Assembly: GCA_902785275.1 (NCBI GenBank)
Contig: CACZYB010000004.1
Location: 1-64,000 of the forward strand
DNA from: an uncultured Pseudomonadota bacterium
GTDB lineage: Bacteria > Pseudomonadota > Alphaproteobacteria > Rs-D84 > CACZYB01
Length of the DNA: 64,000 nt
Reading direction: 5' to 3'
A program made the position numbers and the translations under genes. The notes beneath the pieces were generated by a model. The model did not search any database and was not told where the DNA came from. It saw only the letters and a list, made by a program, of their open reading frames with translations. This document shows, one piece after another, positions 1 through 64,000 of the stretch. Numbering within the stretch: position 1 is the first letter of the stretch; each line of letters opens with the position of its first letter.

Positions 1-121
1 GATAAATAATCAAAATAGTAAAGAAAAAAGGGTCCTTTTTTGTATATCACTCAAAAATCTTTAATAAATGGCTGTTTCCTGCGAGATACAGAATTTTTGT
101 ATTGCATTTTTATTTGCGGAT

Positions 122-158
122 AAAAAAACTCCCCCGTGTGGAGGAGCTTTTGTTTTTT
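122..158. terminator. Probable intrinsic terminator downstream of rlpA
   Basis: GC-rich hairpin (ctccccc-gtgt-ggaggag) flanked by an A-tract and a T-tract just past the rlpA stop. Confidence 0.6.
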
Positions 159-171
159 AATTTTTTTATTT

Positions 172-1272
172 TTATTTAAGGTTCCATTTAAAGGCGCCAT
201 CTTCTTTCAAAAGAACACGAGAACCTTTTATTCCGGAATCATTTACTTGTTTTTGAACTTTTTCAGCTTCATCTTTTGATGAGAATTCACCAAGTCTTAC
301 TTTGTAAAGAGTTTCTCCATTAACAACTGATTTGAAAATCTTTACAGTTCCAAAGTTTACAAGTTTATCCTTTAATGCTTCTGCTTTTTCATATGTTGAA
401 TATGCAGCAACCTGAACAAAGTATTCGCTTCTGTTTTCTGTTGGAGCAACAGGGGCAGGAGCAGGTACTGGTGTAGGAGCAACTTCTGCTGGAGCAGGAG
501 CTGGTTCTTGAGCAGGTGCAGGAGCTTCTACTTTTGCTTCTGGTTGAATATCATTTGATGAGTAGGAAATGTTTGGTTCATAAATATCTGTATTTTGTGA
601 AGCCATTGCAAGATCCTTTAGGTTCTTACTTTCCTCTGGCAAGATTTCAACACGGACACGTGCAGTGCCTTTTTCCTTTATTTTCAAAACTTCTGCGGCT
701 GCAGATGAAAGGTCAATAATTCTGTCTCTTGCATATGGACCGCGGTCGTTAACCTTTAATGTTATGCCGATACCATTTTCCAAATTTGTTACACGAACAA
801 GTGATGGCATTGGTAATGTTCTGTGTGCAGCAGTGAACTTTGTTTCATCAAATACTTCACCATTTGCAGTTTTTCCACCAGAAAATGATGGGCCGTACCA
901 TGAAGCCATACCAATTTCACTGTAGTTATAATCTTCGTGTGGGTAATATGAAACACCATCGATTAAATATGGATTTCCTATTTTATATGTTCCCATTGCT
1001 GCAAAGTTTGTTTTTGCAACTTCGTTTGGTGTTGTGTCGATAACTGCTTGTGGTTCAGGAAGTGGTTCCTGTATAATAGGTGTTTCCACAGTATTTATTT
1101 CATCAACGACAGTTGGTTGGTTCATACTTCTTATTTTTCCATAACCTTCATCTTGGTTAAGTAAAGCCTGTGATGTAATAGGTGCAGTAGCAGAACCGAT
1201 TGGAATAGTATTTTCACTCATCGCGCAAGAAGCCAATAGTGATAAAGTTAGAATAGATGTGTATTTTCTCAT
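172..1272 (-). CDS. rlpA: Septal ring lytic transglycosylase RlpA family lipoprotein with C-terminal SPOR domain
   Basis: Lipobox LASC; GMASWYG, TANGE, TAAHRTLP, VNDRGP and RIIDLS motifs of the DPBB domain; Pro/Ala linker; SPOR motif YFVQVAAY...YKVRLG. Confidence 0.95.
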   Translation of the reverse strand: MRKYTSILTLSLLASCAMSENTIPIGSATAPITSQALLNQDEGYGKIRSMNQPTVVDEINTVETPIIQEPLPEPQAVIDTTPNEVAKTNFAAMGTYKIGNPYLIDGVSYYPHEDYNYSEIGMASWYGPSFSGGKTANGEVFDETKFTAAHRTLPMPSLVRVTNLENGIGITLKVNDRGPYARDRIIDLSSAAAEVLKIKEKGTARVRVEILPEESKNLKDLAMASQNTDIYEPNISYSSNDIQPEAKVEAPAPAQEPAPAPAEVAPTPVPAPAPVAPTENRSEYFVQVAAYSTYEKAEALKDKLVNFGTVKIFKSVVNGETLYKVRLGEFSSKDEAEKVQKQVNDSGIKGSRVLLKEDGAFKWNLK

Positions 1273-1328
1273 TTTATCTTCTCCTTTTTACAGAACTATA
1301 ATAACACATTTTTGAAGTGTTTACAAGT

Positions 1329-2105
1329 CTATTTTAAATATAAATACAAAATTATTCCAAGTATAATTCGGTAGATAGCAAATGGCTTGAATGATAAATG
1401 TTTAAGCCAGAACATAATGAACCTTATGCTTATAAGCGAAAATATAAATGAAAAGATGCTTATCAATATTAGCGGATATATATTTATTGTTTCTGGATTT
1501 AGTGCGAATTTTAAAATTCCGCCTAGTCCGACAAGGATTATTGTTGGGATGGAAAGCAAAAATGAAAATTTAAGAGCGTCTTGTCTTTTGTATCCTAACA
1601 TCAAAGCACAGGTTAGGGTGGTCCCGCTTCTGCTTGAACCAGGGATTGATGCAAATGTTTGTGCAGATCCGATAAGAAAAGCATCCCTTAATGAAAGCTT
1701 TTTTATCGTTAAATCCTTTTTACCGAATTTATCGGCGAGAAAGAAAATTGTTCCGAAGATAAGACTTGTGTATATAACAATTCTTGGGTCCCTGAACTTT
1801 ATTTTGAATAGTACAAATATTATGCCGATAATTACGATAGGAATTGTTGCAATGAATAGATTATAAAACATTGAACGATCGTACTTTTTGTTAAATAGGC
1901 TTATGATAATATCTTTGATATCTTTTCTGTAATAGAACATTACCGCCAATAAAGAGCCAATATGTGCGAATAAATCGGCAATTATTCCCTGATCCTTTAT
2001 ATCAAACAGTATTGGAAAAAGCATAAGATGTGCAGATGAACTTATTGGCAAAAATTCAGTAATTCCCTGTATTAAAGATAATAAAATAACTGTTTGAAAG
2101 GTCAT
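1329..2105 (-). CDS. uppP: Undecaprenyl-diphosphate phosphatase
   Basis: QGITEFLPISSSAH and PGSSRSGTT motifs; polytopic membrane protein. Confidence 0.95.
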   Translation of the reverse strand: MTFQTVILLSLIQGITEFLPISSSAHLMLFPILFDIKDQGIIADLFAHIGSLLAVMFYYRKDIKDIIISLFNKKYDRSMFYNLFIATIPIVIIGIIFVLFKIKFRDPRIVIYTSLIFGTIFFLADKFGKKDLTIKKLSLRDAFLIGSAQTFASIPGSSRSGTTLTCALMLGYKRQDALKFSFLLSIPTIILVGLGGILKFALNPETINIYPLILISIFSFIFSLISIRFIMFWLKHLSFKPFAIYRIILGIILYLYLK

Positions 2106-2229
2106 TTTTTTCTCCTGTCTAAAAAAAGCTTGTCTTATTTAAGCTTTTTTGATATAATGGGGTATTATACAGTAATATTTTTTGATATTCTATTACTATT
2201 TTTATTTTTTAATATTGCGGAGTTGTTAA

Positions 2230-2796
2230 ATGGCAAAAAATGAATGGGAAATTACAGTTGGTGACTATGTCGTATATCCTACACACGGTGTTGGTCAAGT
2301 AAAAGAAATAACTGAAGAGGTAATTGCCGGCTTTAAAATTGAGTTTTTGGTTATATTGTTCGCAAAGAACAGAATGACTTTGAAAATACCTGTTGATAAA
2401 ATTGAAGTTTCTGGATTAAGAAAACTTTCCAGTGAATATGAAATCAAAAAAGCTATTGATATTATGAAAACTGCACCACAACAGAAAAGAATTGTTTGGG
2501 CAAAGCGTGCACAAGAATATGAAGAAAAAATTAATTCTGGTGATCCTTTGGTTGTGGCAGAAGTTGTTCGTGATTTGTATAAACGTGCAGACAGAATTGA
2601 ACAATCTTTTAGTGAAAGACAAATTTACGAAGAAGCTTTGGGACGTCTTGCTGATGAATATGCTGCTATTTTCGGACTTCCTTCTGATGAAGCGATTGCA
2701 AAGATTGAAAGTATAATAGAAAAAGAAGATAAAAAGCAACAATCAAATAAAGAAAAAGAAGCTCTTAAGATGGAAGATAAAGATGATGATGAATAA
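2230..2796 (+). CDS. carD: CarD family transcriptional regulator
   Basis: GDYVVYPTHGVG N-terminal motif, conserved Trp (VWAKRAQEYEEKINSGD), SFSERQIYE. Confidence 0.93.
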   Translation: MAKNEWEITVGDYVVYPTHGVGQVKEITEEVIAGFKIEFLVILFAKNRMTLKIPVDKIEVSGLRKLSSEYEIKKAIDIMKTAPQQKRIVWAKRAQEYEEKINSGDPLVVAEVVRDLYKRADRIEQSFSERQIYEEALGRLADEYAAIFGLPSDEAIAKIESIIEKEDKKQQSNKEKEALKMEDKDDDE

Positions 2797-2816
2797 TCGT
2801 TGTTTTTGTTTAAGAT

Positions 2817-2852
2817 AAAAAAGTCCCCATGGATTGATGGGGATTTTATTTT
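2817..2852. terminator. Bidirectional intrinsic terminator between convergent carD and DUF5131 genes
   Basis: Hairpin gtccccat-ggattg-atggggat with A-tract before and T-rich tract after. Confidence 0.7.
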
Positions 2853-2854
2853 GG

Positions 2855-3745
2855 CTATTTATTTTTGTTATCAAACTTTTGTCCGCATTTACCACAGAAT
2901 GAACATCCGTTACATATAAGTCTTGAGCCACAGGTTTCGCAATTTTTACTCCAATGTTTTTGATATATTTCTGTTTCAAACAATGTCTTTGGTAATTCAA
3001 GTTTTATATCTATTGGACGTCCCTTAAATTGAAGGCCGGATTTGTATGCCATTTCACTTTGAAGTCTTTTGTTTGGCATACGGTAAATTTTGCCATCCTT
3101 TTCAAAAATGGTTCCTGTTTCAATAAAGCAAAACATGGTGTTACTTTTTACACATTCATTGTAAAGATCTTTTACCCATTCATATTTGCACATACGGGAA
3201 CCATCATAATTTTCACCACCTGCAATAACTTGTTCTATTATTCCGGTTGAAAGATAATCTTTTAATGAAACAGGTGCAATAAATGGTGCAACCATAACAC
3301 CTTTATGTTTAAAGGGAAGATTAAATAAAATAGGAATTCGTTCATCGGCGCGTTTTTGAGTTTCTGTTGTTACACTGAAAAACACATTTTCCCAACCATC
3401 ACCCCAATCCGGTGGAAGGCAATCTAAAACACGTTCGGGTCTTTTTGTAAGAAGAGAAAATTCAACATCTGGGCGTTGTTTTATTATTTTCCAAATGTCT
3501 TTACGCCATTCATCTGCTTCGGTAAGGAAAAAATCAGATGTAAGGCAAACACGGATATGTTCACCACTTTTTACCTTGTATGAACCGTCTTTGTTTTTAT
3601 GAAGAGGGTAATTGAAATTATTTTTTACCTTATAGATTTTGGAGCCGTCTTGGTTACGTTGTTTATCCAAAAAATACATATAGCAATGGTTACAACCTTC
3701 ACTTTTTTTTATGCAACCATGCCATGGATTCCAGATATCGTGCAT
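2855..3745 (-). CDS. DUF5131 (phage Gp37/Gp68-like) radical SAM-type protein with C-terminal Cys cluster
   Basis: WNPWHGCxKxSEGCxHCY (CX6CX2C), SDFF, LLTKRPER, IAGGEN motifs; C-terminal CETCGSRLICNGCSFCGKC. Confidence 0.88.
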   Translation of the reverse strand: MHDIWNPWHGCIKKSEGCNHCYMYFLDKQRNQDGSKIYKVKNNFNYPLHKNKDGSYKVKSGEHIRVCLTSDFFLTEADEWRKDIWKIIKQRPDVEFSLLTKRPERVLDCLPPDWGDGWENVFFSVTTETQKRADERIPILFNLPFKHKGVMVAPFIAPVSLKDYLSTGIIEQVIAGGENYDGSRMCKYEWVKDLYNECVKSNTMFCFIETGTIFEKDGKIYRMPNKRLQSEMAYKSGLQFKGRPIDIKLELPKTLFETEIYQKHWSKNCETCGSRLICNGCSFCGKCGQKFDNKNK

Positions 3746-4158
3746 TAATCCTTCATTTCTTTTTCAGAAGATTTAAGCATTTCCTCTATATGTTGGATAT
3801 ACTTTTTGGATGTTTCTTTTTCATCGAAACCAAGTTCATATTTATCACCAAATATTGCCAAAGGTACGGCACCAGCATTTGCAATATTTAATTTTTTTGC
3901 ATAGTGGAAGTAATAGTTTGCACCAACCTTTGTTGAGGCATTATGTTTTGTAATTATTAAATTTTTGTATTTTGGAGCAACTTCTTTATCCAAAAATTCC
4001 AATGCGTGGTGGCAATGAGGGCAAGTTGGGCTGTAAAACAAAATCATTTCGTTTTTATTATCCCCGCCAATTGCAGTTTTTGAATTTAGTGTAAATAGAC
4101 CACACATACAAACAAATCCGAGTAATACGATGTTTTTTAATAGCTTTATTTTTTTCAT
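3745..4158 (-). CDS. Exported or membrane-anchored thioredoxin/glutaredoxin-like protein
   Basis: Hydrophobic N-terminus, FYSPTCPHC active-site motif, cis-Pro motif AVP; stop overlaps the next ATG (TAATG). Confidence 0.8.
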   Translation of the reverse strand: MKKIKLLKNIVLLGFVCMCGLFTLNSKTAIGGDNKNEMILFYSPTCPHCHHALEFLDKEVAPKYKNLIITKHNASTKVGANYYFHYAKKLNIANAGAVPLAIFGDKYELGFDEKETSKKYIQHIEEMLKSSEKEMKD

Positions 4159-4235
4159 TTTTCATCCTCTCTGGTAATAATCTTAAATATAAATCAAATT
4201 TATCTTTTTGGCTAGTATTTTTTTTAATTATTTGG

Positions 4236-4264
4236 TTGACAAATTATTTTATTTCTATTATATT
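4236..4264 (+). promoter_or_regulatory. Sigma70-type promoter of the LysM gene
   Basis: TTGACA (4236-4241), 17 bp spacer, TATATT; the TTG used as ORF-track start is this -35 box. Confidence 0.6.
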
Positions 4265-4295
4265 TTTGTCAAAATCGACAAAAGAGGTGTTTACA

Positions 4296-5855
4296 ATGAA
4301 GAAAGTTAGCAAAAAGAAGTCATTAAATAAAGTATCAAAAATAATAATGAGGCTTATTTTAGCAGGTTTGTTGGTATCGACTGTTGCAAATAATGTTCAA
4401 ATTTCAAATATTAAGGAAAAACAGAAATCCGAAGATGAAAATATTGAACTTATCAATGAAAAAATTGAAAAGTATGAAAAACAGATTCAAATTATGATTG
4501 ATCATGAAGAGCTTCAGAATGAAAATGTTGGTAAGCTGATTACTCTTGTTGATAATATGAAAGCTTTGGTTGAAAATGAAAGTAAGCCGGTTGTTGTTGA
4601 AAATGTTTCTGAAAATGCAGAGGTAAAAAATTATGATTTTGTTTCTGATTCATTTATTTATAGTGTGCAAAAGGGTGATACTCTTTCAGAAATAGTTCGT
4701 GAATATTATGGAAAGTATTCTATCAATGCAATGAAGGCAATCGCTTTGGTAAATAAAATTCGCAATGTTAACGAATTGAAAGTTAATCAAGTTATAGAAA
4801 TACCTTCTGTTGAAAAAGTTAAGGTTATGAAGGATAATGGTGAACTTGAAAGTGTTAATCTTACAAATTGGTACAAGAAGAGTAATGTTATAGCTCCGGC
4901 AAAGACAGAAGATGTTGTTGAAGTTGAAGTAATTAAAGAAACTTCTGCACAAAAGGTTGAGAAAGTTTCAGTACAAGAAGAAACTTCTGCACAAAAGGTT
5001 GAGGAAGTTCCAGTACAAGAAGAAGTTCCTGCACAAAAGGTTGAGGAAGTTCCAGTACAAGAAGAAGTTCCTGTATCAAAGGTTGAGGAAGTTCCAGTAC
5101 AAGAAGAAACTTCTGCACAAAAGGTTGAGAAAGTTCCAGTACAAGAAGAAACTTCTGCACCAAAAGAAGAAAAAGCACCAGTACAAGAAGAAGTTGTTGT
5201 TACTCCGTTTGTTAATGAAAATTTGACTGAAGGTGAAAATGTGGAGTTTGAAGAGGTTGAAGAAATTCTTCCACAGATAGAAAAAATTGATGATACAGTT
5301 TTTGTTAATGATGAGGAAATTTCGGAAAATGCTAAACCTGAAGAATTGGTGGATTTAGAAGTAAAAGATGAAGAAATCGAACTTTCATCATCCATAGAAA
5401 ACTTTGATAACAGCAGATATGATGATGCATATTTCAAGGCTTTTGATTTAAATCTTAACTTTGGTAATTCATTAAGAAATGAAGAAAAAGTTTTGGATGA
5501 AACTGTACCTGTATATGAAAAAGTTGAAGATGAAGATGTGAATATTTCATCATCCACAGAAAGTTTTGATAACGGCAAATATGACGATGCATATTTCAAG
5601 GCTTTTGATTTAAATCTTAACTTTGGTAATTCATTAAAGGATGAAGAAGAAACTTCAAAAGTTTCTACACCTGTATATGAAGGGGTGGGAGAAGATGAAG
5701 ATGGTCTTTTCGATGAAGAAATCCTTAATGATTATAACGGAGAAATATTTTATGAAGAATCAAAAGATGATACCGGTGATGTTATAGAGAAAAAAGTTGA
5801 TGCGGACAAAGATATTTCTGATGTTATTGTTGCGTATGCTTCGAAAGTAAGATAA
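4296..5855 (+). CDS. Membrane-anchored LysM-domain protein with coiled coil and acidic repeat region
   Basis: RBS GAGGTG before ATG 4296; N-terminal basic and hydrophobic anchor; LysM motif YSVQKGDTLSEIV..YYG...IALVNKI...LKVNQVIEIP. Confidence 0.8.
   Translation: MKKVSKKKSLNKVSKIIMRLILAGLLVSTVANNVQISNIKEKQKSEDENIELINEKIEKYEKQIQIMIDHEELQNENVGKLITLVDNMKALVENESKPVVVENVSENAEVKNYDFVSDSFIYSVQKGDTLSEIVREYYGKYSINAMKAIALVNKIRNVNELKVNQVIEIPSVEKVKVMKDNGELESVNLTNWYKKSNVIAPAKTEDVVEVEVIKETSAQKVEKVSVQEETSAQKVEEVPVQEEVPAQKVEEVPVQEEVPVSKVEEVPVQEETSAQKVEKVPVQEETSAPKEEKAPVQEEVVVTPFVNENLTEGENVEFEEVEEILPQIEKIDDTVFVNDEEISENAKPEELVDLEVKDEEIELSSSIENFDNSRYDDAYFKAFDLNLNFGNSLRNEEKVLDETVPVYEKVEDEDVNISSSTESFDNGKYDDAYFKAFDLNLNFGNSLKDEEETSKVSTPVYEGVGEDEDGLFDEEILNDYNGEIFYEESKDDTGDVIEKKVDADKDISDVIVAYASKVR
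4938..5189 (+). repeat. Six tandem 42-bp (14-aa) coding repeats, consensus E(T/V)(S/P)AQKVEEVPVQE
   Basis: Units start at 4938, 4980, 5022, 5064, 5106 and 5148. Confidence 0.92.
5383..5681 (+). repeat. Two-copy 162-bp (54-aa) internal duplication containing YDDAYFKAFDLNLNFGNSL
   Basis: 5383-5475 nearly identical to 5545-5637; acctgtatatgaa at 5507 and 5669 (same 162 offset). Confidence 0.9.
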
Positions 5856-5922
5856 AAATTTTTTGCATTGGATTTTTTTATTGCAAAAATATTAAATTTG
5901 ATAGAATATAAATACGTTCTGT

Positions 5923-5999
5923 GACCTCGTAGCTCAGCTGGATAGAGCGACAGCCTCCTAAGCTGTAGGCCGGCGGTTCGAATCTGCCCGGGGTCACCA
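5923..5999 (+). tRNA. tRNA-Arg (anticodon CCT)
   Basis: Acceptor GACCTCG/CGGGGTC, D-arm GCTC/GAGC, anticodon arm ACAGC-CT-CCT-AA-GCTGT, T-loop TTCGAAT, encoded CCA. Confidence 0.97.
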
Positions 6000-6014
6000 A
6001 AAATTTTACAGTAT

Positions 6015-6027
6015 AATCAAATACTTA
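6015..6027 (+). promoter_or_regulatory. IHF-type binding site next to the att site
   Basis: AATCAAATACTTA matches WATCAANNNNTTR exactly, 15 bp after the tRNA CCA. Confidence 0.5.
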
Positions 6028-6362
6028 CAGTCGTTCAAAATGAACTGCATTTTTCTATCAAAAATCTCCGTTGCCGAATTGCACATAAATTCACGTAAAC
6101 AACCCTAGATTCTACCTTATGTTGACGTTTATTGATATAGTTTTCTCATTGCCGAATTGAATATAAGTGTTCATACAATACATGTTTTTCTTACGAAATG
6201 TCTGAATCCATTTCTCGTTAATTTTCTGCCATTTATATTAAGTTTTTATCATATTATTAATAATGGGTTAAAGCCTTCAACCCATTAATAAATCGTGAAT
6301 CTTTTATATAGTTAAATCAACCAAAGCAATGGTGCTTTGGTAACAATAAAAGGAAATAAAAA

Positions 6363-6581
6363 ATGATAAAATATTTAACTCAACAACAAGTTTCAGAAAT
6401 TCTTAACGTAAAAATTTCTACCCTCAACCACCACAGATGCACAAGAAACAAAAACTTCGATATGCCATATGTGAAAGTTGGACGTGTAATCTTGTTCCCA
6501 GAAGAAAAATTCTATGAATGGCTTCAAGGAAAAACTTTTACTCCAGAAAAAGTTGAAGCAGGAAAACCATTATTGGTTTAA
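6363..6581 (+). CDS. Excisionase-like / AlpA-HTH_17 DNA-binding protein
   Basis: YLTQQQVSEILNVKISTLNHHR...MPYVKVGRVILF...EWL pattern; RBS AAGGA; first gene after the tRNA att site. Confidence 0.8.
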   Translation: MIKYLTQQQVSEILNVKISTLNHHRCTRNKNFDMPYVKVGRVILFPEEKFYEWLQGKTFTPEKVEAGKPLLV

Positions 6582-6851
6582 TTAAGTTATCCGGTTATTC
6601 CGGGCAACTTTACATTTTAATGAGTTCATTTAAAACAATCATTAACTGAACGGTGAACATTGTTTCCAAAACATAATGCAAACGTTGCAGCCATTTTTTA
6701 TCTGTTTGATGCACATTAAACGGCTTATGCAACAAAAAAGTTACCACAAACAAAATAGCTAATAAAATCAATTGATACTGCATTTAAAAACCTCACTTTT
6801 TTGCAAATTAGAGAGGATTTTTTTGAAAATGTCAATTAAAATATTTTTATT

Positions 6852-6877
6852 GCCGAGTTTAACCGCTCGGCTTTTTT
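6852..6877 (+). terminator. Intrinsic terminator
   Basis: GCCGAG-tttaaccg-CTCGGC followed by a T-run. Confidence 0.65.
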
Positions 6878-6964
6878 TATTATCAATATCAACAAGCAAA
6901 ACACGCACGTAGGAGGAAAATATGAAACGTTCAATGATAATTAAAAGAAAACGAAATAAATTAA

Positions 6965-7134
6965 AATTAATTTTTTTATATAAATTCCCGTTTGTTTATT
7001 CGGCAATCACTTTTGCCGCTTTTTCTGTATTATCGGTTAAGGTAAAATACGCCACCAATGTTTTGGTTTCAACTGCTGTTGTCATCATAGCACTTTCCAT
7101 TAAAATTGCTGTTAAAAATTTTTTTATTTTTCAT
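6965..7134 (-). pseudogene. Flavodoxin pseudogene fragment (signal peptide plus N-terminal flavodoxin motif)
   Basis: RBS AGGAG and ATG at 7134, +1 slip in the A-run, then KKFLTAILMESAMMTTAVETKTLVAYFTLTDNTEKAAKVIAE*TNGNLYK; stop at 6998-6996; truncated. Confidence 0.75.
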
Positions 7135-7141
7135 TCTCCTT

Positions 7142-7684
7142 TTAAATTAATTCAGCTATTTTTGTTTCAACGTCTTTCATATCAACCGTCGGTTCAAGGC
7201 GTTCAACCACTTCACCCTGTCGATTTACCAAAAACTTTGTAAAATTCCATTTGATGTCAGATTTCTTATCCCAATCTGGATCTGCCTTTGAAAGCATATC
7301 TGCCAATAAAGAACTTAATTTATGTTCACCAAATCCTTTAAATCCCTTTTGTGATTTTAGATAAGTATAGATTGGTAATTCGTTTTCACCATTCACATCT
7401 GATTTTTTCATCTGATTAAATTTTGTATTATAGTGTAGTTGGCAGAATTGATGAACTTCCTCATCTGTACCTGGTGTTTGATGACCAAATTGATTACAAG
7501 GTATATCAATAATTTCCAAACCTTTACCATGATATTTTTCATAAAGTTTTTCCAAATCTTCGTATTGAGGAGTAAATCCACATCCAGTAGCTGTATTTAC
7601 TATTAATATTACTTTACCTTTTAAATCCATTAGAGATAATTCTGTTCCATCAGATTTTGGAATTGAATAGTCATAAATTGTCAT
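7142..7684 (-). CDS. Glutathione peroxidase family (Cys-type, probably thioredoxin-dependent) peroxidase
   Basis: VNTATGCGFTPQY, PCNQFG, resolving Cys (FCQLHY), KWNFTKFLV. Confidence 0.93.
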   Translation of the reverse strand: MTIYDYSIPKSDGTELSLMDLKGKVILIVNTATGCGFTPQYEDLEKLYEKYHGKGLEIIDIPCNQFGHQTPGTDEEVHQFCQLHYNTKFNQMKKSDVNGENELPIYTYLKSQKGFKGFGEHKLSSLLADMLSKADPDWDKKSDIKWNFTKFLVNRQGEVVERLEPTVDMKDVETKIAELI

Positions 7685-8127
7685 TTTGATATCCTTACTT
7701 TATTAAGTTTAAATAATTTATCTCGCTCACGAACAAGCTCTTTATTCTTAAAAACATTTTCTTCGCCATGTTTTAATGCTTCTTCATAATAACGAATTTT
7801 AAAATCAAGTTTTTTCATAGTTTGTTTCAAAGCCTTAATTTCTTGCTGACATTTGATTTTTTGTTCCTTAAACATTTCAGCGCGTTCAACTAAACTAGAA
7901 TTACCTTTTTTTAACAGATTTATATAGTGTTTTATGTCTTTTAACTGAAGTCCTGTTGATTTAAGACACTCTAACATCATAAGCCAGTTTATATCTGCAT
8001 CTGTAAACTGACGTACACCTGATTTGGCTTTACTAACATTAGGAAGTAAACCTTCCTTATCGTAAAATCTTAAAGTATGGGTTGTTAATCCCATCATTTC
8101 TGCCACTTTTCCAATTGTATAAGTCAT
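7681..8127 (-). CDS. MerR family regulator, NmlR/AdhR subfamily
   Basis: MTYTIGKVAEMMGLTTHTLRFYDKEGLLPNV; W48 and Cys54 in WLMMLECLKSTG, as in NmlR; flanked by NmlR-like operators. Confidence 0.9.
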   Translation of the reverse strand: MTYTIGKVAEMMGLTTHTLRFYDKEGLLPNVSKAKSGVRQFTDADINWLMMLECLKSTGLQLKDIKHYINLLKKGNSSLVERAEMFKEQKIKCQQEIKALKQTMKKLDFKIRYYEEALKHGEENVFKNKELVRERDKLFKLNKVRISK

Positions 8128-8148
8128 TTTTGTCCTCTATTTAACTAA

Positions 8149-8177
8149 AGAATAACCTAAAGTTCGCTTTAAGTCAA
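8149..8177 (-). promoter_or_regulatory. merR/gpx promoter with operator in a 17-bp spacer (autorepression-type)
   Basis: Minus strand TTGACT (8177-8172), 17 bp, TATTCT (8154-8149); imperfect palindrome CTTAAAG-CGAA-CTTTAGG. Confidence 0.75.
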
Positions 8178-8196
8178 ATATTTTTTTTAATAATAC

Positions 8197-8227
8197 TTGA
8201 CTTAGAGCTAACTCTAAGATGTAAAAT
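8197..8227 (+). promoter_or_regulatory. MerR-activated promoter: 19-bp spacer with NmlR/AdhR-type operator
   Basis: TTGACT (8197-8202), 19 bp, TAAAAT (8222-8227); perfect palindrome CTTAGAG-CTAA-CTCTAAG at 8201-8218. Confidence 0.88.
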
Positions 8228-8259
8228 GATTCTTAAGTAAATTTTTAAAGGAGAAAAAT

Positions 8260-8649
8260 ATGAAAGTATCATCAGTAATTGCTTTTATAATGACAATTTT
8301 AATAGGAGAAAGTGCAATGGCTATAACAGTGAATATTTATTATACAGGTGAAAACGGAAATGCTCGTAAATTTGCCGAAGAAATGGAACAAAGTGGTACA
8401 ATTGCAGCTATTCGTGCAGAAGAAGGAAATATAAAATATGAATATTTTTATCCTAAAAATGATCCAGAAACAATTTTATTGATTGATAGTTGGGACAGTC
8501 AAGAGGCTATTGATAAACATCATGCAACACCGATGATGGATAATATTACAGAATTACGTAATAAATATAATTTGCATATGAAAGTTGAACGTTATATTGA
8601 AGATACAAATGGAATACCAGAAAAGGATAAAAACTTTATTAAGAACTAA
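8260..8649 (+). CDS. Antibiotic biosynthesis monooxygenase (ABM) / putative quinol monooxygenase family protein
   Basis: IRAEEGNIKYEYF, ILLIDSW..QEAIDKHHATPMM motifs; short leader before MAITVNIYY. Confidence 0.85.
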   Translation: MKVSSVIAFIMTILIGESAMAITVNIYYTGENGNARKFAEEMEQSGTIAAIRAEEGNIKYEYFYPKNDPETILLIDSWDSQEAIDKHHATPMMDNITELRNKYNLHMKVERYIEDTNGIPEKDKNFIKN

Positions 8650-8658
8650 AAAATATTA

Positions 8659-9768
8659 ATGTTTGAGTATAAAATGGGAATGTGGATTGTAATAATGTTT
8701 GTTGGTTTGTTTTTTACTACAGTATCTTTACTGTACTTAAAAAGCATGGTTAAAAAATTTTTGCCAGTTAATGTTAAGAATAAATCTTTGATAAGTTCAT
8801 TGATAGTTGTTTCAATATTTAGTGTTATTGGAATTTCTCTAAATTTCATAAATGCAATAATTTGTGCAATATATTTTGCAATGATTTGGTGCATTTGTGA
8901 TTTAGTATTTGGCAGAATAAAAAAGTCATATAAACATTATTACGCAGGATGGGTTGCAACTATTTTAAGTAGTATTATCCTTTCTTGTGGTTGGTATTTA
9001 GATCATAATGTATGGAAGACTGAATATAACATTACTACACAAAAGAATGTTCAAAATCTTAAAGTTGCAATGTTTGCTGATTCACACTTAGGAACAACCT
9101 TTAATGCCGATGGATTTGCAAAACATCTTGAAACTATTGCATCAGAAAAACCTGATATATTGGTTATTGCAGGTGATTTTGTAGATGATGATACTACAAA
9201 AGAAGATATGTTAAAAGCAGTAAAGTATTTAGGTAAATTTAAAACTAAATATGGAATATATTTTGCTTTTGGTAATCATGACAAAGGATATTATGGGCCT
9301 GTTTATCGTGGATTTAGTGGACAAGATTTGATAAGTGAACTTGAAAAAAACAACATAATAATTTTACGAGATGAAATAAAAACTATTGCTGATAAGTTTT
9401 ATATTATAGGTAGAAAAGATTATTCGGTTGAACGTGAACAACATGGTAATCGTAAATCAATGTATGAACTTGTTAAAGGATTGGATAATAACAAGTATAC
9501 TATTGTTGTAGATCATCAACCAACAGATTATGAAAATCAAACAAAGTCAAATGTTGATTTAGTTTTATCTGGCCATACTCATGGTGGTCAACTTTTCCCA
9601 TTTAATAGTGTTGGAAAATGGATTGGCGCAAATAATTTGGTTTATGGACATGAAAAGAAAAACATTACTGATTTTATTGTAACTTCCGGTATTTCTGATT
9701 GGACAATAAAATTTAAAACAGGTACAAAGTCTGAATTTGTAATTATTAATATTAAGAAAGGAATATAA
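8659..9768 (+). CDS. Membrane-anchored calcineurin-like metallophosphoesterase (YkuE/YaeI-like)
   Basis: N-terminal TM helices; DSHLG, GDFVD, GNHD, HQP and SGHTHGGQ motifs. Confidence 0.9.
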   Translation: MFEYKMGMWIVIMFVGLFFTTVSLLYLKSMVKKFLPVNVKNKSLISSLIVVSIFSVIGISLNFINAIICAIYFAMIWCICDLVFGRIKKSYKHYYAGWVATILSSIILSCGWYLDHNVWKTEYNITTQKNVQNLKVAMFADSHLGTTFNADGFAKHLETIASEKPDILVIAGDFVDDDTTKEDMLKAVKYLGKFKTKYGIYFAFGNHDKGYYGPVYRGFSGQDLISELEKNNIIILRDEIKTIADKFYIIGRKDYSVEREQHGNRKSMYELVKGLDNNKYTIVVDHQPTDYENQTKSNVDLVLSGHTHGGQLFPFNSVGKWIGANNLVYGHEKKNITDFIVTSGISDWTIKFKTGTKSEFVIINIKKGI

Positions 9769-9769
9769 A

Positions 9770-11530
9770 ATGTACGATATTTTAAAAACAATAAATTCAC
9801 CATTAGATTTAAAAAAACTAAACTCTAATCAGTTAGAAGTTTTAGCATCAGATGTTAGAGAAGCATTATTTAATCGTCTAACTAAAATTGGAGGTCATTT
9901 TGGTCCTAACTTCGGTATTGTTGAAACAGAAATAGCAATGCATTATGTGTTTGAATCACCAAAGGATAAATTTGTTTTTGATGTATCTCATCAAAGCTAT
10001 ACTCATAAAATGCTTACTGGTCGAAGAAATGGATATATTGATGATAATTGCTTTAAGGAAGATTCTGGTTATACAAATCCAGAAGAAAGTGAACATGATT
10101 TATTTAATATTGGACATACATCAACATCTATATCTTTAGCATCAGGACTTGCAAAAGCTCGTGATTTAAAAGGTGAAAAATATAATGTTATAGTGTTAAT
10201 TGGAGATGGTTCACTCTCTGGTGGTGAAGCATTAGAAGCTCTTAATTTTGTTAGTTCAGATTTAAAATCAAACTTTATTATTATTGTAAATGATAATCAA
10301 CAATCTATTGCTGAAAACCATGGTGGGTTATATCAAAATTTAACTGAATTACGTGAAACAAAAGGAAAATCAGAAAATAATTTCTTTAAAACTTTAGGTT
10401 TGGATTATATATACGAAGAAAATGGAAATGATATACAATCTTTGATAAAGGTTTTTGAAAAAGTAAAGAATATAGATCATCCTGTTGTTGTTCATATAAA
10501 TACTCAAAAAGGTAAGGGATATAAACTTGCTGAAATAGATAAAGAAATATGGCATTGGCATATGCCATTTGATAGAGAAACTGGAAAAACAAGTATTTCT
10601 TTTTCTGGTGAAAGTTATACAAGTTTAACATCTCAATACATTATGGATAAAGCAAAACAAGATAAAGATTTTGTAATAATTACTCCTGCTATGCCAATGA
10701 CAGCTGGATTATCACAAGATTTACGTGAAAAACTTGGAAATCAATATGTCGATACAGGTATTGCTGAAGAACACGCTGTTGCTTTTGCTTCTGGAATTGC
10801 TAAAAATGGAGGAAAACCATTATTGGTAACAAATGCAACTTTTATACAACGTTCTTATGATCAGATTTCTCAAGATGTTTGTATTAATAATAATCCAGTA
10901 ACAATTTTACTTAATTGTTCATCATTTGATAGTTTAACAGATGTAACACATTTGGGAATTTTTGCAATTTCTGCATTTTCTAATATTCCTAATTTAGTAA
11001 TGTTGGCTCCTACTTCAAAAGATGAATATTTAAATATGCTTGATTGGTCTGTTGAACAAAAAGATCATCCAGTTATGATTTTGATGCCAGGTAATGCAGT
11101 AACATCTCGTAATACAGAAAATAATTTTGATAAAATTAATACCTTTAAAATGGAACAATTTGGTGAAAAAGTTGCCATATTAGCATTAGGCGATTTTTAT
11201 CAAAAAGGTGAAGAGTTATCAATTCAAATTGAAAATACTTTTGGTTTTAAACCTACATTAATTAATCCAAGATTTGCAAATGGATTGGATCAAAAAATAT
11301 TAAAAGATTTACAAAAAAATCACAATCTTGTTATTACATTAGAAGATGGTGTTTTAGATGGTGGATTTGGAGAAAAGGTTGCAAATTTTTATTCTACAAG
11401 TGACATGAAAGTTAAAACCTATGGTCTTAAAAAAGAATTTTATGATCGTTATAATCCACAGGAACTTTTAAAACAACTTGGTATGACAACAGAGCAGATT
11501 ATTAATGATATAAACAATTTAATTAAGTAA
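9770..11530 (+). CDS. DXS-family ThDP-dependent enzyme (atypical 1-deoxy-D-xylulose-5-phosphate synthase homolog)
   Basis: GGHFGPN, FDVSHQSYTHKMLTGR, GHTSTS, GDG...NDN ThDP motif, GIAEEHAV, TFIQRSYDQ, LEDG; acceptor-phosphate residues are substituted (see findings). Confidence 0.88.
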   Translation: MYDILKTINSPLDLKKLNSNQLEVLASDVREALFNRLTKIGGHFGPNFGIVETEIAMHYVFESPKDKFVFDVSHQSYTHKMLTGRRNGYIDDNCFKEDSGYTNPEESEHDLFNIGHTSTSISLASGLAKARDLKGEKYNVIVLIGDGSLSGGEALEALNFVSSDLKSNFIIIVNDNQQSIAENHGGLYQNLTELRETKGKSENNFFKTLGLDYIYEENGNDIQSLIKVFEKVKNIDHPVVVHINTQKGKGYKLAEIDKEIWHWHMPFDRETGKTSISFSGESYTSLTSQYIMDKAKQDKDFVIITPAMPMTAGLSQDLREKLGNQYVDTGIAEEHAVAFASGIAKNGGKPLLVTNATFIQRSYDQISQDVCINNNPVTILLNCSSFDSLTDVTHLGIFAISAFSNIPNLVMLAPTSKDEYLNMLDWSVEQKDHPVMILMPGNAVTSRNTENNFDKINTFKMEQFGEKVAILALGDFYQKGEELSIQIENTFGFKPTLINPRFANGLDQKILKDLQKNHNLVITLEDGVLDGGFGEKVANFYSTSDMKVKTYGLKKEFYDRYNPQELLKQLGMTTEQIINDINNLIK

Positions 11531-11545
11531 CGAAAGGTAATATAA

Positions 11546-12112
11546 ATGAAGAAAGATATAAGTAAAAGTTTAATTATGGCTCCAATGCCTGTATTAATCA
11601 TTGGAACTTATGATGAAAATGGAATTCCAAATGCAATGAATGCTGCATGGGGTGTGCAATCTGATTACGAACAAATCACCATATTCCTTGGTAAGCATAA
11701 AACCACCGATAATTTACAAATCAACAATGGCTTTACCGTAGCTTTTGCAACAAAGGAAACTATGATTGCATCAGATTATTTCGGTATGGAAACTGGTGCA
11801 AGAATTAACAAGATTGAAAAAGCAGGTATTACTGCAACAAAGTCAAAACACGTCAATGCTCCAGTATTTGAGGAATATCCTGTAACAATAGAATGTGAAA
11901 TTGCCGATATGGTTGAAGAAACAGATGGTTATCGTTTGGTTGGTCAGGTCGTAAATGTGATTGCAGATGAAAAAGTACTTGATGCAAAAGGCAATATTGA
12001 TTTAGGTAAAATGAATATTCTTTGCTACGACAGCGCCTCCCATTCTTATCGTGAAATTGGAAACATTGTTGGCCAGGCTTTCCATGCAGGATTAGCAATC
12101 AAAAATAAATAG
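11546..12112 (+). CDS. Flavin reductase / flavoredoxin family protein
   Basis: PMPVLIIGTYDENGIPNAMNAAWG, SDYFG, VNAPVFEEYPVTIEC motifs. Confidence 0.88.
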   Translation: MKKDISKSLIMAPMPVLIIGTYDENGIPNAMNAAWGVQSDYEQITIFLGKHKTTDNLQINNGFTVAFATKETMIASDYFGMETGARINKIEKAGITATKSKHVNAPVFEEYPVTIECEIADMVEETDGYRLVGQVVNVIADEKVLDAKGNIDLGKMNILCYDSASHSYREIGNIVGQAFHAGLAIKNK

Positions 12113-12116
12113 CAAT

Positions 12117-12144
12117 AGGGGTGTGTGAAACACCCTTTTATTTT
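12117..12144 (+). terminator. Intrinsic terminator of the ABM-to-flavin reductase operon
   Basis: gggtgt-gtgaa-acaccc hairpin followed by a T-rich tract. Confidence 0.7.
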
Positions 12145-12225
12145 ATATTGAAAATATGGCATATAATTGATAAAATATACGTATAAAAAGAATTAATAGC
12201 TAAAGATTTGAAGGAGAATATGTAA

Positions 12226-12546
12226 ATGAAAAAGATTTTATCTATAATTTGTTTTTGTCTGATTTGTTCAAATGCTAATGCTTTTGAATCAAAATATAAA
12301 AGTATGGTTGAAGAACCAGGAGATGTTATTTGGGCAGAATGTGAAAATAGAATCGAAAAAAATGAAAGAACTGGAAGTATATGTTTATGTACTTATTATG
12401 TGTTTCAAGCAAAAAAAGGTGGTTTTATGAATACACTATATTTCTTGGAGGAATCATCAGAACAAGATTTTTATAATGTTTTGGATGCTAGTATCAAGAA
12501 ATGTGAAATAGAAACAAGAGATATGAAATCTGGAGTATCTTTGTAA
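12226..12546 (+). CDS. Hypothetical secreted protein with four Cys in the mature part
   Basis: RBS AAGGAG, signal peptide ending ANA|F. Confidence 0.65.
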   Translation: MKKILSIICFCLICSNANAFESKYKSMVEEPGDVIWAECENRIEKNERTGSICLCTYYVFQAKKGGFMNTLYFLEESSEQDFYNVLDASIKKCEIETRDMKSGVSL

Positions 12547-12708
12547 AAAAAGTAGAAATGTTTAGATTGTTTACATATAATAATTTTTTTAGCAGGAATA
12601 TATGTTATAAAACAAATATATCTTTGTGTAGAGAAAAGAATATTATGAAAATGGAAAATTTAAAAATTCTCATTATGTTTCTAGATAAAAATTTTAGGTA
12701 AGTGATTT

Positions 12709-13215
12709 ATGGTCGAAGAAATTGTATTGAAATCTGCTTGTATAATAAATAATCGTGATTACTTAGATTATTTATCCGCTTTAGGACCAACAATTGCTGC
12801 ATTTTTTGCATTTTTTGTTGCTTTAAGACAAACTCGTATTAGCAAACAGCAAAAAAATTTAGAACTTTTGAAATTAAGATTAAAACATAAACAAAATTTT
12901 ATATCTATCTTATCAAAATTAATGAAAACAGCAATATCTGTAAATGAAACAAATATATCAGAATCTCAAAGTAATATTCTGGCAAATATTTCTTTGTTAA
13001 TAGATGTTGTCTCTGAAGGAAAATATTTATTTAATGAAGAAGTATTTGAAAATGAAAATAAGATTCTTTTTGCATTTCATAATTTTTGTGATACATTAAA
13101 TAATAGTAATTTTAATGAAATAGAAAATAAGAAAAAATTATTTAATAATTTTATAAATGATATTGATAAAATAAAAAATCTACAAGACAAAATTTTAAAA
13201 GAAACACAAATATAA
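12709..13215 (+). CDS. Hypothetical single-TM protein of mobile-element type
   Basis: One TM helix followed by RQTRISKQQKNLELLKLR and a helical C-terminus; very AT-rich. Confidence 0.6.
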   Translation: MVEEIVLKSACIINNRDYLDYLSALGPTIAAFFAFFVALRQTRISKQQKNLELLKLRLKHKQNFISILSKLMKTAISVNETNISESQSNILANISLLIDVVSEGKYLFNEEVFENENKILFAFHNFCDTLNNSNFNEIENKKKLFNNFINDIDKIKNLQDKILKETQI

Positions 13216-13218
13216 TAA

Positions 13219-13689
13219 ATGATTAAAGTTCTCTTTGTTTGTCTTGGGAATATTTGTCGGTCGCCTATGGCACAGTTTGTGTTTCAACATATGGTGGATG
13301 AGGCTGGACTTACTCATTTGTTTGAAATTGATTCCGCTGGGACAGAAAGTTATAACGAAATAAATCACGCCGGTATTCACTATGGCACACGTGATATTTT
13401 GACCGAGATGAAGGTACCTTTTGTTGAACATTATTCCCGCCAAATTCGGAAATTCGACTATGAAAAATTCGACTATATTATTGCGATGGATGAGAGTAAT
13501 GTGGAGGATATTCATGCGTTGATTGGTGCGGATAAAGATCACAAAATCAGCCTTTTTCTAGACTATACTTCACACCCAAGAAAAATCAAAAATCCATGGT
13601 ATACCGGCAACTTCGATGAAACATATTGGGATGTTTACGAAGGTTGTCAATGCTTCTTGGAATATCTTAGAAGAGAAGGGAAAATATAA
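13219..13689 (+). CDS. Low-molecular-weight protein-tyrosine-phosphatase family protein
   Basis: P-loop VCLGNICRSPMA, DSAGT, FDYIIAMD; DPWY motif reads NPWY. Confidence 0.9.
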   Translation: MIKVLFVCLGNICRSPMAQFVFQHMVDEAGLTHLFEIDSAGTESYNEINHAGIHYGTRDILTEMKVPFVEHYSRQIRKFDYEKFDYIIAMDESNVEDIHALIGADKDHKISLFLDYTSHPRKIKNPWYTGNFDETYWDVYEGCQCFLEYLRREGKI

Positions 13690-13832
13690 ATAATTATAAC
13701 TAGACCGAAATCTAAATCAGATATTGGATAAATGTGAAGAAATAAAAAACAATTGTGTCCTACTTAAATTATTATTGAAAACATCTGAAATTTTGTTAAA
13801 GTTTAGTTATTCTTTTGTAAGAGATGTATAAA

Positions 13833-14707
13833 ATGCATGATATTTGGAACCCATGGCATGGTTGCATAAAAAAGAGTGAAGGCTGTCAACATTGCTTTAT
13901 GTATTTTTTTGGATAGGTAACGAAATGTTGATGGATCTAAAATATACCGTGTTAAAAAACAACTTTGATTACCCTTTACACAAAAACGTTGATGGTTCGT
14001 ATAAAATTAAAAGTGGTGAATGTTTACGTGTGTGCTTAACTTCGGATTTCTTTTTGGAAGAAGCAGATGCATGGTGTGATGAAGTGTGGAATATTATCAA
14101 AAAACGCCCAGATATCGGATTTTATCTTTTAACTAAACGACCAGAAAGAGTTGTCGAGTGTTTACCGAAAGATTGGAGAGATGGTTGGGATAATGTGTTT
14201 TTTTCTGTAACGGCGGAAAATCAGTTAAGAGCAGATGAACGCTTGCCAATTTTAATAGATTTACCTTTCAAACATAAGGGGGTAATGACAGCACCGTTTA
14301 TCGGACAAATCAGTTTACAAGAATGGCTTAAAACGGGACAAATAGAACAAGTAGTAGCTGGTGGTGAAAATTACGATGGTAGCAGAGTTTTAAAATATGA
14401 ATGGGTAAAATCTCTTTATGAAGAATGTAAAGCGAATAATGTGATGTTTTGTTTTATAGAAACAGGAACAAAGTTTGAAAAAAATGGCAAAATTTATACT
14501 ATGTCAAACAAAAGATTACAAAGCAAAATGGCATATAAGTCTGGTTTACAGTTTGAAGGAAAGCCTATTAAATGGAATTTATATAAACCTCAAAATGAAC
14601 TTTTTGATGATGGGTGGTATCAAAAACATTGGCGAAAGAACTGTGAAACTTGTGGTTCAAGACTTATTTGTAACGGTTGTTCAGATTGCGGTGAATGTGA
14701 GAAATAA
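13833..14707 (+). pseudogene. DUF5131 radical SAM-type pseudogene, paralog of 2855-3745
   Basis: ATG 13833 MHDIWNPWHGCIKKSEGCQHCFMY; +1 slip in the T-run 13904-13910, TAA at 13918-13920 where the paralog has Gln, second +1 slip in the A-run near 13954-13959; the rest is collinear with the intact copy. Confidence 0.88.
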
Positions 14708-14914
14708 GTGGATACAACAACAATTTTAAAACTCTAAGTAATAAAAATATGACATATTGTAATCGACCTTTCTAAAACCTTTATTTTCTGCCAATTATAG
14801 TGATGTTGGCAAGGTTAGAAAGTTGTGTTTTTTGCTACCCCATCCAGCAAGATACAAATTAGATTTTTTTAAAGTCAAAGATGTCTGCGATTTTAGAAAA
14901 GTTAGGAAATTGGT

Positions 14915-14931
14915 GCTGTAGACCTCACCAA
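14915..14931 (+). repeat. Degenerate attR: partial copy of the tRNA-Arg 3' half
   Basis: GCTGTAGACC-TCACCAA matches tRNA 5962-5971 (GCTGTAGGCC) joined to 5994-6000 (TCACCAA). Confidence 0.6.
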
Positions 14932-14935
14932 GTTC

Positions 14936-14966
14936 AAAAAGCCGGCTAATGCCGGTTTTTCTTTTT
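14936..14966 (+). terminator. Intrinsic terminator (possibly the original tRNA-Arg terminator)
   Basis: aaaaaGCCGGC-taat-GCCGGTttttcttttt. Confidence 0.7.
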
Positions 14967-15033
14967 GAATTTTATTTTCCTTGCAAGTAGTTTTTATGGG
15001 AGTAAAATATCTATGAGAGAAAAGAAATTAAAA

Positions 15034-15612
15034 ATGAAAAAATATGTTATATTACTTTTGTTAAATATGTTTACATTATCATGTTTAGCAGATACAAGTA
15101 TTAATGAAAAAAAATATTTAATCATAAATTATTCAAAGGCTTTTGGAAGAGGTGGAGGAAGTATGGTTTCTTTATCTGATTTATCTTACAAAAGGAATTA
15201 TGAGGATAAAAGAATAGAAAGTATTAATTATTATTCAGAGGTAGATTGTAGTAACAAAATTAGTAATTATATAAAAGAAGAAATATCAAGTGATACGGAA
15301 AACGGAAAAACTTTTATATATTATTATACCCCAGACATTTATACAGTGTATTTTTGTATTGAAAAAAACATTTGGAATAGCATTTACGAAAATAAAAAAT
15401 TAATTGAAGAAGATAAACAAGATGATGATTATTATGTTGGTCAAGAAAATGTTTACAAAGATTTAGATGATTTTACTGAGAAAATGAAAAAGTGTGGGTT
15501 AATGCATAAAATTGATGCAGATTATTTACCAATACCAGAAACTCCAGTTATTTGTGATAAATATAATGAAAACAATCCAATTCCAACCAAAAAAATAAAG
15601 AATTTTTATTAG
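15034..15612 (+). CDS. Hypothetical exported protein, paralog 1
   Basis: Signal peptide MKKYVILLLLNMFTLSCLA; C-terminal half about 96% identical in DNA to the next gene. Confidence 0.75.
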   Translation: MKKYVILLLLNMFTLSCLADTSINEKKYLIINYSKAFGRGGGSMVSLSDLSYKRNYEDKRIESINYYSEVDCSNKISNYIKEEISSDTENGKTFIYYYTPDIYTVYFCIEKNIWNSIYENKKLIEEDKQDDDYYVGQENVYKDLDDFTEKMKKCGLMHKIDADYLPIPETPVICDKYNENNPIPTKKIKNFY

Positions 15613-16215
15613 ATTTATTGGGGAAATAATATGAATAAAAAAACTTTAATATTAATAATTTGTAGTATATTCTTATTTTCGTGTTTTGTTAATGCAAGTA
15701 ATGATAATGAAAAAAAATATATAATTGCGAATTTCGAAATTGGATTCGGAAATGGAGGAAGTAGTGGTGTATCCATAGAAAGATCGGAATTTACAGAAAA
15801 TGAAGAAGAAAAAAAAATAGAAAATATAAACTATTATACAAAAAATAATTGTGTAAAAAAGATCAATGACTATTTAAATAAAACAAATGTTAAGAATTCT
15901 GAAATTGGAAAAACTTTTATATATGATTATACCCCAGACATTTATACAGTGTATTTTTGTATTGAAAAAAACATTTGGAATAGCATTTACGAAAATAAAA
16001 AATTAATTAAAGAAGATAAACAAGATGATGATTATTATGTTGGTCAAGAAAATGTTTACAAAGATTTAAATGATTTTACAGAAAAAATGAAAAAGTGTGG
16101 TTTGATGCATAAAATTGATGCAGATTATTTACCAACACCAGAAACTCCAGTTATTTGTGATAAATATAATGAAAACAATCCAATTCCAAGCAAAAAAATA
16201 AAGGATTTCTTCTAG
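15304..16215 (+). repeat. 309-bp direct repeat (15304-15612 and 15907-16215)
   Basis: About 13 mismatches counted by eye over 309 bp; offset 603. Confidence 0.9.
15631..16215 (+). CDS. Hypothetical exported protein, paralog 2
   Basis: Signal peptide MNKKTLILIICSIFLFSCFVNA; shares the EKKY.I.N...FG.GG motif and the C-terminal half with paralog 1. Confidence 0.78.
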   Translation: MNKKTLILIICSIFLFSCFVNASNDNEKKYIIANFEIGFGNGGSSGVSIERSEFTENEEEKKIENINYYTKNNCVKKINDYLNKTNVKNSEIGKTFIYDYTPDIYTVYFCIEKNIWNSIYENKKLIKEDKQDDDYYVGQENVYKDLNDFTEKMKKCGLMHKIDADYLPTPETPVICDKYNENNPIPSKKIKDFF

Positions 16216-16227
16216 GTTTATTGATTT

Positions 16228-16480
16228 ATGAATAAGTTTGGTTTTTATTTTACTGCTTTTATATCTTTAGCTACAAGTGTAAATGCTCAGGTGGCGGAGG
16301 ATATTCAGGTTCTTTTGGGGCGGATGTAAAACATAAAATTCATTTACTTTTGGATTACACATCCCATCTACGAAAGATAAAAAATCTGTGGTACACCGGT
16401 ATTTTAATGAGACTTATTGAGATGTAGTTGATGGTTGCGAATCTTTTTTGAAATACCTACAATCCGAAGGGAAAATTTAA
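16228..16480 (+). pseudogene. Chimeric relic: signal peptide fused to the C-terminal fragment of a second LMW-PTP
   Basis: MNKFGFYFTAFISLATSVNAQ, then with two 1-nt deletions and one TGA: AEDIQVLLGADVKHKIHLLLDYTSHLRKIKNLWYTG-FNETY*DVVDGCESFLKYLQSEGKI*, collinear with the C-terminus of 13219-13689. Confidence 0.82.
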
Positions 16481-16527
16481 TAACTTATTCCGCATCGTTT
16501 TCTTTATATAAAAAATTGGGAAATGGC

Positions 16528-16556
16528 TTGACAAATCATAGGAAAAGGTGTATAAA
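16528..16556 (+). promoter_or_regulatory. rpmI-rplT promoter
   Basis: TTGACA (16528-16533), 17 bp, TATAAA (16551-16556). Confidence 0.7.
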
Positions 16557-16634
16557 TCTGTTTATCTTTGGCAGAACGGGCTTGAAATTGGCTGCCTGTC
16601 TGCTGTTTGTTTAACCTAAATATAAGGAGTCGAA

Positions 16635-16838
16635 ATGCCAAAATTAAAAACTAGAAGTGCTTTTAAACTTCGTTTTCGCTTGACTGCAAGTGGTAAAGTA
16701 AAAACAAGTCGCGCTCATCATAATCACTTTATGAGAAGAAAATCTGCAAGATCATTGACTGAAGCTATTCATGGTCAATACCTTGAAGGAAGCGATAAAA
16801 AAATAGTAGCAAGATCAATGCCTTATGGTATGAAATAA
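16635..16838 (+). CDS. rpmI: 50S ribosomal protein L35
   Basis: [23 protein letters not shown]...MPYG; directly upstream of rplT. Confidence 0.96.
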
Positions 16839-16852
16839 GAGGAGTTTAAAAA

Positions 16853-17218
16853 ATGGCACGTGTAAAAAGAGGTCTTACAAAAAGACAAAGACATAAAAAA
16901 GTATTATCAATGGCAAAGGGTTACCGTGGTCGTAGCTCATCTTGCTATCGTATCGCACATGAACGCGTTGAAAAAGGTTTGCAATATGCTTACCGTGATA
17001 GAAAAAGAAACAAATCTAATTTCAGATCTTTGTGGATTACTCGTATCAATGCTGCTGTTCGTGCATACGGAATTACATATTCAGAATTCATGAACGCTTT
17101 GACAAAGGCTAACATCACTCTTGATAGAAAAGTATTGGCTGATATGGCTGTACGTGATGCTGATGCATTCAAAGTTGTTGTTGAAAATGCAAAACGATTT
17201 ATCGGAGAAGCTAAATAA
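16853..17218 (+). CDS. rplT: 50S ribosomal protein L20
   Basis: [39 protein letters not shown]. Confidence 0.98.
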
Positions 17219-17260
17219 GCCCTCGGATATGTTGCATATTCAATAAAAAGGTATTATAAT

Positions 17261-17289
17261 AAGAGGGCTTGGAAACAGGCCCTTTTTTA
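17261..17289 (+). terminator. Intrinsic terminator after rplT
   Basis: agggctt-ggaaac-aggccct followed by a T-run. Confidence 0.7.
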
Positions 17290-17312
17290 TTTTTTTATAT
17301 GAGGAAACGGAA

Positions 17313-18302
17313 ATGGTAGATGCGAAAATAAATCCTTTAAGTTTAGAAGGTCGTCCTCTTTCTGAACGAAAGAATATTTATGATTTGCGCAGTATTGATG
17401 TTTCTAAGGAAAATTATTTGTGGAATGATTTGTTTTCTTCTTTATCTTTAGAAGATTTTATATTTGATAGTAAAACAAAATTTCCACAATCTGTTTCTCA
17501 GAAATTTTCTGATATGTTAGAGAAGGCAAAAAATCGTGGACTTGGGATAAATTCTTTACATCAAAAGGGATATACAGGAAAAGGAGCAACAGTTGCTATT
17601 ATTGATCAACCATTACTTGTTTCACATGAGGAAATAAAAGATAATGTTATTTATTATGAAGAAGTAGGGGAACGTCAACCTTGGTCTAATCAGGCATCAC
17701 AACATGGTATTGCTGTTTCTTCCATATTATGTGGTAAAAATATTGGTGTTGCACCAGATGCAAAACTTGCCTATTTTTCAGTAGCAAAGACAAATCCTTA
17801 TGATTATATAAATGCAATATATAGTGTAATTGAGTATAATAAGACTTTGCCAAAGGAAAATAAAATTCATACAGTTTCAATTTCCTATGGTATTCCAACA
17901 GAAAATGAAGAACAAGAAAAAAGATTGTTAGATGTAATGCAAAAGGCGCAAAAAGCAGATATTTTTGTTATTACGACATCTCTTGGGAAAACTCATAACC
18001 TTAGTTTTATAGGTGGAGATAGAAATATCAACAATAATTTAGATAATCCACAGGAATACAAAGAACCACTTTTTATTCAGAAAAGAAATTTATCTTCGAA
18101 TAATAAAAATTCTGATATAAACAAAACGCTCATTGTTCCACAAGATAGAGTAACTGTGGCATCTCCAACAGGAAACAATGATTATGCTTATTATACAAAT
18201 GGCGGAATGAGTTGGGCTGTTCCATATCTTGCTGGTGTTTATGCTATTGCAAAAAATTCATTTCCAGAAATTACACCTGAAAATTTTTTGATATTGCAAT
18301 AA
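17313..18302 (+). CDS. S8 family (subtilisin-like) serine peptidase, probably frameshifted near the C-terminus (extended frame ends 18463)
   Basis: Triad motifs TGKGATVAIIDQ, HGIAVSSILCG, GGMSWAVPYLAG. Confidence 0.85.
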   Translation: MVDAKINPLSLEGRPLSERKNIYDLRSIDVSKENYLWNDLFSSLSLEDFIFDSKTKFPQSVSQKFSDMLEKAKNRGLGINSLHQKGYTGKGATVAIIDQPLLVSHEEIKDNVIYYEEVGERQPWSNQASQHGIAVSSILCGKNIGVAPDAKLAYFSVAKTNPYDYINAIYSVIEYNKTLPKENKIHTVSISYGIPTENEEQEKRLLDVMQKAQKADIFVITTSLGKTHNLSFIGGDRNINNNLDNPQEYKEPLFIQKRNLSSNNKNSDINKTLIVPQDRVTVASPTGNNDYAYYTNGGMSWAVPYLAGVYAIAKNSFPEITPENFLILQ

Positions 18303-18452
18303 AAACAGGATTAAAAAAAGAAATTTGTGGTAAAAAATGTAGTATAATAAATTCTGAAAATATAATAAAAATATTGGAATTTGAAAATGCTTCTGGTAAA
18401 ATTTTAAACAAACAAAATAATAATAACAATAATGTAAAAATGGATATTACAA

Positions 18453-19514
18453 ATGATAGATAAAAATGAAATATTAGCTAAAATTGGAAATGCCAGAACT
18501 ACATCAGAGTTGGAAACTTTGAATGTGGAGGTTATGGGAAAATCTGGTGTGTTGACTCTTGCTCTTCGTGAGCTTGGAAAAATGACACCAGATGAAAGAA
18601 AAGTTAAAGGAGCAGAGCTTAACCAAATAAAGATGGAAATTGTTTCTGCGATGGATGCAAAAAAATCTGAACTTGAACTTTTGGAAATAAATGCAAATTT
18701 GGAAAGTGACAAGATTGATATTTCTCTTAATAAAGCAGAAAGTGGAAAGGGGTATGTTCATCCTCTTACACAAGTTAGAGAAGAATTGTTGCAGATTTTT
18801 GGTTCACTTGGTTTTCGTTTGGTTTCTGCAAATGACCCTGATATAGAAGATGATTTCCATAACTTTACTGCACTTAATGTGCCACCATTCCATCCGGCAC
18901 GTTCAATGCAAGATACTTTCTTTTTAGATGGAGGTAATTTACTTAGAACACAAACTTCATCTGTTCAAATTCGTGAGATGGAAAGAACTGGTGTTCCTGT
19001 AAAAGTTATTACAATGGGTCGAGTTTACAGAAGCGATTGGGATGCTACACATACTCCTATGTTCCATCAAATTGAAGGTTTGTATGTCGATAAAAATATT
19101 AATATGTCCCACCTTAAGGGGTGTTTGATTGATTTTTTAAAAGCATTTTTTGAAGTTGATGATATTCCAACACAATTTAGACCAAGTTATTTCCCATTTA
19201 CTGAACCATCTGCGGAAATGGATATAAGATGTACAATACAAAATGGTGAATTGAAGATTGGTGCAAATGGTAACAGATGGCTTGAAATTTTGGGATGTGG
19301 TATGGTTCATCCGAATGTTTTGAAATCTGTTGGTGTTGATCCAGATGAATATCAAGGTTTCGCATTTGGTATGGGTATTGAAAGATTGACTATGCTTAAA
19401 TATGGTATTTCAGATATGCGTGGATGTTTCGGTTCTGATACTCGTTGGCTTTCACACTATGGGTTCGAAGCAGATGATGTGCCAAATATAATTACAGGTT
19501 TAAGTAAGAAATAA
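18453..19514 (+). CDS. pheS: Phenylalanine--tRNA ligase alpha subunit
   Basis: HPARSMQDTF, LLRTQTS, DATHTPMFHQIEG, FPFTEPS, GFAFGMGIERL. Confidence 0.98.
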   Translation: MIDKNEILAKIGNARTTSELETLNVEVMGKSGVLTLALRELGKMTPDERKVKGAELNQIKMEIVSAMDAKKSELELLEINANLESDKIDISLNKAESGKGYVHPLTQVREELLQIFGSLGFRLVSANDPDIEDDFHNFTALNVPPFHPARSMQDTFFLDGGNLLRTQTSSVQIREMERTGVPVKVITMGRVYRSDWDATHTPMFHQIEGLYVDKNINMSHLKGCLIDFLKAFFEVDDIPTQFRPSYFPFTEPSAEMDIRCTIQNGELKIGANGNRWLEILGCGMVHPNVLKSVGVDPDEYQGFAFGMGIERLTMLKYGISDMRGCFGSDTRWLSHYGFEADDVPNIITGLSKK

Positions 19515-19526
19515 GGAGAATTAAAA

Positions 19527-21914
19527 ATGTTGTTCACATATAATCAATTAAAAAAATTTTTAGATACAAATCTTACTCCTGATGAAATTGCAAATAAGCT
19601 TACTATGCTTGGTTTGGAGATAGAAGAGGTGAAGGATATGAAGGCACCTCTTGCTGACTTTATCGTTGGTGAAATTGTTGAATGTGCTGCTCATCCGGAT
19701 AGTGATCATCTTCATCTTTTGAAAGTAAATATTGGTTCAGAAGTTTTGAATGTTGTTTGTGGTGCACCAAATGCAAGAAAAGGTTTGAAGGGAATTCTTG
19801 CACGTCCAGGAAATATAATACCTCTTGATGGTACAAAACTTAAAAAAGGTATGGTTCGTGGTTATGAGTCATGTGGTATGATGTGTTCTGAAAAGGAACT
19901 TGGACTTGGTGAAAATCATGATGGCATTATTGAACTTCCAGGTGATGTAAAGGCTGGGGATAGTGCGGTTTTTGCATTATCAAAAATTTACAATCTTGAT
20001 GTAGTTTATGATGGTAATGTTTTGCCAAACCATCCGGACTATCTTGGTGTTCTTGGTATTGCAAGAGATTTGGCCGCTGGTGGTTTTGGTAAACTTTTGA
20101 TGCCAGAAGTAAAAGAAATTAAAGGTAGTTTCAAAAGTTTAATTACGGTTGAAAATAATGCAACAAAGGATGCTCATGAATTTAATACAAGATATATTAA
20201 AAATGTAAAAAATTCAGAATCTTCTAAATGGGTTAAAGATTATCTTTCATCTGTGGAGATGAATTCTATTTCTGCCTTGGTTGATATTACAAATTACTGT
20301 TTACATAATCTTAACCGTCCACTTCATGTTTTTGATGCTGATAAGATAAAGGGAAAGTTGGTTGTAGATTATGCAAAGGGGGGTGAAGAATTTGTTGCCC
20401 TTGATGGAAACACATACATACTTAATGCTGGCGATATTGTTATTAAAGATGATAATGGTATCCAAAGTTTGGCTGGTGTTATGGGTGGACTTGCGACTTC
20501 ATGTACTATGGAAACAAAAAATGTGCTTCTTGAGTCTGCTTATTTCAATCCTGTTGTAATAAGAAAAACAGCAAAACAATTAAAAATCGAATCGGATTCA
20601 AAGGCAAGATTTGAACGTGGAATTGATCCATGTTGTACAATCTGGGGTATGGAATATGCAACACAAATGATACTTGATATCTGTGGTGGTGAAGCATCAG
20701 AAATTTGTAAAACAGGTAAGTGCGAATTTAAGGAATATTCGATTGATTTCCCTGTTGCTTATTTCGCAAAGCGTGTTGGTTTTGATATTCCTAAAGCTGA
20801 TATGATTACAATTCTTTCAAATCTTGGATGTAAGGTTAAGGATAATACTGAGATTATTACTGTTACTCCTCCATCATATAGACAAGATATTGAAGGTAAA
20901 GCAGATATTACAGAAGAGCTTGTTCGTGTGTATGGTTTTGAAAAACTTCCTGCTATCTCTGTTGAGGCAAGTGGTGATGAAAAAGTTGTTGATGCAAAAA
21001 TCGTGCATAAGACAAAGCTTCCAAGAGTTCTTGCTTCACGTGGACTTATTGAAGTTTATACATGGTCATTTATGAGTGATAAGAAAGAACTTGATACAAG
21101 GGATAGCATAAGAATTGTTAATCCTATTACAAATGATTTGAATGTTATGCGTAAAAGTATTATTCCAAACCTTCTTGATGGAATAAAAACAAATCTTTCA
21201 CGTTCTATTATGACATCGAATTTGTTTGAAGTTGGTCCAACATTTTATGGCGATAAACCAACAGAGCAAAATACAACTGTTGCAGGTGTTAGACAAGGTT
21301 TGTCTGGTGTAAAAGATTGGGCAAATAATGCAAAACTTCCTGATTTTTATGATGTGAAAAATGATGTGTTGGCGGTGCTTTCAACATTTGGTGTTAATCC
21401 ATCAAGTGTGAAGTTTTCAACTGAAAACATTCCTTCATGGCTTAATCCATATAAAAGTGCGGTTGTTGTTTTCGCAAATAAAGTTGTTGGTTATGTGGGT
21501 GAAATTCATCCTCTTACACTTAAAAAGTTTGGTATTAAAAATACAAGTGTTGTTGCATTTGAAATCAATCTTGATTTAATGCCAGATGTAAAGTCAAAAG
21601 GAACAGCAAAAAAGAAACTTGTTATTTCAGACTTTTTACCAATTTCACGTGATTTTGCCGTTATAATTGATGAAAATGTTCCATGTGGAAATATACTTAA
21701 TGCCGTAAAAGCTTCGAACAAAGAGTATATAAAAGATGCCGTTATTTTCGATATTTATAAGGGTGAAAAGCTTGAAGTAGGTAAGAAATCGGTTGCTGTT
21801 CATATTATAATTGAACAGAGGGATAAAACTTTGACAGAAGATGAAATCAATGTAATTTTCAATGGTGCGATTGCTTCGGTTGAAAAGATTGGAGGAAAGC
21901 TTCGAGATAAATAA
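19527..21914 (+). CDS. pheT: Phenylalanine--tRNA ligase beta subunit
   Basis: HPDSDHL, VCGAPN, GMMCSEKELG, RFERGID, FDIYKG, B8 anticodon-binding domain. Confidence 0.97.
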   Translation: MLFTYNQLKKFLDTNLTPDEIANKLTMLGLEIEEVKDMKAPLADFIVGEIVECAAHPDSDHLHLLKVNIGSEVLNVVCGAPNARKGLKGILARPGNIIPLDGTKLKKGMVRGYESCGMMCSEKELGLGENHDGIIELPGDVKAGDSAVFALSKIYNLDVVYDGNVLPNHPDYLGVLGIARDLAAGGFGKLLMPEVKEIKGSFKSLITVENNATKDAHEFNTRYIKNVKNSESSKWVKDYLSSVEMNSISALVDITNYCLHNLNRPLHVFDADKIKGKLVVDYAKGGEEFVALDGNTYILNAGDIVIKDDNGIQSLAGVMGGLATSCTMETKNVLLESAYFNPVVIRKTAKQLKIESDSKARFERGIDPCCTIWGMEYATQMILDICGGEASEICKTGKCEFKEYSIDFPVAYFAKRVGFDIPKADMITILSNLGCKVKDNTEIITVTPPSYRQDIEGKADITEELVRVYGFEKLPAISVEASGDEKVVDAKIVHKTKLPRVLASRGLIEVYTWSFMSDKKELDTRDSIRIVNPITNDLNVMRKSIIPNLLDGIKTNLSRSIMTSNLFEVGPTFYGDKPTEQNTTVAGVRQGLSGVKDWANNAKLPDFYDVKNDVLAVLSTFGVNPSSVKFSTENIPSWLNPYKSAVVVFANKVVGYVGEIHPLTLKKFGIKNTSVVAFEINLDLMPDVKSKGTAKKKLVISDFLPISRDFAVIIDENVPCGNILNAVKASNKEYIKDAVIFDIYKGEKLEVGKKSVAVHIIIEQRDKTLTEDEINVIFNGAIASVEKIGGKLRDK

Positions 21915-21926
21915 TCTTGTATTGTT

Positions 21927-21957
21927 AAGGGGTTACGTAATAGTAACCTCTTTTTTT
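21927..21957 (+). terminator. Intrinsic terminator after pheT
   Basis: ggggttac-gtaata-gtaacctc followed by T7. Confidence 0.75.
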
Positions 21958-22037
21958 ATTTTTTTTTCAAATAAATGTTGACAAATTAAATATTTTGGTA
22001 TAGTTTTAGTTATCGTTTAAAGATAGGAGCTTTTTAA

Positions 22038-22577
22038 ATGAAACAATTTATATCAGCGAAACCGTTTCCAGAAGTTATTTGTGGAGATAATTTTATGTTG
22101 CAATTACATCATTCTGATGATGACAATCATATTGCAGAATTTGTAAATATGATTAGAAGAAATCGTGATTTTTCAGATTTTTTGGATGTTAGATATTATT
22201 TGAATGTAGATTCTGCAAAAAAAATTATTAAGCAAAGGGAAGAGTTTGCAAAAAATGGTTTGCTTGCTGATTATGCTATAACCCAGCTTTTTACAGGAAA
22301 AATTTTTGGTGGTATTTGCTTTGTAAATCATGGAGATAAATCTGTGGGGGTTACATATTATCTTGATAGACAATATCGTGGTTTGGGTTTTGTTTCAAAA
22401 GCATTGAAAATTGCAGAACCAGAGCTTGCAGAAATTGGGTTTGAAAAGGTTGTTTTGGATATAAATGAAAAAAATTCGAATTCTATTAATGTAGCAAAAA
22501 AGAATAACTTTGTTTTCAACGAAACCGGTTATCCAATGAAGAATTTTGTTAAGATAATAAAAGGTTATGAACATTAA
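22038..22577 (+). CDS. GNAT family N-acetyltransferase (RimJ/RimL-like)
   Basis: YYLDRQYRGLG acetyl-CoA motif; NSNSINVAKKNNF motif B; own TTGACA promoter at 21978. Confidence 0.8.
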   Translation: MKQFISAKPFPEVICGDNFMLQLHHSDDDNHIAEFVNMIRRNRDFSDFLDVRYYLNVDSAKKIIKQREEFAKNGLLADYAITQLFTGKIFGGICFVNHGDKSVGVTYYLDRQYRGLGFVSKALKIAEPELAEIGFEKVVLDINEKNSNSINVAKKNNFVFNETGYPMKNFVKIIKGYEH

Positions 22578-22598
22578 TAAATTTTTTATTTAAGTACT

Positions 22599-22636
22599 AA
22601 AAAAATCCCCATCGAAAGATGAGGATTTTTATTTTT
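22599..22636. terminator. Bidirectional intrinsic terminator
   Basis: aaaaaaatccccatc-gaaa-gatgaggattttt between convergent genes. Confidence 0.75.
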
Positions 22637-22648
22637 TGTTGGTAAAAA

Positions 22649-23197
22649 TTAGAAGTGGAATCTTCCCTTCATCATTACAGTATGGATTTTACCTTTTACA
22701 CCATCTGAACCAAAGTCTTTACCATCAAATGTTGTATCCATATATCTATATTCGATACCACCAGCAACAGGGATAAGTGGAAGACTTAAATCCAAGCCAA
22801 GCATATATTGTGGTCTTACTGCCCAATCAGATTTCATTGTACCAAAATCACCTGATTCTTTTAATTGAGAGTAAGCAAGTCCCATACCAACGTAAGGTTT
22901 TACGATTGGAAGAAGTGGAAGACCAACGTATGCATTTGCAGCGGCACCTTGGATTTTTGTGTTTATAGAATCTTTTTCACTTTTTAAATTGAAGATTTCA
23001 ACTTCACCACGTATTGGAATAAGTGGTAGAGGAATGCTCATACCTGTATAAACACTGAAAGCAGCGTCTTTATCAAATGATGTACCATCAATTTTTGCCT
23101 TTGATGAACCAACACCAGCACCAACATAAAATGCGTTTGCGTTTGCAGAAGCTAAAATAAGACCTGCTAAACTTAATGACAATAATTTTTTATTCAT
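22649..23197 (-). CDS. Small outer-membrane beta-barrel protein (OmpA-like transmembrane / porin family)
   Basis: Signal peptide ANA|FYVGAGVG, PYVGMG, EYRY, C-terminal Phe. Confidence 0.8.
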   Translation of the reverse strand: MNKKLLSLSLAGLILASANANAFYVGAGVGSSKAKIDGTSFDKDAAFSVYTGMSIPLPLIPIRGEVEIFNLKSEKDSINTKIQGAAANAYVGLPLLPIVKPYVGMGLAYSQLKESGDFGTMKSDWAVRPQYMLGLDLSLPLIPVAGGIEYRYMDTTFDGKDFGSDGVKGKIHTVMMKGRFHF

Positions 23198-23310
23198 AAT
23201 ATATCTCCTTTTATTTAGGTTATAGAGACTATCTCTATACCCCTAATTATAGGAGAAAAATGAAATATAGTCAATAAATAAGATTTTTTACTTAATTTCG
23301 TATTTTTTAT

Positions 23311-23862
23311 TTAGAATTTAAGTCTGGCTTTTAATAAGAATATGTGATATTTCGAAGTTTCTTTTTCATTATCGAATTCAAAATTTGTATTAATGTATCG
23401 GTATTCCATACTGCCGGCGAAGATAACTGTGGGAAGATCTAAATCTAAACCTATGATATATTCTGGTACGATTTTTCCATCGGATTTTTTGGGTAAGTTT
23501 TCTTCGTTTGAGTTATTCTTTTCTTTTAGGTATGCAAGTCCAAAACCAACATATGGAACAAGTATTGGAAGGAGTGGTAAATTTACGTAAGTGTTTATGC
23601 CGGCACCGTATGTGTTGACGTCAAAATTATTTTTTTTACTGTTAAATTTTTGGTATTCGGCTTCTATCCTTAGTGGAAAAAGAGGAATATAAAATGAAGA
23701 GCCTAAAGAAAAGGTAAATGCTCGTTTATCATCAAGGCTTTGGTTATCAAGTTTTACTTTTGATTTGCCAAGACCGACACCACTGTAAAATGTGGTAGCC
23801 TGTGATTTATTTGATAAAATAAGTATCGTTGTAGAGATTATTAAACATAAAATCTTCTTCAT
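23311..23862 (-). CDS. Small outer-membrane beta-barrel protein, paralog of 22649-23197
   Basis: Signal peptide, FYSGVGLG, RIEAEY, PYVGFG, EYRY, C-terminal Phe. Confidence 0.8.
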   Translation of the reverse strand: MKKILCLIISTTILILSNKSQATTFYSGVGLGKSKVKLDNQSLDDKRAFTFSLGSSFYIPLFPLRIEAEYQKFNSKKNNFDVNTYGAGINTYVNLPLLPILVPYVGFGLAYLKEKNNSNEENLPKKSDGKIVPEYIIGLDLDLPTVIFAGSMEYRYINTNFEFDNEKETSKYHIFLLKARLKF

Positions 23863-23933
23863 TTATATACCTCCGTTATTCCACTGTAAAATATATAAAC
23901 AAAGAATAAAGGTTTATCAATAATACAATATTC

Positions 23934-24308
23934 CTAGAAACCCCAGGCGTTTTTTATGTGTATGAATCGATAGTGTTCATCAAAACAGATTGCGTCGAAT
24001 CTGCAATTATAACTTTGATATTTTTTATTGTGTGAAAGAAAAATTTCAGCCGAGTGATAGATGCGATTTTGTTGTTTTTTGAAAATTGCTTCTTTTGCGA
24101 TATCAATAGTTTTTCGTTTTTTTACTTCGATAAAAACAATAGTATGCAAACGTTTTGCAATTATGTCAATTTCACCGGCTGATGTTCCACGGGTTGCACT
24201 ATAACGGGATGAAACAATACTGTATCCTTTTAACCTAAGGTACAATTTGGAAATTGTCTCGGCAAATTTTCCCGAATAATAGTTATTTTTTAGGTTTAGC
24301 AGTTGCAA
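23934..24308 (-). CDS. yraN: YraN family putative endonuclease
   Basis: G..AE, GEIDIIA, IVFIEVKKR, CRFDAI, HIKNAW. Confidence 0.9.
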   Translation of the reverse strand: MQLLNLKNNYYSGKFAETISKLYLRLKGYSIVSSRYSATRGTSAGEIDIIAKRLHTIVFIEVKKRKTIDIAKEAIFKKQQNRIYHSAEIFLSHNKKYQSYNCRFDAICFDEHYRFIHIKNAWGF

Positions 24309-25068
24309 CCATTGCCTCTCGTATTACTTTGTCGCCAAGTTTCCAACCAGATTGGAATTCTTGAATAATAGATTCAGGTTCAGCATCGGATTCAATTTGT
24401 GAAACAACACGATGTTCTGATGGATTAAACTTTTTACCGATTGTTTCTATCTTTGTAATGCCATTTCTTTTTAGTGATGATTCAAAGTTTGACATAACAG
24501 CTTTTAGTCCGGTAAGAACGTTTTCATCAACAGAATCCTTTATTGATGCGATTGCCAATGAAAGATTATCGAATAGAGGAAGCATATCACGTGCGAAATT
24601 TGAAACTTTGTAATCTACAAGATTTTTTGCATCAAGTTCGGCACGACGTTTTGAATTTTCTGCATCGGCGTATGCACGAAGATATTTATTTTGCCATTCT
24701 TCAAGTTGTGCAGTTAAATTTTGGATTTTATCAGTTTCTTTTTCACAACTTGGCTTATTTGAACAACAATGTTCTTTGTCGTTGTGACAGTGGCAAGTAT
24801 TTTCAGAATTCTGGCAACAACATTTCTTTTCATCACCGTGGCAGTGGCATTCTTTGCCTTCGTGATTTGAACAGCAACCATTTTCACTATTTTTACAGCA
24901 ACATTTTTTTTCGCCGTTTTGGCAGTGGCATTTATCATCTTTGTCGTTGCAATGGCAACCACCTTCTGATTGACAGTGACATTTGCATTCACCATTGTTG
25001 CAATGACAATTTGTTTCATTTTCGTTGTTATTATAGTATTTTTTGTTATCGCAATCTTTTTTTGACAT
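24283..25068 (-). CDS. grpE: Nucleotide exchange factor GrpE with Cys/His-rich N-terminal extension
   Basis: YLRAYADAENSKRR, FARDMLPLFDNL, GKKFNPSEH, GWKLGDKVIREAMV; first ~108 aa contain 25 Cys. Confidence 0.92.
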   Translation of the reverse strand: MSKKDCDNKKYYNNNENETNCHCNNGECKCHCQSEGGCHCNDKDDKCHCQNGEKKCCCKNSENGCCSNHEGKECHCHGDEKKCCCQNSENTCHCHNDKEHCCSNKPSCEKETDKIQNLTAQLEEWQNKYLRAYADAENSKRRAELDAKNLVDYKVSNFARDMLPLFDNLSLAIASIKDSVDENVLTGLKAVMSNFESSLKRNGITKIETIGKKFNPSEHRVVSQIESDAEPESIIQEFQSGWKLGDKVIREAMVATAKPKK

Positions 25069-25203
25069 ATTTAATCCCTTTTTTAATTAAATGTTATTTA
25101 CAATATATAGATAGTCTTAAAATCTATTTTTTTCAAGAGTTAAAAAATGCTTTTCAAATATCTTAAAGTTTGATATAATTTTATTATATGAGAGGATTAA
25201 AAT

Positions 25204-26052
25204 ATGACTGCAAAATTGATTGATGGAAAAAAACTTGCTGAAAAGGTTAGGCAAAGGCTTAAAATCGTAGTGAAATCTTTGAAAAAGAAGCCAAAGTTGG
25301 TGGTGGTTTTGGTTGGGGATAATCCAGCATCTCAGATTTATGTGAAAAATAAGCAAAAATATGCATTAGAGGTTGGTATAGAATCTGATGTTATAAGATT
25401 GGATAAAACAGTTGAAGAAAAAAAACTTTTGAAGATTATCAAAAAGCTTAACAAGGATAAAAAGGTTAATGGTATTTTGGTTCAACTTCCTTTGCTATCA
25501 CACATAAATGAATTTGATGTGATAAATGCAATCAGTCCACAGAAAGATGTTGATGGTTTTTCTGTTTATAATAAGGGGCTTTTATCTATTGGAAAAGATG
25601 CTTTGGTACCTTGTACTCCACTTGGAATTATGGAGATGTTTAAAGAGTATAAAATAAATCTTAAAGGAAAATTGGCAGTTGTAGTTGGTAGATCAAATAT
25701 TGTTGGTAAACCTATGGCACAACTTCTTTTGAATAATGATGCAACAGTTATTCAGTGTCATTCAAAGACAAAGAATCTTTCGGATATTACTTCAAAGGCG
25801 GATATTTTGATTTCTGCAGTTGGAAAGAAAAACCTTATTACCGAAAAATATGTTAAGGATGGCGCCATTGTTATTGATGTTGCTATGATACGTGATGAAA
25901 AAAATAAAAAGTGGCTTGGCGATGTTAATTTTGAAAAAGTTTCAAAAAAGGCAAGCTTTATTACTCCGGTTCCTGGTGGAGTTGGACCTATGACTATTGC
26001 AATGCTTTTGCAAAATACAATAACTGCGTATAAGGAACAGAATAAAAAATAA
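25204..26052 (+). CDS. folD: Methylenetetrahydrofolate dehydrogenase/cyclohydrolase
   Basis: YVKNK, GILVQLP, KDVDG, PCTP, GRSNIVGKP, TPVPGGVGPMT. Confidence 0.97.
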   Translation: MTAKLIDGKKLAEKVRQRLKIVVKSLKKKPKLVVVLVGDNPASQIYVKNKQKYALEVGIESDVIRLDKTVEEKKLLKIIKKLNKDKKVNGILVQLPLLSHINEFDVINAISPQKDVDGFSVYNKGLLSIGKDALVPCTPLGIMEMFKEYKINLKGKLAVVVGRSNIVGKPMAQLLLNNDATVIQCHSKTKNLSDITSKADILISAVGKKNLITEKYVKDGAIVIDVAMIRDEKNKKWLGDVNFEKVSKKASFITPVPGGVGPMTIAMLLQNTITAYKEQNKK

Positions 26053-27908
26053 TGAAGTCACAACGTTTTAAATATAATCTTTCAAGCGGAAGTAAGGCCT
26101 ATCATTGTGGTCCTGCTTACTATGGTAAATTGAAAGGTCTAAAGTACAGAAATGACTTTTGGAAAAAAGCGTTGTATTACCTTTTAATTATTGGTATTTG
26201 GGGTGGAATTTTTTTATCTGTTTTGTTTACTTATTTGGCTTTGACATTACCAAACATTGATAATGTTATGAATCAGACAAGATCACCAAGTATTGTTATA
26301 CTTGATAGAAGTAATGAAAAAATTGCGTCTATTAATGATTTGTATGGTGATACTGTAGAAGTTGAAAACTTACCAAAACATGTTTGGCAGGCGGTTGTTG
26401 CAACAGAAGATAGAAGATTTTTCGATCATTGGGGTGTTGATGTTAAGGGACTTTTTAGGGCGTTTTATAATAATATAAAGGCAAATAGAACTGCACAGGG
26501 TGGAAGTACCATTACACAACAGTTGGCAAAGAATGTTTTTCTTTCGAAAGAGCGTTCGATAAAAAGAAAAATTCAAGAGGTTATGTTGACCATTTGGCTT
26601 GAAAATAAATTTACAAAGAATCATATTTTATCGCTTTATTTGAACAGAGTTTCTTTGGTTGGTGGAAAGTATGGTATTTCTATTGCTGCGGAAACAATTT
26701 TTGGAAAGTCAGTTTATGATTTGAATGTTGCAGAGGCGGCAATATTAGCTGGTATGTTAAAGGCGCCATCAAAACTTAATCCAATGAAAAATTTGGATGC
26801 GTCTCTTAATCGTATGAGAGTTGTTTTGAGATTAATGTGTGAGCAGGGGTATATTACAAAAGATGAATATGAAACTTTTTCAAATTATCAATACCAGAAA
26901 AAGACATTAACTTCTAATCAGACAAGGTATTTTATTGATTATACTATGGATAGCTTTAATTCACTTATTGGTGGAATAAATTCTGATGTGATTATTTATA
27001 CAACTCTTGATAACAAGGTCCAGAAAACAGCAGAAAATGTCGTGAAAAGCTATCTTAATAACGAAGGTGAAAAGTATAAGTTTTCGCAGGTAGCAACTCT
27101 TGTTTTAAACAATAGTGGTGAAATTTTAAGTATGGTTGGAGGAAGTGATTATACTCAAAGTCAGTTTAACAGAGCTACTCAAATGAAACGTCAGCCAGGG
27201 TCTATATTCAAGCCGTTTGTTTATCTTGCTGGGGTGGAATATGGTTTGAAACCACAGGATGAATTTGAAGATAAAATTACATCTATTGCTGATTGGGCAC
27301 CAAAGAATCATGATGATAAGTATTTGGGAACTGTTACTATGGCGGTGGCTTTGGAAAAATCACTTAATACTGTGCCAGTTCAAATTGCAAAGATTATTGG
27401 ACTCCCAAATATTATAAAAACTGCACATAAACTTGGGCTGGTAGATAAGTTGAATAATGATTATTCCATAATACTTGGGACATCGGAAACAACACTTTTG
27501 GATTTGGTTTCTGCGTATGCAACTTTTGCCAATAAGGGCTATGGTGTTATTCCTCATTCAATACGAAAGATTACAACTTCGACAGGGGATGTTATTTATG
27601 AAAGAAGTGGAAGTGGTGTTGGAAAACTTATTTCTGAAGAAAATGTTGAAACTATGAATTCAATGCTTAGAAATGTTATTGAAGGTGGTACCGGTGCGAA
27701 TGCAAATATTGCAGGTGAGATGCTTTTTGGAAAAACAGGAACCAGCCAAAATAACAGGGATGCTTGGTTTATTGGGTATACTCCTAAATATATTGCAGGG
27801 GTTTGGATTGGAAATGATGATAATTCTCCTATGACAAATAGTAGTTATGGTGGAACAATACCGGCAAAAATTTTTAAAACGTTGATGACCTATGTAATTG
27901 TTCATTAA
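26052..27908 (+). CDS. Class A penicillin-binding protein (PBP1A family)
   Basis: Transglycosylase EDRRFFDHWG and GGSTITQQLAKN; transpeptidase SIFK, SLN and KTGT. Confidence 0.93.
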   Translation: MKSQRFKYNLSSGSKAYHCGPAYYGKLKGLKYRNDFWKKALYYLLIIGIWGGIFLSVLFTYLALTLPNIDNVMNQTRSPSIVILDRSNEKIASINDLYGDTVEVENLPKHVWQAVVATEDRRFFDHWGVDVKGLFRAFYNNIKANRTAQGGSTITQQLAKNVFLSKERSIKRKIQEVMLTIWLENKFTKNHILSLYLNRVSLVGGKYGISIAAETIFGKSVYDLNVAEAAILAGMLKAPSKLNPMKNLDASLNRMRVVLRLMCEQGYITKDEYETFSNYQYQKKTLTSNQTRYFIDYTMDSFNSLIGGINSDVIIYTTLDNKVQKTAENVVKSYLNNEGEKYKFSQVATLVLNNSGEILSMVGGSDYTQSQFNRATQMKRQPGSIFKPFVYLAGVEYGLKPQDEFEDKITSIADWAPKNHDDKYLGTVTMAVALEKSLNTVPVQIAKIIGLPNIIKTAHKLGLVDKLNNDYSIILGTSETTLLDLVSAYATFANKGYGVIPHSIRKITTSTGDVIYERSGSGVGKLISEENVETMNSMLRNVIEGGTGANANIAGEMLFGKTGTSQNNRDAWFIGYTPKYIAGVWIGNDDNSPMTNSSYGGTIPAKIFKTLMTYVIVH

Positions 27909-27981
27909 ACCTTAATTTTTCCCTTGTTTTTTTATTTTGGAAGTCTATAATATATATATTCTAACAATGAAAGGTACTAAA

Positions 27982-29904
27982 ATGGTTAAAATTACATTTC
28001 CAGATGGAAAGAATAGAGATTTTGATAATGGTGTTTCCGGTCTTGATATCGCAAACTCTATTTCAACATCTCTTGCAAAATCGGCTTTGGTTATAAAATT
28101 TAATGATGATTATTTGGATTTAAATACAACAATTACCACTGATGGAACTGTAAGCATTGTTACCTCAAAGGACAAGGAAGCTTTACCTTTCTTAAGACAT
28201 ACTTGTGCACATGTTATGGCTCAGGCAATAAAAAGACTTTACCCAAGTGCAAAGTTGGCTATTGGTCCATCTATTGAAAATGGATTTTATTATGATATTG
28301 ATTGTGAAACAAAAATTACTGCCGAAGATTTTTCAAAAATTGAAAAAGAAATGGCAAAGATTGTTTCTGAAAATCATGCTATTGAAAGAAAAAATTTATC
28401 AACTGCTGATGCAAAGAAATTCTTTTTGCAAAATGGCGAAAGCTATAAAGTTGAGCTTATTGATGATTTGGAAAAAAATGGGGTTAGTGAAGTAAGCTTG
28501 TATACTCAAGGTGAATTTACTGATCTTTGCCGTGGTCCACATCTTCCATCAACATCAAAGGTTGGTGTTGATACATTCAAATTGACTTCTGTTGCTGGTG
28601 CATACTGGAGAGGTGATGTTAAAAACAAGATGCTTCAAAGAGTTTATGCAACTGCTTGGGCAACTAAAGCTGATTTGGAAGCATATATTAAAATTCAGGA
28701 AGAAGCAGAAAAACGTGATCACAGAAAGATTGGTGTTGCAATGGATTTGTTCCATTTCGAACCTGACTATGCTCCTGGTTCTGTTTTCTGGCATCCAAAA
28801 GGATGGACCCTTTTCCAAAAACTTATTTCTTATATGAGAAAGAAACAAGCAGATAATGGTTATATCGAAGTTTCAACACCAACAATTATGAATCGTTGCC
28901 TTTGGGAAACTTCTGGTCATTGGGATAAATATAAACACAATATGTATACTGCAACTGTTCAAGATGAAGATACAGAATTTGCTGTAAAACCTATGAATTG
29001 TCCTGGTGGTGTTTTGATTTATAAACAAGGTATTCGTAGTTATCGTGATTTGCCTATTCGTATGGCAGAGTTTGGTAAGGTGGATAGATATGAAGCTTCT
29101 GGTGCTTTGCATGGACTTCTTCGTGTGCGTGAATTTACACAAGATGATGCTCATATTTTCTGTACTACTGAACAGATGGAAGAAGAATGTATCAGAGTTA
29201 TAAAACTTATTATGGAAATATATAAGGAGTTTGGCTTTGGTAATGTTAGAATTAAACTTTCGACACGTCCAGAAAAGAGAATCGGTTCTGATGAAGTTTG
29301 GGATATGACAGAAAAAGCATTGGCAAATTCTTTGGAACATCATGGATATGAATATACAATCTTCCCTGGTGAAGGTGCATTCTATGGTCCAAAGTTAGAA
29401 TTCGTTCTTCGCGATGCGATTGGTCGTGACTGGCAATGTGGTACATTGCAGGTTGATATGAATCTTCCTGAACGTTTTGATATAAGTTATGTTGGTCAAG
29501 ATGGTGAAAAGCATAGACCTATTATGCTTCATCGTGCTCTTTTCGGAAGTTTGGAAAGATTTACTGGTATTTTGATTGAAAACTTTGCTGGTCATCTTCC
29601 ACTTTGGCTTTCACCGGTTCAAGTTGCTATTGCAACTGTTTCGGAAAGTACAGTTCCTTATGCCGAAAAGGTTAATAAAGCTTTGAAGGATATGGGTATA
29701 AGTACAATTCTTGATATAAGCAAGGAAAAGATTAGTTATAAAGTTCGTCAACATTCAACTTCAAAGGTTCCAGTTATTGCTGTTATCGGTGAGAAAGAAT
29801 CTGAGACTGAATCTGTTACAATCCGCCGTATTGGTAGTGATAAACAGGAGACTTTGAGTTTAGCTGATTTTATTAACTTATTGAAAATAGAAGCAAAAAT
29901 ATAG
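27982..29904 (+). CDS. thrS: Threonine--tRNA ligase
   Basis: TGS domain, RHTCAH, DLCRGPH, KPMNCP, RVREFTQDDAH, HRALFGSLERF; start placed at MVKITFPDG. Confidence 0.98.
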   Translation: MVKITFPDGKNRDFDNGVSGLDIANSISTSLAKSALVIKFNDDYLDLNTTITTDGTVSIVTSKDKEALPFLRHTCAHVMAQAIKRLYPSAKLAIGPSIENGFYYDIDCETKITAEDFSKIEKEMAKIVSENHAIERKNLSTADAKKFFLQNGESYKVELIDDLEKNGVSEVSLYTQGEFTDLCRGPHLPSTSKVGVDTFKLTSVAGAYWRGDVKNKMLQRVYATAWATKADLEAYIKIQEEAEKRDHRKIGVAMDLFHFEPDYAPGSVFWHPKGWTLFQKLISYMRKKQADNGYIEVSTPTIMNRCLWETSGHWDKYKHNMYTATVQDEDTEFAVKPMNCPGGVLIYKQGIRSYRDLPIRMAEFGKVDRYEASGALHGLLRVREFTQDDAHIFCTTEQMEEECIRVIKLIMEIYKEFGFGNVRIKLSTRPEKRIGSDEVWDMTEKALANSLEHHGYEYTIFPGEGAFYGPKLEFVLRDAIGRDWQCGTLQVDMNLPERFDISYVGQDGEKHRPIMLHRALFGSLERFTGILIENFAGHLPLWLSPVQVAIATVSESTVPYAEKVNKALKDMGISTILDISKEKISYKVRQHSTSKVPVIAVIGEKESETESVTIRRIGSDKQETLSLADFINLLKIEAKI

Positions 29905-29981
29905 TTTTAAAAAAAGACTTGTTTTTTGTCATCTGTTGTGAGATAATGAAAAAGTTCATAAACAAACGAAAGGATATGAAA

Positions 29982-30479
29982 ATGAAAAATACATTAAAAA
30001 CATTGGCATCTGTTGCTTTGGTTGCTGCTTTGGCTGCTTGTTCAAATGAAGCTCCTGAATCAGAATTTGTTGATGATGGTTCAGAAGTAACAATCTCTTC
30101 AGAAGTTAAAGGCGTTGTTGCTGGTTCTCAAGAAGATTTGAACGCACGTGCAGGAAATGCTGTATACTTTGCATATGACAAATCATCTTTGTCAGCAGAA
30201 GCTACAAAAACTTTGAAAAAACAAGCTGCATGGTTGAAAATGTTCCCAAATGTTAACATCATCATCGAAGGAAACTGTGATGAACGTGGTACAAGAAAAT
30301 ATAACCAAGCTCTTGGTGAAAAACGTGCTAACGCTGCAAAAAGATACTTGATCGCTCAAGGTATTTCTGCAAAACGTATTACAACAGTTTCATACGGTAA
30401 AGATAAGCCAGCTGTTCTTGGTAACACAGAAGAAGCTTATGCTAAAAACCGTCGTGATGTAACAATTATTGCAAAATAA
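29982..30479 (+). CDS. pal: Peptidoglycan-associated lipoprotein Pal
   Basis: Lipobox LAAC; VYFAYD, EGNCDERGTRKYNQALGEKRA, SYGK, NRR. Confidence 0.93.
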   Translation: MKNTLKTLASVALVAALAACSNEAPESEFVDDGSEVTISSEVKGVVAGSQEDLNARAGNAVYFAYDKSSLSAEATKTLKKQAAWLKMFPNVNIIIEGNCDERGTRKYNQALGEKRANAAKRYLIAQGISAKRITTVSYGKDKPAVLGNTEEAYAKNRRDVTIIAK

Positions 30480-30498
30480 TTTAACATTACTGAGATTG

Positions 30499-30529
30499 AA
30501 AACCTCCCTACTTTTATGGGAGGTTTTTT
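30499..30529 (+). terminator. Intrinsic terminator after pal
   Basis: aaaacctccc-tactttta-tgggaggtttttt. Confidence 0.7.
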
Positions 30530-30589
30530 GTTGCCTTTATCATTTTTTTGTTTTAGTATATACTCCGTATAAAGAGGGAGATTTAAAAA

Positions 30590-31381
30590 ATGAAAAGTAT
30601 TATGAAATTATTTGTTTGTTTGATGCTTTGTTTTTCAAGTAGTGTTTGGGCTCAAAATATGTCTGGGCGTGGCAGTATTGATGCATTGGAAAGTATCAAT
30701 TTAAGTTTGGATAGAATTGAAAATGCGATTACTTCACTTACTTCTCAAAATGAACAAAATGCCTATAATCAAAAGAATACAAAGGCAGAAATGGATGTTG
30801 TTTTGAAAGACTTAAAACTTCAGATAAAAGAAGTTAAGGATGAACAAGAAAAAATTTCAAAAGATGTTTATTCACAAAAAATTGAAATAGAAAATCTTAA
30901 AAATATTGTTGCAATGTTACAGGAAAAATTATTTTCTGTGGAAAAGAAAACACCAGAAATTGAAAAGAAATCTTTTGTAGATGAAAAGTCAAAAGTTGAA
31001 GAAAAAGCTTCTAAAAATCCGACTGATTTGTTTGTTGGTGGAAATAAAGAAGAAAAGGCAAAAAAGCCTTCTGATGATGAAAGTTTTATGGTTGCAATGG
31101 ATAATTTTGAAAAGAAAAATTTTACAGATGCAGCGATTAATTTTGCAGCTAATTTAAAGAATTTTCCAGAAGGAAAAAATTTTTACAAAAATCTTTTATT
31201 CCTTGGCCGTTCTATGAAACAATTGGATAATAAAAACGGTGCATGTACTGCATTTGCAAAGATTGTAAATTCAACTGAGGATATTGATAAAGAATTAAAG
31301 GTTGGGGCTGTGAAGGATTTTGAAAAACTTGGCTGTAATCCAAATAAAGCGGAAGAAGTGAAAAATAATGCAATTAAATAA
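30590..31381 (+). CDS. cpoB: Tol-Pal associated CpoB/YbgF-like protein
   Basis: Follows pal; signal peptide, coiled coil, TPR ending ACTAF...LGC. Confidence 0.7.
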   Translation: MKSIMKLFVCLMLCFSSSVWAQNMSGRGSIDALESINLSLDRIENAITSLTSQNEQNAYNQKNTKAEMDVVLKDLKLQIKEVKDEQEKISKDVYSQKIEIENLKNIVAMLQEKLFSVEKKTPEIEKKSFVDEKSKVEEKASKNPTDLFVGGNKEEKAKKPSDDESFMVAMDNFEKKNFTDAAINFAANLKNFPEGKNFYKNLLFLGRSMKQLDNKNGACTAFAKIVNSTEDIDKELKVGAVKDFEKLGCNPNKAEEVKNNAIK

Positions 31382-32114
31382 TGAATATATTAATACATTA
31401 AAACTTTATGAAGAATCGGGTATCGACGAATCTTATGGTGATGTGCCATACAATTTTTTCCTTGAAAACAAAGGCCTTTTTGTAAAGGAAGAAACTGTCG
31501 TAAAGAAAAATGTTGAAAATATTTCAATATTGAAAGCAAAGCAGGAAGCCGAAAATTCTTTGGTAAAGGTTTCTTGTTTAAAAGATATTCAAAAAATTAT
31601 TTCTGAATTTACGCTTAATCCATTATCAAAATTTGCGACATATGGGATTTTTGGGGTAGGGGTTGATAATCCAGATTTGGTTGTGATTACCGAAATGCCA
31701 AATGCCGATGAAGATAGAAGTGGTGTGATGTTGACTGGTGCGACAGGTGAAATGTTAAAGAAAATTTTGAATGCAATTCATTCGTCTGTTGAAACAAATA
31801 CTTATGTTTTTCCAGCCAGTGCTTTTCGTGCTCCGGGTGCAAGAATGCCTACTGCGGAGGAAATGGAAATTTCAATTCCTTTTATAAAAAAGTTTATCGA
31901 AATTTTAAAGCCAAAAGTTATTCTTACTATGGGAAGTTTGCCAACTAATGTTTTGCTTGGTGGAAGTGATGCGATTACATCGCTTCGTGGAAAGTGGGCA
32001 GAATATAATGGTGTTGCGGTTATGCCAACATTTTCCCTTACATATCTTTTGAATAATATAGAGGCAAAGAAAAAAGCGTGGGCTGATTTACAGCTTTTGG
32101 CACAAAAACTTTAA
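31368..32114 (+). CDS. Uracil-DNA glycosylase family 4 homolog with degenerate catalytic motifs
   Basis: FGVG...EMPNADEDRSG, RAPGARMPT.EE, ITSLRGKW, KKKAWADL. Confidence 0.8.
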   Translation: MQLNNEYINTLKLYEESGIDESYGDVPYNFFLENKGLFVKEETVVKKNVENISILKAKQEAENSLVKVSCLKDIQKIISEFTLNPLSKFATYGIFGVGVDNPDLVVITEMPNADEDRSGVMLTGATGEMLKKILNAIHSSVETNTYVFPASAFRAPGARMPTAEEMEISIPFIKKFIEILKPKVILTMGSLPTNVLLGGSDAITSLRGKWAEYNGVAVMPTFSLTYLLNNIEAKKKAWADLQLLAQKL

Positions 32115-32115
32115 T

Positions 32116-33180
32116 TTATTTTTCTGTAAGCTTAAATTCGATACGGCGATTTTTCCTTAAAGAATCGGGATCATTTGCGTCAACAAGTGGGTGAAATTCA
32201 CCAAATCCAGTTGCAGCAAGGCGGTTTTCAGGAATGCCTTCGGATATTAAAAAGTCAACAACAGATACGGCACGTGCAACGGAAAGTTCCCAATTAGATT
32301 TGAACTTTGTTCCCTTGATTGGGTTTTTATCTGTGTGGCCATCGACACGTAGAATCCAATCTATATCATCAGGAAAGGCCTTCATTGCATCCTTTAATAT
32401 TTTTGCAAGTTCTTTTAATTTTATTTTTCCTTCGTCACCTATTTCTGCGGACTCTGCTTTGAAGAATACTTCGGATGGAATTACGAATCTATCGCCTACC
32501 ATAACAAAGTTTTTATTACCCATAACGGCACTTGAAAGTGATTCAAAGAATGTGGAACGAACTTTGAAAAGTTCGGCTGTTTTATTTGCCAATGCACGAT
32601 TAAGTTTTTTTCCAAGTTCAACAATTTGCACTTTTTGCCATGAGATATATTTGTTGGTTGCTTCGAAAACATCGTTTAATTTTTGCATTTCACCAGTAAG
32701 TTTTGTGATAGTATTTTTAAGATTATCTTCGTTATTTTTAAGAGCTTTTACTTGGTTATCTTTTTTGATTATGTCACCTTCAAGTTGAAGTATGAACATA
32801 TTAAGTTCGGCAACTTTGTTTGTTAATTGCTCGTTTTTAATGTTTTCTTTTTTTGCATTATCTTTTGTCATATCAAGAACAGAGTAAAGTTCTTCCATAT
32901 CTGACTTTGTAGTTTTTGTTTCATCGATTGCTTTTTGTAAATCTTCTTTTACACCGCGAACATTGTTTATTAAGGCTTTGTTTAGCTTATCTTTTTCTGC
33001 GATAATTTTTTCAAGTTCTGTAATTCTATCATCTTTTGAATTTTGTGAATTTATACTTGAAACAAAATTCATAAGCATGAAAATAACCACAACAAATAGC
33101 ATGAGAATCAAAAGATTACTCATCACATCAACGAATGATGGCCATAAAGATGTTTGATTTTCTGAATAATGCCTTGACAT
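32116..33180 (-). CDS. MotB/OmpA-family peptidoglycan-binding membrane protein with coiled-coil linker
   Basis: WPSFVDVMSNLL TM with conserved Asp; RVDGHTD, NWELSVARA, GFGEFHP, NRRIE. Confidence 0.9.
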   Translation of the reverse strand: MSRHYSENQTSLWPSFVDVMSNLLILMLFVVVIFMLMNFVSSINSQNSKDDRITELEKIIAEKDKLNKALINNVRGVKEDLQKAIDETKTTKSDMEELYSVLDMTKDNAKKENIKNEQLTNKVAELNMFILQLEGDIIKKDNQVKALKNNEDNLKNTITKLTGEMQKLNDVFEATNKYISWQKVQIVELGKKLNRALANKTAELFKVRSTFFESLSSAVMGNKNFVMVGDRFVIPSEVFFKAESAEIGDEGKIKLKELAKILKDAMKAFPDDIDWILRVDGHTDKNPIKGTKFKSNWELSVARAVSVVDFLISEGIPENRLAATGFGEFHPLVDANDPDSLRKNRRIEFKLTEK

Positions 33181-33189
33181 AAAATTCTC

Positions 33190-33552
33190 CTATTTTGTGT
33201 GCGGTTGATTTGTTTCAAGTTTTAAATTGCGGGAATGTATTATTTTATCAACCATTATTTTTACAATATTATTGTTTTTTATTTTTGATAAAAGATAAAC
33301 TAAATCATATGTTGTCATTCCATCAAGAGTATAAAATAGTTTTATGAAAGAAATATCTTTTACCAATATAGTATTTCTGCTTAAAATATCAGGGGAAATT
33401 CCCATGCATTCAAGTCTATCGTGTATTTCATTAATTGAATAACATCCCATTCTATCAAGACGATCAAATTCATAATCATAATTGGGGTTTGGGGCTTTTA
33501 CTTCTACTTCTATTTTCCCACCATCGATACCTACTATTTTTTTTGATATCAT
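33190..33552 (-). CDS. Hypothetical protein
   Basis: ORF with RBS (GGGGA), tightly spaced between the MotA-like and MotB-like genes. Confidence 0.6.
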   Translation of the reverse strand: MISKKIVGIDGGKIEVEVKAPNPNYDYEFDRLDRMGCYSINEIHDRLECMGISPDILSRNTILVKDISFIKLFYTLDGMTTYDLVYLLSKIKNNNIVKIMVDKIIHSRNLKLETNQPHTK

Positions 33553-33579
33553 TTTTTTCCCCTTTCATTATTTTATATT

Positions 33580-34746
33580 TTAGCTGTTATGCTTATTTTT
33601 TTCATTTGTCATAGATATTGTTTTTGCAAGTAAACGAATATCAGATGAAATTTTTTCAGTCATATCAACAAGTCCAAGATCCATATTTTTAATGTGGTCT
33701 CGGGTCTTATCATCCATACCAAAACCTGACTTTGAAATTTTTACAAGGTCGTTAAGTACAGGGTAAAGTTTTTCTGGTGCAATGGAAATTTTTTCCATAA
33801 CTTTTAGTTTTTCTTGCATTTGTTTTGCAAGTCGTGCACTTTCATCTGCCATTAATGCCATTTTCTTTGCAACATCGGCGTTGGTATCAACTGACTTCAT
33901 AACTGTTTTTTGAAGGATGTTTATATTATCAGCAGTTTGTTCCAACATCGCTTGTAAGTATGTGATAATTGATCCGTCACCTTCGGCAAGTGAACTTGAT
34001 GAAACAATACGTGTGTAACGTGTCATATTTTCTTCTAGTTCATTATAGAAGAAATGTTGAGCAATAGTTGCTTGGAGTTGTAAGAAACCCAAGATAAGGG
34101 ATGCTCCCAATCCGAAAAGTGATGTTGAGAAGGCTGTACCCATACCAGAGAGTGGTCGAGAAATATTCATTTTCAATGTTTCAAATACGGCCATGATATT
34201 TCCGTTTTGAATGTTAAGGTTTTTAACTATGTCTCCGAATGAACCTATGGTTAAAAGAAGTCCCCAGAATGTTCCAAGCAAGCCAAGGAATACCAAAACA
34301 CCGGAAAAATATGATGACGATTCCTTCGAATCGTGAAGTCTTGCATCTACAATATCAAGAAGTGTACGCATTGTGCCGGCTTCTAGGTATGGACGGTATT
34401 GTTTTCTGTGTTCCTTTAGTAAGAAGGCAACAGGAGAGATAACCTTTGGTGCGGAATTTACCTTTTCTTTACCTAAGAAAAAGTCATTTATCCATGCAGA
34501 ATCGTTGATAAGGACAACTACGTTTTTGAAGTTTAAAAATGTTCCGAATATAAATACTGCGAAAATAAATGTATTTAAGACTTTACTTGAATTGAATATA
34601 ATCCTTAACTGTCCGGACAACATTCCCATCAAACATAGGATGAAAAATAGGAATATAGACATCCTTATGATACATGCAAAAAGACCTGTTTTTCTTATGT
34701 AAATGGCTTCTGGATTGATATCTGATTTTATTCTTTTTTTAAACAT
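33580..34746 (-). CDS. MotA/TolQ/ExbB-family proton-channel protein with cytoplasmic coiled-coil tail
   Basis: LGLLGTFWGL and GMGTAFSTSLFG channel motifs; four TM helices. Confidence 0.88.
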   Translation of the reverse strand: MFKKRIKSDINPEAIYIRKTGLFACIIRMSIFLFFILCLMGMLSGQLRIIFNSSKVLNTFIFAVFIFGTFLNFKNVVVLINDSAWINDFFLGKEKVNSAPKVISPVAFLLKEHRKQYRPYLEAGTMRTLLDIVDARLHDSKESSSYFSGVLVFLGLLGTFWGLLLTIGSFGDIVKNLNIQNGNIMAVFETLKMNISRPLSGMGTAFSTSLFGLGASLILGFLQLQATIAQHFFYNELEENMTRYTRIVSSSSLAEGDGSIITYLQAMLEQTADNINILQKTVMKSVDTNADVAKKMALMADESARLAKQMQEKLKVMEKISIAPEKLYPVLNDLVKISKSGFGMDDKTRDHIKNMDLGLVDMTEKISSDIRLLAKTISMTNEKNKHNS

Positions 34747-34900
34747 AATTACCCTCTAAGCTTATTATTTTTAGACAAAATAACATCTTTATTGTCGATT
34801 GTCAAGTTTTTTTTGACGAAAATAATGTATTTTATTAAAAAACAATATCGATACCTTAAAAAAGTGTGCTTATTTGAAAAAATATAAAAAATTCAAATAA

Positions 34901-35302
34901 TTAACGTTCATTACTTTGTTTTATTTCTTTATTGTAACGTTGTATTTCTGTTACAGAAAGTCTTCTTTGTAGATATGCACTTAATATTCTTGGTTCGCTG
35001 TCTTTTATATATATCACAGTTTGTTTGTATTCATCAGGTATATTTTTGAAAAATTCAGGATTTCCAATACTTTTATCTTCTTTTATTTTAAGGTTTTGAA
35101 TATAGAATGCCATACGAGAGCATATTCCATTTTTATCAGCATTTTTTGTTTGTGTGTTTCGTGGAGAGTTACCAAAAACAACAAGTTGTGCAGTTAGAAG
35201 AGTGAGTAAGATTTGTGTTCTTATTTTTTTTCTTTTTTCAATTTTTTCTAATCTTTTTTGTAATTCAATCAATGGCATCGCTGATGGATTTTTAATTTTC
35301 AT
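34901..35302 (-). CDS. Hypothetical single-TM protein
   Basis: ORF with RBS; basic N-terminus and one hydrophobic segment. Confidence 0.55.
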   Translation of the reverse strand: MKIKNPSAMPLIELQKRLEKIEKRKKIRTQILLTLLTAQLVVFGNSPRNTQTKNADKNGICSRMAFYIQNLKIKEDKSIGNPEFFKNIPDEYKQTVIYIKDSEPRILSAYLQRRLSVTEIQRYNKEIKQSNER

Positions 35303-35332
35303 CTTTTTCCCTTTTTTCTAATGTTATAAATT

Positions 35333-36910
35333 TTATCTTTTTAATGAAGCTTTTTTTGTCTTTTTTGATTTCTTTTTGAAGATAGAGTATTTTTTCAAAT
35401 TGATTGTTGCAATGAAACCTAAAATACAAAATACTAAGAATGGAACGTTTCCTGTGCGGGAATAGATAGGTCGTTCAAGTCGTACAGGGATAAGAAAATC
35501 TTTTACTATTCCCTTAAAACCATCTTTTCCATCGATAATCTTTCCATCCAAAGTTTCACCTATTGCAGAGATAACACTTCCGCCGATATTACCGGCACTG
35601 TAATTTGGTACGCGGATAATAGGAAGACCTTCTTCTACGGCTCTGAATTTTGCAATTTCAAGGTGTTGAGCTTTACCAAATTCACCAAACCATGCATCAT
35701 TTGATATGTTTACTATTGCATCGGCTTCGTATGGTACGGAAAGACCGGTGAATACTATTTCATAACAGATAAGTGGTAAAAGCTTTATTTTTGAAAGTGA
35801 CATTATTTTACGATGTTCACCACTACTGAAATCCTTTAATCCATCAGTGAACTTTTTGAATGGAATATATTTTTTAAGTGGTATGTATTCACCAAATGGA
35901 ACAAGGTGTTGTTTGTCGTACATATAATTAATACCATTTTTATCAACCAAAGCCATGGTGTTATATACGTTATAGTCATCAGTTACTTCATTGAAATTGT
36001 CGTATCTGTTAAAACCGACGATAAGTGATGATTTTTCATTATTTATGTTTGCATATATAGTTTCATAATAGCCATTGTTTGAAAGATCATATGGGGATGA
36101 TGATTCAGAAAGTACGAATAAATCAATTTCTTTCCAACCATTTCTGTGGGCAAGCTTTTGATACTTTTCAATATTTTTTTTGGATGACATATATGGTTGT
36201 GGTATTCTTGCGTCGATAAGACGAACTTTTAAATCCGTGAACCCAAGATTTTTGTGGGTATAAATTCTCCACCAACCGAATAAAAGCGTTACTATTGTTA
36301 ATGATATTATCGAAATTCCATACCTGTTTTTGAATTCCTTTTTATAAAATATTAGGTACGGAGCAGATAAAATGTATACTGTTAAAAATGTAAGTCCGAA
36401 AGGACCGATAATACTTAATGATTGAAGTACAACAGGTATGTCCGACCATACAAGAGAGAATTGGTTCCATGGGAAACCTGTGAAAATCCAGCTTCGTATC
36501 CATTCGAAAAATGCGATGGAAAGTGCAAATACAAAATAGCGTTTTGAGTGTTCTGCTTTATATGTTATTACTCCTGAAAATTCGATAAATAATCCTAAGA
36601 ATGCGGAGAATATGAATAAAGATAATGGTGCTAATATTAAGAGTAATATTACATTTTCTGGGATAAAGAAAAATGGTTTCATTATCCAGTTGAATGAGAT
36701 GATGTAAGAGATTTCCGAAAGCCAAAACATACGTTTGAATGCTTGCTTCCCGCTGGTGGAAGAATCTATTTGTATAAGCATGTATGTTAGGTATATTGAA
36801 AGAAATAGGACCGATAGCCATGGATAATATACATCAAAAGGAGGATATACGAATCCTCCCAACAAACCAATAATAAAAAATATAAATTTATTATTTGTAA
36901 GGATTTGCAA
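35333..36910 (-). CDS. lnt: Apolipoprotein N-acyltransferase
   Basis: EWIRSWIFTGFPW, YDKQHLVPFGEYIP, PLICYE, SNDAWFG, RAVEEG. Confidence 0.95.
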   Translation of the reverse strand: MQILTNNKFIFFIIGLLGGFVYPPFDVYYPWLSVLFLSIYLTYMLIQIDSSTSGKQAFKRMFWLSEISYIISFNWIMKPFFFIPENVILLLILAPLSLFIFSAFLGLFIEFSGVITYKAEHSKRYFVFALSIAFFEWIRSWIFTGFPWNQFSLVWSDIPVVLQSLSIIGPFGLTFLTVYILSAPYLIFYKKEFKNRYGISIISLTIVTLLFGWWRIYTHKNLGFTDLKVRLIDARIPQPYMSSKKNIEKYQKLAHRNGWKEIDLFVLSESSSPYDLSNNGYYETIYANINNEKSSLIVGFNRYDNFNEVTDDYNVYNTMALVDKNGINYMYDKQHLVPFGEYIPLKKYIPFKKFTDGLKDFSSGEHRKIMSLSKIKLLPLICYEIVFTGLSVPYEADAIVNISNDAWFGEFGKAQHLEIAKFRAVEEGLPIIRVPNYSAGNIGGSVISAIGETLDGKIIDGKDGFKGIVKDFLIPVRLERPIYSRTGNVPFLVFCILGFIATINLKKYSIFKKKSKKTKKASLKR

Positions 36911-37361
36911 TTTTAAGTTCCTTTAATATTTCTATTTCAAAAAATTCCATTTCGTTTGCTTCATCTTCTTCTATATGATCAAAGCCAAGAAGGTGTAACA
37001 TTCCGTGACAAAGAAGATGTGCGTAATGATCGGATACTGTGATTTTTTGTTCCTTTGCTTCTTTTAATAATGTATCAATAGACATTACAATATCGCCAAG
37101 CAATATTTCATCACCGGTTTCAAATGAAAGAACATTTGTTGGTTTATTTTTTCCACGATATTCTTTGTTAAATATTTGAATTTCTTTATCGTTGGTAAGC
37201 ATTACATTAACTTCCATACCTTTTTTAATAGGATGTTTTATTTTTTTGAAAGTTTTTGCAATAACTTTATCAGAAAGTTTTTTTATATTAGGGATTTTGT
37301 TTTCCCATTTTTTACTTTTTGTTATGAAAGTAAGTTTTACCTTTGGTGTGAAAAAAAACAT
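36891..37361 (-). CDS. ybeY: rRNA maturation RNase YbeY
   Basis: YRGKNKPTNVLSF, LGDI, HGMLHLLGFDH. Confidence 0.96.
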   Translation of the reverse strand: MFFFTPKVKLTFITKSKKWENKIPNIKKLSDKVIAKTFKKIKHPIKKGMEVNVMLTNDKEIQIFNKEYRGKNKPTNVLSFETGDEILLGDIVMSIDTLLKEAKEQKITVSDHYAHLLCHGMLHLLGFDHIEEDEANEMEFFEIEILKELKIANPYK

Positions 37362-37362
37362 A

Positions 37363-37833
37363 TTATTTCTCCTGTGATTTTTTAAATTGTTCGATACCTA
37401 TTTCAATCATTTCTGTGATATTAACAGAATCTTGGGCAAATTCAAACTCGTCACCATTTTTCATATAATCCATACTTCCACCAGGAAGAACTGCAATATA
37501 TTTTGCACCAATCAAACCATCAGTATATATTGCAACAGAGCTATCATCAGGAATTTGAATATTGTTTTGAATTTGCATGTAAACCTTTACTGAAAAATCA
37601 GGTAAAAGTTCCAATTTCGATACTGTACCAACATCAACACCAGAAAGACGGACAAAAGCACCAGATTTAAGTTCATCTGTGTGCTTTATATCTGCGGTAA
37701 TGGTGTAAAAGTTGTCTTTTTTTAATACTTTGAAATAGCTATATAATTTGGCAACAGCAAAAAATACTAAGAAATAAACAACGATTGATGAAGTTATCTT
37801 TTTTACTTTTTGATTGAACTTTTTTTTGTTCAT
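37363..37833 (-). CDS. mlaD: MlaD/MCE family protein
   Basis: N-terminal TM; VRLSGVDVGTV, IPDDS, GLIGAKYI..PGG. Confidence 0.88.
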   Translation of the reverse strand: MNKKKFNQKVKKITSSIVVYFLVFFAVAKLYSYFKVLKKDNFYTITADIKHTDELKSGAFVRLSGVDVGTVSKLELLPDFSVKVYMQIQNNIQIPDDSSVAIYTDGLIGAKYIAVLPGGSMDYMKNGDEFEFAQDSVNITEMIEIGIEQFKKSQEK

Positions 37834-37854
37834 GTTGCCACCTTATAATTTATC

Positions 37855-39228
37855 TTATATATATTTAAAAAAGTTTGATATGTAGTTTAAAACTTCGGAT
37901 ACAGGAAGTCTTATCTGACTCATAGTATCACGGTCACGAATTGTTACTGTTTCTGGTTCTTTTTCTAAAGTTTCGAAATCAACAGTAATGCAAATAGGTG
38001 TACCGATTTCATCGTGTTTACGGTAAGCTTTACCTACATTTCCGGATGTTTCAAGAACAACCTTTCCAATACCAAGCATTTTGATTTTTTGTTGGATAGT
38101 TTTTGCCTTTTCCATAAGTTGTTCATTGTTTTTTGCAAGAGGCAAAACTGCAACTTTTACAGGTGCAAGGTGTGGTTTTAATTTTAAAAGAATTCGTTTA
38201 TCTCCGTTTTCAAGTTCTTCTTCGGTATATGCTTCGTTTAAAATTGCAAGCATACCACGATCAACACCAGCAGATGGTTCAATTACGTAAGGAACATAAG
38301 TTTCTTTTGTATATGGATCTGTGTATGAAAGTTTTGCAGAAGAATCTTTGTTTTCCAAAACGTGCGCATGAACACCCAAACCTTCAGCATCTTTTGTGTG
38401 TGAACCAAGGTCAAAATCAGTTCTGTTTGCAATACCTTCAAGTTCTTCTAAACCATGAGGGAATTGGTAAACGATATCTGTACATGCCTTTGCATAGTGT
38501 GCCAAGTCAGATTTTTCATGTACTTCGAATTTAAGATTTTCTTCTGATAGACCTTGTTTAAGCCACCATTTGCGACGTTCAGTAATCCAATATTCATGAC
38601 ATTTTTCATCTTCACCTGGTTTTACGAAAAATTCAGCTTCCATTTGTTCAAATTCACGAACGCGGAAAATAAAGTTTCCAGGTGTGATTTCGTTTCTGAA
38701 TGATTTTCCGATTTGTGCGATACCAAAAGGAACCTTTTTTGATGTAGAATCAAGTACGTTTTTGAAATTACAGAAAATACCTTGGGCTGTTTCTGGTCTT
38801 AAATAACCATAGGAATTTTCATCAACAACTGGACCAATATTCACCTTCATCATAAGGTTGAAATCACGAGGTTCAGTTAAATTTTTTGAACCGCAGAAAT
38901 CACAAACACCAGGAGTTTTAAGCTTATCTGCACGCATTCTTTGTTTGCAATCTTTACAATCAACAAGAGGGTCAGTAAAAGTACTTTCGTGTCCGGAATG
39001 TTTGAAAACAAGTTTGTTTGAAAGAACGGCACTGTCAAGCCCTTCGAAATCATCTCTATCAAAAACAAAAGCTTTCCACCATGCCTTTTTAAGGTTATTT
39101 TTGAGTTCAACACCCAAAGGACCGTAGTCATAAGTTCCCTTTAATCCACCATAAATTTCGCCACTTGGGAAAACAAAACCACGACGTTTGCAAAGAGAAA
39201 CTAAATCATTCATATTTTTTGCAACCAT
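37855..39228 (-). CDS. glyQS: Glycine--tRNA ligase, homodimeric (alpha2) type
   Basis: [53 protein letters not shown]; RBS GAGGT before ATG 39228. Confidence 0.95.
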
Positions 39229-39396
39229 AATAAACCTCATTATAATGTTAAATTGACTGTTATAAAATACATCATTAATATTGAAGTTTCAAGGGTTATT
39301 TTGCTAAAATAAAAAATAGCTAAAATACAAGAAAAGAGCCTTTACAAATCAAAGTTTTTAGCATATCATATTATTTATTAATTATGAGGATTGTAA

Positions 39397-41571
39397 ATGA
39401 AGACAAAAGCTGATTTAGTAGAGGCCGTTAAAAAATATATTCCAGATTTAAAAACTTCGGAGAAAGCAAGACTTGAGCTTGCGTATACATTTGCACAGGA
39501 AAAACATGCAGGGCAAAAACGTGCAAGTGGCGAAGATTATTTTACCCATCCGTTACAGGTTGCATTTATTGCTGCGGAGGAGTATGAACTTGACGTGGAC
39601 TCTATTATTGCGGCTCTTCTTCATGATGTGGTGGAAGATACAGAAACCTCAGTAAAAACAATACAAAATTTGTTTGGTGATGATGTGGCGGAGCTTGTTA
39701 CTGGACTTACTAAACTTCGTTCTATTAAGATTACTTCGAAAAAGATTTTGAAGGCTGAGAATTACAGAAATTTTGTTATTTCTGTTTCAAAAGATATTAG
39801 GGTTTTGATTATAAAACTTATTGATAGATACCATAATATTTCAACACTTCAATATCATCCAACACAGGAAAAACGAAGCAGAATTGCTTTGGAAACTTTG
39901 ACAATTTATGTACCTCTTGCTGAACGTATGGGTATGGAAAAGTTGAAAAGTTTTATGGAAAATGTTTGTTTTAAAGAACTTTATCCTCAGGAATATCATT
40001 TTATAGAAGAAAAGTTGGAATCCTTAAGAAAGTCTGGTACTAACTTAATTGAACCTATTGTTGATGAACTTAGTGATTTAACAACAAATCATAAAATTCG
40101 TGCCCAAATATATGGACGTGAGAAAACTCCGTATTCTATTTGGAAAAAGATGACAAACAAAAACATCACTTTTGATGAAATTTTTGATATTATTGCCTTT
40201 AGATTTATTGTTGAAACAGTAGAAGATTGTTATAAGGTTTTGGGTATGATTCATTCTACATACAAAATGATACCAAACAGATTTAAAGATTATATTTCAA
40301 CACCAAAGCCAAATAAGTATCAATCTTTGCATACCAGTGTTATTGGACCTGCGGGAAAAAGAATCGAAATTCAGATAAGAACAAAGGAAATGGATAAGGT
40401 TGCACAATATGGTTATGCTGCACACTGGCTTTATAAACAAGGAAAGACAGATACTACATCAAAAGATTTTGATTGGTTAAGAAATATGGTTAATGCGATA
40501 CAACATGTTTCTTCACCGGATGAAATTGTGGAAAATACAAAGCTTTCTGCATTTATTGATTCAATATTCTGTTTTACACCGAATGGTGATTTGTTGGCAC
40601 TTCCTATTGGTGCGACTGCATTGGATTTTGCATATGAAATTCATTCTAATATTGGAAATCACTGTGTCGGTGCAAAGATAAATAAAGTTATAAAAAATAT
40701 TCGTACACCACTTAAAACTGGTGATATGGTTGAAATTTTAACTTCAAAGACGCAATCTCCATCTCCGGAATGGGAGAGATTTGTTGTTACATTGAAAGCA
40801 AAGAATGCGATAAAACATTTCTTGAAATTACAACATAAACAACAGACAATTTTGTTTGGAAAACAACTTTTGCAAACATCGTTTAATCATTATAAAAAGG
40901 ATTTTAGTGAAAAGAAATTAAGTCTTATTTTGGGTAAGTATGGTGCATCAAATGTTGATGATTTGTATTTGCTTATTGGTTCACGTGAGTATACTCCGGA
41001 TCATGTTATTTTCTCGCTTTATCCAGATTTGAAAGTATCAGAAAATAAAAATGTTTTTGATGTGGATTCATTCTTTGATGCAATTGAAAAAAATACTTTT
41101 GAAAAGCTTAAACAAAAGGTTCAAGTTTCATCAAAAACTATGGCGAATATTCCTGTGTATTTTGCAAGATGTTGTCTTCCGGTTCCTGGTGATGAAATTA
41201 TTGGTGTTATTCATACGGGAAAGGGATTTACTATTCACAAGAAAGATTGTAAGAATTTACGAAAGTTTGAAAGTACACCTGAAAAATTGTTCCATCTTGA
41301 TTGGAATGATTATAGTGCTCTTCAAGACTCTACATTTAAAACAAAACTTTCTATACTTGCGAAAAATTCGCCGGGTGTTTTGAATGAAATTACTTCGATT
41401 TTGGCAAAGGAAAATGCAAACATTGAAGATATCCGTGTTATAAGTAGGACAGAAGAATATATGGATATAATGTTTGTTATTGATGTGAAGGATTTGGAGC
41501 ATTTAAACAATATTATTACTAATTTGAAAAATGCAAAAATGATTAATACAGTTATTAAATATAATGGATAG
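39397..41571 (+). CDS. spoT: Bifunctional (p)ppGpp synthetase/hydrolase (RelA/SpoT homolog)
   Basis: HAGQKRASG, LLHDVVED, FKDYISTPKPNKYQSLHT, EIQIRT; TGS, zinc-finger and ACT domains. Confidence 0.95.
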   Translation: MKTKADLVEAVKKYIPDLKTSEKARLELAYTFAQEKHAGQKRASGEDYFTHPLQVAFIAAEEYELDVDSIIAALLHDVVEDTETSVKTIQNLFGDDVAELVTGLTKLRSIKITSKKILKAENYRNFVISVSKDIRVLIIKLIDRYHNISTLQYHPTQEKRSRIALETLTIYVPLAERMGMEKLKSFMENVCFKELYPQEYHFIEEKLESLRKSGTNLIEPIVDELSDLTTNHKIRAQIYGREKTPYSIWKKMTNKNITFDEIFDIIAFRFIVETVEDCYKVLGMIHSTYKMIPNRFKDYISTPKPNKYQSLHTSVIGPAGKRIEIQIRTKEMDKVAQYGYAAHWLYKQGKTDTTSKDFDWLRNMVNAIQHVSSPDEIVENTKLSAFIDSIFCFTPNGDLLALPIGATALDFAYEIHSNIGNHCVGAKINKVIKNIRTPLKTGDMVEILTSKTQSPSPEWERFVVTLKAKNAIKHFLKLQHKQQTILFGKQLLQTSFNHYKKDFSEKKLSLILGKYGASNVDDLYLLIGSREYTPDHVIFSLYPDLKVSENKNVFDVDSFFDAIEKNTFEKLKQKVQVSSKTMANIPVYFARCCLPVPGDEIIGVIHTGKGFTIHKKDCKNLRKFESTPEKLFHLDWNDYSALQDSTFKTKLSILAKNSPGVLNEITSILAKENANIEDIRVISRTEEYMDIMFVIDVKDLEHLNNIITNLKNAKMINTVIKYNG

Positions 41572-41574
41572 AAA

Positions 41575-43281
41575 ATGCTTACTAATTTAGTTATTAAAAA
41601 TTTTATTTTGATTGAAAGTTTGGAACTTTCGTTTGGTCATAAACTTACTGTTTTAACTGGTGAAACCGGTGCTGGAAAGTCGATACTCCTTGATGCAGTT
41701 TCGTTTGCCTTAGGTGCGAGAAGTGATACTTCTATGATAAAAAATGGAAGTGATTCAATGTCCGTTATTGCAAGTTTTGATGTGTTAAAAACTCATCCTT
41801 CGATAAAGCTTTTGCTTGAAAATGAAATTATTTCACAAAGTGAAGTTGGTGAAAGTTTTGAAATAATACTTCGCCGAACATTAAATAAAGATGGAAAGAA
41901 TAAGGCATATATAAATGATATTCCAGTAAGTCTTTCTATATTAAAACTTATTGGTGATACATTGATTGAAATTCATGGTCAGTTTGATAATCAAAGTTTA
42001 CTTAATCCAGCAACACATCTTGGTATTTTGGATAATTTTGCGCATGATTATAATTTGAAAGAAGAGTGTAAACTTGCCTATCAAAAGTGGCAAAAAAGTA
42101 AAAAAGAATTGGCAGAGATAGAAGCAAATTTTGCAAAGGCAAAGGAAGATGAAGATTACCTTAAACATAATCTTTCTGAACTTGAAGCATTAAATCCACA
42201 AAAGGGTGAGGAAGAAGAGCTTAATAATAAAAGACATATTTTGATGAATTCGGAAAAGATTATTACTTCTATTAAGGATGCGTTTGAATATCTTTCAAAG
42301 TATGGTGATGAACCGGAAAAATTTGTTTCCAATGCGTGCTATGCTTTGGAAAGAATTCCGGATGATGCAAAAAATGAAAATATAAAAGTTATTGTTTCCG
42401 AGCTTGATAATGTTGTGTCGAATATTTCTGATGCGTATGAAAGATTAGGACAGATACTTTCTGAAAATGATGGTGATACATCGACATTGGAAAAAACAGA
42501 AGAAAGACTTTTTTCTATTAGAGAGTTGTCTCGTAAGCACAAGGTTAGTCCGGATGAGCTTCCTGAATTTATGGCAAACTTGAAACATACTGTTGATAAT
42601 ATAAATAATTCAGATGAAGTTTTGAAAGAAAAAAGACAGCAGACAGAGAAAGCTAAGGAAGATTATTTGGTTATTGCGAATAAACTTTCGGATGTTCGTT
42701 CAGAGTATGGTAAAATGTTGAGTAATAAGGTTATGATGGAGCTTCCTCCACTTAAGCTTGAAAAAGCAACATTTGAAGTTGTTGTTTCACGTGAAACAGA
42801 TGAAAATAAATACTCGGCAAATGGTATTGATAATGTTTGCTTTATGGGGTCAACAAATTTTGGTGCGACAAAGAACTATATTCACAAGATTGCATCTGGT
42901 GGTGAACTTGCCAGATTTACTTTGGCGATAAAGGTTGTGATTTCTGATGCTTCGGTTATTTCATCAATGATCTTTGATGAGGTGGATACAGGTATAAGTG
43001 GTGCGACTGCATCAGCTGTTGGTGAACGTTTGGCAAGACTTTCAAAATCAATACAGATACTTGTTGTTACTCATTCACCACAGGTTGCTTCGTTTGGAAA
43101 TCATCATTTCAAGGTTTCAAAATATTTTGATGAAGATAAAAATGCAACTATTACTTCTGTGGAGCAACTTTCTGAACCACAGAGAGTGAATGAAATTGCT
43201 CGAATTATTTCTGGGGATAAAATTACTCCGGAAGCAGTTAGTGCAGCGGAAAAATTGTTTATAACTTCAATAAAGGCATAG
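41575..43281 (+). CDS. recN: DNA repair protein RecN
   Basis: TGETGAGKS, EIHGQFD, ASGGELAR, FDEVDTG, VTHSPQVA. Confidence 0.97.
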   Translation: MLTNLVIKNFILIESLELSFGHKLTVLTGETGAGKSILLDAVSFALGARSDTSMIKNGSDSMSVIASFDVLKTHPSIKLLLENEIISQSEVGESFEIILRRTLNKDGKNKAYINDIPVSLSILKLIGDTLIEIHGQFDNQSLLNPATHLGILDNFAHDYNLKEECKLAYQKWQKSKKELAEIEANFAKAKEDEDYLKHNLSELEALNPQKGEEEELNNKRHILMNSEKIITSIKDAFEYLSKYGDEPEKFVSNACYALERIPDDAKNENIKVIVSELDNVVSNISDAYERLGQILSENDGDTSTLEKTEERLFSIRELSRKHKVSPDELPEFMANLKHTVDNINNSDEVLKEKRQQTEKAKEDYLVIANKLSDVRSEYGKMLSNKVMMELPPLKLEKATFEVVVSRETDENKYSANGIDNVCFMGSTNFGATKNYIHKIASGGELARFTLAIKVVISDASVISSMIFDEVDTGISGATASAVGERLARLSKSIQILVVTHSPQVASFGNHHFKVSKYFDEDKNATITSVEQLSEPQRVNEIARIISGDKITPEAVSAAEKLFITSIKA

Positions 43282-43291
43282 GGAGAAAAAT

Positions 43292-44737
43292 ATGAATATT
43301 AATTTCACATCGGATATAGAAAAAAATTATGATGCAATAATTTTGGGTGTTTATGAAAATTCAAAGCTTTCAAAATTAACAGAAAATTTTGAAAAAAAAC
43401 TTGGCGGTATTATTTCTAAGACAATTAAAAATTCAAAATTTAAGGGAAATGTTGGTGATGTGGTTGATATTTTCTCTGAAAAGATAATTTTGGTTGGCCT
43501 TGGTAAAGAAGCTGAACTTGATGATATTGTATTACATAAGATTGGTGGAATTATTGGTTCTCATGTAACAAAAGAAAAGAAAGAAAATGTTTTGTTGATG
43601 CTTGATAATTTTGCAGATGAGAAAAATTTTGCAATTATTTATGGTGCAATGTTAAAGACATATAGATTTGATAAATATAAAACTGTTGATGATGAAAAGA
43701 AAACAGAAATTTTATTTAATGTATATTCACAAAATCCAAAGAAATCAAAAGATGATTTTTCGGATGTGTCGGCGGTTATTGATGGTGTGATTACAACACG
43801 TGATTTGGCAAACGAACCATCAAATGTTTTAAGTACAACTGCCCTTGCAAAGGAAGCAAAAAAACTTTCAAAATTAGGAATTAAGGTTGAAGTGATTGAT
43901 GCAAAAGAACTTGAAAAAATGGGGGCAAATCTTATTTTGGCTGTTGGTGCAGGTTCGAAAAATCCACCTTATATTGTTGTGATGAAATATACTGGAAATA
44001 AGAAATCAAAAAATACTGTTGCTTTGGTTGGAAAGGGGCTTTGCTTTGATAGTGGTGGAATTTCTCTTAAACCATCAAGAGGTATGGATGAAATGAAAAG
44101 CGATATGACTGGTGCTGCAACAGTTATTGGAATTATGGAAAGTATTGCAAAAAGAAATATGAATATAAATGTTACCGGTGTTATTGGGCTTGCTGAAAAT
44201 ATGCCTGATGGTGCTTCGTATAAACCTGGAGATATTGTAAAGTCATTAAGTGGAAAGACGGTTGAAGTTTTGGATACCGATGCGGAAGGTCGTCTTGTTC
44301 TTGCGGATTGTTTGACATATACAGTTAGAAATATTAAGCCAAAATTCGTTATGGATTTTGCGACATTGACTGGTGCGGTTATGGTTGCATTGGGTGAAGA
44401 AACAACAGGAATCTTTTCAAATGATGAAAAGCTGGTTGATATGGTAAAAACTGCATCACAAAAAACAGGGGAAGATGTATGGCAACTTCCACTTGGTAAA
44501 AAATTTGCTGATATGATAAAGTCAGATATTGCAGATGTTAAAAATCTTGGTGCTCCTGAAAGATATGCTGGCTCTATTACTGCGGCAGAATTTTTAAAGG
44601 TTTTTGTTGAAGGTACACCATGGATTCATTTTGATATTGCAGGTACTGCATGGGTGAATAAAGAAAATGATATTGCTCCAAAGGGAATGAGTGGTGTTTG
44701 TGTTGCTCTTATAAATAAACTTTTTGAAAATTTGTAA
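43292..44737 (+). CDS. pepA: Leucyl aminopeptidase (M17)
   Basis: VGKGLCFDSGG, MKSDM, DTDAEGRLVLAD, ATLTGA, WIHFDIAG. Confidence 0.95.
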   Translation: MNINFTSDIEKNYDAIILGVYENSKLSKLTENFEKKLGGIISKTIKNSKFKGNVGDVVDIFSEKIILVGLGKEAELDDIVLHKIGGIIGSHVTKEKKENVLLMLDNFADEKNFAIIYGAMLKTYRFDKYKTVDDEKKTEILFNVYSQNPKKSKDDFSDVSAVIDGVITTRDLANEPSNVLSTTALAKEAKKLSKLGIKVEVIDAKELEKMGANLILAVGAGSKNPPYIVVMKYTGNKKSKNTVALVGKGLCFDSGGISLKPSRGMDEMKSDMTGAATVIGIMESIAKRNMNINVTGVIGLAENMPDGASYKPGDIVKSLSGKTVEVLDTDAEGRLVLADCLTYTVRNIKPKFVMDFATLTGAVMVALGEETTGIFSNDEKLVDMVKTASQKTGEDVWQLPLGKKFADMIKSDIADVKNLGAPERYAGSITAAEFLKVFVEGTPWIHFDIAGTAWVNKENDIAPKGMSGVCVALINKLFENL

Positions 44738-44755
44738 AAAGTTTTGTTGTAAATG

Positions 44756-44787
44756 AAAAAGCTGGACTATTAAATCCAGCTTTTTTT
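44756..44787. terminator. Bidirectional intrinsic terminator between pepA and dksA
   Basis: aaaaagctgga-ctattaaa-tccagcttttttt. Confidence 0.8.
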
Positions 44788-44807
44788 GTTTTTATTTTAT
44801 GCAAAAA

Positions 44808-45260
44808 TTATTTGCTGTAAAGCTTTTCTTTTGCTTCGTGTTCTTCCTGTGCTTCCACAGTCATAGTTGCAACAGGACGTGCTTCAAGTCTTTTAAGACC
44901 GATTGGTTCATCAGTGATTTCACAGTAACCGAATGTACCGTTTTCAATTCTTTGAAGTGCAGCATCGATTTTTGAAATTACTTTTCTTTCACGATCACGT
45001 GTACGAAGTTCAAGTTGTTTTAATGCTTCATCATTAGCGCGGTCAATATCATCGCCGGCAGTGGAGTAAGTACCGGAAGTTTCTTCAACCAAAGTTTTTC
45101 TTGCATTTTCACTTCCTTGTAAAAGCTCGTTTTTCCAATCAAGGAGTTTTTTACGGAAATATGCAAGTTGCATAGGGTTCATATATTCTTCTTTTTCAGA
45201 AGGTTTGTATCCTTCAGGAAGAACTATTTCATCTAGTATTTTTTTCATATCTTTGGTCAT
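44808..45260 (-). CDS. dksA: RNA polymerase-binding factor DksA
   Basis: EEYMNPMQLAYFR, DxxDxA tip (DDIDRA), LRTRDRERK, IGLKRLEARP. Confidence 0.95.
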   Translation of the reverse strand: MTKDMKKILDEIVLPEGYKPSEKEEYMNPMQLAYFRKKLLDWKNELLQGSENARKTLVEETSGTYSTAGDDIDRANDEALKQLELRTRDRERKVISKIDAALQRIENGTFGYCEITDEPIGLKRLEARPVATMTVEAQEEHEAKEKLYSK

Positions 45261-45291
45261 AGTAGACCTCCTTTCATTTTCCTTTTTTTAA

Positions 45292-45612
45292 TTAAAGGTT
45301 TGCATTTATGAAGTCAGTCAATGCTTTCTTTGACATAGAGCCACTGTTGCTTGCCACAACTTCACCGTTTTTAAATATAATGATAGTAGGAATACCTGTA
45401 ATACCATATTTTGCAGGTGTTTCTCTTCCTTCATCAACATTCATTTTGCAGAATTTTACCTTTTCACCCATTTCGTTTGATACTTCTTCTACTACTGGTA
45501 AAAATTGTCTGCATGGACCACACCATTGAGCCCAAAAGTCAACTAAAACAACCTTATCAGATTTTAAAACTTCTGTTTCAAAATTTGTATCATTTACTGC
45601 TGTGAATGCCAT
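45292..45612 (-). CDS. trxA: Thioredoxin
   Basis: VDFWAQWCGPC. Confidence 0.97.
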   Translation of the reverse strand: MAFTAVNDTNFETEVLKSDKVVLVDFWAQWCGPCRQFLPVVEEVSNEMGEKVKFCKMNVDEGRETPAKYGITGIPTIIIFKNGEVVASNSGSMSKKALTDFINANL

Positions 45613-45694
45613 ATTTTTTCTCCTTGTTTATTTGTTTTAAGTGTATTATATTATATAGTAACTTTTATTAAAAAAGCAATAGGTATATTTTGTT

Positions 45695-46888
45695 ATGAGT
45701 GATTTTAAAAAATATTTCCCAATTTTTAAACAAAATTCAAATATTGTTTATTTGGATAGTGGTGCAAGTGCTCAGAAACCCTCTTGTGTTTTGGATGGAA
45801 TGAGCAAGTTTTATTCTGAGACTTATGCTAATATCCATAGAGGACTTTATGCCTTTTCTGAAAAATCGACAGAGATGTATGATGAAGTGCGCGAAAAAGT
45901 TGCAAAGTTTATTGGTGCAAACTCTTCATCCGAGATTATTTTTACAAAGGGTACAACCGAGGCAATAAATTTGGTTGCGTCATCTTTTGGGCGACTTTTG
46001 AAAACTGATGATGAAATCATTGTAAGTGAGGTGGAGCATCATTCAAATCTTCTTCCATGGAAAAATTTGGAAGAAACTGTTGGGGTTAAGGTTAAATATT
46101 TACCTGTGTTGAATGATGGTGTGTTGGATTATGATTGGCTTAAACAAAATATTTCTGAGAAGACAAAGCTTGTTTGTGTAACTGGTCAATCGAATGTTTT
46201 GGGACTTAAAAATGATGTAAAGAAGATTGTTGAGGTTGCACATTCGGTTGGGGCAAAGGTTTTGATTGATGGTGCACAGCTTACTGTTCATTCAAAAGTT
46301 GATGTTAGTTTGTGGAATGTGGATTTTTATGTTTTTTCAGGGCATAAAATTTATGGTCCAACAGGTATTGGTGTTTTGTATGGAAAGTATGAACTTTTGG
46401 ATGTGATGCCACCGTATCAATTTGGTGGGGATATGGTTGAAAGCGTTTCTTTTGATGATGTTGTTTTCAAACCTGTTCCATCAAAGTTTGAGGCTGGAAC
46501 TCCTCCTATTGCTGAGGTGGTTGGACTTGGGTATGCGATTGACTTTCTTCAATCTGTTGGTATGGATGAAATTGAAAAGCATGGTCGTGTTTTGACTGAA
46601 TATTTGCTTGAAAAACTTTTGAAGATTGATGGTGTAAAATTATTAAGTTCAAAAGATTCAAATTCAATTGTTTCATTTGTGATTGATGGAGTTTCATCGT
46701 TTGATATTGGTTTAATGCTTGGTCAAAAGGGTGTTTGTGTACGTGTTGGAAAACATTGTGCGGAACCTTTGCATAAACGTTTGGGTGTCGAAAGCTCTAT
46801 TCGTGTATCTTTTGGTATATATAATGATGAAAGTGATGTGGATAAATTTATTGAAGCATTGAATAAAGTTTTGAATATGTTGAGGTAG
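45695..46888 (+). CDS. sufS: Cysteine desulfurase SufS
   Basis: YLDSGASAQKP, NIHRG, EHHSN, SGHKIYGPTG, FEAGTP, RVGKHCAEP. Confidence 0.95.
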   Translation: MSDFKKYFPIFKQNSNIVYLDSGASAQKPSCVLDGMSKFYSETYANIHRGLYAFSEKSTEMYDEVREKVAKFIGANSSSEIIFTKGTTEAINLVASSFGRLLKTDDEIIVSEVEHHSNLLPWKNLEETVGVKVKYLPVLNDGVLDYDWLKQNISEKTKLVCVTGQSNVLGLKNDVKKIVEVAHSVGAKVLIDGAQLTVHSKVDVSLWNVDFYVFSGHKIYGPTGIGVLYGKYELLDVMPPYQFGGDMVESVSFDDVVFKPVPSKFEAGTPPIAEVVGLGYAIDFLQSVGMDEIEKHGRVLTEYLLEKLLKIDGVKLLSSKDSNSIVSFVIDGVSSFDIGLMLGQKGVCVRVGKHCAEPLHKRLGVESSIRVSFGIYNDESDVDKFIEALNKVLNMLR

Positions 46889-46895
46889 TTTTATT

Positions 46896-47438
46896 ATGTT
46901 CGGACGAAAGAAAGTTGAAGAAAAAAAAGTTGATGTGAAAAATGTCGTTAAGCAAGATTTATCCGTTGATGAAAAATTGGATGTAAAAACGTCTGTTGAA
47001 GAAGAAAAAATCAAAATTGATGCGGATATAAAAGAACTTAAAGATATTATTATTCATAGGGGAAAGCCGTTAGAAAAAAAACAAAAACCTTTGAAAAAAA
47101 AGGATGCAGTTATTGCTGCGCTTCAACTTGTTTTTGATCCGGAAATAAGGGTTGATGTTTATAATCTTGGCCTTATATATGATGTTGATTTGGATAAAAA
47201 GACAGGTAATGTAAAAATTGTGATGACCCTTACTTCGCCTACTTGTCCTATGGCGGATGAGATTCCAATTTGGGTGGCGGAAAGTGTTGAGGCTGTTGAT
47301 GGTGTTGCTGAAGTTGAGGTAAAGGTTATTTGGGATCCTGCTTGGGATTTATCAAAGATGTCAGAAGAGGCAAAATTCCAGATGGAAATTGCCGAATTTG
47401 ATAATAGCTTTTTTATGCGTGACCCATTTGAATTTTAG
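46896..47438 (+). CDS. sufT: SufT / DUF59 Fe-S assembly protein
   Basis: DPEI...LGLIY...TLTSPTCP...WDPAW. Confidence 0.88.
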   Translation: MFGRKKVEEKKVDVKNVVKQDLSVDEKLDVKTSVEEEKIKIDADIKELKDIIIHRGKPLEKKQKPLKKKDAVIAALQLVFDPEIRVDVYNLGLIYDVDLDKKTGNVKIVMTLTSPTCPMADEIPIWVAESVEAVDGVAEVEVKVIWDPAWDLSKMSEEAKFQMEIAEFDNSFFMRDPFEF

Positions 47439-50170
47439 GCAATAACTTCTTTCAAAATAATGTAAATTTTTCCAATATCTGTGGATGTGAGTGTTGTAAC
47501 CAAGATATCACTTTTATCAGTTGTTGATGCTTTTAATATTATGTTATTAAATTCTGCAACAAATGATTTTATATGAGTTGCCAAATTCGAATCTTTTGCA
47601 ATTAAGTTTTGTAGGGCAGATACTTGTTTTCTGTCGAGCATTTTTGCAAGATAGCGAGAGAAGACATTTTTGTGTCCGGCATTATATCTGTTCCATAAAT
47701 CTTGGCTTACATCAGGGCTTAGAATTTGAGAAATATCAATTGAAATAGAATTTAATTTTTCAATGATAAAGCCAGCTTCGTTTAAGAAATTTTCTGTTGA
47801 AACACTAGGAGCTTTTGTTTGTTGAACTGGCTTTTGTTGTTTTGATAATGCTTCAACTGCTTCGTATTGAAGTTTGAATTCAGAAAGTGATTTTTGTGCT
47901 TCTTCACTAAGTTTATTTGTATAGTTTGCAATTTTTGTAATTGATTGTGCAGAAGCATTTGATATGAAATCAAGTTCTGATGATTTTTCACTTACAAATT
48001 TAGAGAATTGTTTTTCAATGTTTGAAAGGTTTTCAATTAGTTCGGCAGTCTTTTTATTTGTAAGATTTATTGAACTTTCAATACTTGAATTTGTGTTTTG
48101 TAAGTTTGTATCTATTGCAGAAATATGTGAGTTTAATTCAGGCAAAGATTGTGATGCTCGAATAAGTTCGGATGATATATTTCCAACCAATTCTCTGGTT
48201 GATTTTGATGTGTTATCAAGAGTTAAGGTTTCTTGTTTCAAATCAGAAATAAGTTTTGAAATTTCACTGTTTGAACGCATAGAATTTTCAAAGAATGTTG
48301 ATGCAATACCTTTGAAATTGTCGGTTGATGATACACTGCGTTCTATGGCTTCGTTTATGATTTTTGCAGCCTGTGAACTCTTTTGTAAAATTGCATCGTT
48401 TATTGCATTTAACTTTGCATCTATTTGACCACCAAGGTTTAAGATGTTGTTTGTTGTTGATGAAATCTTTCCATTCATAGAACTGATTTTTATCATTAAG
48501 TTTTCTGTTATATCAGAAAGTTTTTTACCTTGTGTTTCAATGGAAAGTTCACCAAGGCGGCTTTGTGCAGCAACACTGTTCGCAACTTCTTCAAGTTCGC
48601 CAATTTCGTTTCTTAAAGTATCCTTTATTTCACTTGCAACCTTAAGTGTAATTGTTGCTTGGTTACTTAAATTATGGCTTGAGTTAGTCATAAGTTCATT
48701 AATTTCTTTTGCTGCATTTTTGATCGTATCGGATGTTGAAATAATTTCACCAGAAGATACCTTCATTTCAGATGTAGTATTTTGTGCAATATCTTTTATA
48801 TCGGAAATTGATGATATGAAGTTATTTTTTTCAGCAAGAATTTTTTCGGAAACATTGTTGATGTTCTCTGCAACTTCGCTTGATGTTGTGAAAAGATTTT
48901 CTTTTTGATTATTGATTTCTTGTGCAATATTTTTGAAATGATTTATTATATTTTCGGAAACCAAACCAATACCTTTATCAATATGTGTAAATTTATCTTC
49001 GGCTTGACTTACTATACTTAAGATAGAATTTGAATTGTTTTCAAAACGAGAAGCTTGCTTTTGTAAATTTGCAATCATATTGTTTGATTGTTCGGTTATA
49101 AGCGCAAGAGTTTCTTTTGATGTTGTTTCGTTTTCTTTTGTAATACGTTCAATAGTGTCGACTGAATTTGTTATGTTATTCATAACAGAATTTACACGTT
49201 CGGCAGAAATATTTGCTTTTGTTACGAATTCTGCAGACTTTGTTGAAACTGTATCAAGAATTTGATTTGCACGAGTTTCGGCAATTTCTGATGATGAAAG
49301 AATTCTTTCGTTTATTGTATCGAATGTTGCTTCAACATCCTTTATTCTCTTTATCGCATCAGTTGTAGAGTTATCAATATTATCAGAATTTGTATCAATA
49401 GTTTTTGAGATTGCCTCAACAATTTCGGCAGTCTTTCTTATAGTATTTTCAAGTCTGTCTGTTTCAGTTAAAAGATTTTCTGTTATATTATTTGTTTTCT
49501 TTTCTGCTGTATCAGTTGTATCATTAAGTGTTGCGATATGTTTTTCAATATCGGATAAGATATCCTTTGTTTTTACACTTACAGAATCAGTTGTGTTATT
49601 TAATTCTGTTGTTATAGATTTTACAGATGTTTCGTGTTTCTTTATTGCATCAATGGTATTTTTTACCTGGTTTTCGATGTTTGTATGGATTGATGCAAGT
49701 TTTTCAGAGTAATCAACAAACTTATCAATTGTCTTTTTAAGTTCGTTTGTTTCTGTTTCAATTTTTTTTGTAATAACTTTTGTTATAACAGAAGTATCAC
49801 CATGTGGGTCAATAATACTTTGCAAAAATGGATAAATAACTTTGTGTTCATAGTTTGAATTGATATTTCTATCAATATACATGGCAACCATCCATATAAA
49901 ACCAATAGGCATTATGGTTCCGGCTAAGAACCCACCGAATTCATGAGGAAGCATTTTGAAAAATGATGACCAGTTATAAACACTGTTGCTTGCGTAATAC
50001 CAGATAAGACCTATCCATATAACGCTTAGGATTAATGCAGAAAAATATATGTATATTGGATTGATTTTTCTGTATCCATATTGTTTGTTAAAATCATCAT
50101 ACTTTGATTTCAAAGTTGAAAATTCTTCGTTATCTCTTTTTTCGCCTTGTAATAAAATATTTTTACTCAT
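47435..50170 (-). CDS. Two-TM, long coiled-coil protein resembling alphaproteobacterial polar landmarks (TipN / GPR-RgsE-like)
   Basis: Two N-terminal TM helices, about 700 aa helical repeat region, C-terminal LNSISIDI...LWNRY..G...FSR...GKIY..L motif. Confidence 0.65.
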   Translation of the reverse strand: MSKNILLQGEKRDNEEFSTLKSKYDDFNKQYGYRKINPIYIYFSALILSVIWIGLIWYYASNSVYNWSSFFKMLPHEFGGFLAGTIMPIGFIWMVAMYIDRNINSNYEHKVIYPFLQSIIDPHGDTSVITKVITKKIETETNELKKTIDKFVDYSEKLASIHTNIENQVKNTIDAIKKHETSVKSITTELNNTTDSVSVKTKDILSDIEKHIATLNDTTDTAEKKTNNITENLLTETDRLENTIRKTAEIVEAISKTIDTNSDNIDNSTTDAIKRIKDVEATFDTINERILSSSEIAETRANQILDTVSTKSAEFVTKANISAERVNSVMNNITNSVDTIERITKENETTSKETLALITEQSNNMIANLQKQASRFENNSNSILSIVSQAEDKFTHIDKGIGLVSENIINHFKNIAQEINNQKENLFTTSSEVAENINNVSEKILAEKNNFISSISDIKDIAQNTTSEMKVSSGEIISTSDTIKNAAKEINELMTNSSHNLSNQATITLKVASEIKDTLRNEIGELEEVANSVAAQSRLGELSIETQGKKLSDITENLMIKISSMNGKISSTTNNILNLGGQIDAKLNAINDAILQKSSQAAKIINEAIERSVSSTDNFKGIASTFFENSMRSNSEISKLISDLKQETLTLDNTSKSTRELVGNISSELIRASQSLPELNSHISAIDTNLQNTNSSIESSINLTNKKTAELIENLSNIEKQFSKFVSEKSSELDFISNASAQSITKIANYTNKLSEEAQKSLSEFKLQYEAVEALSKQQKPVQQTKAPSVSTENFLNEAGFIIEKLNSISIDISQILSPDVSQDLWNRYNAGHKNVFSRYLAKMLDRKQVSALQNLIAKDSNLATHIKSFVAEFNNIILKASTTDKSDILVTTLTSTDIGKIYIILKEVIA

Positions 50171-50248
50171 TTTTTTGTTGCCCCTATGATTTTCATATTG
50201 TATCATATTTTTGTGATTAACACAAGATTTTGTTTTTATGGAGGAAAT

Positions 50249-51565
50249 ATGAATAAATTTTTGTTTACTATTTTTTCATTAGTCGTTTTTTCGCAGGTTG
50301 CTTTTTCTGCGGATAATGTAGACTATAACAAGCCTTTTGATGAAATAAAAACTCAAGTTCCTGATTTTGATCAAAGACATAGTTTGATGCCTGTGGAGGT
50401 TAAACCTTTAAATAAAGAATCTGGTACAGAAAAAAGAGATGTCGGTGTAGAGAATAAAGAATCTGGAAATAAGTTAAAAGAATCTGGAAATAAGTTAAAA
50501 GAATCATCTGCTATTGAAAATAAAGAAGATAAAAATCTTTTGGTTGAGAATAAAACAGAAGTTCAAAAAGCTGATCCTATAAAAATAGAGAAAGATAAAA
50601 CTTTGTCTGAACAGAAAGTTGTCGTAACTGAACAAATAAAACCTGTTTATGTCGTTCCTTCTGCTTTCCCTGAAGAGGATAAAAAGGCAATTGAAGATGC
50701 AAAAAATGATTTGAAACAGAATTTGAATAAAGCTCATGTTGATGATGACGATGATGAGGAGAAAGATACAAAGACTGTGGCTAAAACTAATATTGAAACA
50801 AAGTCTGATGAAAAGAAGGTAGGTGAAGTAAAAGATGAAAAAATAGAAGTTGCAAAATCAACAGAAAATGAACCATTCGTTTTGAAACAAATTCCAGAAA
50901 AAAAATTTGATGGTAATGATATAATTTTTTCAAACATTATTGAAGAGAAGGTTGGGGCGGTGGAAACTCATCCTTTGATTATTTCTTCTAAAAATAAATT
51001 AGAGAAAAAAGAAGATAGTGAAGAAAAGTTGGCTGGTGTTGATACGGTTTCTAAACCTGTGGAGCAAGTTCCTACTTATGTTCCAACACCCGCTATTAAT
51101 TCATCAAAGAATGCAGCATATTTGGATGAAAATTTTGCTGCAAATGGACATCCGGAACTTTTGCTTCCTAAGAATATGAATACCGAAGAAAAGAAGAAAG
51201 AAGTTATTTTGGATAATGTGGTTAATCCTTTGGTAAAAAAGAATGCAACTTTGAGTAAAAAAGAGGCTTCTTTGGATACTGTTTCTGAACGAAAGAATAT
51301 TGTAAAATCAGTCCCTGAAATAGAAAAAGATGTTTTGGTTGCTCATATTGCATCATATACAACTGAAGAAACAGCAAAAAGAGGTGTTGAAATTTGGAAA
51401 GAAAAGTATCCTTTGATAACAATATTACATCCTTTTATTAAATATGAAAATGTTGAAGGAAAGGGTATGTTTTATCGTGTTTTTGTAAAGGGAAACGAAG
51501 CAAAACTTGAAAACCTTTGCAATTTGATGAAAAGTAACAAAGATTGGTGTAATATTTTAAGATAA
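50249..51565 (+). CDS. Exported SPOR-domain protein with long low-complexity linker
   Basis: RBS GGAGG, signal peptide AFS|A, C-terminal AHIASY...KGMFYRV...LCNLMK....WC. Confidence 0.78.
   Translation: MNKFLFTIFSLVVFSQVAFSADNVDYNKPFDEIKTQVPDFDQRHSLMPVEVKPLNKESGTEKRDVGVENKESGNKLKESGNKLKESSAIENKEDKNLLVENKTEVQKADPIKIEKDKTLSEQKVVVTEQIKPVYVVPSAFPEEDKKAIEDAKNDLKQNLNKAHVDDDDDEEKDTKTVAKTNIETKSDEKKVGEVKDEKIEVAKSTENEPFVLKQIPEKKFDGNDIIFSNIIEEKVGAVETHPLIISSKNKLEKKEDSEEKLAGVDTVSKPVEQVPTYVPTPAINSSKNAAYLDENFAANGHPELLLPKNMNTEEKKKEVILDNVVNPLVKKNATLSKKEASLDTVSERKNIVKSVPEIEKDVLVAHIASYTTEETAKRGVEIWKEKYPLITILHPFIKYENVEGKGMFYRVFVKGNEAKLENLCNLMKSNKDWCNILR
50456..50505 (+). repeat. 21-bp tandem coding repeat (KESGNKL, about 2.4 copies)
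   Basis: aaagaatctggaaataagtta twice, then aaagaatc. Confidence 0.85.
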
Positions 51566-51637
51566 AAACTTTTCTTGCTTATAATTTTAAAAGGTGCTAT
51601 CTTATCTCCTATACACAAAATAACAAAGGAGATAATT

Positions 51638-53248
51638 ATGACAGTAATAAAAGTAGAAACAAAACCTTTTGAAAATCAGAAACCTGGTACAGGTGGTTTA
51701 AGAAAACAAACAAAAGTTTTTATGGAACCAAATTATCTTGAAAATTTTGTTCAGGCTTCTGTTAGTGTAAGAAAAAATAATGGCGATATCCTTAACAGTT
51801 GGGTTGTTGGTGGAGATGGAAGATATCCTGGTAAACAAGTTCTTGGTAAGATTATAAAAATACTTGTTGCAAATGGTATTAAAAAAGTTTTGGTTGTTGG
51901 TCGTGATTTGATTGCTCCTACACCTGCAATTTCTAATATTATCAAAAAATACAATACTGATGGTGGATTTATTCTTTCTGCTTCACATAATCCTGGTGGT
52001 ATAAATGGTGATTTTGGTATTAAGGTTGAAATGAGCAATGGTGGTGGTGCACCAGAAGTTATCACAAATGCAATTTACGATGAAACAAAAGTTATTAAGG
52101 AATATTTGAGTTTGGATATTTCTGATGAAGATGCATTGAATCTTCCGGAAGTAGAATATCTTGATCCAATAAAAGATTACGCTGATTTAATGGAATCTAT
52201 GTTTGATTTTGATGCAATTCGTGATTGGTTTAAGGCTGGTCATACATTCCGCTTTAATGCAATGAATGCGTCAACTGGTCCATCGGCTGTTGAAATATTT
52301 GTAAACAGACTTGGTGCAAAACGTGAATGGATTTTAAATTCTATTCCTATGGATGATTTTGGTGGTGTACATCCAGAACCAAATCCAACATATGCAAAGG
52401 ATTTCTTTGATGATATGATGAATGGTATGGCAGATTTTGGTTGTGCATGTGATGGCGATGGTGATAGAAATATGATACTTGGAAACAAGTTCTATGTTAT
52501 ACCATCTGATTGCTTGGCAATTATGACAAAGTATCACAAGCTTGTTCCATATTACAAAAATGGACTTTCTGGTGTTGCAAGATCAATCCCAACTTCAAGT
52601 TCAGTTGATAGAGTAGCAAAGAGTATGGGGCTTGATGTGTATAACACACCTACTGGTTGGAAGTTCTTTGCAAGTCTTCTTGATGCTGGAAAGATAAATC
52701 TTTGTGGTGAAGAAAGCTTTGGTCAAGGTGGTGATTATATTCGTGAAAAAGATGGTATTTTTGCGATACTTTTCTGGCTTAATATTTTGGCTCGTACTGG
52801 TAAAACTGTGGAAGAATTGGTTAGAGAAATGTGGAATGAAAATGGCCGTATTTTCTACTCTCAATACAGTTATGAAGGTGTGGATAAGGAAAAGGCAACA
52901 AAGCTTTGGGAAGATATGAAAGTTGCAAATATTGACGGTAAAAAATATGGTAACTTTGAAATCTCTAAAAAAGAAGTTTTTGATTATACCGATCCTGTTA
53001 ATGGTGAAGTTTCAAAGGCGCAAGGTGTGCAGATTTTGACCAAAGATAATGTAAGAATTTTCTTCAGGCTTTCTGGTACTGGTACTGTTGGTGCAACAAT
53101 CAGACTTTATATTGAAAAATATGAAAATGATGCATCAAAATTCTCTTTGCCTGCACGTGAATATTTGAAAGATATTTATGTTCTTGTTGATGAAATTTTG
53201 GGTATAAAGGAAATATTTGGTGATATAAAACCAAGTGCAATAAATTAA
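51638..53248 (+). CDS. pgm: Phosphoglucomutase (alpha-D-glucose phosphate-specific)
   Basis: QKPGTGGLRK, ILSASHNPGG, DGDGDRN, CGEESFG, RLSGTG; RBS AAGGAG. Confidence 0.95.
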   Translation: MTVIKVETKPFENQKPGTGGLRKQTKVFMEPNYLENFVQASVSVRKNNGDILNSWVVGGDGRYPGKQVLGKIIKILVANGIKKVLVVGRDLIAPTPAISNIIKKYNTDGGFILSASHNPGGINGDFGIKVEMSNGGGAPEVITNAIYDETKVIKEYLSLDISDEDALNLPEVEYLDPIKDYADLMESMFDFDAIRDWFKAGHTFRFNAMNASTGPSAVEIFVNRLGAKREWILNSIPMDDFGGVHPEPNPTYAKDFFDDMMNGMADFGCACDGDGDRNMILGNKFYVIPSDCLAIMTKYHKLVPYYKNGLSGVARSIPTSSSVDRVAKSMGLDVYNTPTGWKFFASLLDAGKINLCGEESFGQGGDYIREKDGIFAILFWLNILARTGKTVEELVREMWNENGRIFYSQYSYEGVDKEKATKLWEDMKVANIDGKKYGNFEISKKEVFDYTDPVNGEVSKAQGVQILTKDNVRIFFRLSGTGTVGATIRLYIEKYENDASKFSLPAREYLKDIYVLVDEILGIKEIFGDIKPSAIN

Positions 53249-53266
53249 TGAAAAGGTTGGTAGTTT

Positions 53267-54649
53267 ATGTTTGAATCTTTATCAAAAAAATTGCTTAAAA
53301 CTTTTGATGCAATTCGTGGAAAGGATAAACTTTCTGAAGCTGATGTTAAAAATGCGTTAAGGGAAATAAAAATTGCTTTGTTAGAGGCGGATGTTTCCCT
53401 TTCTGTTGTAAAAGACTTTTTGAAACGAATTGAAGAAAAAGCTGTTGGGCAAAAAATTATTGAAGATGTAAGTCCAGCGAATCAAGTTGTAAAAATTGTT
53501 AATGATGAACTTGTTTCTATGCTTGGTGAAAAAAATGATGGTTTTAATTTTGACAAGAAACCTTTTATCATTTTGATGGCCGGACTTAATGGAAGTGGTA
53601 AAACTACAACTACCGCAAAACTTTCGAAATTTATTGCTGAGAAGTATTCAAAAAAAGTACTTATGCTTTCAACCGATGTTTATAGACCTCAGGCAAGAGA
53701 ACAACTTGCTGTTTGGGGTGAAAGAATTGGTGTTGATACTCTTTCTATTGTTCAGAATGAAACTCCATTTGATATTATAAAACGTGCGAAAAAAGTTTTT
53801 GCTGATTATGATGTCGTTTTGGTCGATACTGCTGGTCGTGTAAGCATTGACGATGAAATGATGAAGGAGATTTCAAAGATAAAATCTGAAATTTCTCCGA
53901 ATGAAATTTTGCTTTGTGTTGATGCTTTGGTTGGTCAGGATGGTATTAATATTGCAAATTCATTTAATGATGCCTTGTCATTGACTGGTATTGTTATGAC
54001 TAGAGTTGATGGTGATGCAAGGGGTGGTGTTGCCCTTTCTATGAAGACTGTTACTGGGGTGCCGGTAAAGTTTTTAGGAAGTGGTGAAAAAATTGATGAT
54101 ATAGAACTTTTCTTCCCTGATAGAATTGCAAGCCGAATCCTTGGGATGGGTGATATTGTTTCGTTGGTGGAAAAGGCGCAGGAAAAAATTGATGAGCAAG
54201 AAGCTGCTCGTCTTACTGAACGAATGATGTCTGGACAATTTACTTTTGAAGATATGCTTGCTCAGTTTAAACAGGTTAAAAGACTTGGTTCCATTGGTGG
54301 AATTATGAAATTTCTTCCTGGTATTGGTGGATTGGCGGATAAACTTCAATCTGCGGGAATGAATGATGATATGATGAAAAGACAGGAAGCAATTATTCTT
54401 TCTATGACTCCAAAGGAACGCAGAAATCCTGATATTATTTTGATGGGGCGAAAAAAGCGTATTGCAAAAGGTGCGGGTGTTTCTGTTTCTGATGTGGAAA
54501 AACTTATTCGTCAATATCAAAAGACAAAATCTGTTATGGATCAAATGAATAGCATGGGCGGACTTAAAGGACTTATGAATATGGCAAAGCAACTTAAAGA
54601 TAGTGGCGAATTTGCAAATATGCCTGATTTAAGTGGTTTGAAGTTTTAG
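53267..54649 (+). CDS. ffh: Signal recognition particle protein Ffh
   Basis: ALLEADV, GSGKTTT, DTAGR, DGDARGG, RILGMGD, M domain. Confidence 0.97.
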   Translation: MFESLSKKLLKTFDAIRGKDKLSEADVKNALREIKIALLEADVSLSVVKDFLKRIEEKAVGQKIIEDVSPANQVVKIVNDELVSMLGEKNDGFNFDKKPFIILMAGLNGSGKTTTTAKLSKFIAEKYSKKVLMLSTDVYRPQAREQLAVWGERIGVDTLSIVQNETPFDIIKRAKKVFADYDVVLVDTAGRVSIDDEMMKEISKIKSEISPNEILLCVDALVGQDGINIANSFNDALSLTGIVMTRVDGDARGGVALSMKTVTGVPVKFLGSGEKIDDIELFFPDRIASRILGMGDIVSLVEKAQEKIDEQEAARLTERMMSGQFTFEDMLAQFKQVKRLGSIGGIMKFLPGIGGLADKLQSAGMNDDMMKRQEAIILSMTPKERRNPDIILMGRKKRIAKGAGVSVSDVEKLIRQYQKTKSVMDQMNSMGGLKGLMNMAKQLKDSGEFANMPDLSGLKF

Positions 54650-54661
54650 TTGGATTTTGTT

Positions 54662-55255
54662 ATGAAAAAGACTTTTTATTTAGTTCGTCATGGGCAAACA
54701 GAGTGGAATAAAATTGGTCGAATTCAGGGATTGACAGATATTCCTTTGAGTGATTTCGGTCAAAAGCAGGCTGGTGATATTGCAAAACATTTGCTTAAAG
54801 TTGGTGTTCCTATATCTTATATTTACACAAGTCCTCTTAAACGTGCAAGTATGACTGCGGATATTATTTCTGAAAAAATTGGGATTAATGTTAATAAAAG
54901 TCCTTTTTTGAAAGAGGTTTGTTTTGGTGATGCAGAAGGAAAGATTTATTCGGAATTACCTTCTCATCTTAAATCTCTTTTTGATGCAATTTTTGTTGGT
55001 GGAAGTAATGTTGGAAATGTGAATATGCGACTTTCCAATGCAGAAACTTTTGATGAAGTTTTTTCAAGATTTATTTCTTTTATGGATAGTGTTCCTGCGG
55101 ATGAAGATAATGTTTTGCTTGTTACTCATGGGGCATTTATAAAAATTGTTTTACTTAAGTTTTTAAGTGAGGATGTGCGAATCGGAAATTGTGCATGCTT
55201 TTCTTTTGAGTATGATACAGAAACAAAAGATATTGCAAAAGTGACTTGTATTTAA
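54662..55255 (+). CDS. Histidine phosphatase family protein
   Basis: LVRHGQT, SPLKRA, LLVTHG. Confidence 0.9.
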   Translation: MKKTFYLVRHGQTEWNKIGRIQGLTDIPLSDFGQKQAGDIAKHLLKVGVPISYIYTSPLKRASMTADIISEKIGINVNKSPFLKEVCFGDAEGKIYSELPSHLKSLFDAIFVGGSNVGNVNMRLSNAETFDEVFSRFISFMDSVPADEDNVLLVTHGAFIKIVLLKFLSEDVRIGNCACFSFEYDTETKDIAKVTCI

Positions 55256-55327
55256 ATAATTTTATATTTTGCTTGAAAAAATCATTTAAAGTATTATAAT
55301 GTATCTGTTTTTAGAGTTTCTACCTAT

Positions 55328-55418
55328 GCAGATGTGGCGGAACAGGTAGACGCAAGGGACTTAAAATCCCTCGGGCATTCAAACGTCCGTGCCGGTTCGA
55401 TTCCGGCCATCTGCACCA
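55328..55418 (+). tRNA. tRNA-Leu (anticodon TAA)
   Basis: Acceptor GCAGATG/CATCTGC, anticodon arm AGGGA-CT-TAA-AA-TCCCT, long variable arm, T-arm GCCGG-TTCGATT-CCGGC, encoded CCA. Confidence 0.97.
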
Positions 55419-55567
55419 ACTTAACTCATTGAATTTACTCACTTATTTATTTTAACTTTTTATAAAGTTTAAATTTTTATCTTTTGCAAAACACTTGTAA
55501 AAACAATAACTTAGCATTTTTGATGCTGTAAAAAGGTTAGGGGATTTTGCAAATGTTTAGCAACTGT

Positions 55568-55733
55568 ATGGCAAAGTGTATGGCAAAAACAAAAATTAAG
55601 CCACATTTATGGTTGAGGAACGGGGTTTTTATTGTAGAATGGAGTTATCTAGGGTAGAGGGCAAAAGAAGATATTTTTGTTATTCTTTTCATACAACAAA
55701 TTACTATGAAGTATATGATGAAAAGAATAGATA
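55568..55733 (+). pseudogene. Relic of a tyrosine-integrase N-terminal (DUF6538-like) domain
   Basis: MAKTKIKPHLWLRNGVF, a 1-nt deletion in the T-run 55626-55630, then YCRMELSRVEGKRRYFCYSFHTTNYYEV; 150 bp after tRNA-Leu. Confidence 0.55.
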
Positions 55734-55903
55734 GTTTTGAAAAAATGGAAAAAGCTTTATCGGAGTGTGTAAAAGATGGATTTACATCAATTCCTCTTGA
55801 AGATTGTAAAAAACATTTAGCGGAACAACGAAAAAAATCTGAAGTAGATAGTAGAAAATATATTGTTACTGAGGAACAACTTCAACGAAGATTTACTATA
55901 TAG
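55706..55903 (+). CDS. Short hypothetical ORF, probably a remnant of the same element
   Basis: 65-aa ORF overlapping the integrase relic; no motif recognised. Confidence 0.3.
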   Translation: MKYMMKRIDSFEKMEKALSECVKDGFTSIPLEDCKKHLAEQRKKSEVDSRKYIVTEEQLQRRFTI

Positions 55904-55999
55904 TTGTAGATTTTGTAATCTTGAATTTTTTTGTTATTGAAAATAGTGTGATTTTTAAATATTGCTAAAGCCTGATGTAAGGTTAAGAATTAATATATT

Positions 56000-56890
56000 T
56001 TATTTCTTTGAAAATTCGATGACACGGATGATGCCGCTTAGATCCTTAAAATATTTTTCGAATTTGAAACCGAATGCTTCGAATATTTTTTTTACATCGT
56101 TTTCTTGGCCTTTACCAAGTTCGAGGAATATTTTTCCATTTTTTTCAAGGATATTCCAGTTATATATTGCCTGAGAAATTGCACGATATTCATCGAGTCC
56201 GTCACGACCACCAAACAAAGCCTTTTGTGGTTCAAATTTCTTTACATCTTTATCAAGTGTTTTCATATCATTTGTAGTTATGTATGGTGGGTTGGAAATG
56301 ATGATGTGAAATTTATTTGATATTATCTTTTTGTTTGGTTTGGGTTTGTGCCAATCTTGTTTAATTATTATTGAACGGTTATCAAAAGATAAAATTTTAG
56401 AGTTTTGTTTTGCTGTTTTTACAGCACCGGATTGTATATCAATTCCTATACCAAACGCTTGTTTGAATTCTGATAAAAGACTTAAAAGAAGACATCCAGA
56501 GCCGGTTCCCATATCAAGAATTTTGTATGAAAAGTTTTTGTCTTTGAATTCTGATTTAATCGCATCGATAATAGTTTCGCTGTCGGGTCTTGGAATTAAA
56601 GTTTTTTTTGAAATTTTGAATGGAAGGGACCAAAATTCCTTGAACTTTGTGATTTGTGCAATAGGTTCGGAATTAGCCCTTCTTTTTATTAATTTCATAT
56701 AGTGGTGATAAAGCTTTAAAGGAACTTCGGTATTTGCATGGGAAATAAGTTCATAACTTTCCATACCCAAAACGTATGAAAGTAAAACCTTTGCATCCAA
56801 ATCAAAACTTTCAATACCGGCAGTTTTTAATAAAGACTTTCCGGTATTTAAAGTTTGTTCTATGCTGTATGTTTTGCAAATATCAATCAT
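56000..56890 (-). CDS. prmC: Release factor glutamine methyltransferase
   Basis: KEFWSL, TLIPRPDSE, DMGTGSGC, SNPPY, EPQKALFGG.DGL; start uncertain. Confidence 0.95.
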   Translation of the reverse strand: MIDICKTYSIEQTLNTGKSLLKTAGIESFDLDAKVLLSYVLGMESYELISHANTEVPLKLYHHYMKLIKRRANSEPIAQITKFKEFWSLPFKISKKTLIPRPDSETIIDAIKSEFKDKNFSYKILDMGTGSGCLLLSLLSEFKQAFGIGIDIQSGAVKTAKQNSKILSFDNRSIIIKQDWHKPKPNKKIISNKFHIIISNPPYITTNDMKTLDKDVKKFEPQKALFGGRDGLDEYRAISQAIYNWNILEKNGKIFLELGKGQENDVKKIFEAFGFKFEKYFKDLSGIIRVIEFSKK

Positions 56891-56951
56891 AAAAATATGA
56901 TGACATAAAGCTTTTAATATTTCCACAAGTAGATGTTCCTAAAACTTTTGT

Positions 56952-57884
56952 TTACTTTGATGAAAGCAAATATTTTGTTGCTTCCATTGCAGCTTGGGCA
57001 CCACTTGCAGCGGCAATTACAACTTGTTTAAAGTGTGGATTTTTTACATCACCAGCACCGAAAATGCCATCGATGTTTGTTGCGCAAAGGTTTGGTTTTG
57101 TTTTTATATATCCAGCTTCATCAAGTTCTATTTGATTTGCAAAAATTTCTGTGTTTGGTTTGTTACCTATTGCAATGAAAACACCTTCTGTTGGGTATTC
57201 TGTAACTTCGCCTGTTTTTGTGTTTTTTACCTTTAATGCAGAAACTTTGCCATCTGTTTCAACAATTTCTTCGACTGTAGAATTCCAAATAACTTCACAA
57301 TTTGGTGTATCAAAGAAATGTTTTTGATTGATATTTTCAGCAGTGAAATGATCTCTGCGGTGGATTACTGTAACTTTGCTGCATACAGTTGAAAGGTGCA
57401 ATGCTTCGTAAACAGCAGTGTTTCCTCCACCTATAACGAAAACTTCTTTATCACGGAAGAAGAATCCATCACATGTTGCGCAGTATGAAACGCCGTGGCC
57501 TGTTAATTTTTTTTCATTTGGAAGCCCCAAAGTTTTGCATGATGCACCAGTTGCAATGATTACAGCATCAGCAGTGATTTCTTCACCATTTTCAGTTTTA
57601 AGAGTAAAAGGACGATTGTTTAAATCTGCGTTTATAACTGTATCTGCAAGAATTTCAGCACCGAAGATTTCAGCCTGTTTTCTCATTTGTTCAGTTAGGT
57701 ATAGTCCATCGATTTTTTCTGTAAATCCAGGATAGTTTTCCAAATCAAATGACTTTGTGATTTGGCCACCGAATTCCATTCCTGTGATTATCAATGGTTT
57801 ATTTCCGTTTCTTGCAGCATAAATTCCAGCAGAATAGCCAGCAGGGCCAGAACCAATTATTACAACTTCGTGATGTTTACTCAT
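56952..57884 (-). CDS. trxB: Thioredoxin-disulfide reductase
   Basis: GSGPAG, GVSYCATCDG, GGGNTA, HRRD, GAGDV. Confidence 0.97.
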   Translation of the reverse strand: MSKHHEVVIIGSGPAGYSAGIYAARNGNKPLIITGMEFGGQITKSFDLENYPGFTEKIDGLYLTEQMRKQAEIFGAEILADTVINADLNNRPFTLKTENGEEITADAVIIATGASCKTLGLPNEKKLTGHGVSYCATCDGFFFRDKEVFVIGGGNTAVYEALHLSTVCSKVTVIHRRDHFTAENINQKHFFDTPNCEVIWNSTVEEIVETDGKVSALKVKNTKTGEVTEYPTEGVFIAIGNKPNTEIFANQIELDEAGYIKTKPNLCATNIDGIFGAGDVKNPHFKQVVIAAASGAQAAMEATKYLLSSK

Positions 57885-57961
57885 TTTTAATCTCCTTTTT
57901 TATAATTCTATTGAATTATAGGAAAATAAGAATGTTTTTTCAAGGTATTTATTATCTTTTA

Positions 57962-58876
57962 TTAAGATTTTTTATTTTCAAATTCATCAATTTTTTTTCT
58001 TAGGAGTCTTAGTTCATGTACTTGGTTATCCCTTACTAATTTTAGAACCTCAATATACTCCTTTATCATTTCGGAAATTGTGTAGTATGTGAAATCATTA
58101 TATTTAATAGTTAGCTCTCTTGAATTTACTTCTTTAACTACCTTATTTACTTCACTTATTAAATACTTTATCCAGATAAAAGATGTTACACCCTTTACCT
58201 TTTCGTAAACATTATCAATTGCAGAGCCGGAATGAATGACGTAATTGTAAAGTTTATCTTGAAGTAAAAATGTACTTTTTGAAAACATTAAGTAAAGTGT
58301 CATAAACACAGTATCTTCGTGTGTTGGAATTTGAGGAAATTTTAAATTGTTTTTTGTTATTATGGATTTTTTTATTATTTTGTTCCATAAGAATTTTCCG
58401 GTACTGTCAACAATGCTTAAATTTACTTCTTTTTTACCGGATGATTTAAGTTCCCAGTCTTTATTTTTATTCCAATATTTTCTGACACCTAGATTTTCCT
58501 TATCAAAAATGATTTTTGCACTACATTCTGCCAAATCAGCACCAGAGTTTATAATTGCTTTGAGCATTTTTTTGCACGTATGTTTTTCGAACCAGTCATC
58601 ACTGTCGCACCACATGATATATTCGGCGGTTGATGCTTTGATACCTGCATTTCGGGAATAACCGATACCCATATTTTGTGGGTTGTTGATTATTTTTATA
58701 CGTTTATCTTTTTTTGCATAACTGTTTAAAATATCCAAAGAGTTATCTGTTGAACCATCGTTTACGCAAATAATTTCGATATTTTTATATGATTGAGAAA
58801 TAAGGCTTTTGATACATCTATCTATGTATTTTTCTCTATTATAAACAGGTACGATAATTGAAATTAAATCTTTCAT
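57962..58876 (-). CDS. Glycosyltransferase family 2
   Basis: ISIIVPVYN, VNDGSTD, SRNAG, CDSDD, WNKI, HED. Confidence 0.92.
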   Translation of the reverse strand: MKDLISIIVPVYNREKYIDRCIKSLISQSYKNIEIICVNDGSTDNSLDILNSYAKKDKRIKIINNPQNMGIGYSRNAGIKASTAEYIMWCDSDDWFEKHTCKKMLKAIINSGADLAECSAKIIFDKENLGVRKYWNKNKDWELKSSGKKEVNLSIVDSTGKFLWNKIIKKSIITKNNLKFPQIPTHEDTVFMTLYLMFSKSTFLLQDKLYNYVIHSGSAIDNVYEKVKGVTSFIWIKYLISEVNKVVKEVNSRELTIKYNDFTYYTISEMIKEYIEVLKLVRDNQVHELRLLRKKIDEFENKKS

Positions 58877-58893
58877 TTTGGTCCCTTTATGTA

Positions 58894-59301
58894 TTACATA
58901 AATCGTTTATCAAAAGTTATTTCCAAACTTTGGTTTAAATTGTTGTTATAAAAATTTATAAGTTCGTTACGGAATGCATTAATATTGTCATTTAGTTGGT
59001 ATACCTGATTTTCTAAGTCATCATAAATCTTTCTTGCTTCAGATACCGATGTACATTTTTCAGGTTCGATTTTTTTTATTTTTTTTATAAAGTCATTTGC
59101 TTTTGAAACAAAATCTCTAGTGTAATCATCTATTTTTATAAGATCGTCCCAGAAATCATTTTTTTTCAAATCATCAATAGTTACAAGTTTACTTCCATCA
59201 TTCCATTCGGGCGGAACAATGGATTTAAATTCTTTTGCTTCGGTATCCTTTTGAATTATTGGATTTACCTTTTTTTTATGTTTTTTAAATAAGTTTATCA
59301 T
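58894..59301 (-). CDS. Hypothetical protein
   Basis: 135-aa ORF co-oriented with and 17 bp upstream of the GT2 gene. Confidence 0.55.
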   Translation of the reverse strand: MINLFKKHKKKVNPIIQKDTEAKEFKSIVPPEWNDGSKLVTIDDLKKNDFWDDLIKIDDYTRDFVSKANDFIKKIKKIEPEKCTSVSEARKIYDDLENQVYQLNDNINAFRNELINFYNNNLNQSLEITFDKRFM

Positions 59302-59451
59302 GCTTTAAATAATCTCATATTTTTAAAGAAAAGTAAAGTAAAAAAATAAAAACGGCTGATTTCTTGCTTGATTATAAATATGTTGAAATTTTTGGTTTTT
59401 ATATGTATACTTAGTATACTTAACTTCTTTTAATCCTGTGGGGTAAGTTAT

Positions 59452-60408
59452 ATGAAAAAGATATTTTTTATTTTATTGTTTATGATTTTTTCTGTTCCTG
59501 TTTTTTGTGCAGGTGGTCAGAACTTTTATTCTGTAAATGGTATTAGTGTTTCAGCAAATGCAGTTTCTTCCAGTGCCGCGAAAAAGCAAGCTTTGGAAAA
59601 TGCAAAGGTGAAAGCTTTTAATACAGTGCTTTCACGTATACTTGTTTCAGAGGATTTACCAAAGGTTATAATTCCAGATAGCTATAATATGGAAAAGTTT
59701 GTGCAGACAGTGAAACTTAATAATGAAAAGACAACTTCATCTTCGTATAGTGCAAGCGTTAATATTCAGATAAATAAAGGTATTATGACAGAGTATCTTA
59801 AAAATCAGGGATTGAATGTTGTTTCTGATGTGCCTCCATATACTTTGATTGTATTTAAGGGAAACGATACTTTTGATTTTATGAATAATATTGATAATGA
59901 AAATATTATTCCTGTAATTGCCTATAGTTCATCAAAGTTTTCTTTTGATGTGGAGAAGGCTGATCTTTCAAGATTTCGTGCAAGCATTCCTAATGTAAGT
60001 AATGTTGTTATTGTAAAGTCAGTTGGAAATTCAAATGGTAATTTTAACATTTCTGTAAAGGATAAATTGTTTGGTATAGAAGAAGATGTTTTGGCAGATA
60101 CTTATTCATCTGTGCCTCATGCTATATTACAAGTTTTGAATGATGCATATAAGTATGCAATGACTACTAGAGATAGTGAATATATTTCTGTTTTGGTTCC
60201 TATTTACTCTCTTTCTGATTGGTTGGATTTGGAAAAAAAACTTTCAAAAGTTCCTGTATTCAAAAATATGGAAGTTCAAGCACTAAAATATAATAGGGTT
60301 CAATTAAAGATAAAATATAATTATGATTTGGATTCTGTTATTTCTTCACTTTCAGGGATGGGTTTTGGTGTTGAAAACAAAGGTGAATATTTAATTATTA
60401 AGAGGTAA
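59452..60408 (+). CDS. DUF2066-like exported protein
   Basis: Signal peptide; YSVNGISVSANA.SSSAAKKQAL...AF..VL.RI motif; upstream of hdaA as in other Alphaproteobacteria. Confidence 0.6.
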   Translation: MKKIFFILLFMIFSVPVFCAGGQNFYSVNGISVSANAVSSSAAKKQALENAKVKAFNTVLSRILVSEDLPKVIIPDSYNMEKFVQTVKLNNEKTTSSSYSASVNIQINKGIMTEYLKNQGLNVVSDVPPYTLIVFKGNDTFDFMNNIDNENIIPVIAYSSSKFSFDVEKADLSRFRASIPNVSNVVIVKSVGNSNGNFNISVKDKLFGIEEDVLADTYSSVPHAILQVLNDAYKYAMTTRDSEYISVLVPIYSLSDWLDLEKKLSKVPVFKNMEVQALKYNRVQLKIKYNYDLDSVISSLSGMGFGVENKGEYLIIKR

Positions 60409-60411
60409 AAA

Positions 60412-61089
60412 ATGCAACAACTTCCACTTCTTTTGGAGCATAGGCGCCTTTTGGGACGTGAAGATTTTTTGGTTTCTCCTTGTAATGTAGAAGCGGTAGA
60501 GTGGATTGATTTGTATCCAGAGTGGAATAATAATTTATGTGTTGTTGTTTTGGGTGAAAAATCTTCGGGAAAGACTCATTTGGCTTGGCTTTTTAGTGAG
60601 AAAACTGGGTCAAAAGTTTATGACGCAAAGGAGCTTTCGGAGGAACTTTTTTCTGATATAGTTCCTGTTAATTCTGCTTTGGTTGTTGAAAATGTTGATG
60701 AAATTATTGGCAATTTCGATTTAGAAGAAGCTTTGTTTCATGTGATAAATTATGCACAGGAGTGTAATACAAAAATTCTTTTGACTACCGAAGTTGCATT
60801 TTCAACTTTGAATTTTAAAATTTTGGATTTAAAAACACGACTTCAAAGTTTTCCTGTGGCAAATATTTATCCACCTGATGATGATTTTTTACAGGCATTG
60901 CTTGTGAAACAATTTTTGGAAAGGGATATTATTGTTGCGCCGGATGTTATTGAATATATTGTTAAGCATATTACAAGAAATGCCGTTTCTGTGAAATATA
61001 TTGTCGATCAGGCTGATTTACTTTCGTTTGAAGAAAAACACAGAATTACAATTCCATTCATAAAAAAGATTATTGAAAAACTTGGATAG
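60412..61089 (+). CDS. hdaA: DnaA regulatory inactivator HdaA
   Basis: Clamp-binding QLPL, REDFLVSPCN, GEKSSGKTHL, LFHVIN, DLKTRL. Confidence 0.9.
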   Translation: MQQLPLLLEHRRLLGREDFLVSPCNVEAVEWIDLYPEWNNNLCVVVLGEKSSGKTHLAWLFSEKTGSKVYDAKELSEELFSDIVPVNSALVVENVDEIIGNFDLEEALFHVINYAQECNTKILLTTEVAFSTLNFKILDLKTRLQSFPVANIYPPDDDFLQALLVKQFLERDIIVAPDVIEYIVKHITRNAVSVKYIVDQADLLSFEEKHRITIPFIKKIIEKLG

Positions 61090-61090
61090 T

Positions 61091-61693
61091 TTATATCTTT
61101 TTTATTTTATCAAATTTTATTTTTCCTTCACGGAGATATATGATTTCTTTTTCTGTTGTATCGATTATTGTTGATGATTGACCAGAAAGTTTCTCGTGGG
61201 TATCTAATATTAAAACCTTATCACCAAAGATTTTTTCGGCGTCATTTGCACTTAGGCAGGCAGGATTTCCGCTTAGGTTACAGCTGGTTGAAATAAGTGG
61301 AGTTTTGATTTTTTTTAGAATCCAAAGCAATGTTTTATTGTTTGGGATGCGGATGCCGATTTTCCCATCCTTTATTACATAGTTAGAAAGTTGGGTATTC
61401 TCTTTTACTTTTAAAATCAAACTTAGGGCACCGGGCATAAATTTTTTTATTAATTTTTCATCACGAAGTGTTACCCTTGCAATCTTTTTTATTGCGGTAA
61501 TATTTGGAACATTAAGTAGTAATGATTTGCTTTTTTCACGTTTTTTTAGTTCATATATTTTTTCAATGGATTTTGAATTTGTTGCGATACATCCAATCCC
61601 AAAAACCGTATCTGTTGGGAAAATTACAACTTCTCCGGCGGAGAGTTTTTGTGCTATTATTTCAAGATTTTCTTTTATCGGTTGTAAAATCAT
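61091..61693 (-). CDS. tsaC: L-threonylcarbamoyladenylate synthase (TsaC/YrdC)
   Basis: FPTDTVFG, KKR...K, PGALSLIL, GIRIP, STSCNLSG, SSTIID, LREG. Confidence 0.93.
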   Translation of the reverse strand: MILQPIKENLEIIAQKLSAGEVVIFPTDTVFGIGCIATNSKSIEKIYELKKREKSKSLLLNVPNITAIKKIARVTLRDEKLIKKFMPGALSLILKVKENTQLSNYVIKDGKIGIRIPNNKTLLWILKKIKTPLISTSCNLSGNPACLSANDAEKIFGDKVLILDTHEKLSGQSSTIIDTTEKEIIYLREGKIKFDKIKKI

Positions 61694-61765
61694 TTTAATC
61701 CTTGATTAGTTTAATTTTATAAGTTATTATAATACTATATAACATAAAATAAAAGGGTTTTAAAT

Positions 61766-62827
61766 ATGAAAATTTTACATATTATCGATGGTGACTATTT
61801 TAAAACCCACAAAAAAACTATATCTGAGTTTATTTTGGCTTTGTCCCACGAAAATATTCAACAAAAGATATATGCTCCGGAAGGTGCGGACCTTGGATGG
61901 GTAAGTACTTTGTGTGATATTCAAAATTGGAAGGTTCCAAAGTCTGGAAAAACTAATAATTTAAAAAATAAGTTTAAAACATGGCTTTTGCTTTCTTCGT
62001 TTCATCCTGATCTTATTATTAAGTATGGAAAGACTGCACGTGAGATTGCATGGGAAACAGGTGGGGTTCAGATTTCATTTTTAAATGAAAAGGAAAATCT
62101 TTCATCCTATGAAAATACTGATTATATAATGACTAATATTGAGGATGTGTTGAATTTTGCAAAGTCGCACGGGTATAGTGGATCTCGTTCATTCTTGCTT
62201 CCACCATTTATGTATTTATATGATAACAATATTCCTGTGGACAAGCGTAGCTATTTTATTCCGGAAAAGGCAAAAATTGTTTATATTGCCGGAACATTTT
62301 TGAAAAATGTTGGTTTTGAGCGTGCATTTGATTCTGTCGGTGTCGTTTCGGATACTTATTTCTTTATTGTTGGAAGTGGTCCGGATGAGGAATATGTGAA
62401 GGACTATGCTTCACGTGTTAATATTAAGGCAAGATCAAGATTTATTCCGGAAATTGAGAAGAGTTTTGTTTCATCAAGTGTGGCTGAATTTGCTTTTTTA
62501 CCATTTGATGATTCCGAACTTTCAAAATATATTTTGGAAACAATGATGCAAAAGAAATTGGTTGTGACTGTTGAAAATTCTCAATCAAAGGAATTTATTG
62601 TTGAAGGTAAGACTGGTTTCTTTGTTCCAAAAAATGATAATTATTTAATAAAGAAGCGTTTGAAGGAAATTATTGCTTTGCCAGAGGAAGAAAAGCAAAA
62701 AATTGTTGAGGCGGGCTTCGAAGTTGCAAAACATTATATGCATAAGAAGATAATTTCTGGATATATTCAGATGTTTGAAGAATTGATAAAAAAGTATAAT
62801 TCCAGAAAGAATCTTTTGAATAATTAA
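61766..62827 (+). CDS. Glycosyltransferase family 4 (GT-B) protein, divergent
   Basis: MKILHI, IVGSGPDE, ILETM..K.VV, I.EGKTGF. Confidence 0.72.
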   Translation: MKILHIIDGDYFKTHKKTISEFILALSHENIQQKIYAPEGADLGWVSTLCDIQNWKVPKSGKTNNLKNKFKTWLLLSSFHPDLIIKYGKTAREIAWETGGVQISFLNEKENLSSYENTDYIMTNIEDVLNFAKSHGYSGSRSFLLPPFMYLYDNNIPVDKRSYFIPEKAKIVYIAGTFLKNVGFERAFDSVGVVSDTYFFIVGSGPDEEYVKDYASRVNIKARSRFIPEIEKSFVSSSVAEFAFLPFDDSELSKYILETMMQKKLVVTVENSQSKEFIVEGKTGFFVPKNDNYLIKKRLKEIIALPEEEKQKIVEAGFEVAKHYMHKKIISGYIQMFEELIKKYNSRKNLLNN

Positions 62828-62838
62828 AAAAAATTAAT

Positions 62839-62871
62839 AAAAAAGCCCCACAAATTTGATGTAGGGTTTTT
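62839..62871. terminator. Bidirectional intrinsic terminator
   Basis: aaaaaagccccaca-aatttga-tgtagggttttt between convergent genes. Confidence 0.65.
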
Positions 62872-62888
62872 GTTTGTTGTTATGAAAA

Positions 62889-63512
62889 CTATTGTTTTTT
62901 ATCTTGCATATATTTGAATGCAATAGTCATATATTGTTTTCCGGTCCAGATTGTAAGAATGCTTGCAATTAAAAGTAAGCAAATTCCGGCAACATATACG
63001 TTGAATGTAAAGTAATCCCAGAAACTGTTATAAAATTTGTTTATATGTGGGTTGCCAAGTATTAGGCAAGCAATTGCAAAGAGTTGAGATGTGGTTTTCC
63101 ATTTTGCGAGTTTCGATACAGGCATTTTTATATGGAAATTACCAAGATATTCACGAAGTCCGGAAACAAATATTTCACGGCAAATTATAACAGAAGCAAG
63201 AATTGTTTCGAAAACGCCGATAAATTTTGTTTGAACTAAAACTATTAAGATTGTTGCAACTAAAAGCTTGTCTGCGATTGGGTCCAAAAATCTTCCGATT
63301 TCAGAGGTTAATTTCATTTTTCGTGAAAGATAGCCATCGAAATAATCAGTTATACTTGCAAGACCGAATAAAAAGCATGCAACAACATTTGAATAGATTT
63401 CGTTATCACTGTAAAGTATGCAAAAAATTGCAGGAATGATAAGAATTCGAATGTATGTAAGTACGTTTGGTAATGCCCAAAGAAGATTTTTTTGACAATT
63501 CTTTTTTTTCAT
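62889..63512 (-). CDS. pgsA: CDP-diacylglycerol--glycerol-3-phosphate 3-phosphatidyltransferase
   Basis: PNVLTYIR, TDYFDGYLSR, GRFLDPIADK, REIFVSGLRE, AKWKT. Confidence 0.96.
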   Translation of the reverse strand: MKKKNCQKNLLWALPNVLTYIRILIIPAIFCILYSDNEIYSNVVACFLFGLASITDYFDGYLSRKMKLTSEIGRFLDPIADKLLVATILIVLVQTKFIGVFETILASVIICREIFVSGLREYLGNFHIKMPVSKLAKWKTTSQLFAIACLILGNPHINKFYNSFWDYFTFNVYVAGICLLLIASILTIWTGKQYMTIAFKYMQDKKQ

Positions 63513-63576
63513 TTTTGTTTCCTTTGTTTCCTATACCGATACATATTACTAGCATAAATTTTTTATTCAATAGTTT

Positions 63577-64000
63577 TTAATGAAAAGTTTTATAAATTTT
63601 TTCGGCAAGGCTTTTATTTATCCCATCAACCTTTGTAAGTTCAGAGATATCTGCGTTTATGATATTTTTTACACTTCCGAAGTAATTGAGAAGATTTCTT
63701 TTTTTTGTAGCACCGATACCGTCTATATCATCAAGGGCAGAACGGAAATGTGATTTTTCACGCTTTTTTCTGTGGGTTGAGATGGCGAATCTGTGTGCTT
63801 CATCACGAATTCTTTGAAGATAGAAAAGAATAGGGTCGTTTTTCGCAAGGTTTATAGGTCTGTGTCCTTTTTGATAAAGGGTTTCTTCACCGGCATTTCG
63901 GTTTTCCCCCTTTGCAATACCGACAATAGGGGTTTCAAGTTCAAGATTGCGAATAACATTATATGCAATATCAAGCTGGCCACGTCCACCATCCACAATG
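63577..64000 (-). CDS. uvrC: Excinuclease ABC subunit C, C-terminal part (runs off the window)
   Basis: DGGRGQL, GIAKG, LQRIRDEAHRFA, HhH motif IDGIG; uvrC-pgsA order. Confidence 0.95.
   Translation of the reverse strand, partial: IVDGGRGQLDIAYNVIRNLELETPIVGIAKGENRNAGEETLYQKGHRPINLAKNDPILFYLQRIRDEAHRFAISTHRKKREKSHFRSALDDIDGIGATKKRNLLNYFGSVKNIINADISELTKVDGINKSLAEKIYKTFH

Follow-up and report, generated by a model that had tools for sequence, protein, structure and literature searches.

A DXS-family ThDP enzyme of an uncultured alphaproteobacterium appears to belong to a stress-responsive divergon rather than to the MEP pathway. Gene content and promoter context lend good support to a non-MEP role linked to stress in this genome, since users of DXP were not found, an NmlR-type promoter recurs upstream of this kind of DXS gene elsewhere, and ThiG and PdxJ were missing from the Dxr-negative carrier genomes tested. 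According to the best explanation that we can offer, to which we give about an even chance of being correct, the locus is a horizontally acquired NmlR-type divergon in which the enzyme would condense a pyruvate-derived unit with aldehydes while its partners clear peroxides, quinones and flavins.

The locus lies in a 64,000-nucleotide stretch of one contig (the window) from an assembly of 1,048,135 bases that is 95.7% complete. Its genes, the regulatory Cys54, both operators, the tight gene spacing and the terminator were all recovered from the list of open reading frames and from motif, promoter and terminator scans (Table 1). There is a 4-nt overlap between merR and gpx, and gaps of 9, 1 and 15 nt separate abm, mpe, dxsL and flr; the genes of each arm are probably co-transcribed. 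The terminator scan placed the hairpin and T-run behind flr at 12117-12137. An earlier note, made from the letters alone, had described the peroxidase on the left arm and the tight, terminated operon on the right, and both were borne out. A search of positions 5500-13500 against Rfam returned the tRNA only and no riboswitch. Contigs of a sequencing run from another study matched the gene order at about 95% identity, and contigs from an RNA library, with possible DNA carry-over, spanned parts of gpx, abm, dxsL and flr.

Table 1. Features of the divergon and its left flank (positions in the window).
Feature	Position	Strand	Basis
tRNA-Arg (CCT)	5923..5999	+	ARAGORN, Rfam
gpx, glutathione-peroxidase-family thiol peroxidase	7142..7684	-	PF00255
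merR, NmlR-subfamily MerR regulator, 148 aa, Cys54	7681..8127	-	PF13411, PDB matches
Left promoter/operator of merR-gpx	8149..8177	-	Promoter scan, sequence, genome-wide motif count
Right promoter/operator	8197..8227	+	Sequence, genome-wide motif count
abm, ABM-domain protein	8260..8649	+	PF03992
mpe, membrane-anchored calcineurin-like metallophosphoesterase	8659..9768	+	PF00149
dxsL, short-type DXS-family ThDP enzyme, 586 aa	9770..11530	+	NF008968, TIGR00204
flr, Flavin_Reduct protein	11546..12112	+	PF01613
Intrinsic terminator, 8-bp stem then T-run	12117..12147	+	Terminator scan, sequence

The regulator matched PF13411 and PF00376 in its N-terminal MerR winged-helix domain. It has this domain and the dimerisation helix and aligned without gaps to HiNmlR of H. 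influenzae over residues 1-121, and its 27-residue C-terminal tail showed no family match and no sensor region. The HiNmlR structures (5D8C, 5D90 and 5E01) were its top PDB matches at 113 bits. Its best NCBIfam match was the NmlR model NF041849, with a score of 96.7 bits that lies below the cut-off of 175 and is about twice that of the next MerR model (51.6 bits). The translated Cys54 aligned with Cys54 of HiNmlR, the defining residue of the NmlR/AdhR subfamily (PMC5001606), and was invariant in all ten aligned homologues; seven of these come from Firmicutes, where their genes adjoin a gene of the DXS subfamily. The DNA-contact residues R20, F21 and K24 were present, whereas Tyr17 of HiNmlR was replaced by His; Cys71 was not kept, and C92 aligned two positions off Cys95.

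The right promoter consists of TTGACT at 8197-8202, a 19-nt spacer and TAAAAT. A perfect 7-4-7 inverted repeat spans 8201-8218 and shares 2 nt with the -35 box. This is the NmlR/AdhR design, in which a spacer of 19-20 nt is combined with an inverted repeat overlapping the -35 box. On the minus strand, the promoter scan located TTGACT at 8177-8172 and TATTCT behind a spacer of 17 nt; the inverted repeat on this side, at 8156-8173, is imperfect (6 of 7). By sequence, the left promoter is the weaker one and the right operator the better of the two. The two 18-nt operators are identical at 14 of 18 positions, and the strict operator pattern occurs exactly twice in the assembly, both times at this locus, as does TTGACTTA[AG]AG. 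The two matching operators and the NmlR/AdhR-type assignment proposed earlier are therefore upheld, the latter by the agreement of Cys54, three of the four DNA-contact residues, the closest solved structure and the promoter design, and we regard the regulator as NmlR-like.

The locus and the HiNmlR system share a sensor-less MerR protein with the critical cysteine, an inverted repeat overlapping the -35 box, and divergence of regulator and targets. However, HiNmlR acts at one shared inverted repeat on adhC-estD, whereas two separate operators are present here and the apparent targets are the peroxidase gene and the DXS-family operon, with no adhC or estD. The absence of adhC had been noticed before, and TIGR02818 indeed gave no match anywhere in the 95.7% complete assembly. 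AdhR (YraB) of Bacillus subtilis targets adhA, yraA and yraC, and we know of no ThDP enzyme in its regulon. It is a MerR activator responding to carbonyl stress and has the same subfamily cysteine (PMC5001606).

The DXS homologue cleared the cut-offs of NF008968 (857.8 versus 510), NF003933 (631 versus 395) and TIGR00204 (483.4 versus 465.95). It shares the three-domain fold family and the ThDP and catalytic residues with canonical Dxs (E. coli 2O1S; D. radiodurans 2O1X and 6OUV), but it is about 35 residues shorter and lacks the segment corresponding to E. coli residues ~193-235. The equivalents of E. coli H49, H80, D152, N181, H299, E370, R398 and H431 are present and are invariant in all 54 subfamily members. 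The phylogenetic tree used was a quick IQ-TREE tree. In contrast, the equivalent of R420 is Y, F, C or N and that of R478 is deleted in every one of the 54, D427 is T in 52, and Y392 is N in 47. The homologue itself has N355 (Y392), C383 (R420), T390 (D427) and G441 or a gap (R478), and the equivalent of R99 is N93 or E97 depending on alignment, with no basic residue. R420, R478 and Y392 form the D-GAP pocket of E. coli Dxs (PMC11019550), and the LThDP-gating network is H431-D427-R99-H49-H299 (bioRxiv 2025.10.24.684457). Judged from these replacements, the D-GAP pocket is remodelled. The solved structure PDB 9KPQ is a member of this short clade (730 bits, end-to-end alignment, the long insert absent in both). 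As the printed alignment shows, 9KPQ retains Tyr at the Y392 position and carries Trp at the R420 position, where the present homologue has N and C. Literature searches on clade analyses of DXPS found no account of the subfamily, and those on DXS-like genes with MerR and on DXS paralogues in MVA-pathway Firmicutes returned nothing relevant. A search combining NmlR with deoxy-D-xylulose matched a Listeria genome note.

The setting of the enzyme also differs from that of canonical Dxs. Dxr, IspH, IspG, ThiG, PdxJ and HMG-CoA reductase were not found in the source genome, and neither Dxr nor IspG was found in any of the 41 genomes of its order. On this gene content the enzyme cannot feed isoprenoid, thiamine or pyridoxal synthesis in the source organism. 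The finding that the earlier note had named as fatal to its proposal, a housekeeping MEP enzyme, is thus not what this genome holds. Among 36 carrier genomes of the subfamily, Dxr was found in 15 and not in 21, as read from metagenome-assembled genomes that may be incomplete.

A possible though doubtful alternative is that the protein is a genuine short-type DXP synthase with altered D-GAP binding, whose DXP here is a dead end or has another fate, perhaps losing its phosphate to the phosphoesterase of the operon in a triose-phosphate overflow valve, or which is a recent passenger without a selected role. The cleared family cut-offs are in keeping with this, and 9KPQ was deposited as DXS, yet the literature search found no paper on that structure. 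All four of R420, R478, Y392 and D427 are replaced, and the R478A substitution alone raises the Km for D-GAP to 1400 uM (PMC11019550). Furthermore, neither ThiG nor PdxJ was found in any of the 18 Dxr-negative carriers tested, despite conservation of the DXS-family protein at 63-82% across two phyla. In six of the 15 Dxr-positive carriers (G001, G210, G211, G214, G215 and G225) no other DXS homologue was found; three are Intestinibacter-group assemblies, and G001 also carries IspH and ThiG. The subfamily enzymes of these six have the same pocket as the source homologue and are the sole visible source of DXP there, so the subfamily may still make DXP in some carriers. The earlier interpretation is supported in part: of the proposal that the enzyme is repurposed, the remodelled pocket stands in its favour and the six carriers against it. 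For the split matches in G001, a canonical DXS broken into parts was considered and rejected; they fit a transketolase-like protein of two subunits that is also present in G197, G207 and G210. The control genome of Lactococcus lactis, matched by NF008968 and ThiG and not by Dxr, would also suit a DXP synthase; its dxsA is presumably this NF008968-type gene. Deletion of dxsA, however, leaves L. lactis viable, and DxsA activity is assumed rather than assayed in the accessible text of that report (PMC7864038).

Outside the source genome, the subfamily was found behind NmlR-type promoters at no fewer than seven loci of Firmicutes and at one further locus of Alphaproteobacteria. A promoter with TTGACT and an inverted repeat stands directly upstream of the subfamily gene in L037, L042, L045, L047, L054, L062 and L063. 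In L003, such a promoter precedes a six-gene operon that opens with two small flavoprotein genes and ends in ABM and DXS-like genes. In 24 of 57 loci, a small flavoprotein gene (Flavodoxin_4, FMN_red or Flavin_Reduct) is no more than three genes away, and in 19 it is directly adjacent; a CMD/cupin gene occurs in ten. These loci are interrelated, and a near-versus-far enrichment test is biased because its seed proteins were drawn from the near genes. A MerR gene is present in 9 of 30 Firmicute loci, whereas no alphaproteobacterial locus apart from the source locus has one adjacent, and 19 of the 57 loci contain none of the seeded redox or regulator families.

The flavoproteins lend some weight to another reading, which we consider improbable: a pyruvate:flavin or pyruvate:quinone oxidoreductase, in which the hydroxyethyl-ThDP carbanion would be oxidised by a flavoprotein or quinone through acetyl-ThDP to acetate, with pyruvate as the reductant for detoxification. 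Besides the neighbouring flavoprotein genes, including those that open the L003 operon, three relatives of the same genus (G018, G014 and G007) have an NmlR-like gene arranged divergently to one for Flavodoxin_4. According to the accessible portions of two reports, acetate is formed when the DXPS carbanion reduces O2 or a redox-active oxime (PMC8015787; bioRxiv 2025.03.03.641193). Nevertheless, gene sets for electrophile stress ordinarily include flavoproteins, so their co-location need not imply electron transfer; the DXS homologue has no evident flavin-binding element, and 33 of the 57 loci lack a flavoprotein gene within three genes.

When the DNA was compared with 13 genomes of the same genus, the stretch from about 6000 to 16500 proved variable, with the tRNA-Arg gene at its left edge. 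An excisionase-like open reading frame had no match in PHROGs. Since dxsL was present in only one of the 41 genomes of the order, the source genome itself, it is by this distribution an accessory acquisition. The locus might instead be a mosaic put together by chance on a genomic island, with MerR controlling merR and gpx only and the right-hand genes sharing no function. This would accord with the variability, with a contig from one metagenome run that has 1212 other bases in place of abm and with the other contexts of mpe and flr homologues in relatives, but it is very improbable given that the better operator belongs to the right-hand promoter, that four genes 1-15 nt apart share one terminator, and that the pairing of operator and DXS-like gene recurs in other phyla.

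Under the preferred reading of an aldehyde-condensing enzyme in an NmlR-type divergon, an NmlR-type dimer would bind the two 7-4-7 inverted repeats, which are nearly identical and both begin within a TTGACT -35 box. As is known for MerR proteins, a carbonyl, electrophilic or nitrosative signal that modifies Cys54 would cause the over-long spacer to be untwisted, activating merR-gpx leftward and abm-mpe-dxsL-flr rightward. The DXS-family enzyme would still form the pyruvate-derived hydroxyethyl-ThDP carbanion and, through its remodelled and uncharged acceptor pocket, would add it to non-phosphorylated aldehydes and possibly still to D-GAP. The net effect would be a glutathione-free removal of reactive carbonyls, by which the enzyme might stand in for AdhC as the earlier note proposed; peroxides, quinones and flavins would be handled by the peroxidase, the flavin reductase and the ABM protein. 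Such acceptor use has a precedent, as canonical DXPS takes other aldehydes, nitroso compounds and O2, according to the accessible text of PMC8015787.

DXS, a textbook example of an enzyme at a branch point, is also a drug target. The subfamily is nevertheless kept in at least 18 genomes where no known use of DXP was found and stands repeatedly behind a promoter of the electrophile-sensing type, a pattern that points either to an undescribed fate for DXP or to the alternative activities of DXPS being put to physiological use. To our knowledge, these activities of the canonical enzyme have so far been shown in vitro only. The present locus would extend the NmlR/AdhR regulon past thiol-dependent dehydrogenases, and genomes labelled MEP-positive from this short DXS gene alone are probably subject to systematic over-annotation. 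As a tentative generalisation, the short DXS clade, labelled DXP synthase in public annotation, might consist of widespread, horizontally mobile and stress-inducible ThDP carboligases that scavenge reactive aldehydes with C2 units from pyruvate and are wired to NmlR-type switches in Firmicutes and gut Alphaproteobacteria, with DXP formation one activity among several. If so, the AdhC route would have in this clade a counterpart that does without glutathione.

The remaining products of the divergon gave clear domain matches. The gpx product covers the full GSHPx profile (PF00255, E 5.4e-38, 129.4 bits) and scored 144.6 bits against the BtuE-type model NF007900, below its cut-off of 270. The ABM domain occupies residues 22-95 of the abm product (PF03992, E 4e-12), whose N-terminus looks signal-peptide-like by eye. 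The single-copy mpe encodes a PF00149 catalytic domain at residues 134-309 and falls far under the cut-offs of the LpxG and YaeI models. A role in lipid A synthesis, as LpxG or LpxH, was considered for it and set aside because LpxI is encoded elsewhere in the source genome and the LpxG score was 65 bits versus 350. In the relative G008, an mpe homologue adjoins ruvC-lpxC-lpxL. The flr product matched PF01613 (E 7e-14); a complex prediction for it with the DXS-like protein scored 0.00, and the tool gave no verdict. Eight alphaproteobacterial loci have an ABM homologue (63-83% identity) near the DXS subfamily gene, and flr homologues are next to it in seven loci.

The source assembly of the window (contig C4) comprises 1,048,135 bases in 18 contigs, with 95.7% completeness and 32% G+C. 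Open reading frames and family matches agreed with the earlier note's description of the divergon. In the left arm, merR and gpx overlap by 4 nt. The tight, terminated operon described for the right arm was likewise recovered, with intergenic gaps of 9, 1 and 15 nt and a hairpin followed by a T-run. Two back-to-back promoters lie inside the 132-nt merR/abm intergenic region, and both matching operators were present, being identical at 14 of 18 positions. In a pattern search of the whole assembly, the strict operator pattern occurred twice and the joined string of -35 element and half-site also twice, always at the divergon. Because the operator pattern was found at these two sites alone, the regulon looks limited to the divergon. 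An Rfam search found no riboswitch there. These genes and sites constitute a real NmlR-type divergon, with the DXS-family enzyme as its principal cargo.

Genes and regulatory elements of the divergon
Feature	Position	Strand	Remark
gpx (glutathione-peroxidase family)	7142-7684	-	left arm
merR	7681-8127	-	left arm
Left operator	8156-8173		6-of-7 inverted repeat
Left promoter	TTGACT 8177-8172, spacer 17 nt, TATTCT	-	promoter scan
Right promoter	TTGACT 8197-8202, spacer 19 nt, TAAAAT	+	sequence
Right operator	8201-8218		perfect 7-4-7 inverted repeat starting within the -35 box
abm	8260-8649	+	first gene, right arm
mpe (membrane metallophosphoesterase)	8659-9768	+	right arm
dxsL (DXS homologue, 586 aa)	9770-11530	+	right arm
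flr (Flavin_Reduct protein)	11546-12112	+	last gene, right arm
Terminator	12117-12137	+	terminator scan and sequence

The assignment of the regulator to the NmlR/AdhR type stood in its cysteine and its best matches, but not in its score. The top NCBIfam model was NmlR, at 96.7 bits about twice the next MerR model but below the equivalog cut-off of 175, and the closest solved relatives were three H. influenzae NmlR entries (113 bits). Alignment with H. influenzae NmlR was gap-free over residues 1-121 and placed Cys54 on Cys54. NmlR contacts DNA through Tyr17, Arg20, Phe21 and Lys24, and a -35 element embedded in an inverted repeat is a feature peculiar to NmlR regulons (PMC5001606). R20, F21, K24 and C54 are kept in the window's regulator, with His at position 17, and Cys54 was invariant in all 10 aligned MerRs (seven encoded next to DXS-like genes in Firmicutes, the window's and two from the same genus). 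As the earlier note had stated, adhC had no match in the assembly (95.7% complete). The regulator is predicted to work like NmlR with the subfamily's defining cysteine, whereas it differs from that subfamily in scoring under the equivalog level and in lacking the defining target gene. In three genomes of the same genus (loci L068, L069 and L070 of G018, G014 and G007), an NmlR-like gene has yceG behind it and is transcribed divergently from a gene for a Flavodoxin_4 protein. These NmlR-like genes were 62-65% identical to the window's, and G000, the genome of the window, contained no Flavodoxin_4 homologue. Since the NmlR-like gene is paired with Flavodoxin_4 instead in the three relatives, the genus carries a small regulon of the NmlR type with changing cargo.

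The divergon was also found in other data. Contigs from a sheep-gut run of another study preserve the window's junctions merR-abm, abm-mpe-dxsL and dxsL-flr with about 95% identity. In run X3 of a third study, one contig keeps merR, mpe and dxsL, with 1212 other bases replacing abm (8278-8668). Contigs of a sheep-gut RNA library matched portions of gpx, dxsL and flr and of the stretch running from abm into mpe, which is compatible with expression of the divergon and is not proof of it. A scan for relatives with one genome per species yielded 63 loci, with identities of 75-81% in gut and rumen alphaproteobacterial MAGs (73% at L055) and 61-75% in Clostridia and Bacilli. Consistent with the predicted co-occurrence with NmlR-like regulators, a MerR gene was located at most three genes away in 9 of 30 Firmicute loci and directly adjacent in 7. 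The promoter design, with a long spacer and a 7-4-7 inverted repeat that starts at the fifth base of TTGAC[T/A/C], was found in the same register no more than about 200 nt ahead of the dxsL-like gene at seven loci (L037, L042, L045, L047, L054, L062 and L063), while L026, L027, L030, L034 and L035 carried variant palindromes at the equivalent position. Furthermore, at L003, an alphaproteobacterial MAG with its own canonical DXS and Dxr, the same promoter lies 55 nt ahead of a six-gene cluster encoding TAT-signal FMN_red, Flavodoxin_4, DUF362, alpha/beta hydrolase, ABM and DXS-like proteins. Across 57 loci, 13 sites of this design occurred in 1.62 Mb of two-strand sequence, six of them just upstream of a DXS-like gene or cluster. 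The association of regulator, promoter and enzyme thus recurs across phyla.

The enzyme dxsL is the sole DXS-family gene in G000 and scores above the curated DXS cut-offs. It was aligned with E. coli Dxs (NC_000913) and representatives from a 50%-identity library, and the residues matching E. coli H49, H80, D152, N181, H299, E370, R398 and H431 were retained. On profile and predicted catalytic residues it is a DXS-family member, and it departs from the canonical enzyme in two respects, its D-GAP pocket residues and its pathway context. In the pocket, Y392 is replaced by N355 and R420 by C383; D427 is replaced by T390, the R478 position is G441 or a gap, and alternative alignments place N93 or E97 at the R99 position. 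PMC11019550 assigns the conserved D-GAP pocket to R420, R478 and Y392 and lists a Km(D-GAP) of 1400 uM for R478A, and bioRxiv 2025.10.24.684457 describes an H431-D427-R99-H49-H299 network that retains lactyl-ThDP until D-GAP binds. Among 54 subfamily sequences from related loci, the Y392 position was N in 47, the R420 position held Y (39), F (8), C (6) or N (1), the D427 position was T in 52, and a one-residue deletion at R478 was present in all 54. The pocket changes are therefore consistent across the subfamily, not random. Eight canonical-length representatives (P0162-P0206) kept the residues of Y392, R420 and D427, with R (6/8) or K (2/8) at R478. Proteins of the short clade are missing one segment of roughly 35 residues, and canonical proteins align in two stretches where short ones align in one. 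A solved structure, 9KPQ, belongs to the same short clade (730 bits) and was deposited under the name DXS; a literature search gave no paper for it.

Regarding pathway context, Dxr, IspH, ThiG, PdxJ and HMG-CoA reductase had no match in G000, and neither Dxr nor IspG had a match in 41 genomes of its order (31 at least 90% complete). Because the DXS homologue was found in one of these 41 genomes, G000 itself, dxsL is an accessory gene within this lineage. No known role is available to it in G000. UppS (undecaprenyl-diphosphate synthase) is encoded in G000 at C1:256083-256745 (L067), yet Dxr, IspG, IspH and HMG-CoA reductase were not detectable there. As the supply of isopentenyl diphosphate in G000 and its order relatives lacks an explanation, these gut bacteria of about 0.9 Mb may depend on external isoprenoid precursors.

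A different picture was obtained from other carriers of the short subfamily. In a cross-table of 36 carriers (G000, G001-G005, G196-G213 and G214-G225), for which MAG completeness figures are not reported, 15 had Dxr, and the other 21 gave no match for it. ThiG and PdxJ were found in none of the 18 Dxr-negative carriers searched (all but G219, G222 and G223). Of the Dxr-positive carriers, nine also encode a canonical full-length DXS (G004, G197, G207, G216, G217, G218, G220, G221 and G224), and in six none was found (G001, G210, G211, G214, G215 and G225), three of these being Intestinibacter-group assemblies. The search for canonical DXS covered all but 14 of the Dxr-negative carriers as well. 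The enzymes of the six have the same N/Y/T/deletion pocket. IspH and ThiG are also present in G001, whose gene stands behind the NmlR-type promoter of L042, and the upstream sequences in G214 and G215 are closely similar. The simplest reading is that the short enzyme supplies DXP in these six carriers, and the missing canonical D-GAP residues therefore do not prove that DXP synthesis is lost. The proposal that the homologue is not a housekeeping MEP enzyme held for G000, in which Dxr and IspH were not found, but may not hold where it is the sole DXS found beside Dxr. A two-subunit transketolase-like pair was observed at G001:C2:78652-80416 and in G197, G207 and G210, its C-terminal subunit scoring unusually high against the DXS profile (163-223 bits). 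The model NF008968 scored over its cut-off in 4 of 150 sampled Clostridia, and it is not specific for the short form because two of these matches have lengths of 618 and 629 aa as ORFs. The control genomes of B. thetaiotaomicron and L. lactis also match it, and we take L. lactis dxsA to be the gene of this type. According to PMC7864038, deletion of L. lactis dxsA is viable, the enzyme activity being assumed rather than assayed in that study.

The earlier note had cast the enzyme as an aldehyde-ligating replacement of AdhC. Its observations were confirmed, and its interpretation was supported in part. The remodelled, uncharged pocket would make it a broad aldehyde-accepting carboligase that still accepts D-GAP, serving as MEP entry enzyme where the pathway exists and as carbonyl scavenger elsewhere. 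This reading plausibly reconciles the data, although we infer its chemistry entirely. The chemistry is plausible because canonical DXPS also acts on nitroso compounds, O2 and further aldehydes (PMC8015787), and a redox-active acceptor can be reduced by the DXPS carbanion (bioRxiv 2025.03.03.641193). An ordinary DXP synthase, its product going to some unrecognised use, would suit the six Dxr-positive carriers, but the consistent pocket changes and the missing sinks in Dxr-negative carriers leave it a less likely alternative. A role in which pyruvate drives the reduction of flavoproteins or quinones, which the carbanion chemistry and nearby flavoprotein genes would allow, is improbable.

To describe the neighbours of the carboligase candidate, 57 of the 63 loci were kept; L004, L012, L050, L052 and L062 had no full-length gene by the ORF caller, and L064 was an outlier at 34% identity. 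Labels came from Pfam on the first 150 proteins, were spread by BLASTP from these matches to the rest, and were completed by Pfam on 77 unlabelled proteins within two genes. The expected company of redox genes was borne out in part: a small flavoprotein (Flavodoxin_4, FMN_red or Flavin_Reduct) was encoded within three genes at 24/57 loci (directly adjacent in 19), but 19/57 had no seeded family in that range, several of them in plainly housekeeping surroundings. Other families within three genes were CMD/cupin (10/57), MerR (9/57), TetR and YjbR (5/57 each), aldo-keto reductase and alpha/beta hydrolase (4/57 each) and, by ORF call, ABM (3/57; homologues in 8 loci by tblastn). Flavoprotein genes numbered 29 among 300 near and 15 among 412 far genes, a comparison given little weight because the seeds were near genes and the loci are related. 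At L042 and L063 (Intestinibacter group), the DXS-like gene is followed directly by a Flavin_Reduct gene that diverges from the gene of an HxlR-type regulator, a pair that looks like a second electrophile-type regulatory unit. An mpe homologue (68% identity) lies downstream of lpxL-lpxC-ruvC at L072 (G008:C42:1902-5827); in G000, lpxL, lpxC and ruvC are on C3 with no mpe homologue beside them.

In a quick maximum-likelihood tree, midpoint-rooted for drawing only, dxsL was located within a clade of 26 alphaproteobacterial rows (SH-aLRT 99), with 23 Firmicute rows as its sister, 6 further Firmicute rows outside both and the canonical DXS enzymes across the drawing root from the short clade. DNA comparison with 13 same-genus genomes showed a conserved backbone at about 1-4300 and 16500-20000, with a variable stretch between these blocks after tRNA-Arg(CCT) (5923-5999). 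Tree placement, accessory status and the variable stretch fit a putative transfer from Firmicutes to gut Alphaproteobacteria and then to G000. The variable stretch (5870-16500) opens with an excisionase-like HTH gene (6363-6581; PF12728 at 24.5 bits, under the cut-off). Two inverted copies of a DUF5131/phrog_2045 gene, 2855-3745(-) and 13892-14707(+), with 72% DNA identity, flank the tRNA and the stress cluster, and 4236-5855(+) encodes a 539-aa protein with a weak LysM match and a run of acidic, V/E/P/Q-rich repeats. Two stretches recur elsewhere in G000 with 89% identity: a low-molecular-weight phosphatase gene (13219-13689) at C2:25656-26105, and 15026-15638 at C10:3210-3820. Copies of the window's opening 100-134 bases, 76-99% identical, lie near the ends of C3, C5, C9, C10, C11 and C13, probably a dispersed repeat that interrupted assembly.

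Follow-up and report, generated by a model that had tools for sequence, protein, structure and literature searches.

The third gene of an operon in the window, i.e. the whole stretch of 64,000 nucleotides analysed here, was found to encode a DXPS-like ThDP enzyme that is very unlikely to be a working DXS. The protein is probably an acetyl carboligase acting on a neutral carbonyl. We give about an even chance to the fuller reading, in which it is a pyruvate-dependent carboligase for non-phosphorylated carbonyls and is predicted to do the detoxifying in an aldehyde-stress operon of the NmlR/AdhR type. The DXPS-like subfamily is already established and has a solved structure (9KPQ), and the window's gene is, judged from its sequence, a pocket variant of it; the putative NmlR/AdhR-type control of the operon is the element added beyond the known subfamily. 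The annotated features are listed in Table 1.

Table 1. Positions of the DXPS-like gene, its altered pocket, and the operon and regulator features in the window.
Feature	Position	Strand	Basis
Glutathione-peroxidase-family gene behind the regulator	7142..7684	-	Pfam GSHPx
NmlR/AdhR-like MerR regulator with Cys54	7681..8127	-	Best PDB matches H. influenzae HI_0186 structures, E 9e-32
Second, divergent operator-like dyad (1 mismatch) with -35 box before the regulator	8156..8177	-	Dyad search
MerR-type promoter TTGACT, 19-nt spacer, TAAAAT; NmlR/AdhR-type dyad at 8201-8218	8197..8227	+	Sequence
ABM-domain protein, first operon gene	8260..8649	+	Pfam ABM
Metallophosphoesterase with hydrophobic N-terminus, second gene	8659..9768	+	Pfam Metallophos; 1-nt gap to the DXPS-like gene
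DXPS-like ThDP enzyme (PRK12315 subfamily), 586 aa	9770..11530	+	PRK12315 profile, 9KPQ match, fold
Remodelled acceptor pocket: N355 (10832), R361, C383 (10916), T390-D391 (10937-10942), H394, P440-G441 with R478 deleted	10832..11092	+	Alignment and codon positions
Flavin-reductase-like protein, last gene	11546..12112	+	Pfam Flavin_Reduct
Terminator-like hairpin closing the operon	12117..12137	+	Consensus match only

Among the NCBIfam models, PRK12315 (NF008968) ranks first for this protein with 857.8 bits against a cut-off of 510. The dxs models TIGR00204 (483.4 bits, cut-off 465.95) and PRK05444 (631 bits, cut-off 395) are also passed and close relatives carry DXS as their name, so the automatic label would be dxs. 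An earlier reading made from the sequence alone had warned that such a label would be misleading, and we concur, as the dxs cut-offs are passed yet no DXP consumer was found in the genome. In sequence matches to the PDB, 9KPQ scores 730.7 bits against 298-330 bits for the full canonical DXS entries. The structure predicted from 46 relatives (pLDDT 87.4) was likewise matched first to 9KPQ by both Foldseek and VIA-align (Z 46.8). This entry, released on 2025-08-20, is titled 'A ThDP-dependent enzyme belonging to the DXPS-like subfamily', and a Bacteroides finegoldii protein is near-identical to it (1248 bits). Text searches found no literature mentioning 9KPQ, PRK12315 or 'DXPS-like', and none on DXS together with B. 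thetaiotaomicron, ThDP and glyceraldehyde. A total of 7989 scored candidates were matched, not all of which belong to the DXPS-like subfamily, and one Bacteroides member falls in a 90% cluster of 8178 sequences.

Residues are numbered after E. coli K-12 DXS, taken from NC_000913.3, followed by the position in the window's protein. On the cofactor and donor side the alignment shows H49/H43, H80/H74, D152/D146, N179/N174, N181/N176, K284/K247, H299/H262, E370/E333, F395/F358, R398/R361 and H431/H394 to be kept, which covers the ThDP/Mg motif and all of the catalytic residues H49, H80, H299, E370, R398 and H431. This agrees with the sequence-only reading, which had listed E370, R398, H431, the H49 motif and GDG..NDN as retained. 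The GAP-phosphate site formed by Y392, R420 and R/K478, together with the network residues R99 and D427, is absent, with N355, C383, a deletion, N93 and T390 found in the respective places. Three of these changes (Y392 to N355, R420 to C383 and D427 to T390) had been proposed earlier and are borne out, and the change of R99 to N93 is an additional loss on the acceptor side. A proposed replacement of R478 by G441 does not hold, as R478 sits in a one-residue deletion where G441 pairs with G479 and N442 with N480; the gapless alignment at an offset of 37 described in that reading is thus correct up to P477/P440 and fails beyond it. G428 is replaced by D391, a new acid that adjoins T390 and lies one position past the lost D427.

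In canonical DXPS the GAP pocket reportedly consists of Y392, R420 and R478, and the KM for GAP rises to 1.4 mM on R478A substitution (PMC11019550). A mutant of the R420 equivalent in D. radiodurans DXPS is reported to have 0.1% efficiency, with a KM for GAP similar to that for unphosphorylated glyceraldehyde, while D430A (the D427 equivalent) retains 40% efficiency and E. coli Y392A and Y392F remain active (PMC5851014). Since mutants at the last two positions keep much or some of their activity, our argument rests on R420 and R478; the weight placed earlier on Y392 and D427 was too great. A phosphate-like density has also been described as bound by the equivalents of Y392, R420, H431 and R478 (PMC9068908), three of which are gone in the DXPS-like protein whereas H431 is kept as H394. 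The retention of the cofactor and pyruvate residues together with the loss of the GAP site gives indirect support to the earlier proposal that the ThDP chemistry is intact and that the acceptor is non-phosphorylated.

The control alignment comprised 144 proteins, namely 119 of 150 representatives (the other 31 were dropped for a length outside 540-700 aa), 19 close relatives, four plasmid proteins, the window's protein and E. coli DXS, on which the tree was rooted. The window's protein falls inside a 54-member clade (support 0.998) and, within it, in a separate subclade (20/20, support 1.0). Inside the clade R/K420 is found in 1 of 54 members, the D427-G428 motif and R/K478 in none and Y392 in eight, against 85, 89, 83 and 89 of the 90 proteins outside, respectively, while the catalytic residues are retained in 51-54 of the 54 members. 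These counts indicate that the loss of the GAP site is a trait of the subfamily and not a one-off decay. An acid at the 428 position, D391 in the window's protein, is present in 43/54 clade members and 0/90 proteins outside, and R560, a new conserved basic residue that would weigh against the favoured reading if it compensated for the lost arginines, occurs in 20/20 members of the window's subclade and in none of the 90 proteins outside the clade. The window's protein carries the full clade signature derived in the present analysis (short linker, S73, Y215, N220, D391, no R420 or R478).

The inter-domain linker, already recognised as shorter in the sequence-only reading, spans 14 residues, compared with 46 in E. 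coli DXS. It is not diagnostic, and we rejected it as a sign of changed function, as 14 of the 90 proteins outside the clade have a linker of at most 20 residues and removal of the linker loop from M. tuberculosis DXPS is reported to have barely altered activity (PMC9068908). A pseudogene or an assembly artefact was also rejected. The reading frame is full, purifying selection was observed (dN 0.13-0.16 against dS of 1.9-2.4 or saturated in six pairs), and contigs about 95% identical from two other studies (X2 records 14-15 and X3 record 26) span the gene. The RNA run X18 yielded only short pieces at a depth below 6. In one relative (L079:6001-7733) the DXPS-like gene is split, in that assembly, between one frame of 278 codons and another of 318.

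The host genome (G000; 1.05 Mb, 95.7% complete) contains the DXPS-like gene as its only DXS-family gene. Searches of it for DXR, IspF, IspG, IspH, HMG-CoA reductase, ThiG and PdxJ, with positive controls, found none of them. The check for a canonical dxs or a mevalonate pathway elsewhere in the genome, as called for in the sequence-only reading, thus gave neither a second DXS-family gene nor HMG-CoA reductase. An IspA-like match was also not found in this genome. Given these absences, and with DXR missing from every one of the 61 genomes searched in the order, uptake of isoprenoids by the lineage is a possibility. The host genome encodes pyruvate kinase and a transketolase, in keeping with the favoured reading of the DXPS-like gene. 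Thiamine pyrophosphokinase, looked for by itself, was found in none of 21 genomes, the host included, which counts against that reading.

The gene was probably acquired horizontally, to judge from the sequence searches: DXR was found in 0/61 and a DXS-family gene in only 2/151 genomes of the order, and a DXS-family search of 40 relatives returned weak matches only. The second DXS-family gene among the 151 genomes (L133, G186:C19) belongs to a genome of another family, has other neighbours and is probably a separate acquisition. The DXPS-like gene lies downstream of a tRNA-Arg(CCT), which is followed by a 72-codon HTH_17 (excisionase-like) ORF from 6363 (window 5923-6584, just upstream of the cassette); the two may mark an old integration site. 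Other features were also observed in the window. The region is flanked by a pair of DUF5131 (phage Gp37/Gp68-like) paralogs, one on each strand (2855-3745 and 13892-14707), and a LysM protein (4236-5855) contains acidic repeats of 14 residues in an internal series. At 14965-16215 lie two paralogous ORFs in tandem, of 215 aa (without a Pfam match) and 194 aa, whose C-terminal halves are almost the same.

The genomic distribution of the gene bears on a further explanation, namely that it encodes a low-efficiency DXP synthase or a maker of unphosphorylated 1-deoxyxylulose for later phosphorylation. Genome-wide searches were carried out for 50 of the 62 carrier loci, many of them incomplete MAGs, and a separate dxs was called when it scored higher than the DXPS-like gene with E <1e-150 (our own threshold, set on the score alone). 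Of the 50 genomes, 16 have DXR and 19 have such a separate dxs; 26 have neither and five have DXR without a canonical dxs. Besides these five, and the dxs HMM cut-offs that the protein passes, this explanation is favoured by the Intestinibacter-type genomes G081, G085 and G144, which have DXR (and, in G081 and G085, IspG) with the DXPS-like gene as their only full-length DXS-family member, so that residual DXS activity is possible. In the family of G081, however, where all 81 genomes have DXR and 74 a canonical dxs, the DXPS-like gene is carried as an extra by 17 of the 74, judged by a truncated profile match. Among the seven genomes without canonical dxs, three have the DXPS-like gene only and four have neither gene although DXR is kept. 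The DXPS-like gene is therefore not a consistent substitute for dxs. In all five dxs-less genomes examined, a clean loss of dxs is seen between PAP2 and tlyA. Together with the lack of a DXP consumer among the genes found in the host genome, these observations make residual DXS function very improbable for the window's protein.

Two groups of genomes stand out in these searches. Five Peptostreptococcaceae-type genomes (loci L134-L138 in G154, G161, G132, G081 and G104) have no dxs at the PAP2-tlyA site but keep DXR, with IspG seen in G081; four of the five are without a DXS-family gene above the threshold. Eight small clostridial MAGs (G065, G066, G067, G071, G073, G084, G086 and G090) were observed to have a high-scoring dxs together with the DXPS-like gene, with no DXR found.

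The genes of the operon, in the order ABM, metallophosphoesterase, DXPS-like and flavin reductase, are separated by gaps of 9, 1 and 15 nt. The operator in front of the operon has the same two arms as that of H. influenzae NmlR (PMC5001606 supplement), and a promoter with a 17-nt spacer is predicted in front of the divergent regulator at 8177-8149. The regulator scores 96.7 bits against the NCBIfam NmlR model, below its cut-off of 175, and its Cys54 is aligned with that of HI_0186. This cysteine is reported to be needed for the formaldehyde response of NmlR-type regulators (PMC5001606, PMC4776306). Regulators of this type without an aldehyde phenotype are also described (PMC4776306), which speaks against a role in aldehyde stress.

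A generic promoter scan with spacers of 16-18 nt gave matches at the level of chance (38 vs 41). A more specific rule, fixed after the first matches had been seen (TTGAC, 19-nt spacer and dyad within 300 nt upstream), was satisfied in 12/60 relatives, 0/28 canonical dxs genes and 1/1227 background windows, and spacers of 17, 18 and 20 nt under the same rule gave 0, 2 and 0 matches among the 60 relatives, respectively. A stricter operator match was found in 10/60 relatives, 0/30 canonical dxs genes and 3/639 background windows. The promoter matches include C. acetobutylicum pSOL1 (CA_RS19740), where a neighbouring Cys54 MerR gene (CA_RS19745) is divergent, and an E. faecium plasmid; some of them are kin (L050/L051/L058 and L066/L070/L087), with about seven lineages left after merging. 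The promoter is absent directly upstream in 48 of the 60 relatives, including the Bacteroides gene closest to 9KPQ. In the literature, no link between dxs and NmlR/AdhR was seen among the matches listed by a search too broad to show that the link is unpublished.

An AdhC-type dehydrogenase (ADH_N, PF08240) and an aldo-keto reductase were not found in the host genome. Because the promoter is of the NmlR type and the usual dehydrogenase was not found, removal of aldehydes is the simplest purpose for the operon, and the operator points to a route of aldehyde removal that forms carbon-carbon bonds. In the proposed mechanism the regulator would sense carbonyl or thiol stress via Cys54 and turn the operon on. 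As in DXS, ThDP would add to pyruvate and CO2 would be released, leaving the enamine, which would then attack a neutral carbonyl that D391 and H394 may help to orient. The predicted products are acetol from formaldehyde, 1-deoxyxylulose from glyceraldehyde and, from a ketone, a tertiary acyloin as formed by ADS from 3-oxoDCA. A broader proposal, which we regard as tentative and short of an even chance, is that enzymes of the DXPS-like subfamily, controlled by NmlR/AdhR, serve gut anaerobes widely as an aldehyde sink that needs no glutathione. Formaldehyde, methylglyoxal and carbonyls like them would be capped with pyruvate-derived acetyl in place of the action of AdhC, and the bile-acid reaction of ADS would be a side or derived one. 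If this were true, the varied pockets of the subfamily would imply many unrecognised acyloin metabolites.

The neighbours of the DXPS-like gene in 63 loci (62 and the window) include flavodoxin (19), FMN reductase (12), MerR (10), ABM (9), alpha/beta hydrolase (9), CMD-cupin (9), aldo-keto reductase (6) and flavin reductase (6). The flavodoxins, FMN reductases, CMD-cupins and aldo-keto reductases among them are in keeping with the favoured reading. The abundance of flavin proteins, one of which adjoins the gene in the window, would also suit an enzyme whose enamine is oxidised instead of being ligated to carbon, with O2, quinones, flavodoxin or nitroso compounds receiving the electrons or the acetyl. 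DXPS is described as accepting other aldehydes, nitroso compounds and O2 (bioRxiv 10.1101/2025.03.03.641193), a breadth that fits the favoured carboligase and, through the oxygenase and nitroso reactions, enamine oxidation too. In addition, the Cys54 equivalent can reportedly be S-nitrosylated (PMC5001606), and R99 and D427, the holders of the pre-decarboxylation intermediate, are lost here. However, these flavoproteins are generic cargo of stress cassettes and are also found where the DXPS-like gene is absent. In a genome of the same genus (G013), which has no DXPS-like gene, this regulator with its operator precedes a flavodoxin-like gene, so the cargo varies and the link is not a fixed one. 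Moreover, the sole reaction reported for a probable family member is a carbon-carbon ligation (PMC13602198). We therefore consider oxidation of the enamine unlikely.

That reported reaction is the basis of another explanation, in which the window's protein is an acetylase dedicated to the ketones of bile acids or steroids and would convert pyruvate and a 3-oxo-bile acid to a 3-aceto bile acid. The model is ADS (3-acetoDCA synthetase) of B. ovatus, described in two reviews, with structural work, as a ThDP enzyme that joins acetyl derived from pyruvate to 3-oxoDCA at its ketone and thereby builds a new bile-acid skeleton (PMC13008668, PMC13602198). From its title, date and Bacteroides origin we infer that 9KPQ is probably ADS. 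The primary study of ADS is said to be that of Ding et al. 2025, Cell 188:6012. The window's protein is 56% identical to a Bacteroides protein near-identical to 9KPQ, shares with it the loss of R420 and R478 and the presence of D391 and R560, and has related DNA in animal gut metagenomes. On the other hand, its pocket differs from the 9KPQ type at several places, and 11 of the 63 loci bear titles of rumen, reticulum, omasum or abomasum, ruminant stomach compartments that lie upstream of bile entry. Members of the subfamily are also present in C. acetobutylicum and food lactobacilli, and the only match to a short-chain dehydrogenase, from one query, resembles FabG beside FabD. As the identity of 9KPQ with ADS is itself indirect, we consider a dedicated bile-acid function rather unlikely, if somewhat less so than enamine oxidation, and favour the carboligase acting on neutral carbonyls. 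Thousands of genes in gut microbes carry the label 'dxs', and one branch of them probably makes no DXP; pathway reconstructions and surveys of DXS as a drug target are misled as a result.

Compared with canonical DXS (2O1S), the window's protein has the same three-domain fold (Z 37.8, rmsd 2.5, 523 aligned residues; 31% identity) and the same cofactor and pyruvate residues; it differs in the loss of R99, Y392, R420, D427 and R478 and in the host genome, where no DXP-using pathway was found. With the NmlR system of H. influenzae and the AdhR system of B. subtilis, the operon shares a sensor-less MerR regulator with Cys54, the operator arms, the 19-nt spacer and the divergent layout, whereas the adhC-estD cargo is replaced by the ABM, phosphoesterase, DXPS-like and flavin reductase genes. 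The closest likeness is to 9KPQ, with 55-56% identity, a TM score of 0.93 and an rmsd of 2.5 over 580 aligned residues, the short linker, the R478 deletion, the acid at 428 and the full ThDP set in common. The pockets differ at Y392 (N in the window's protein, Y in the 9KPQ type), R420 (C, W), D427 (T, N), V301 (H, R) and the 346-350 loop, most relatives having Y or F at the position of C383, and the window's gene has the NmlR-type promoter whereas the Bacteroides gene is without it. Finally, the chemistry predicted for the window's protein is the same as that described for ADS, i.e. the use of ThDP and pyruvate on a non-phosphorylated carbonyl.
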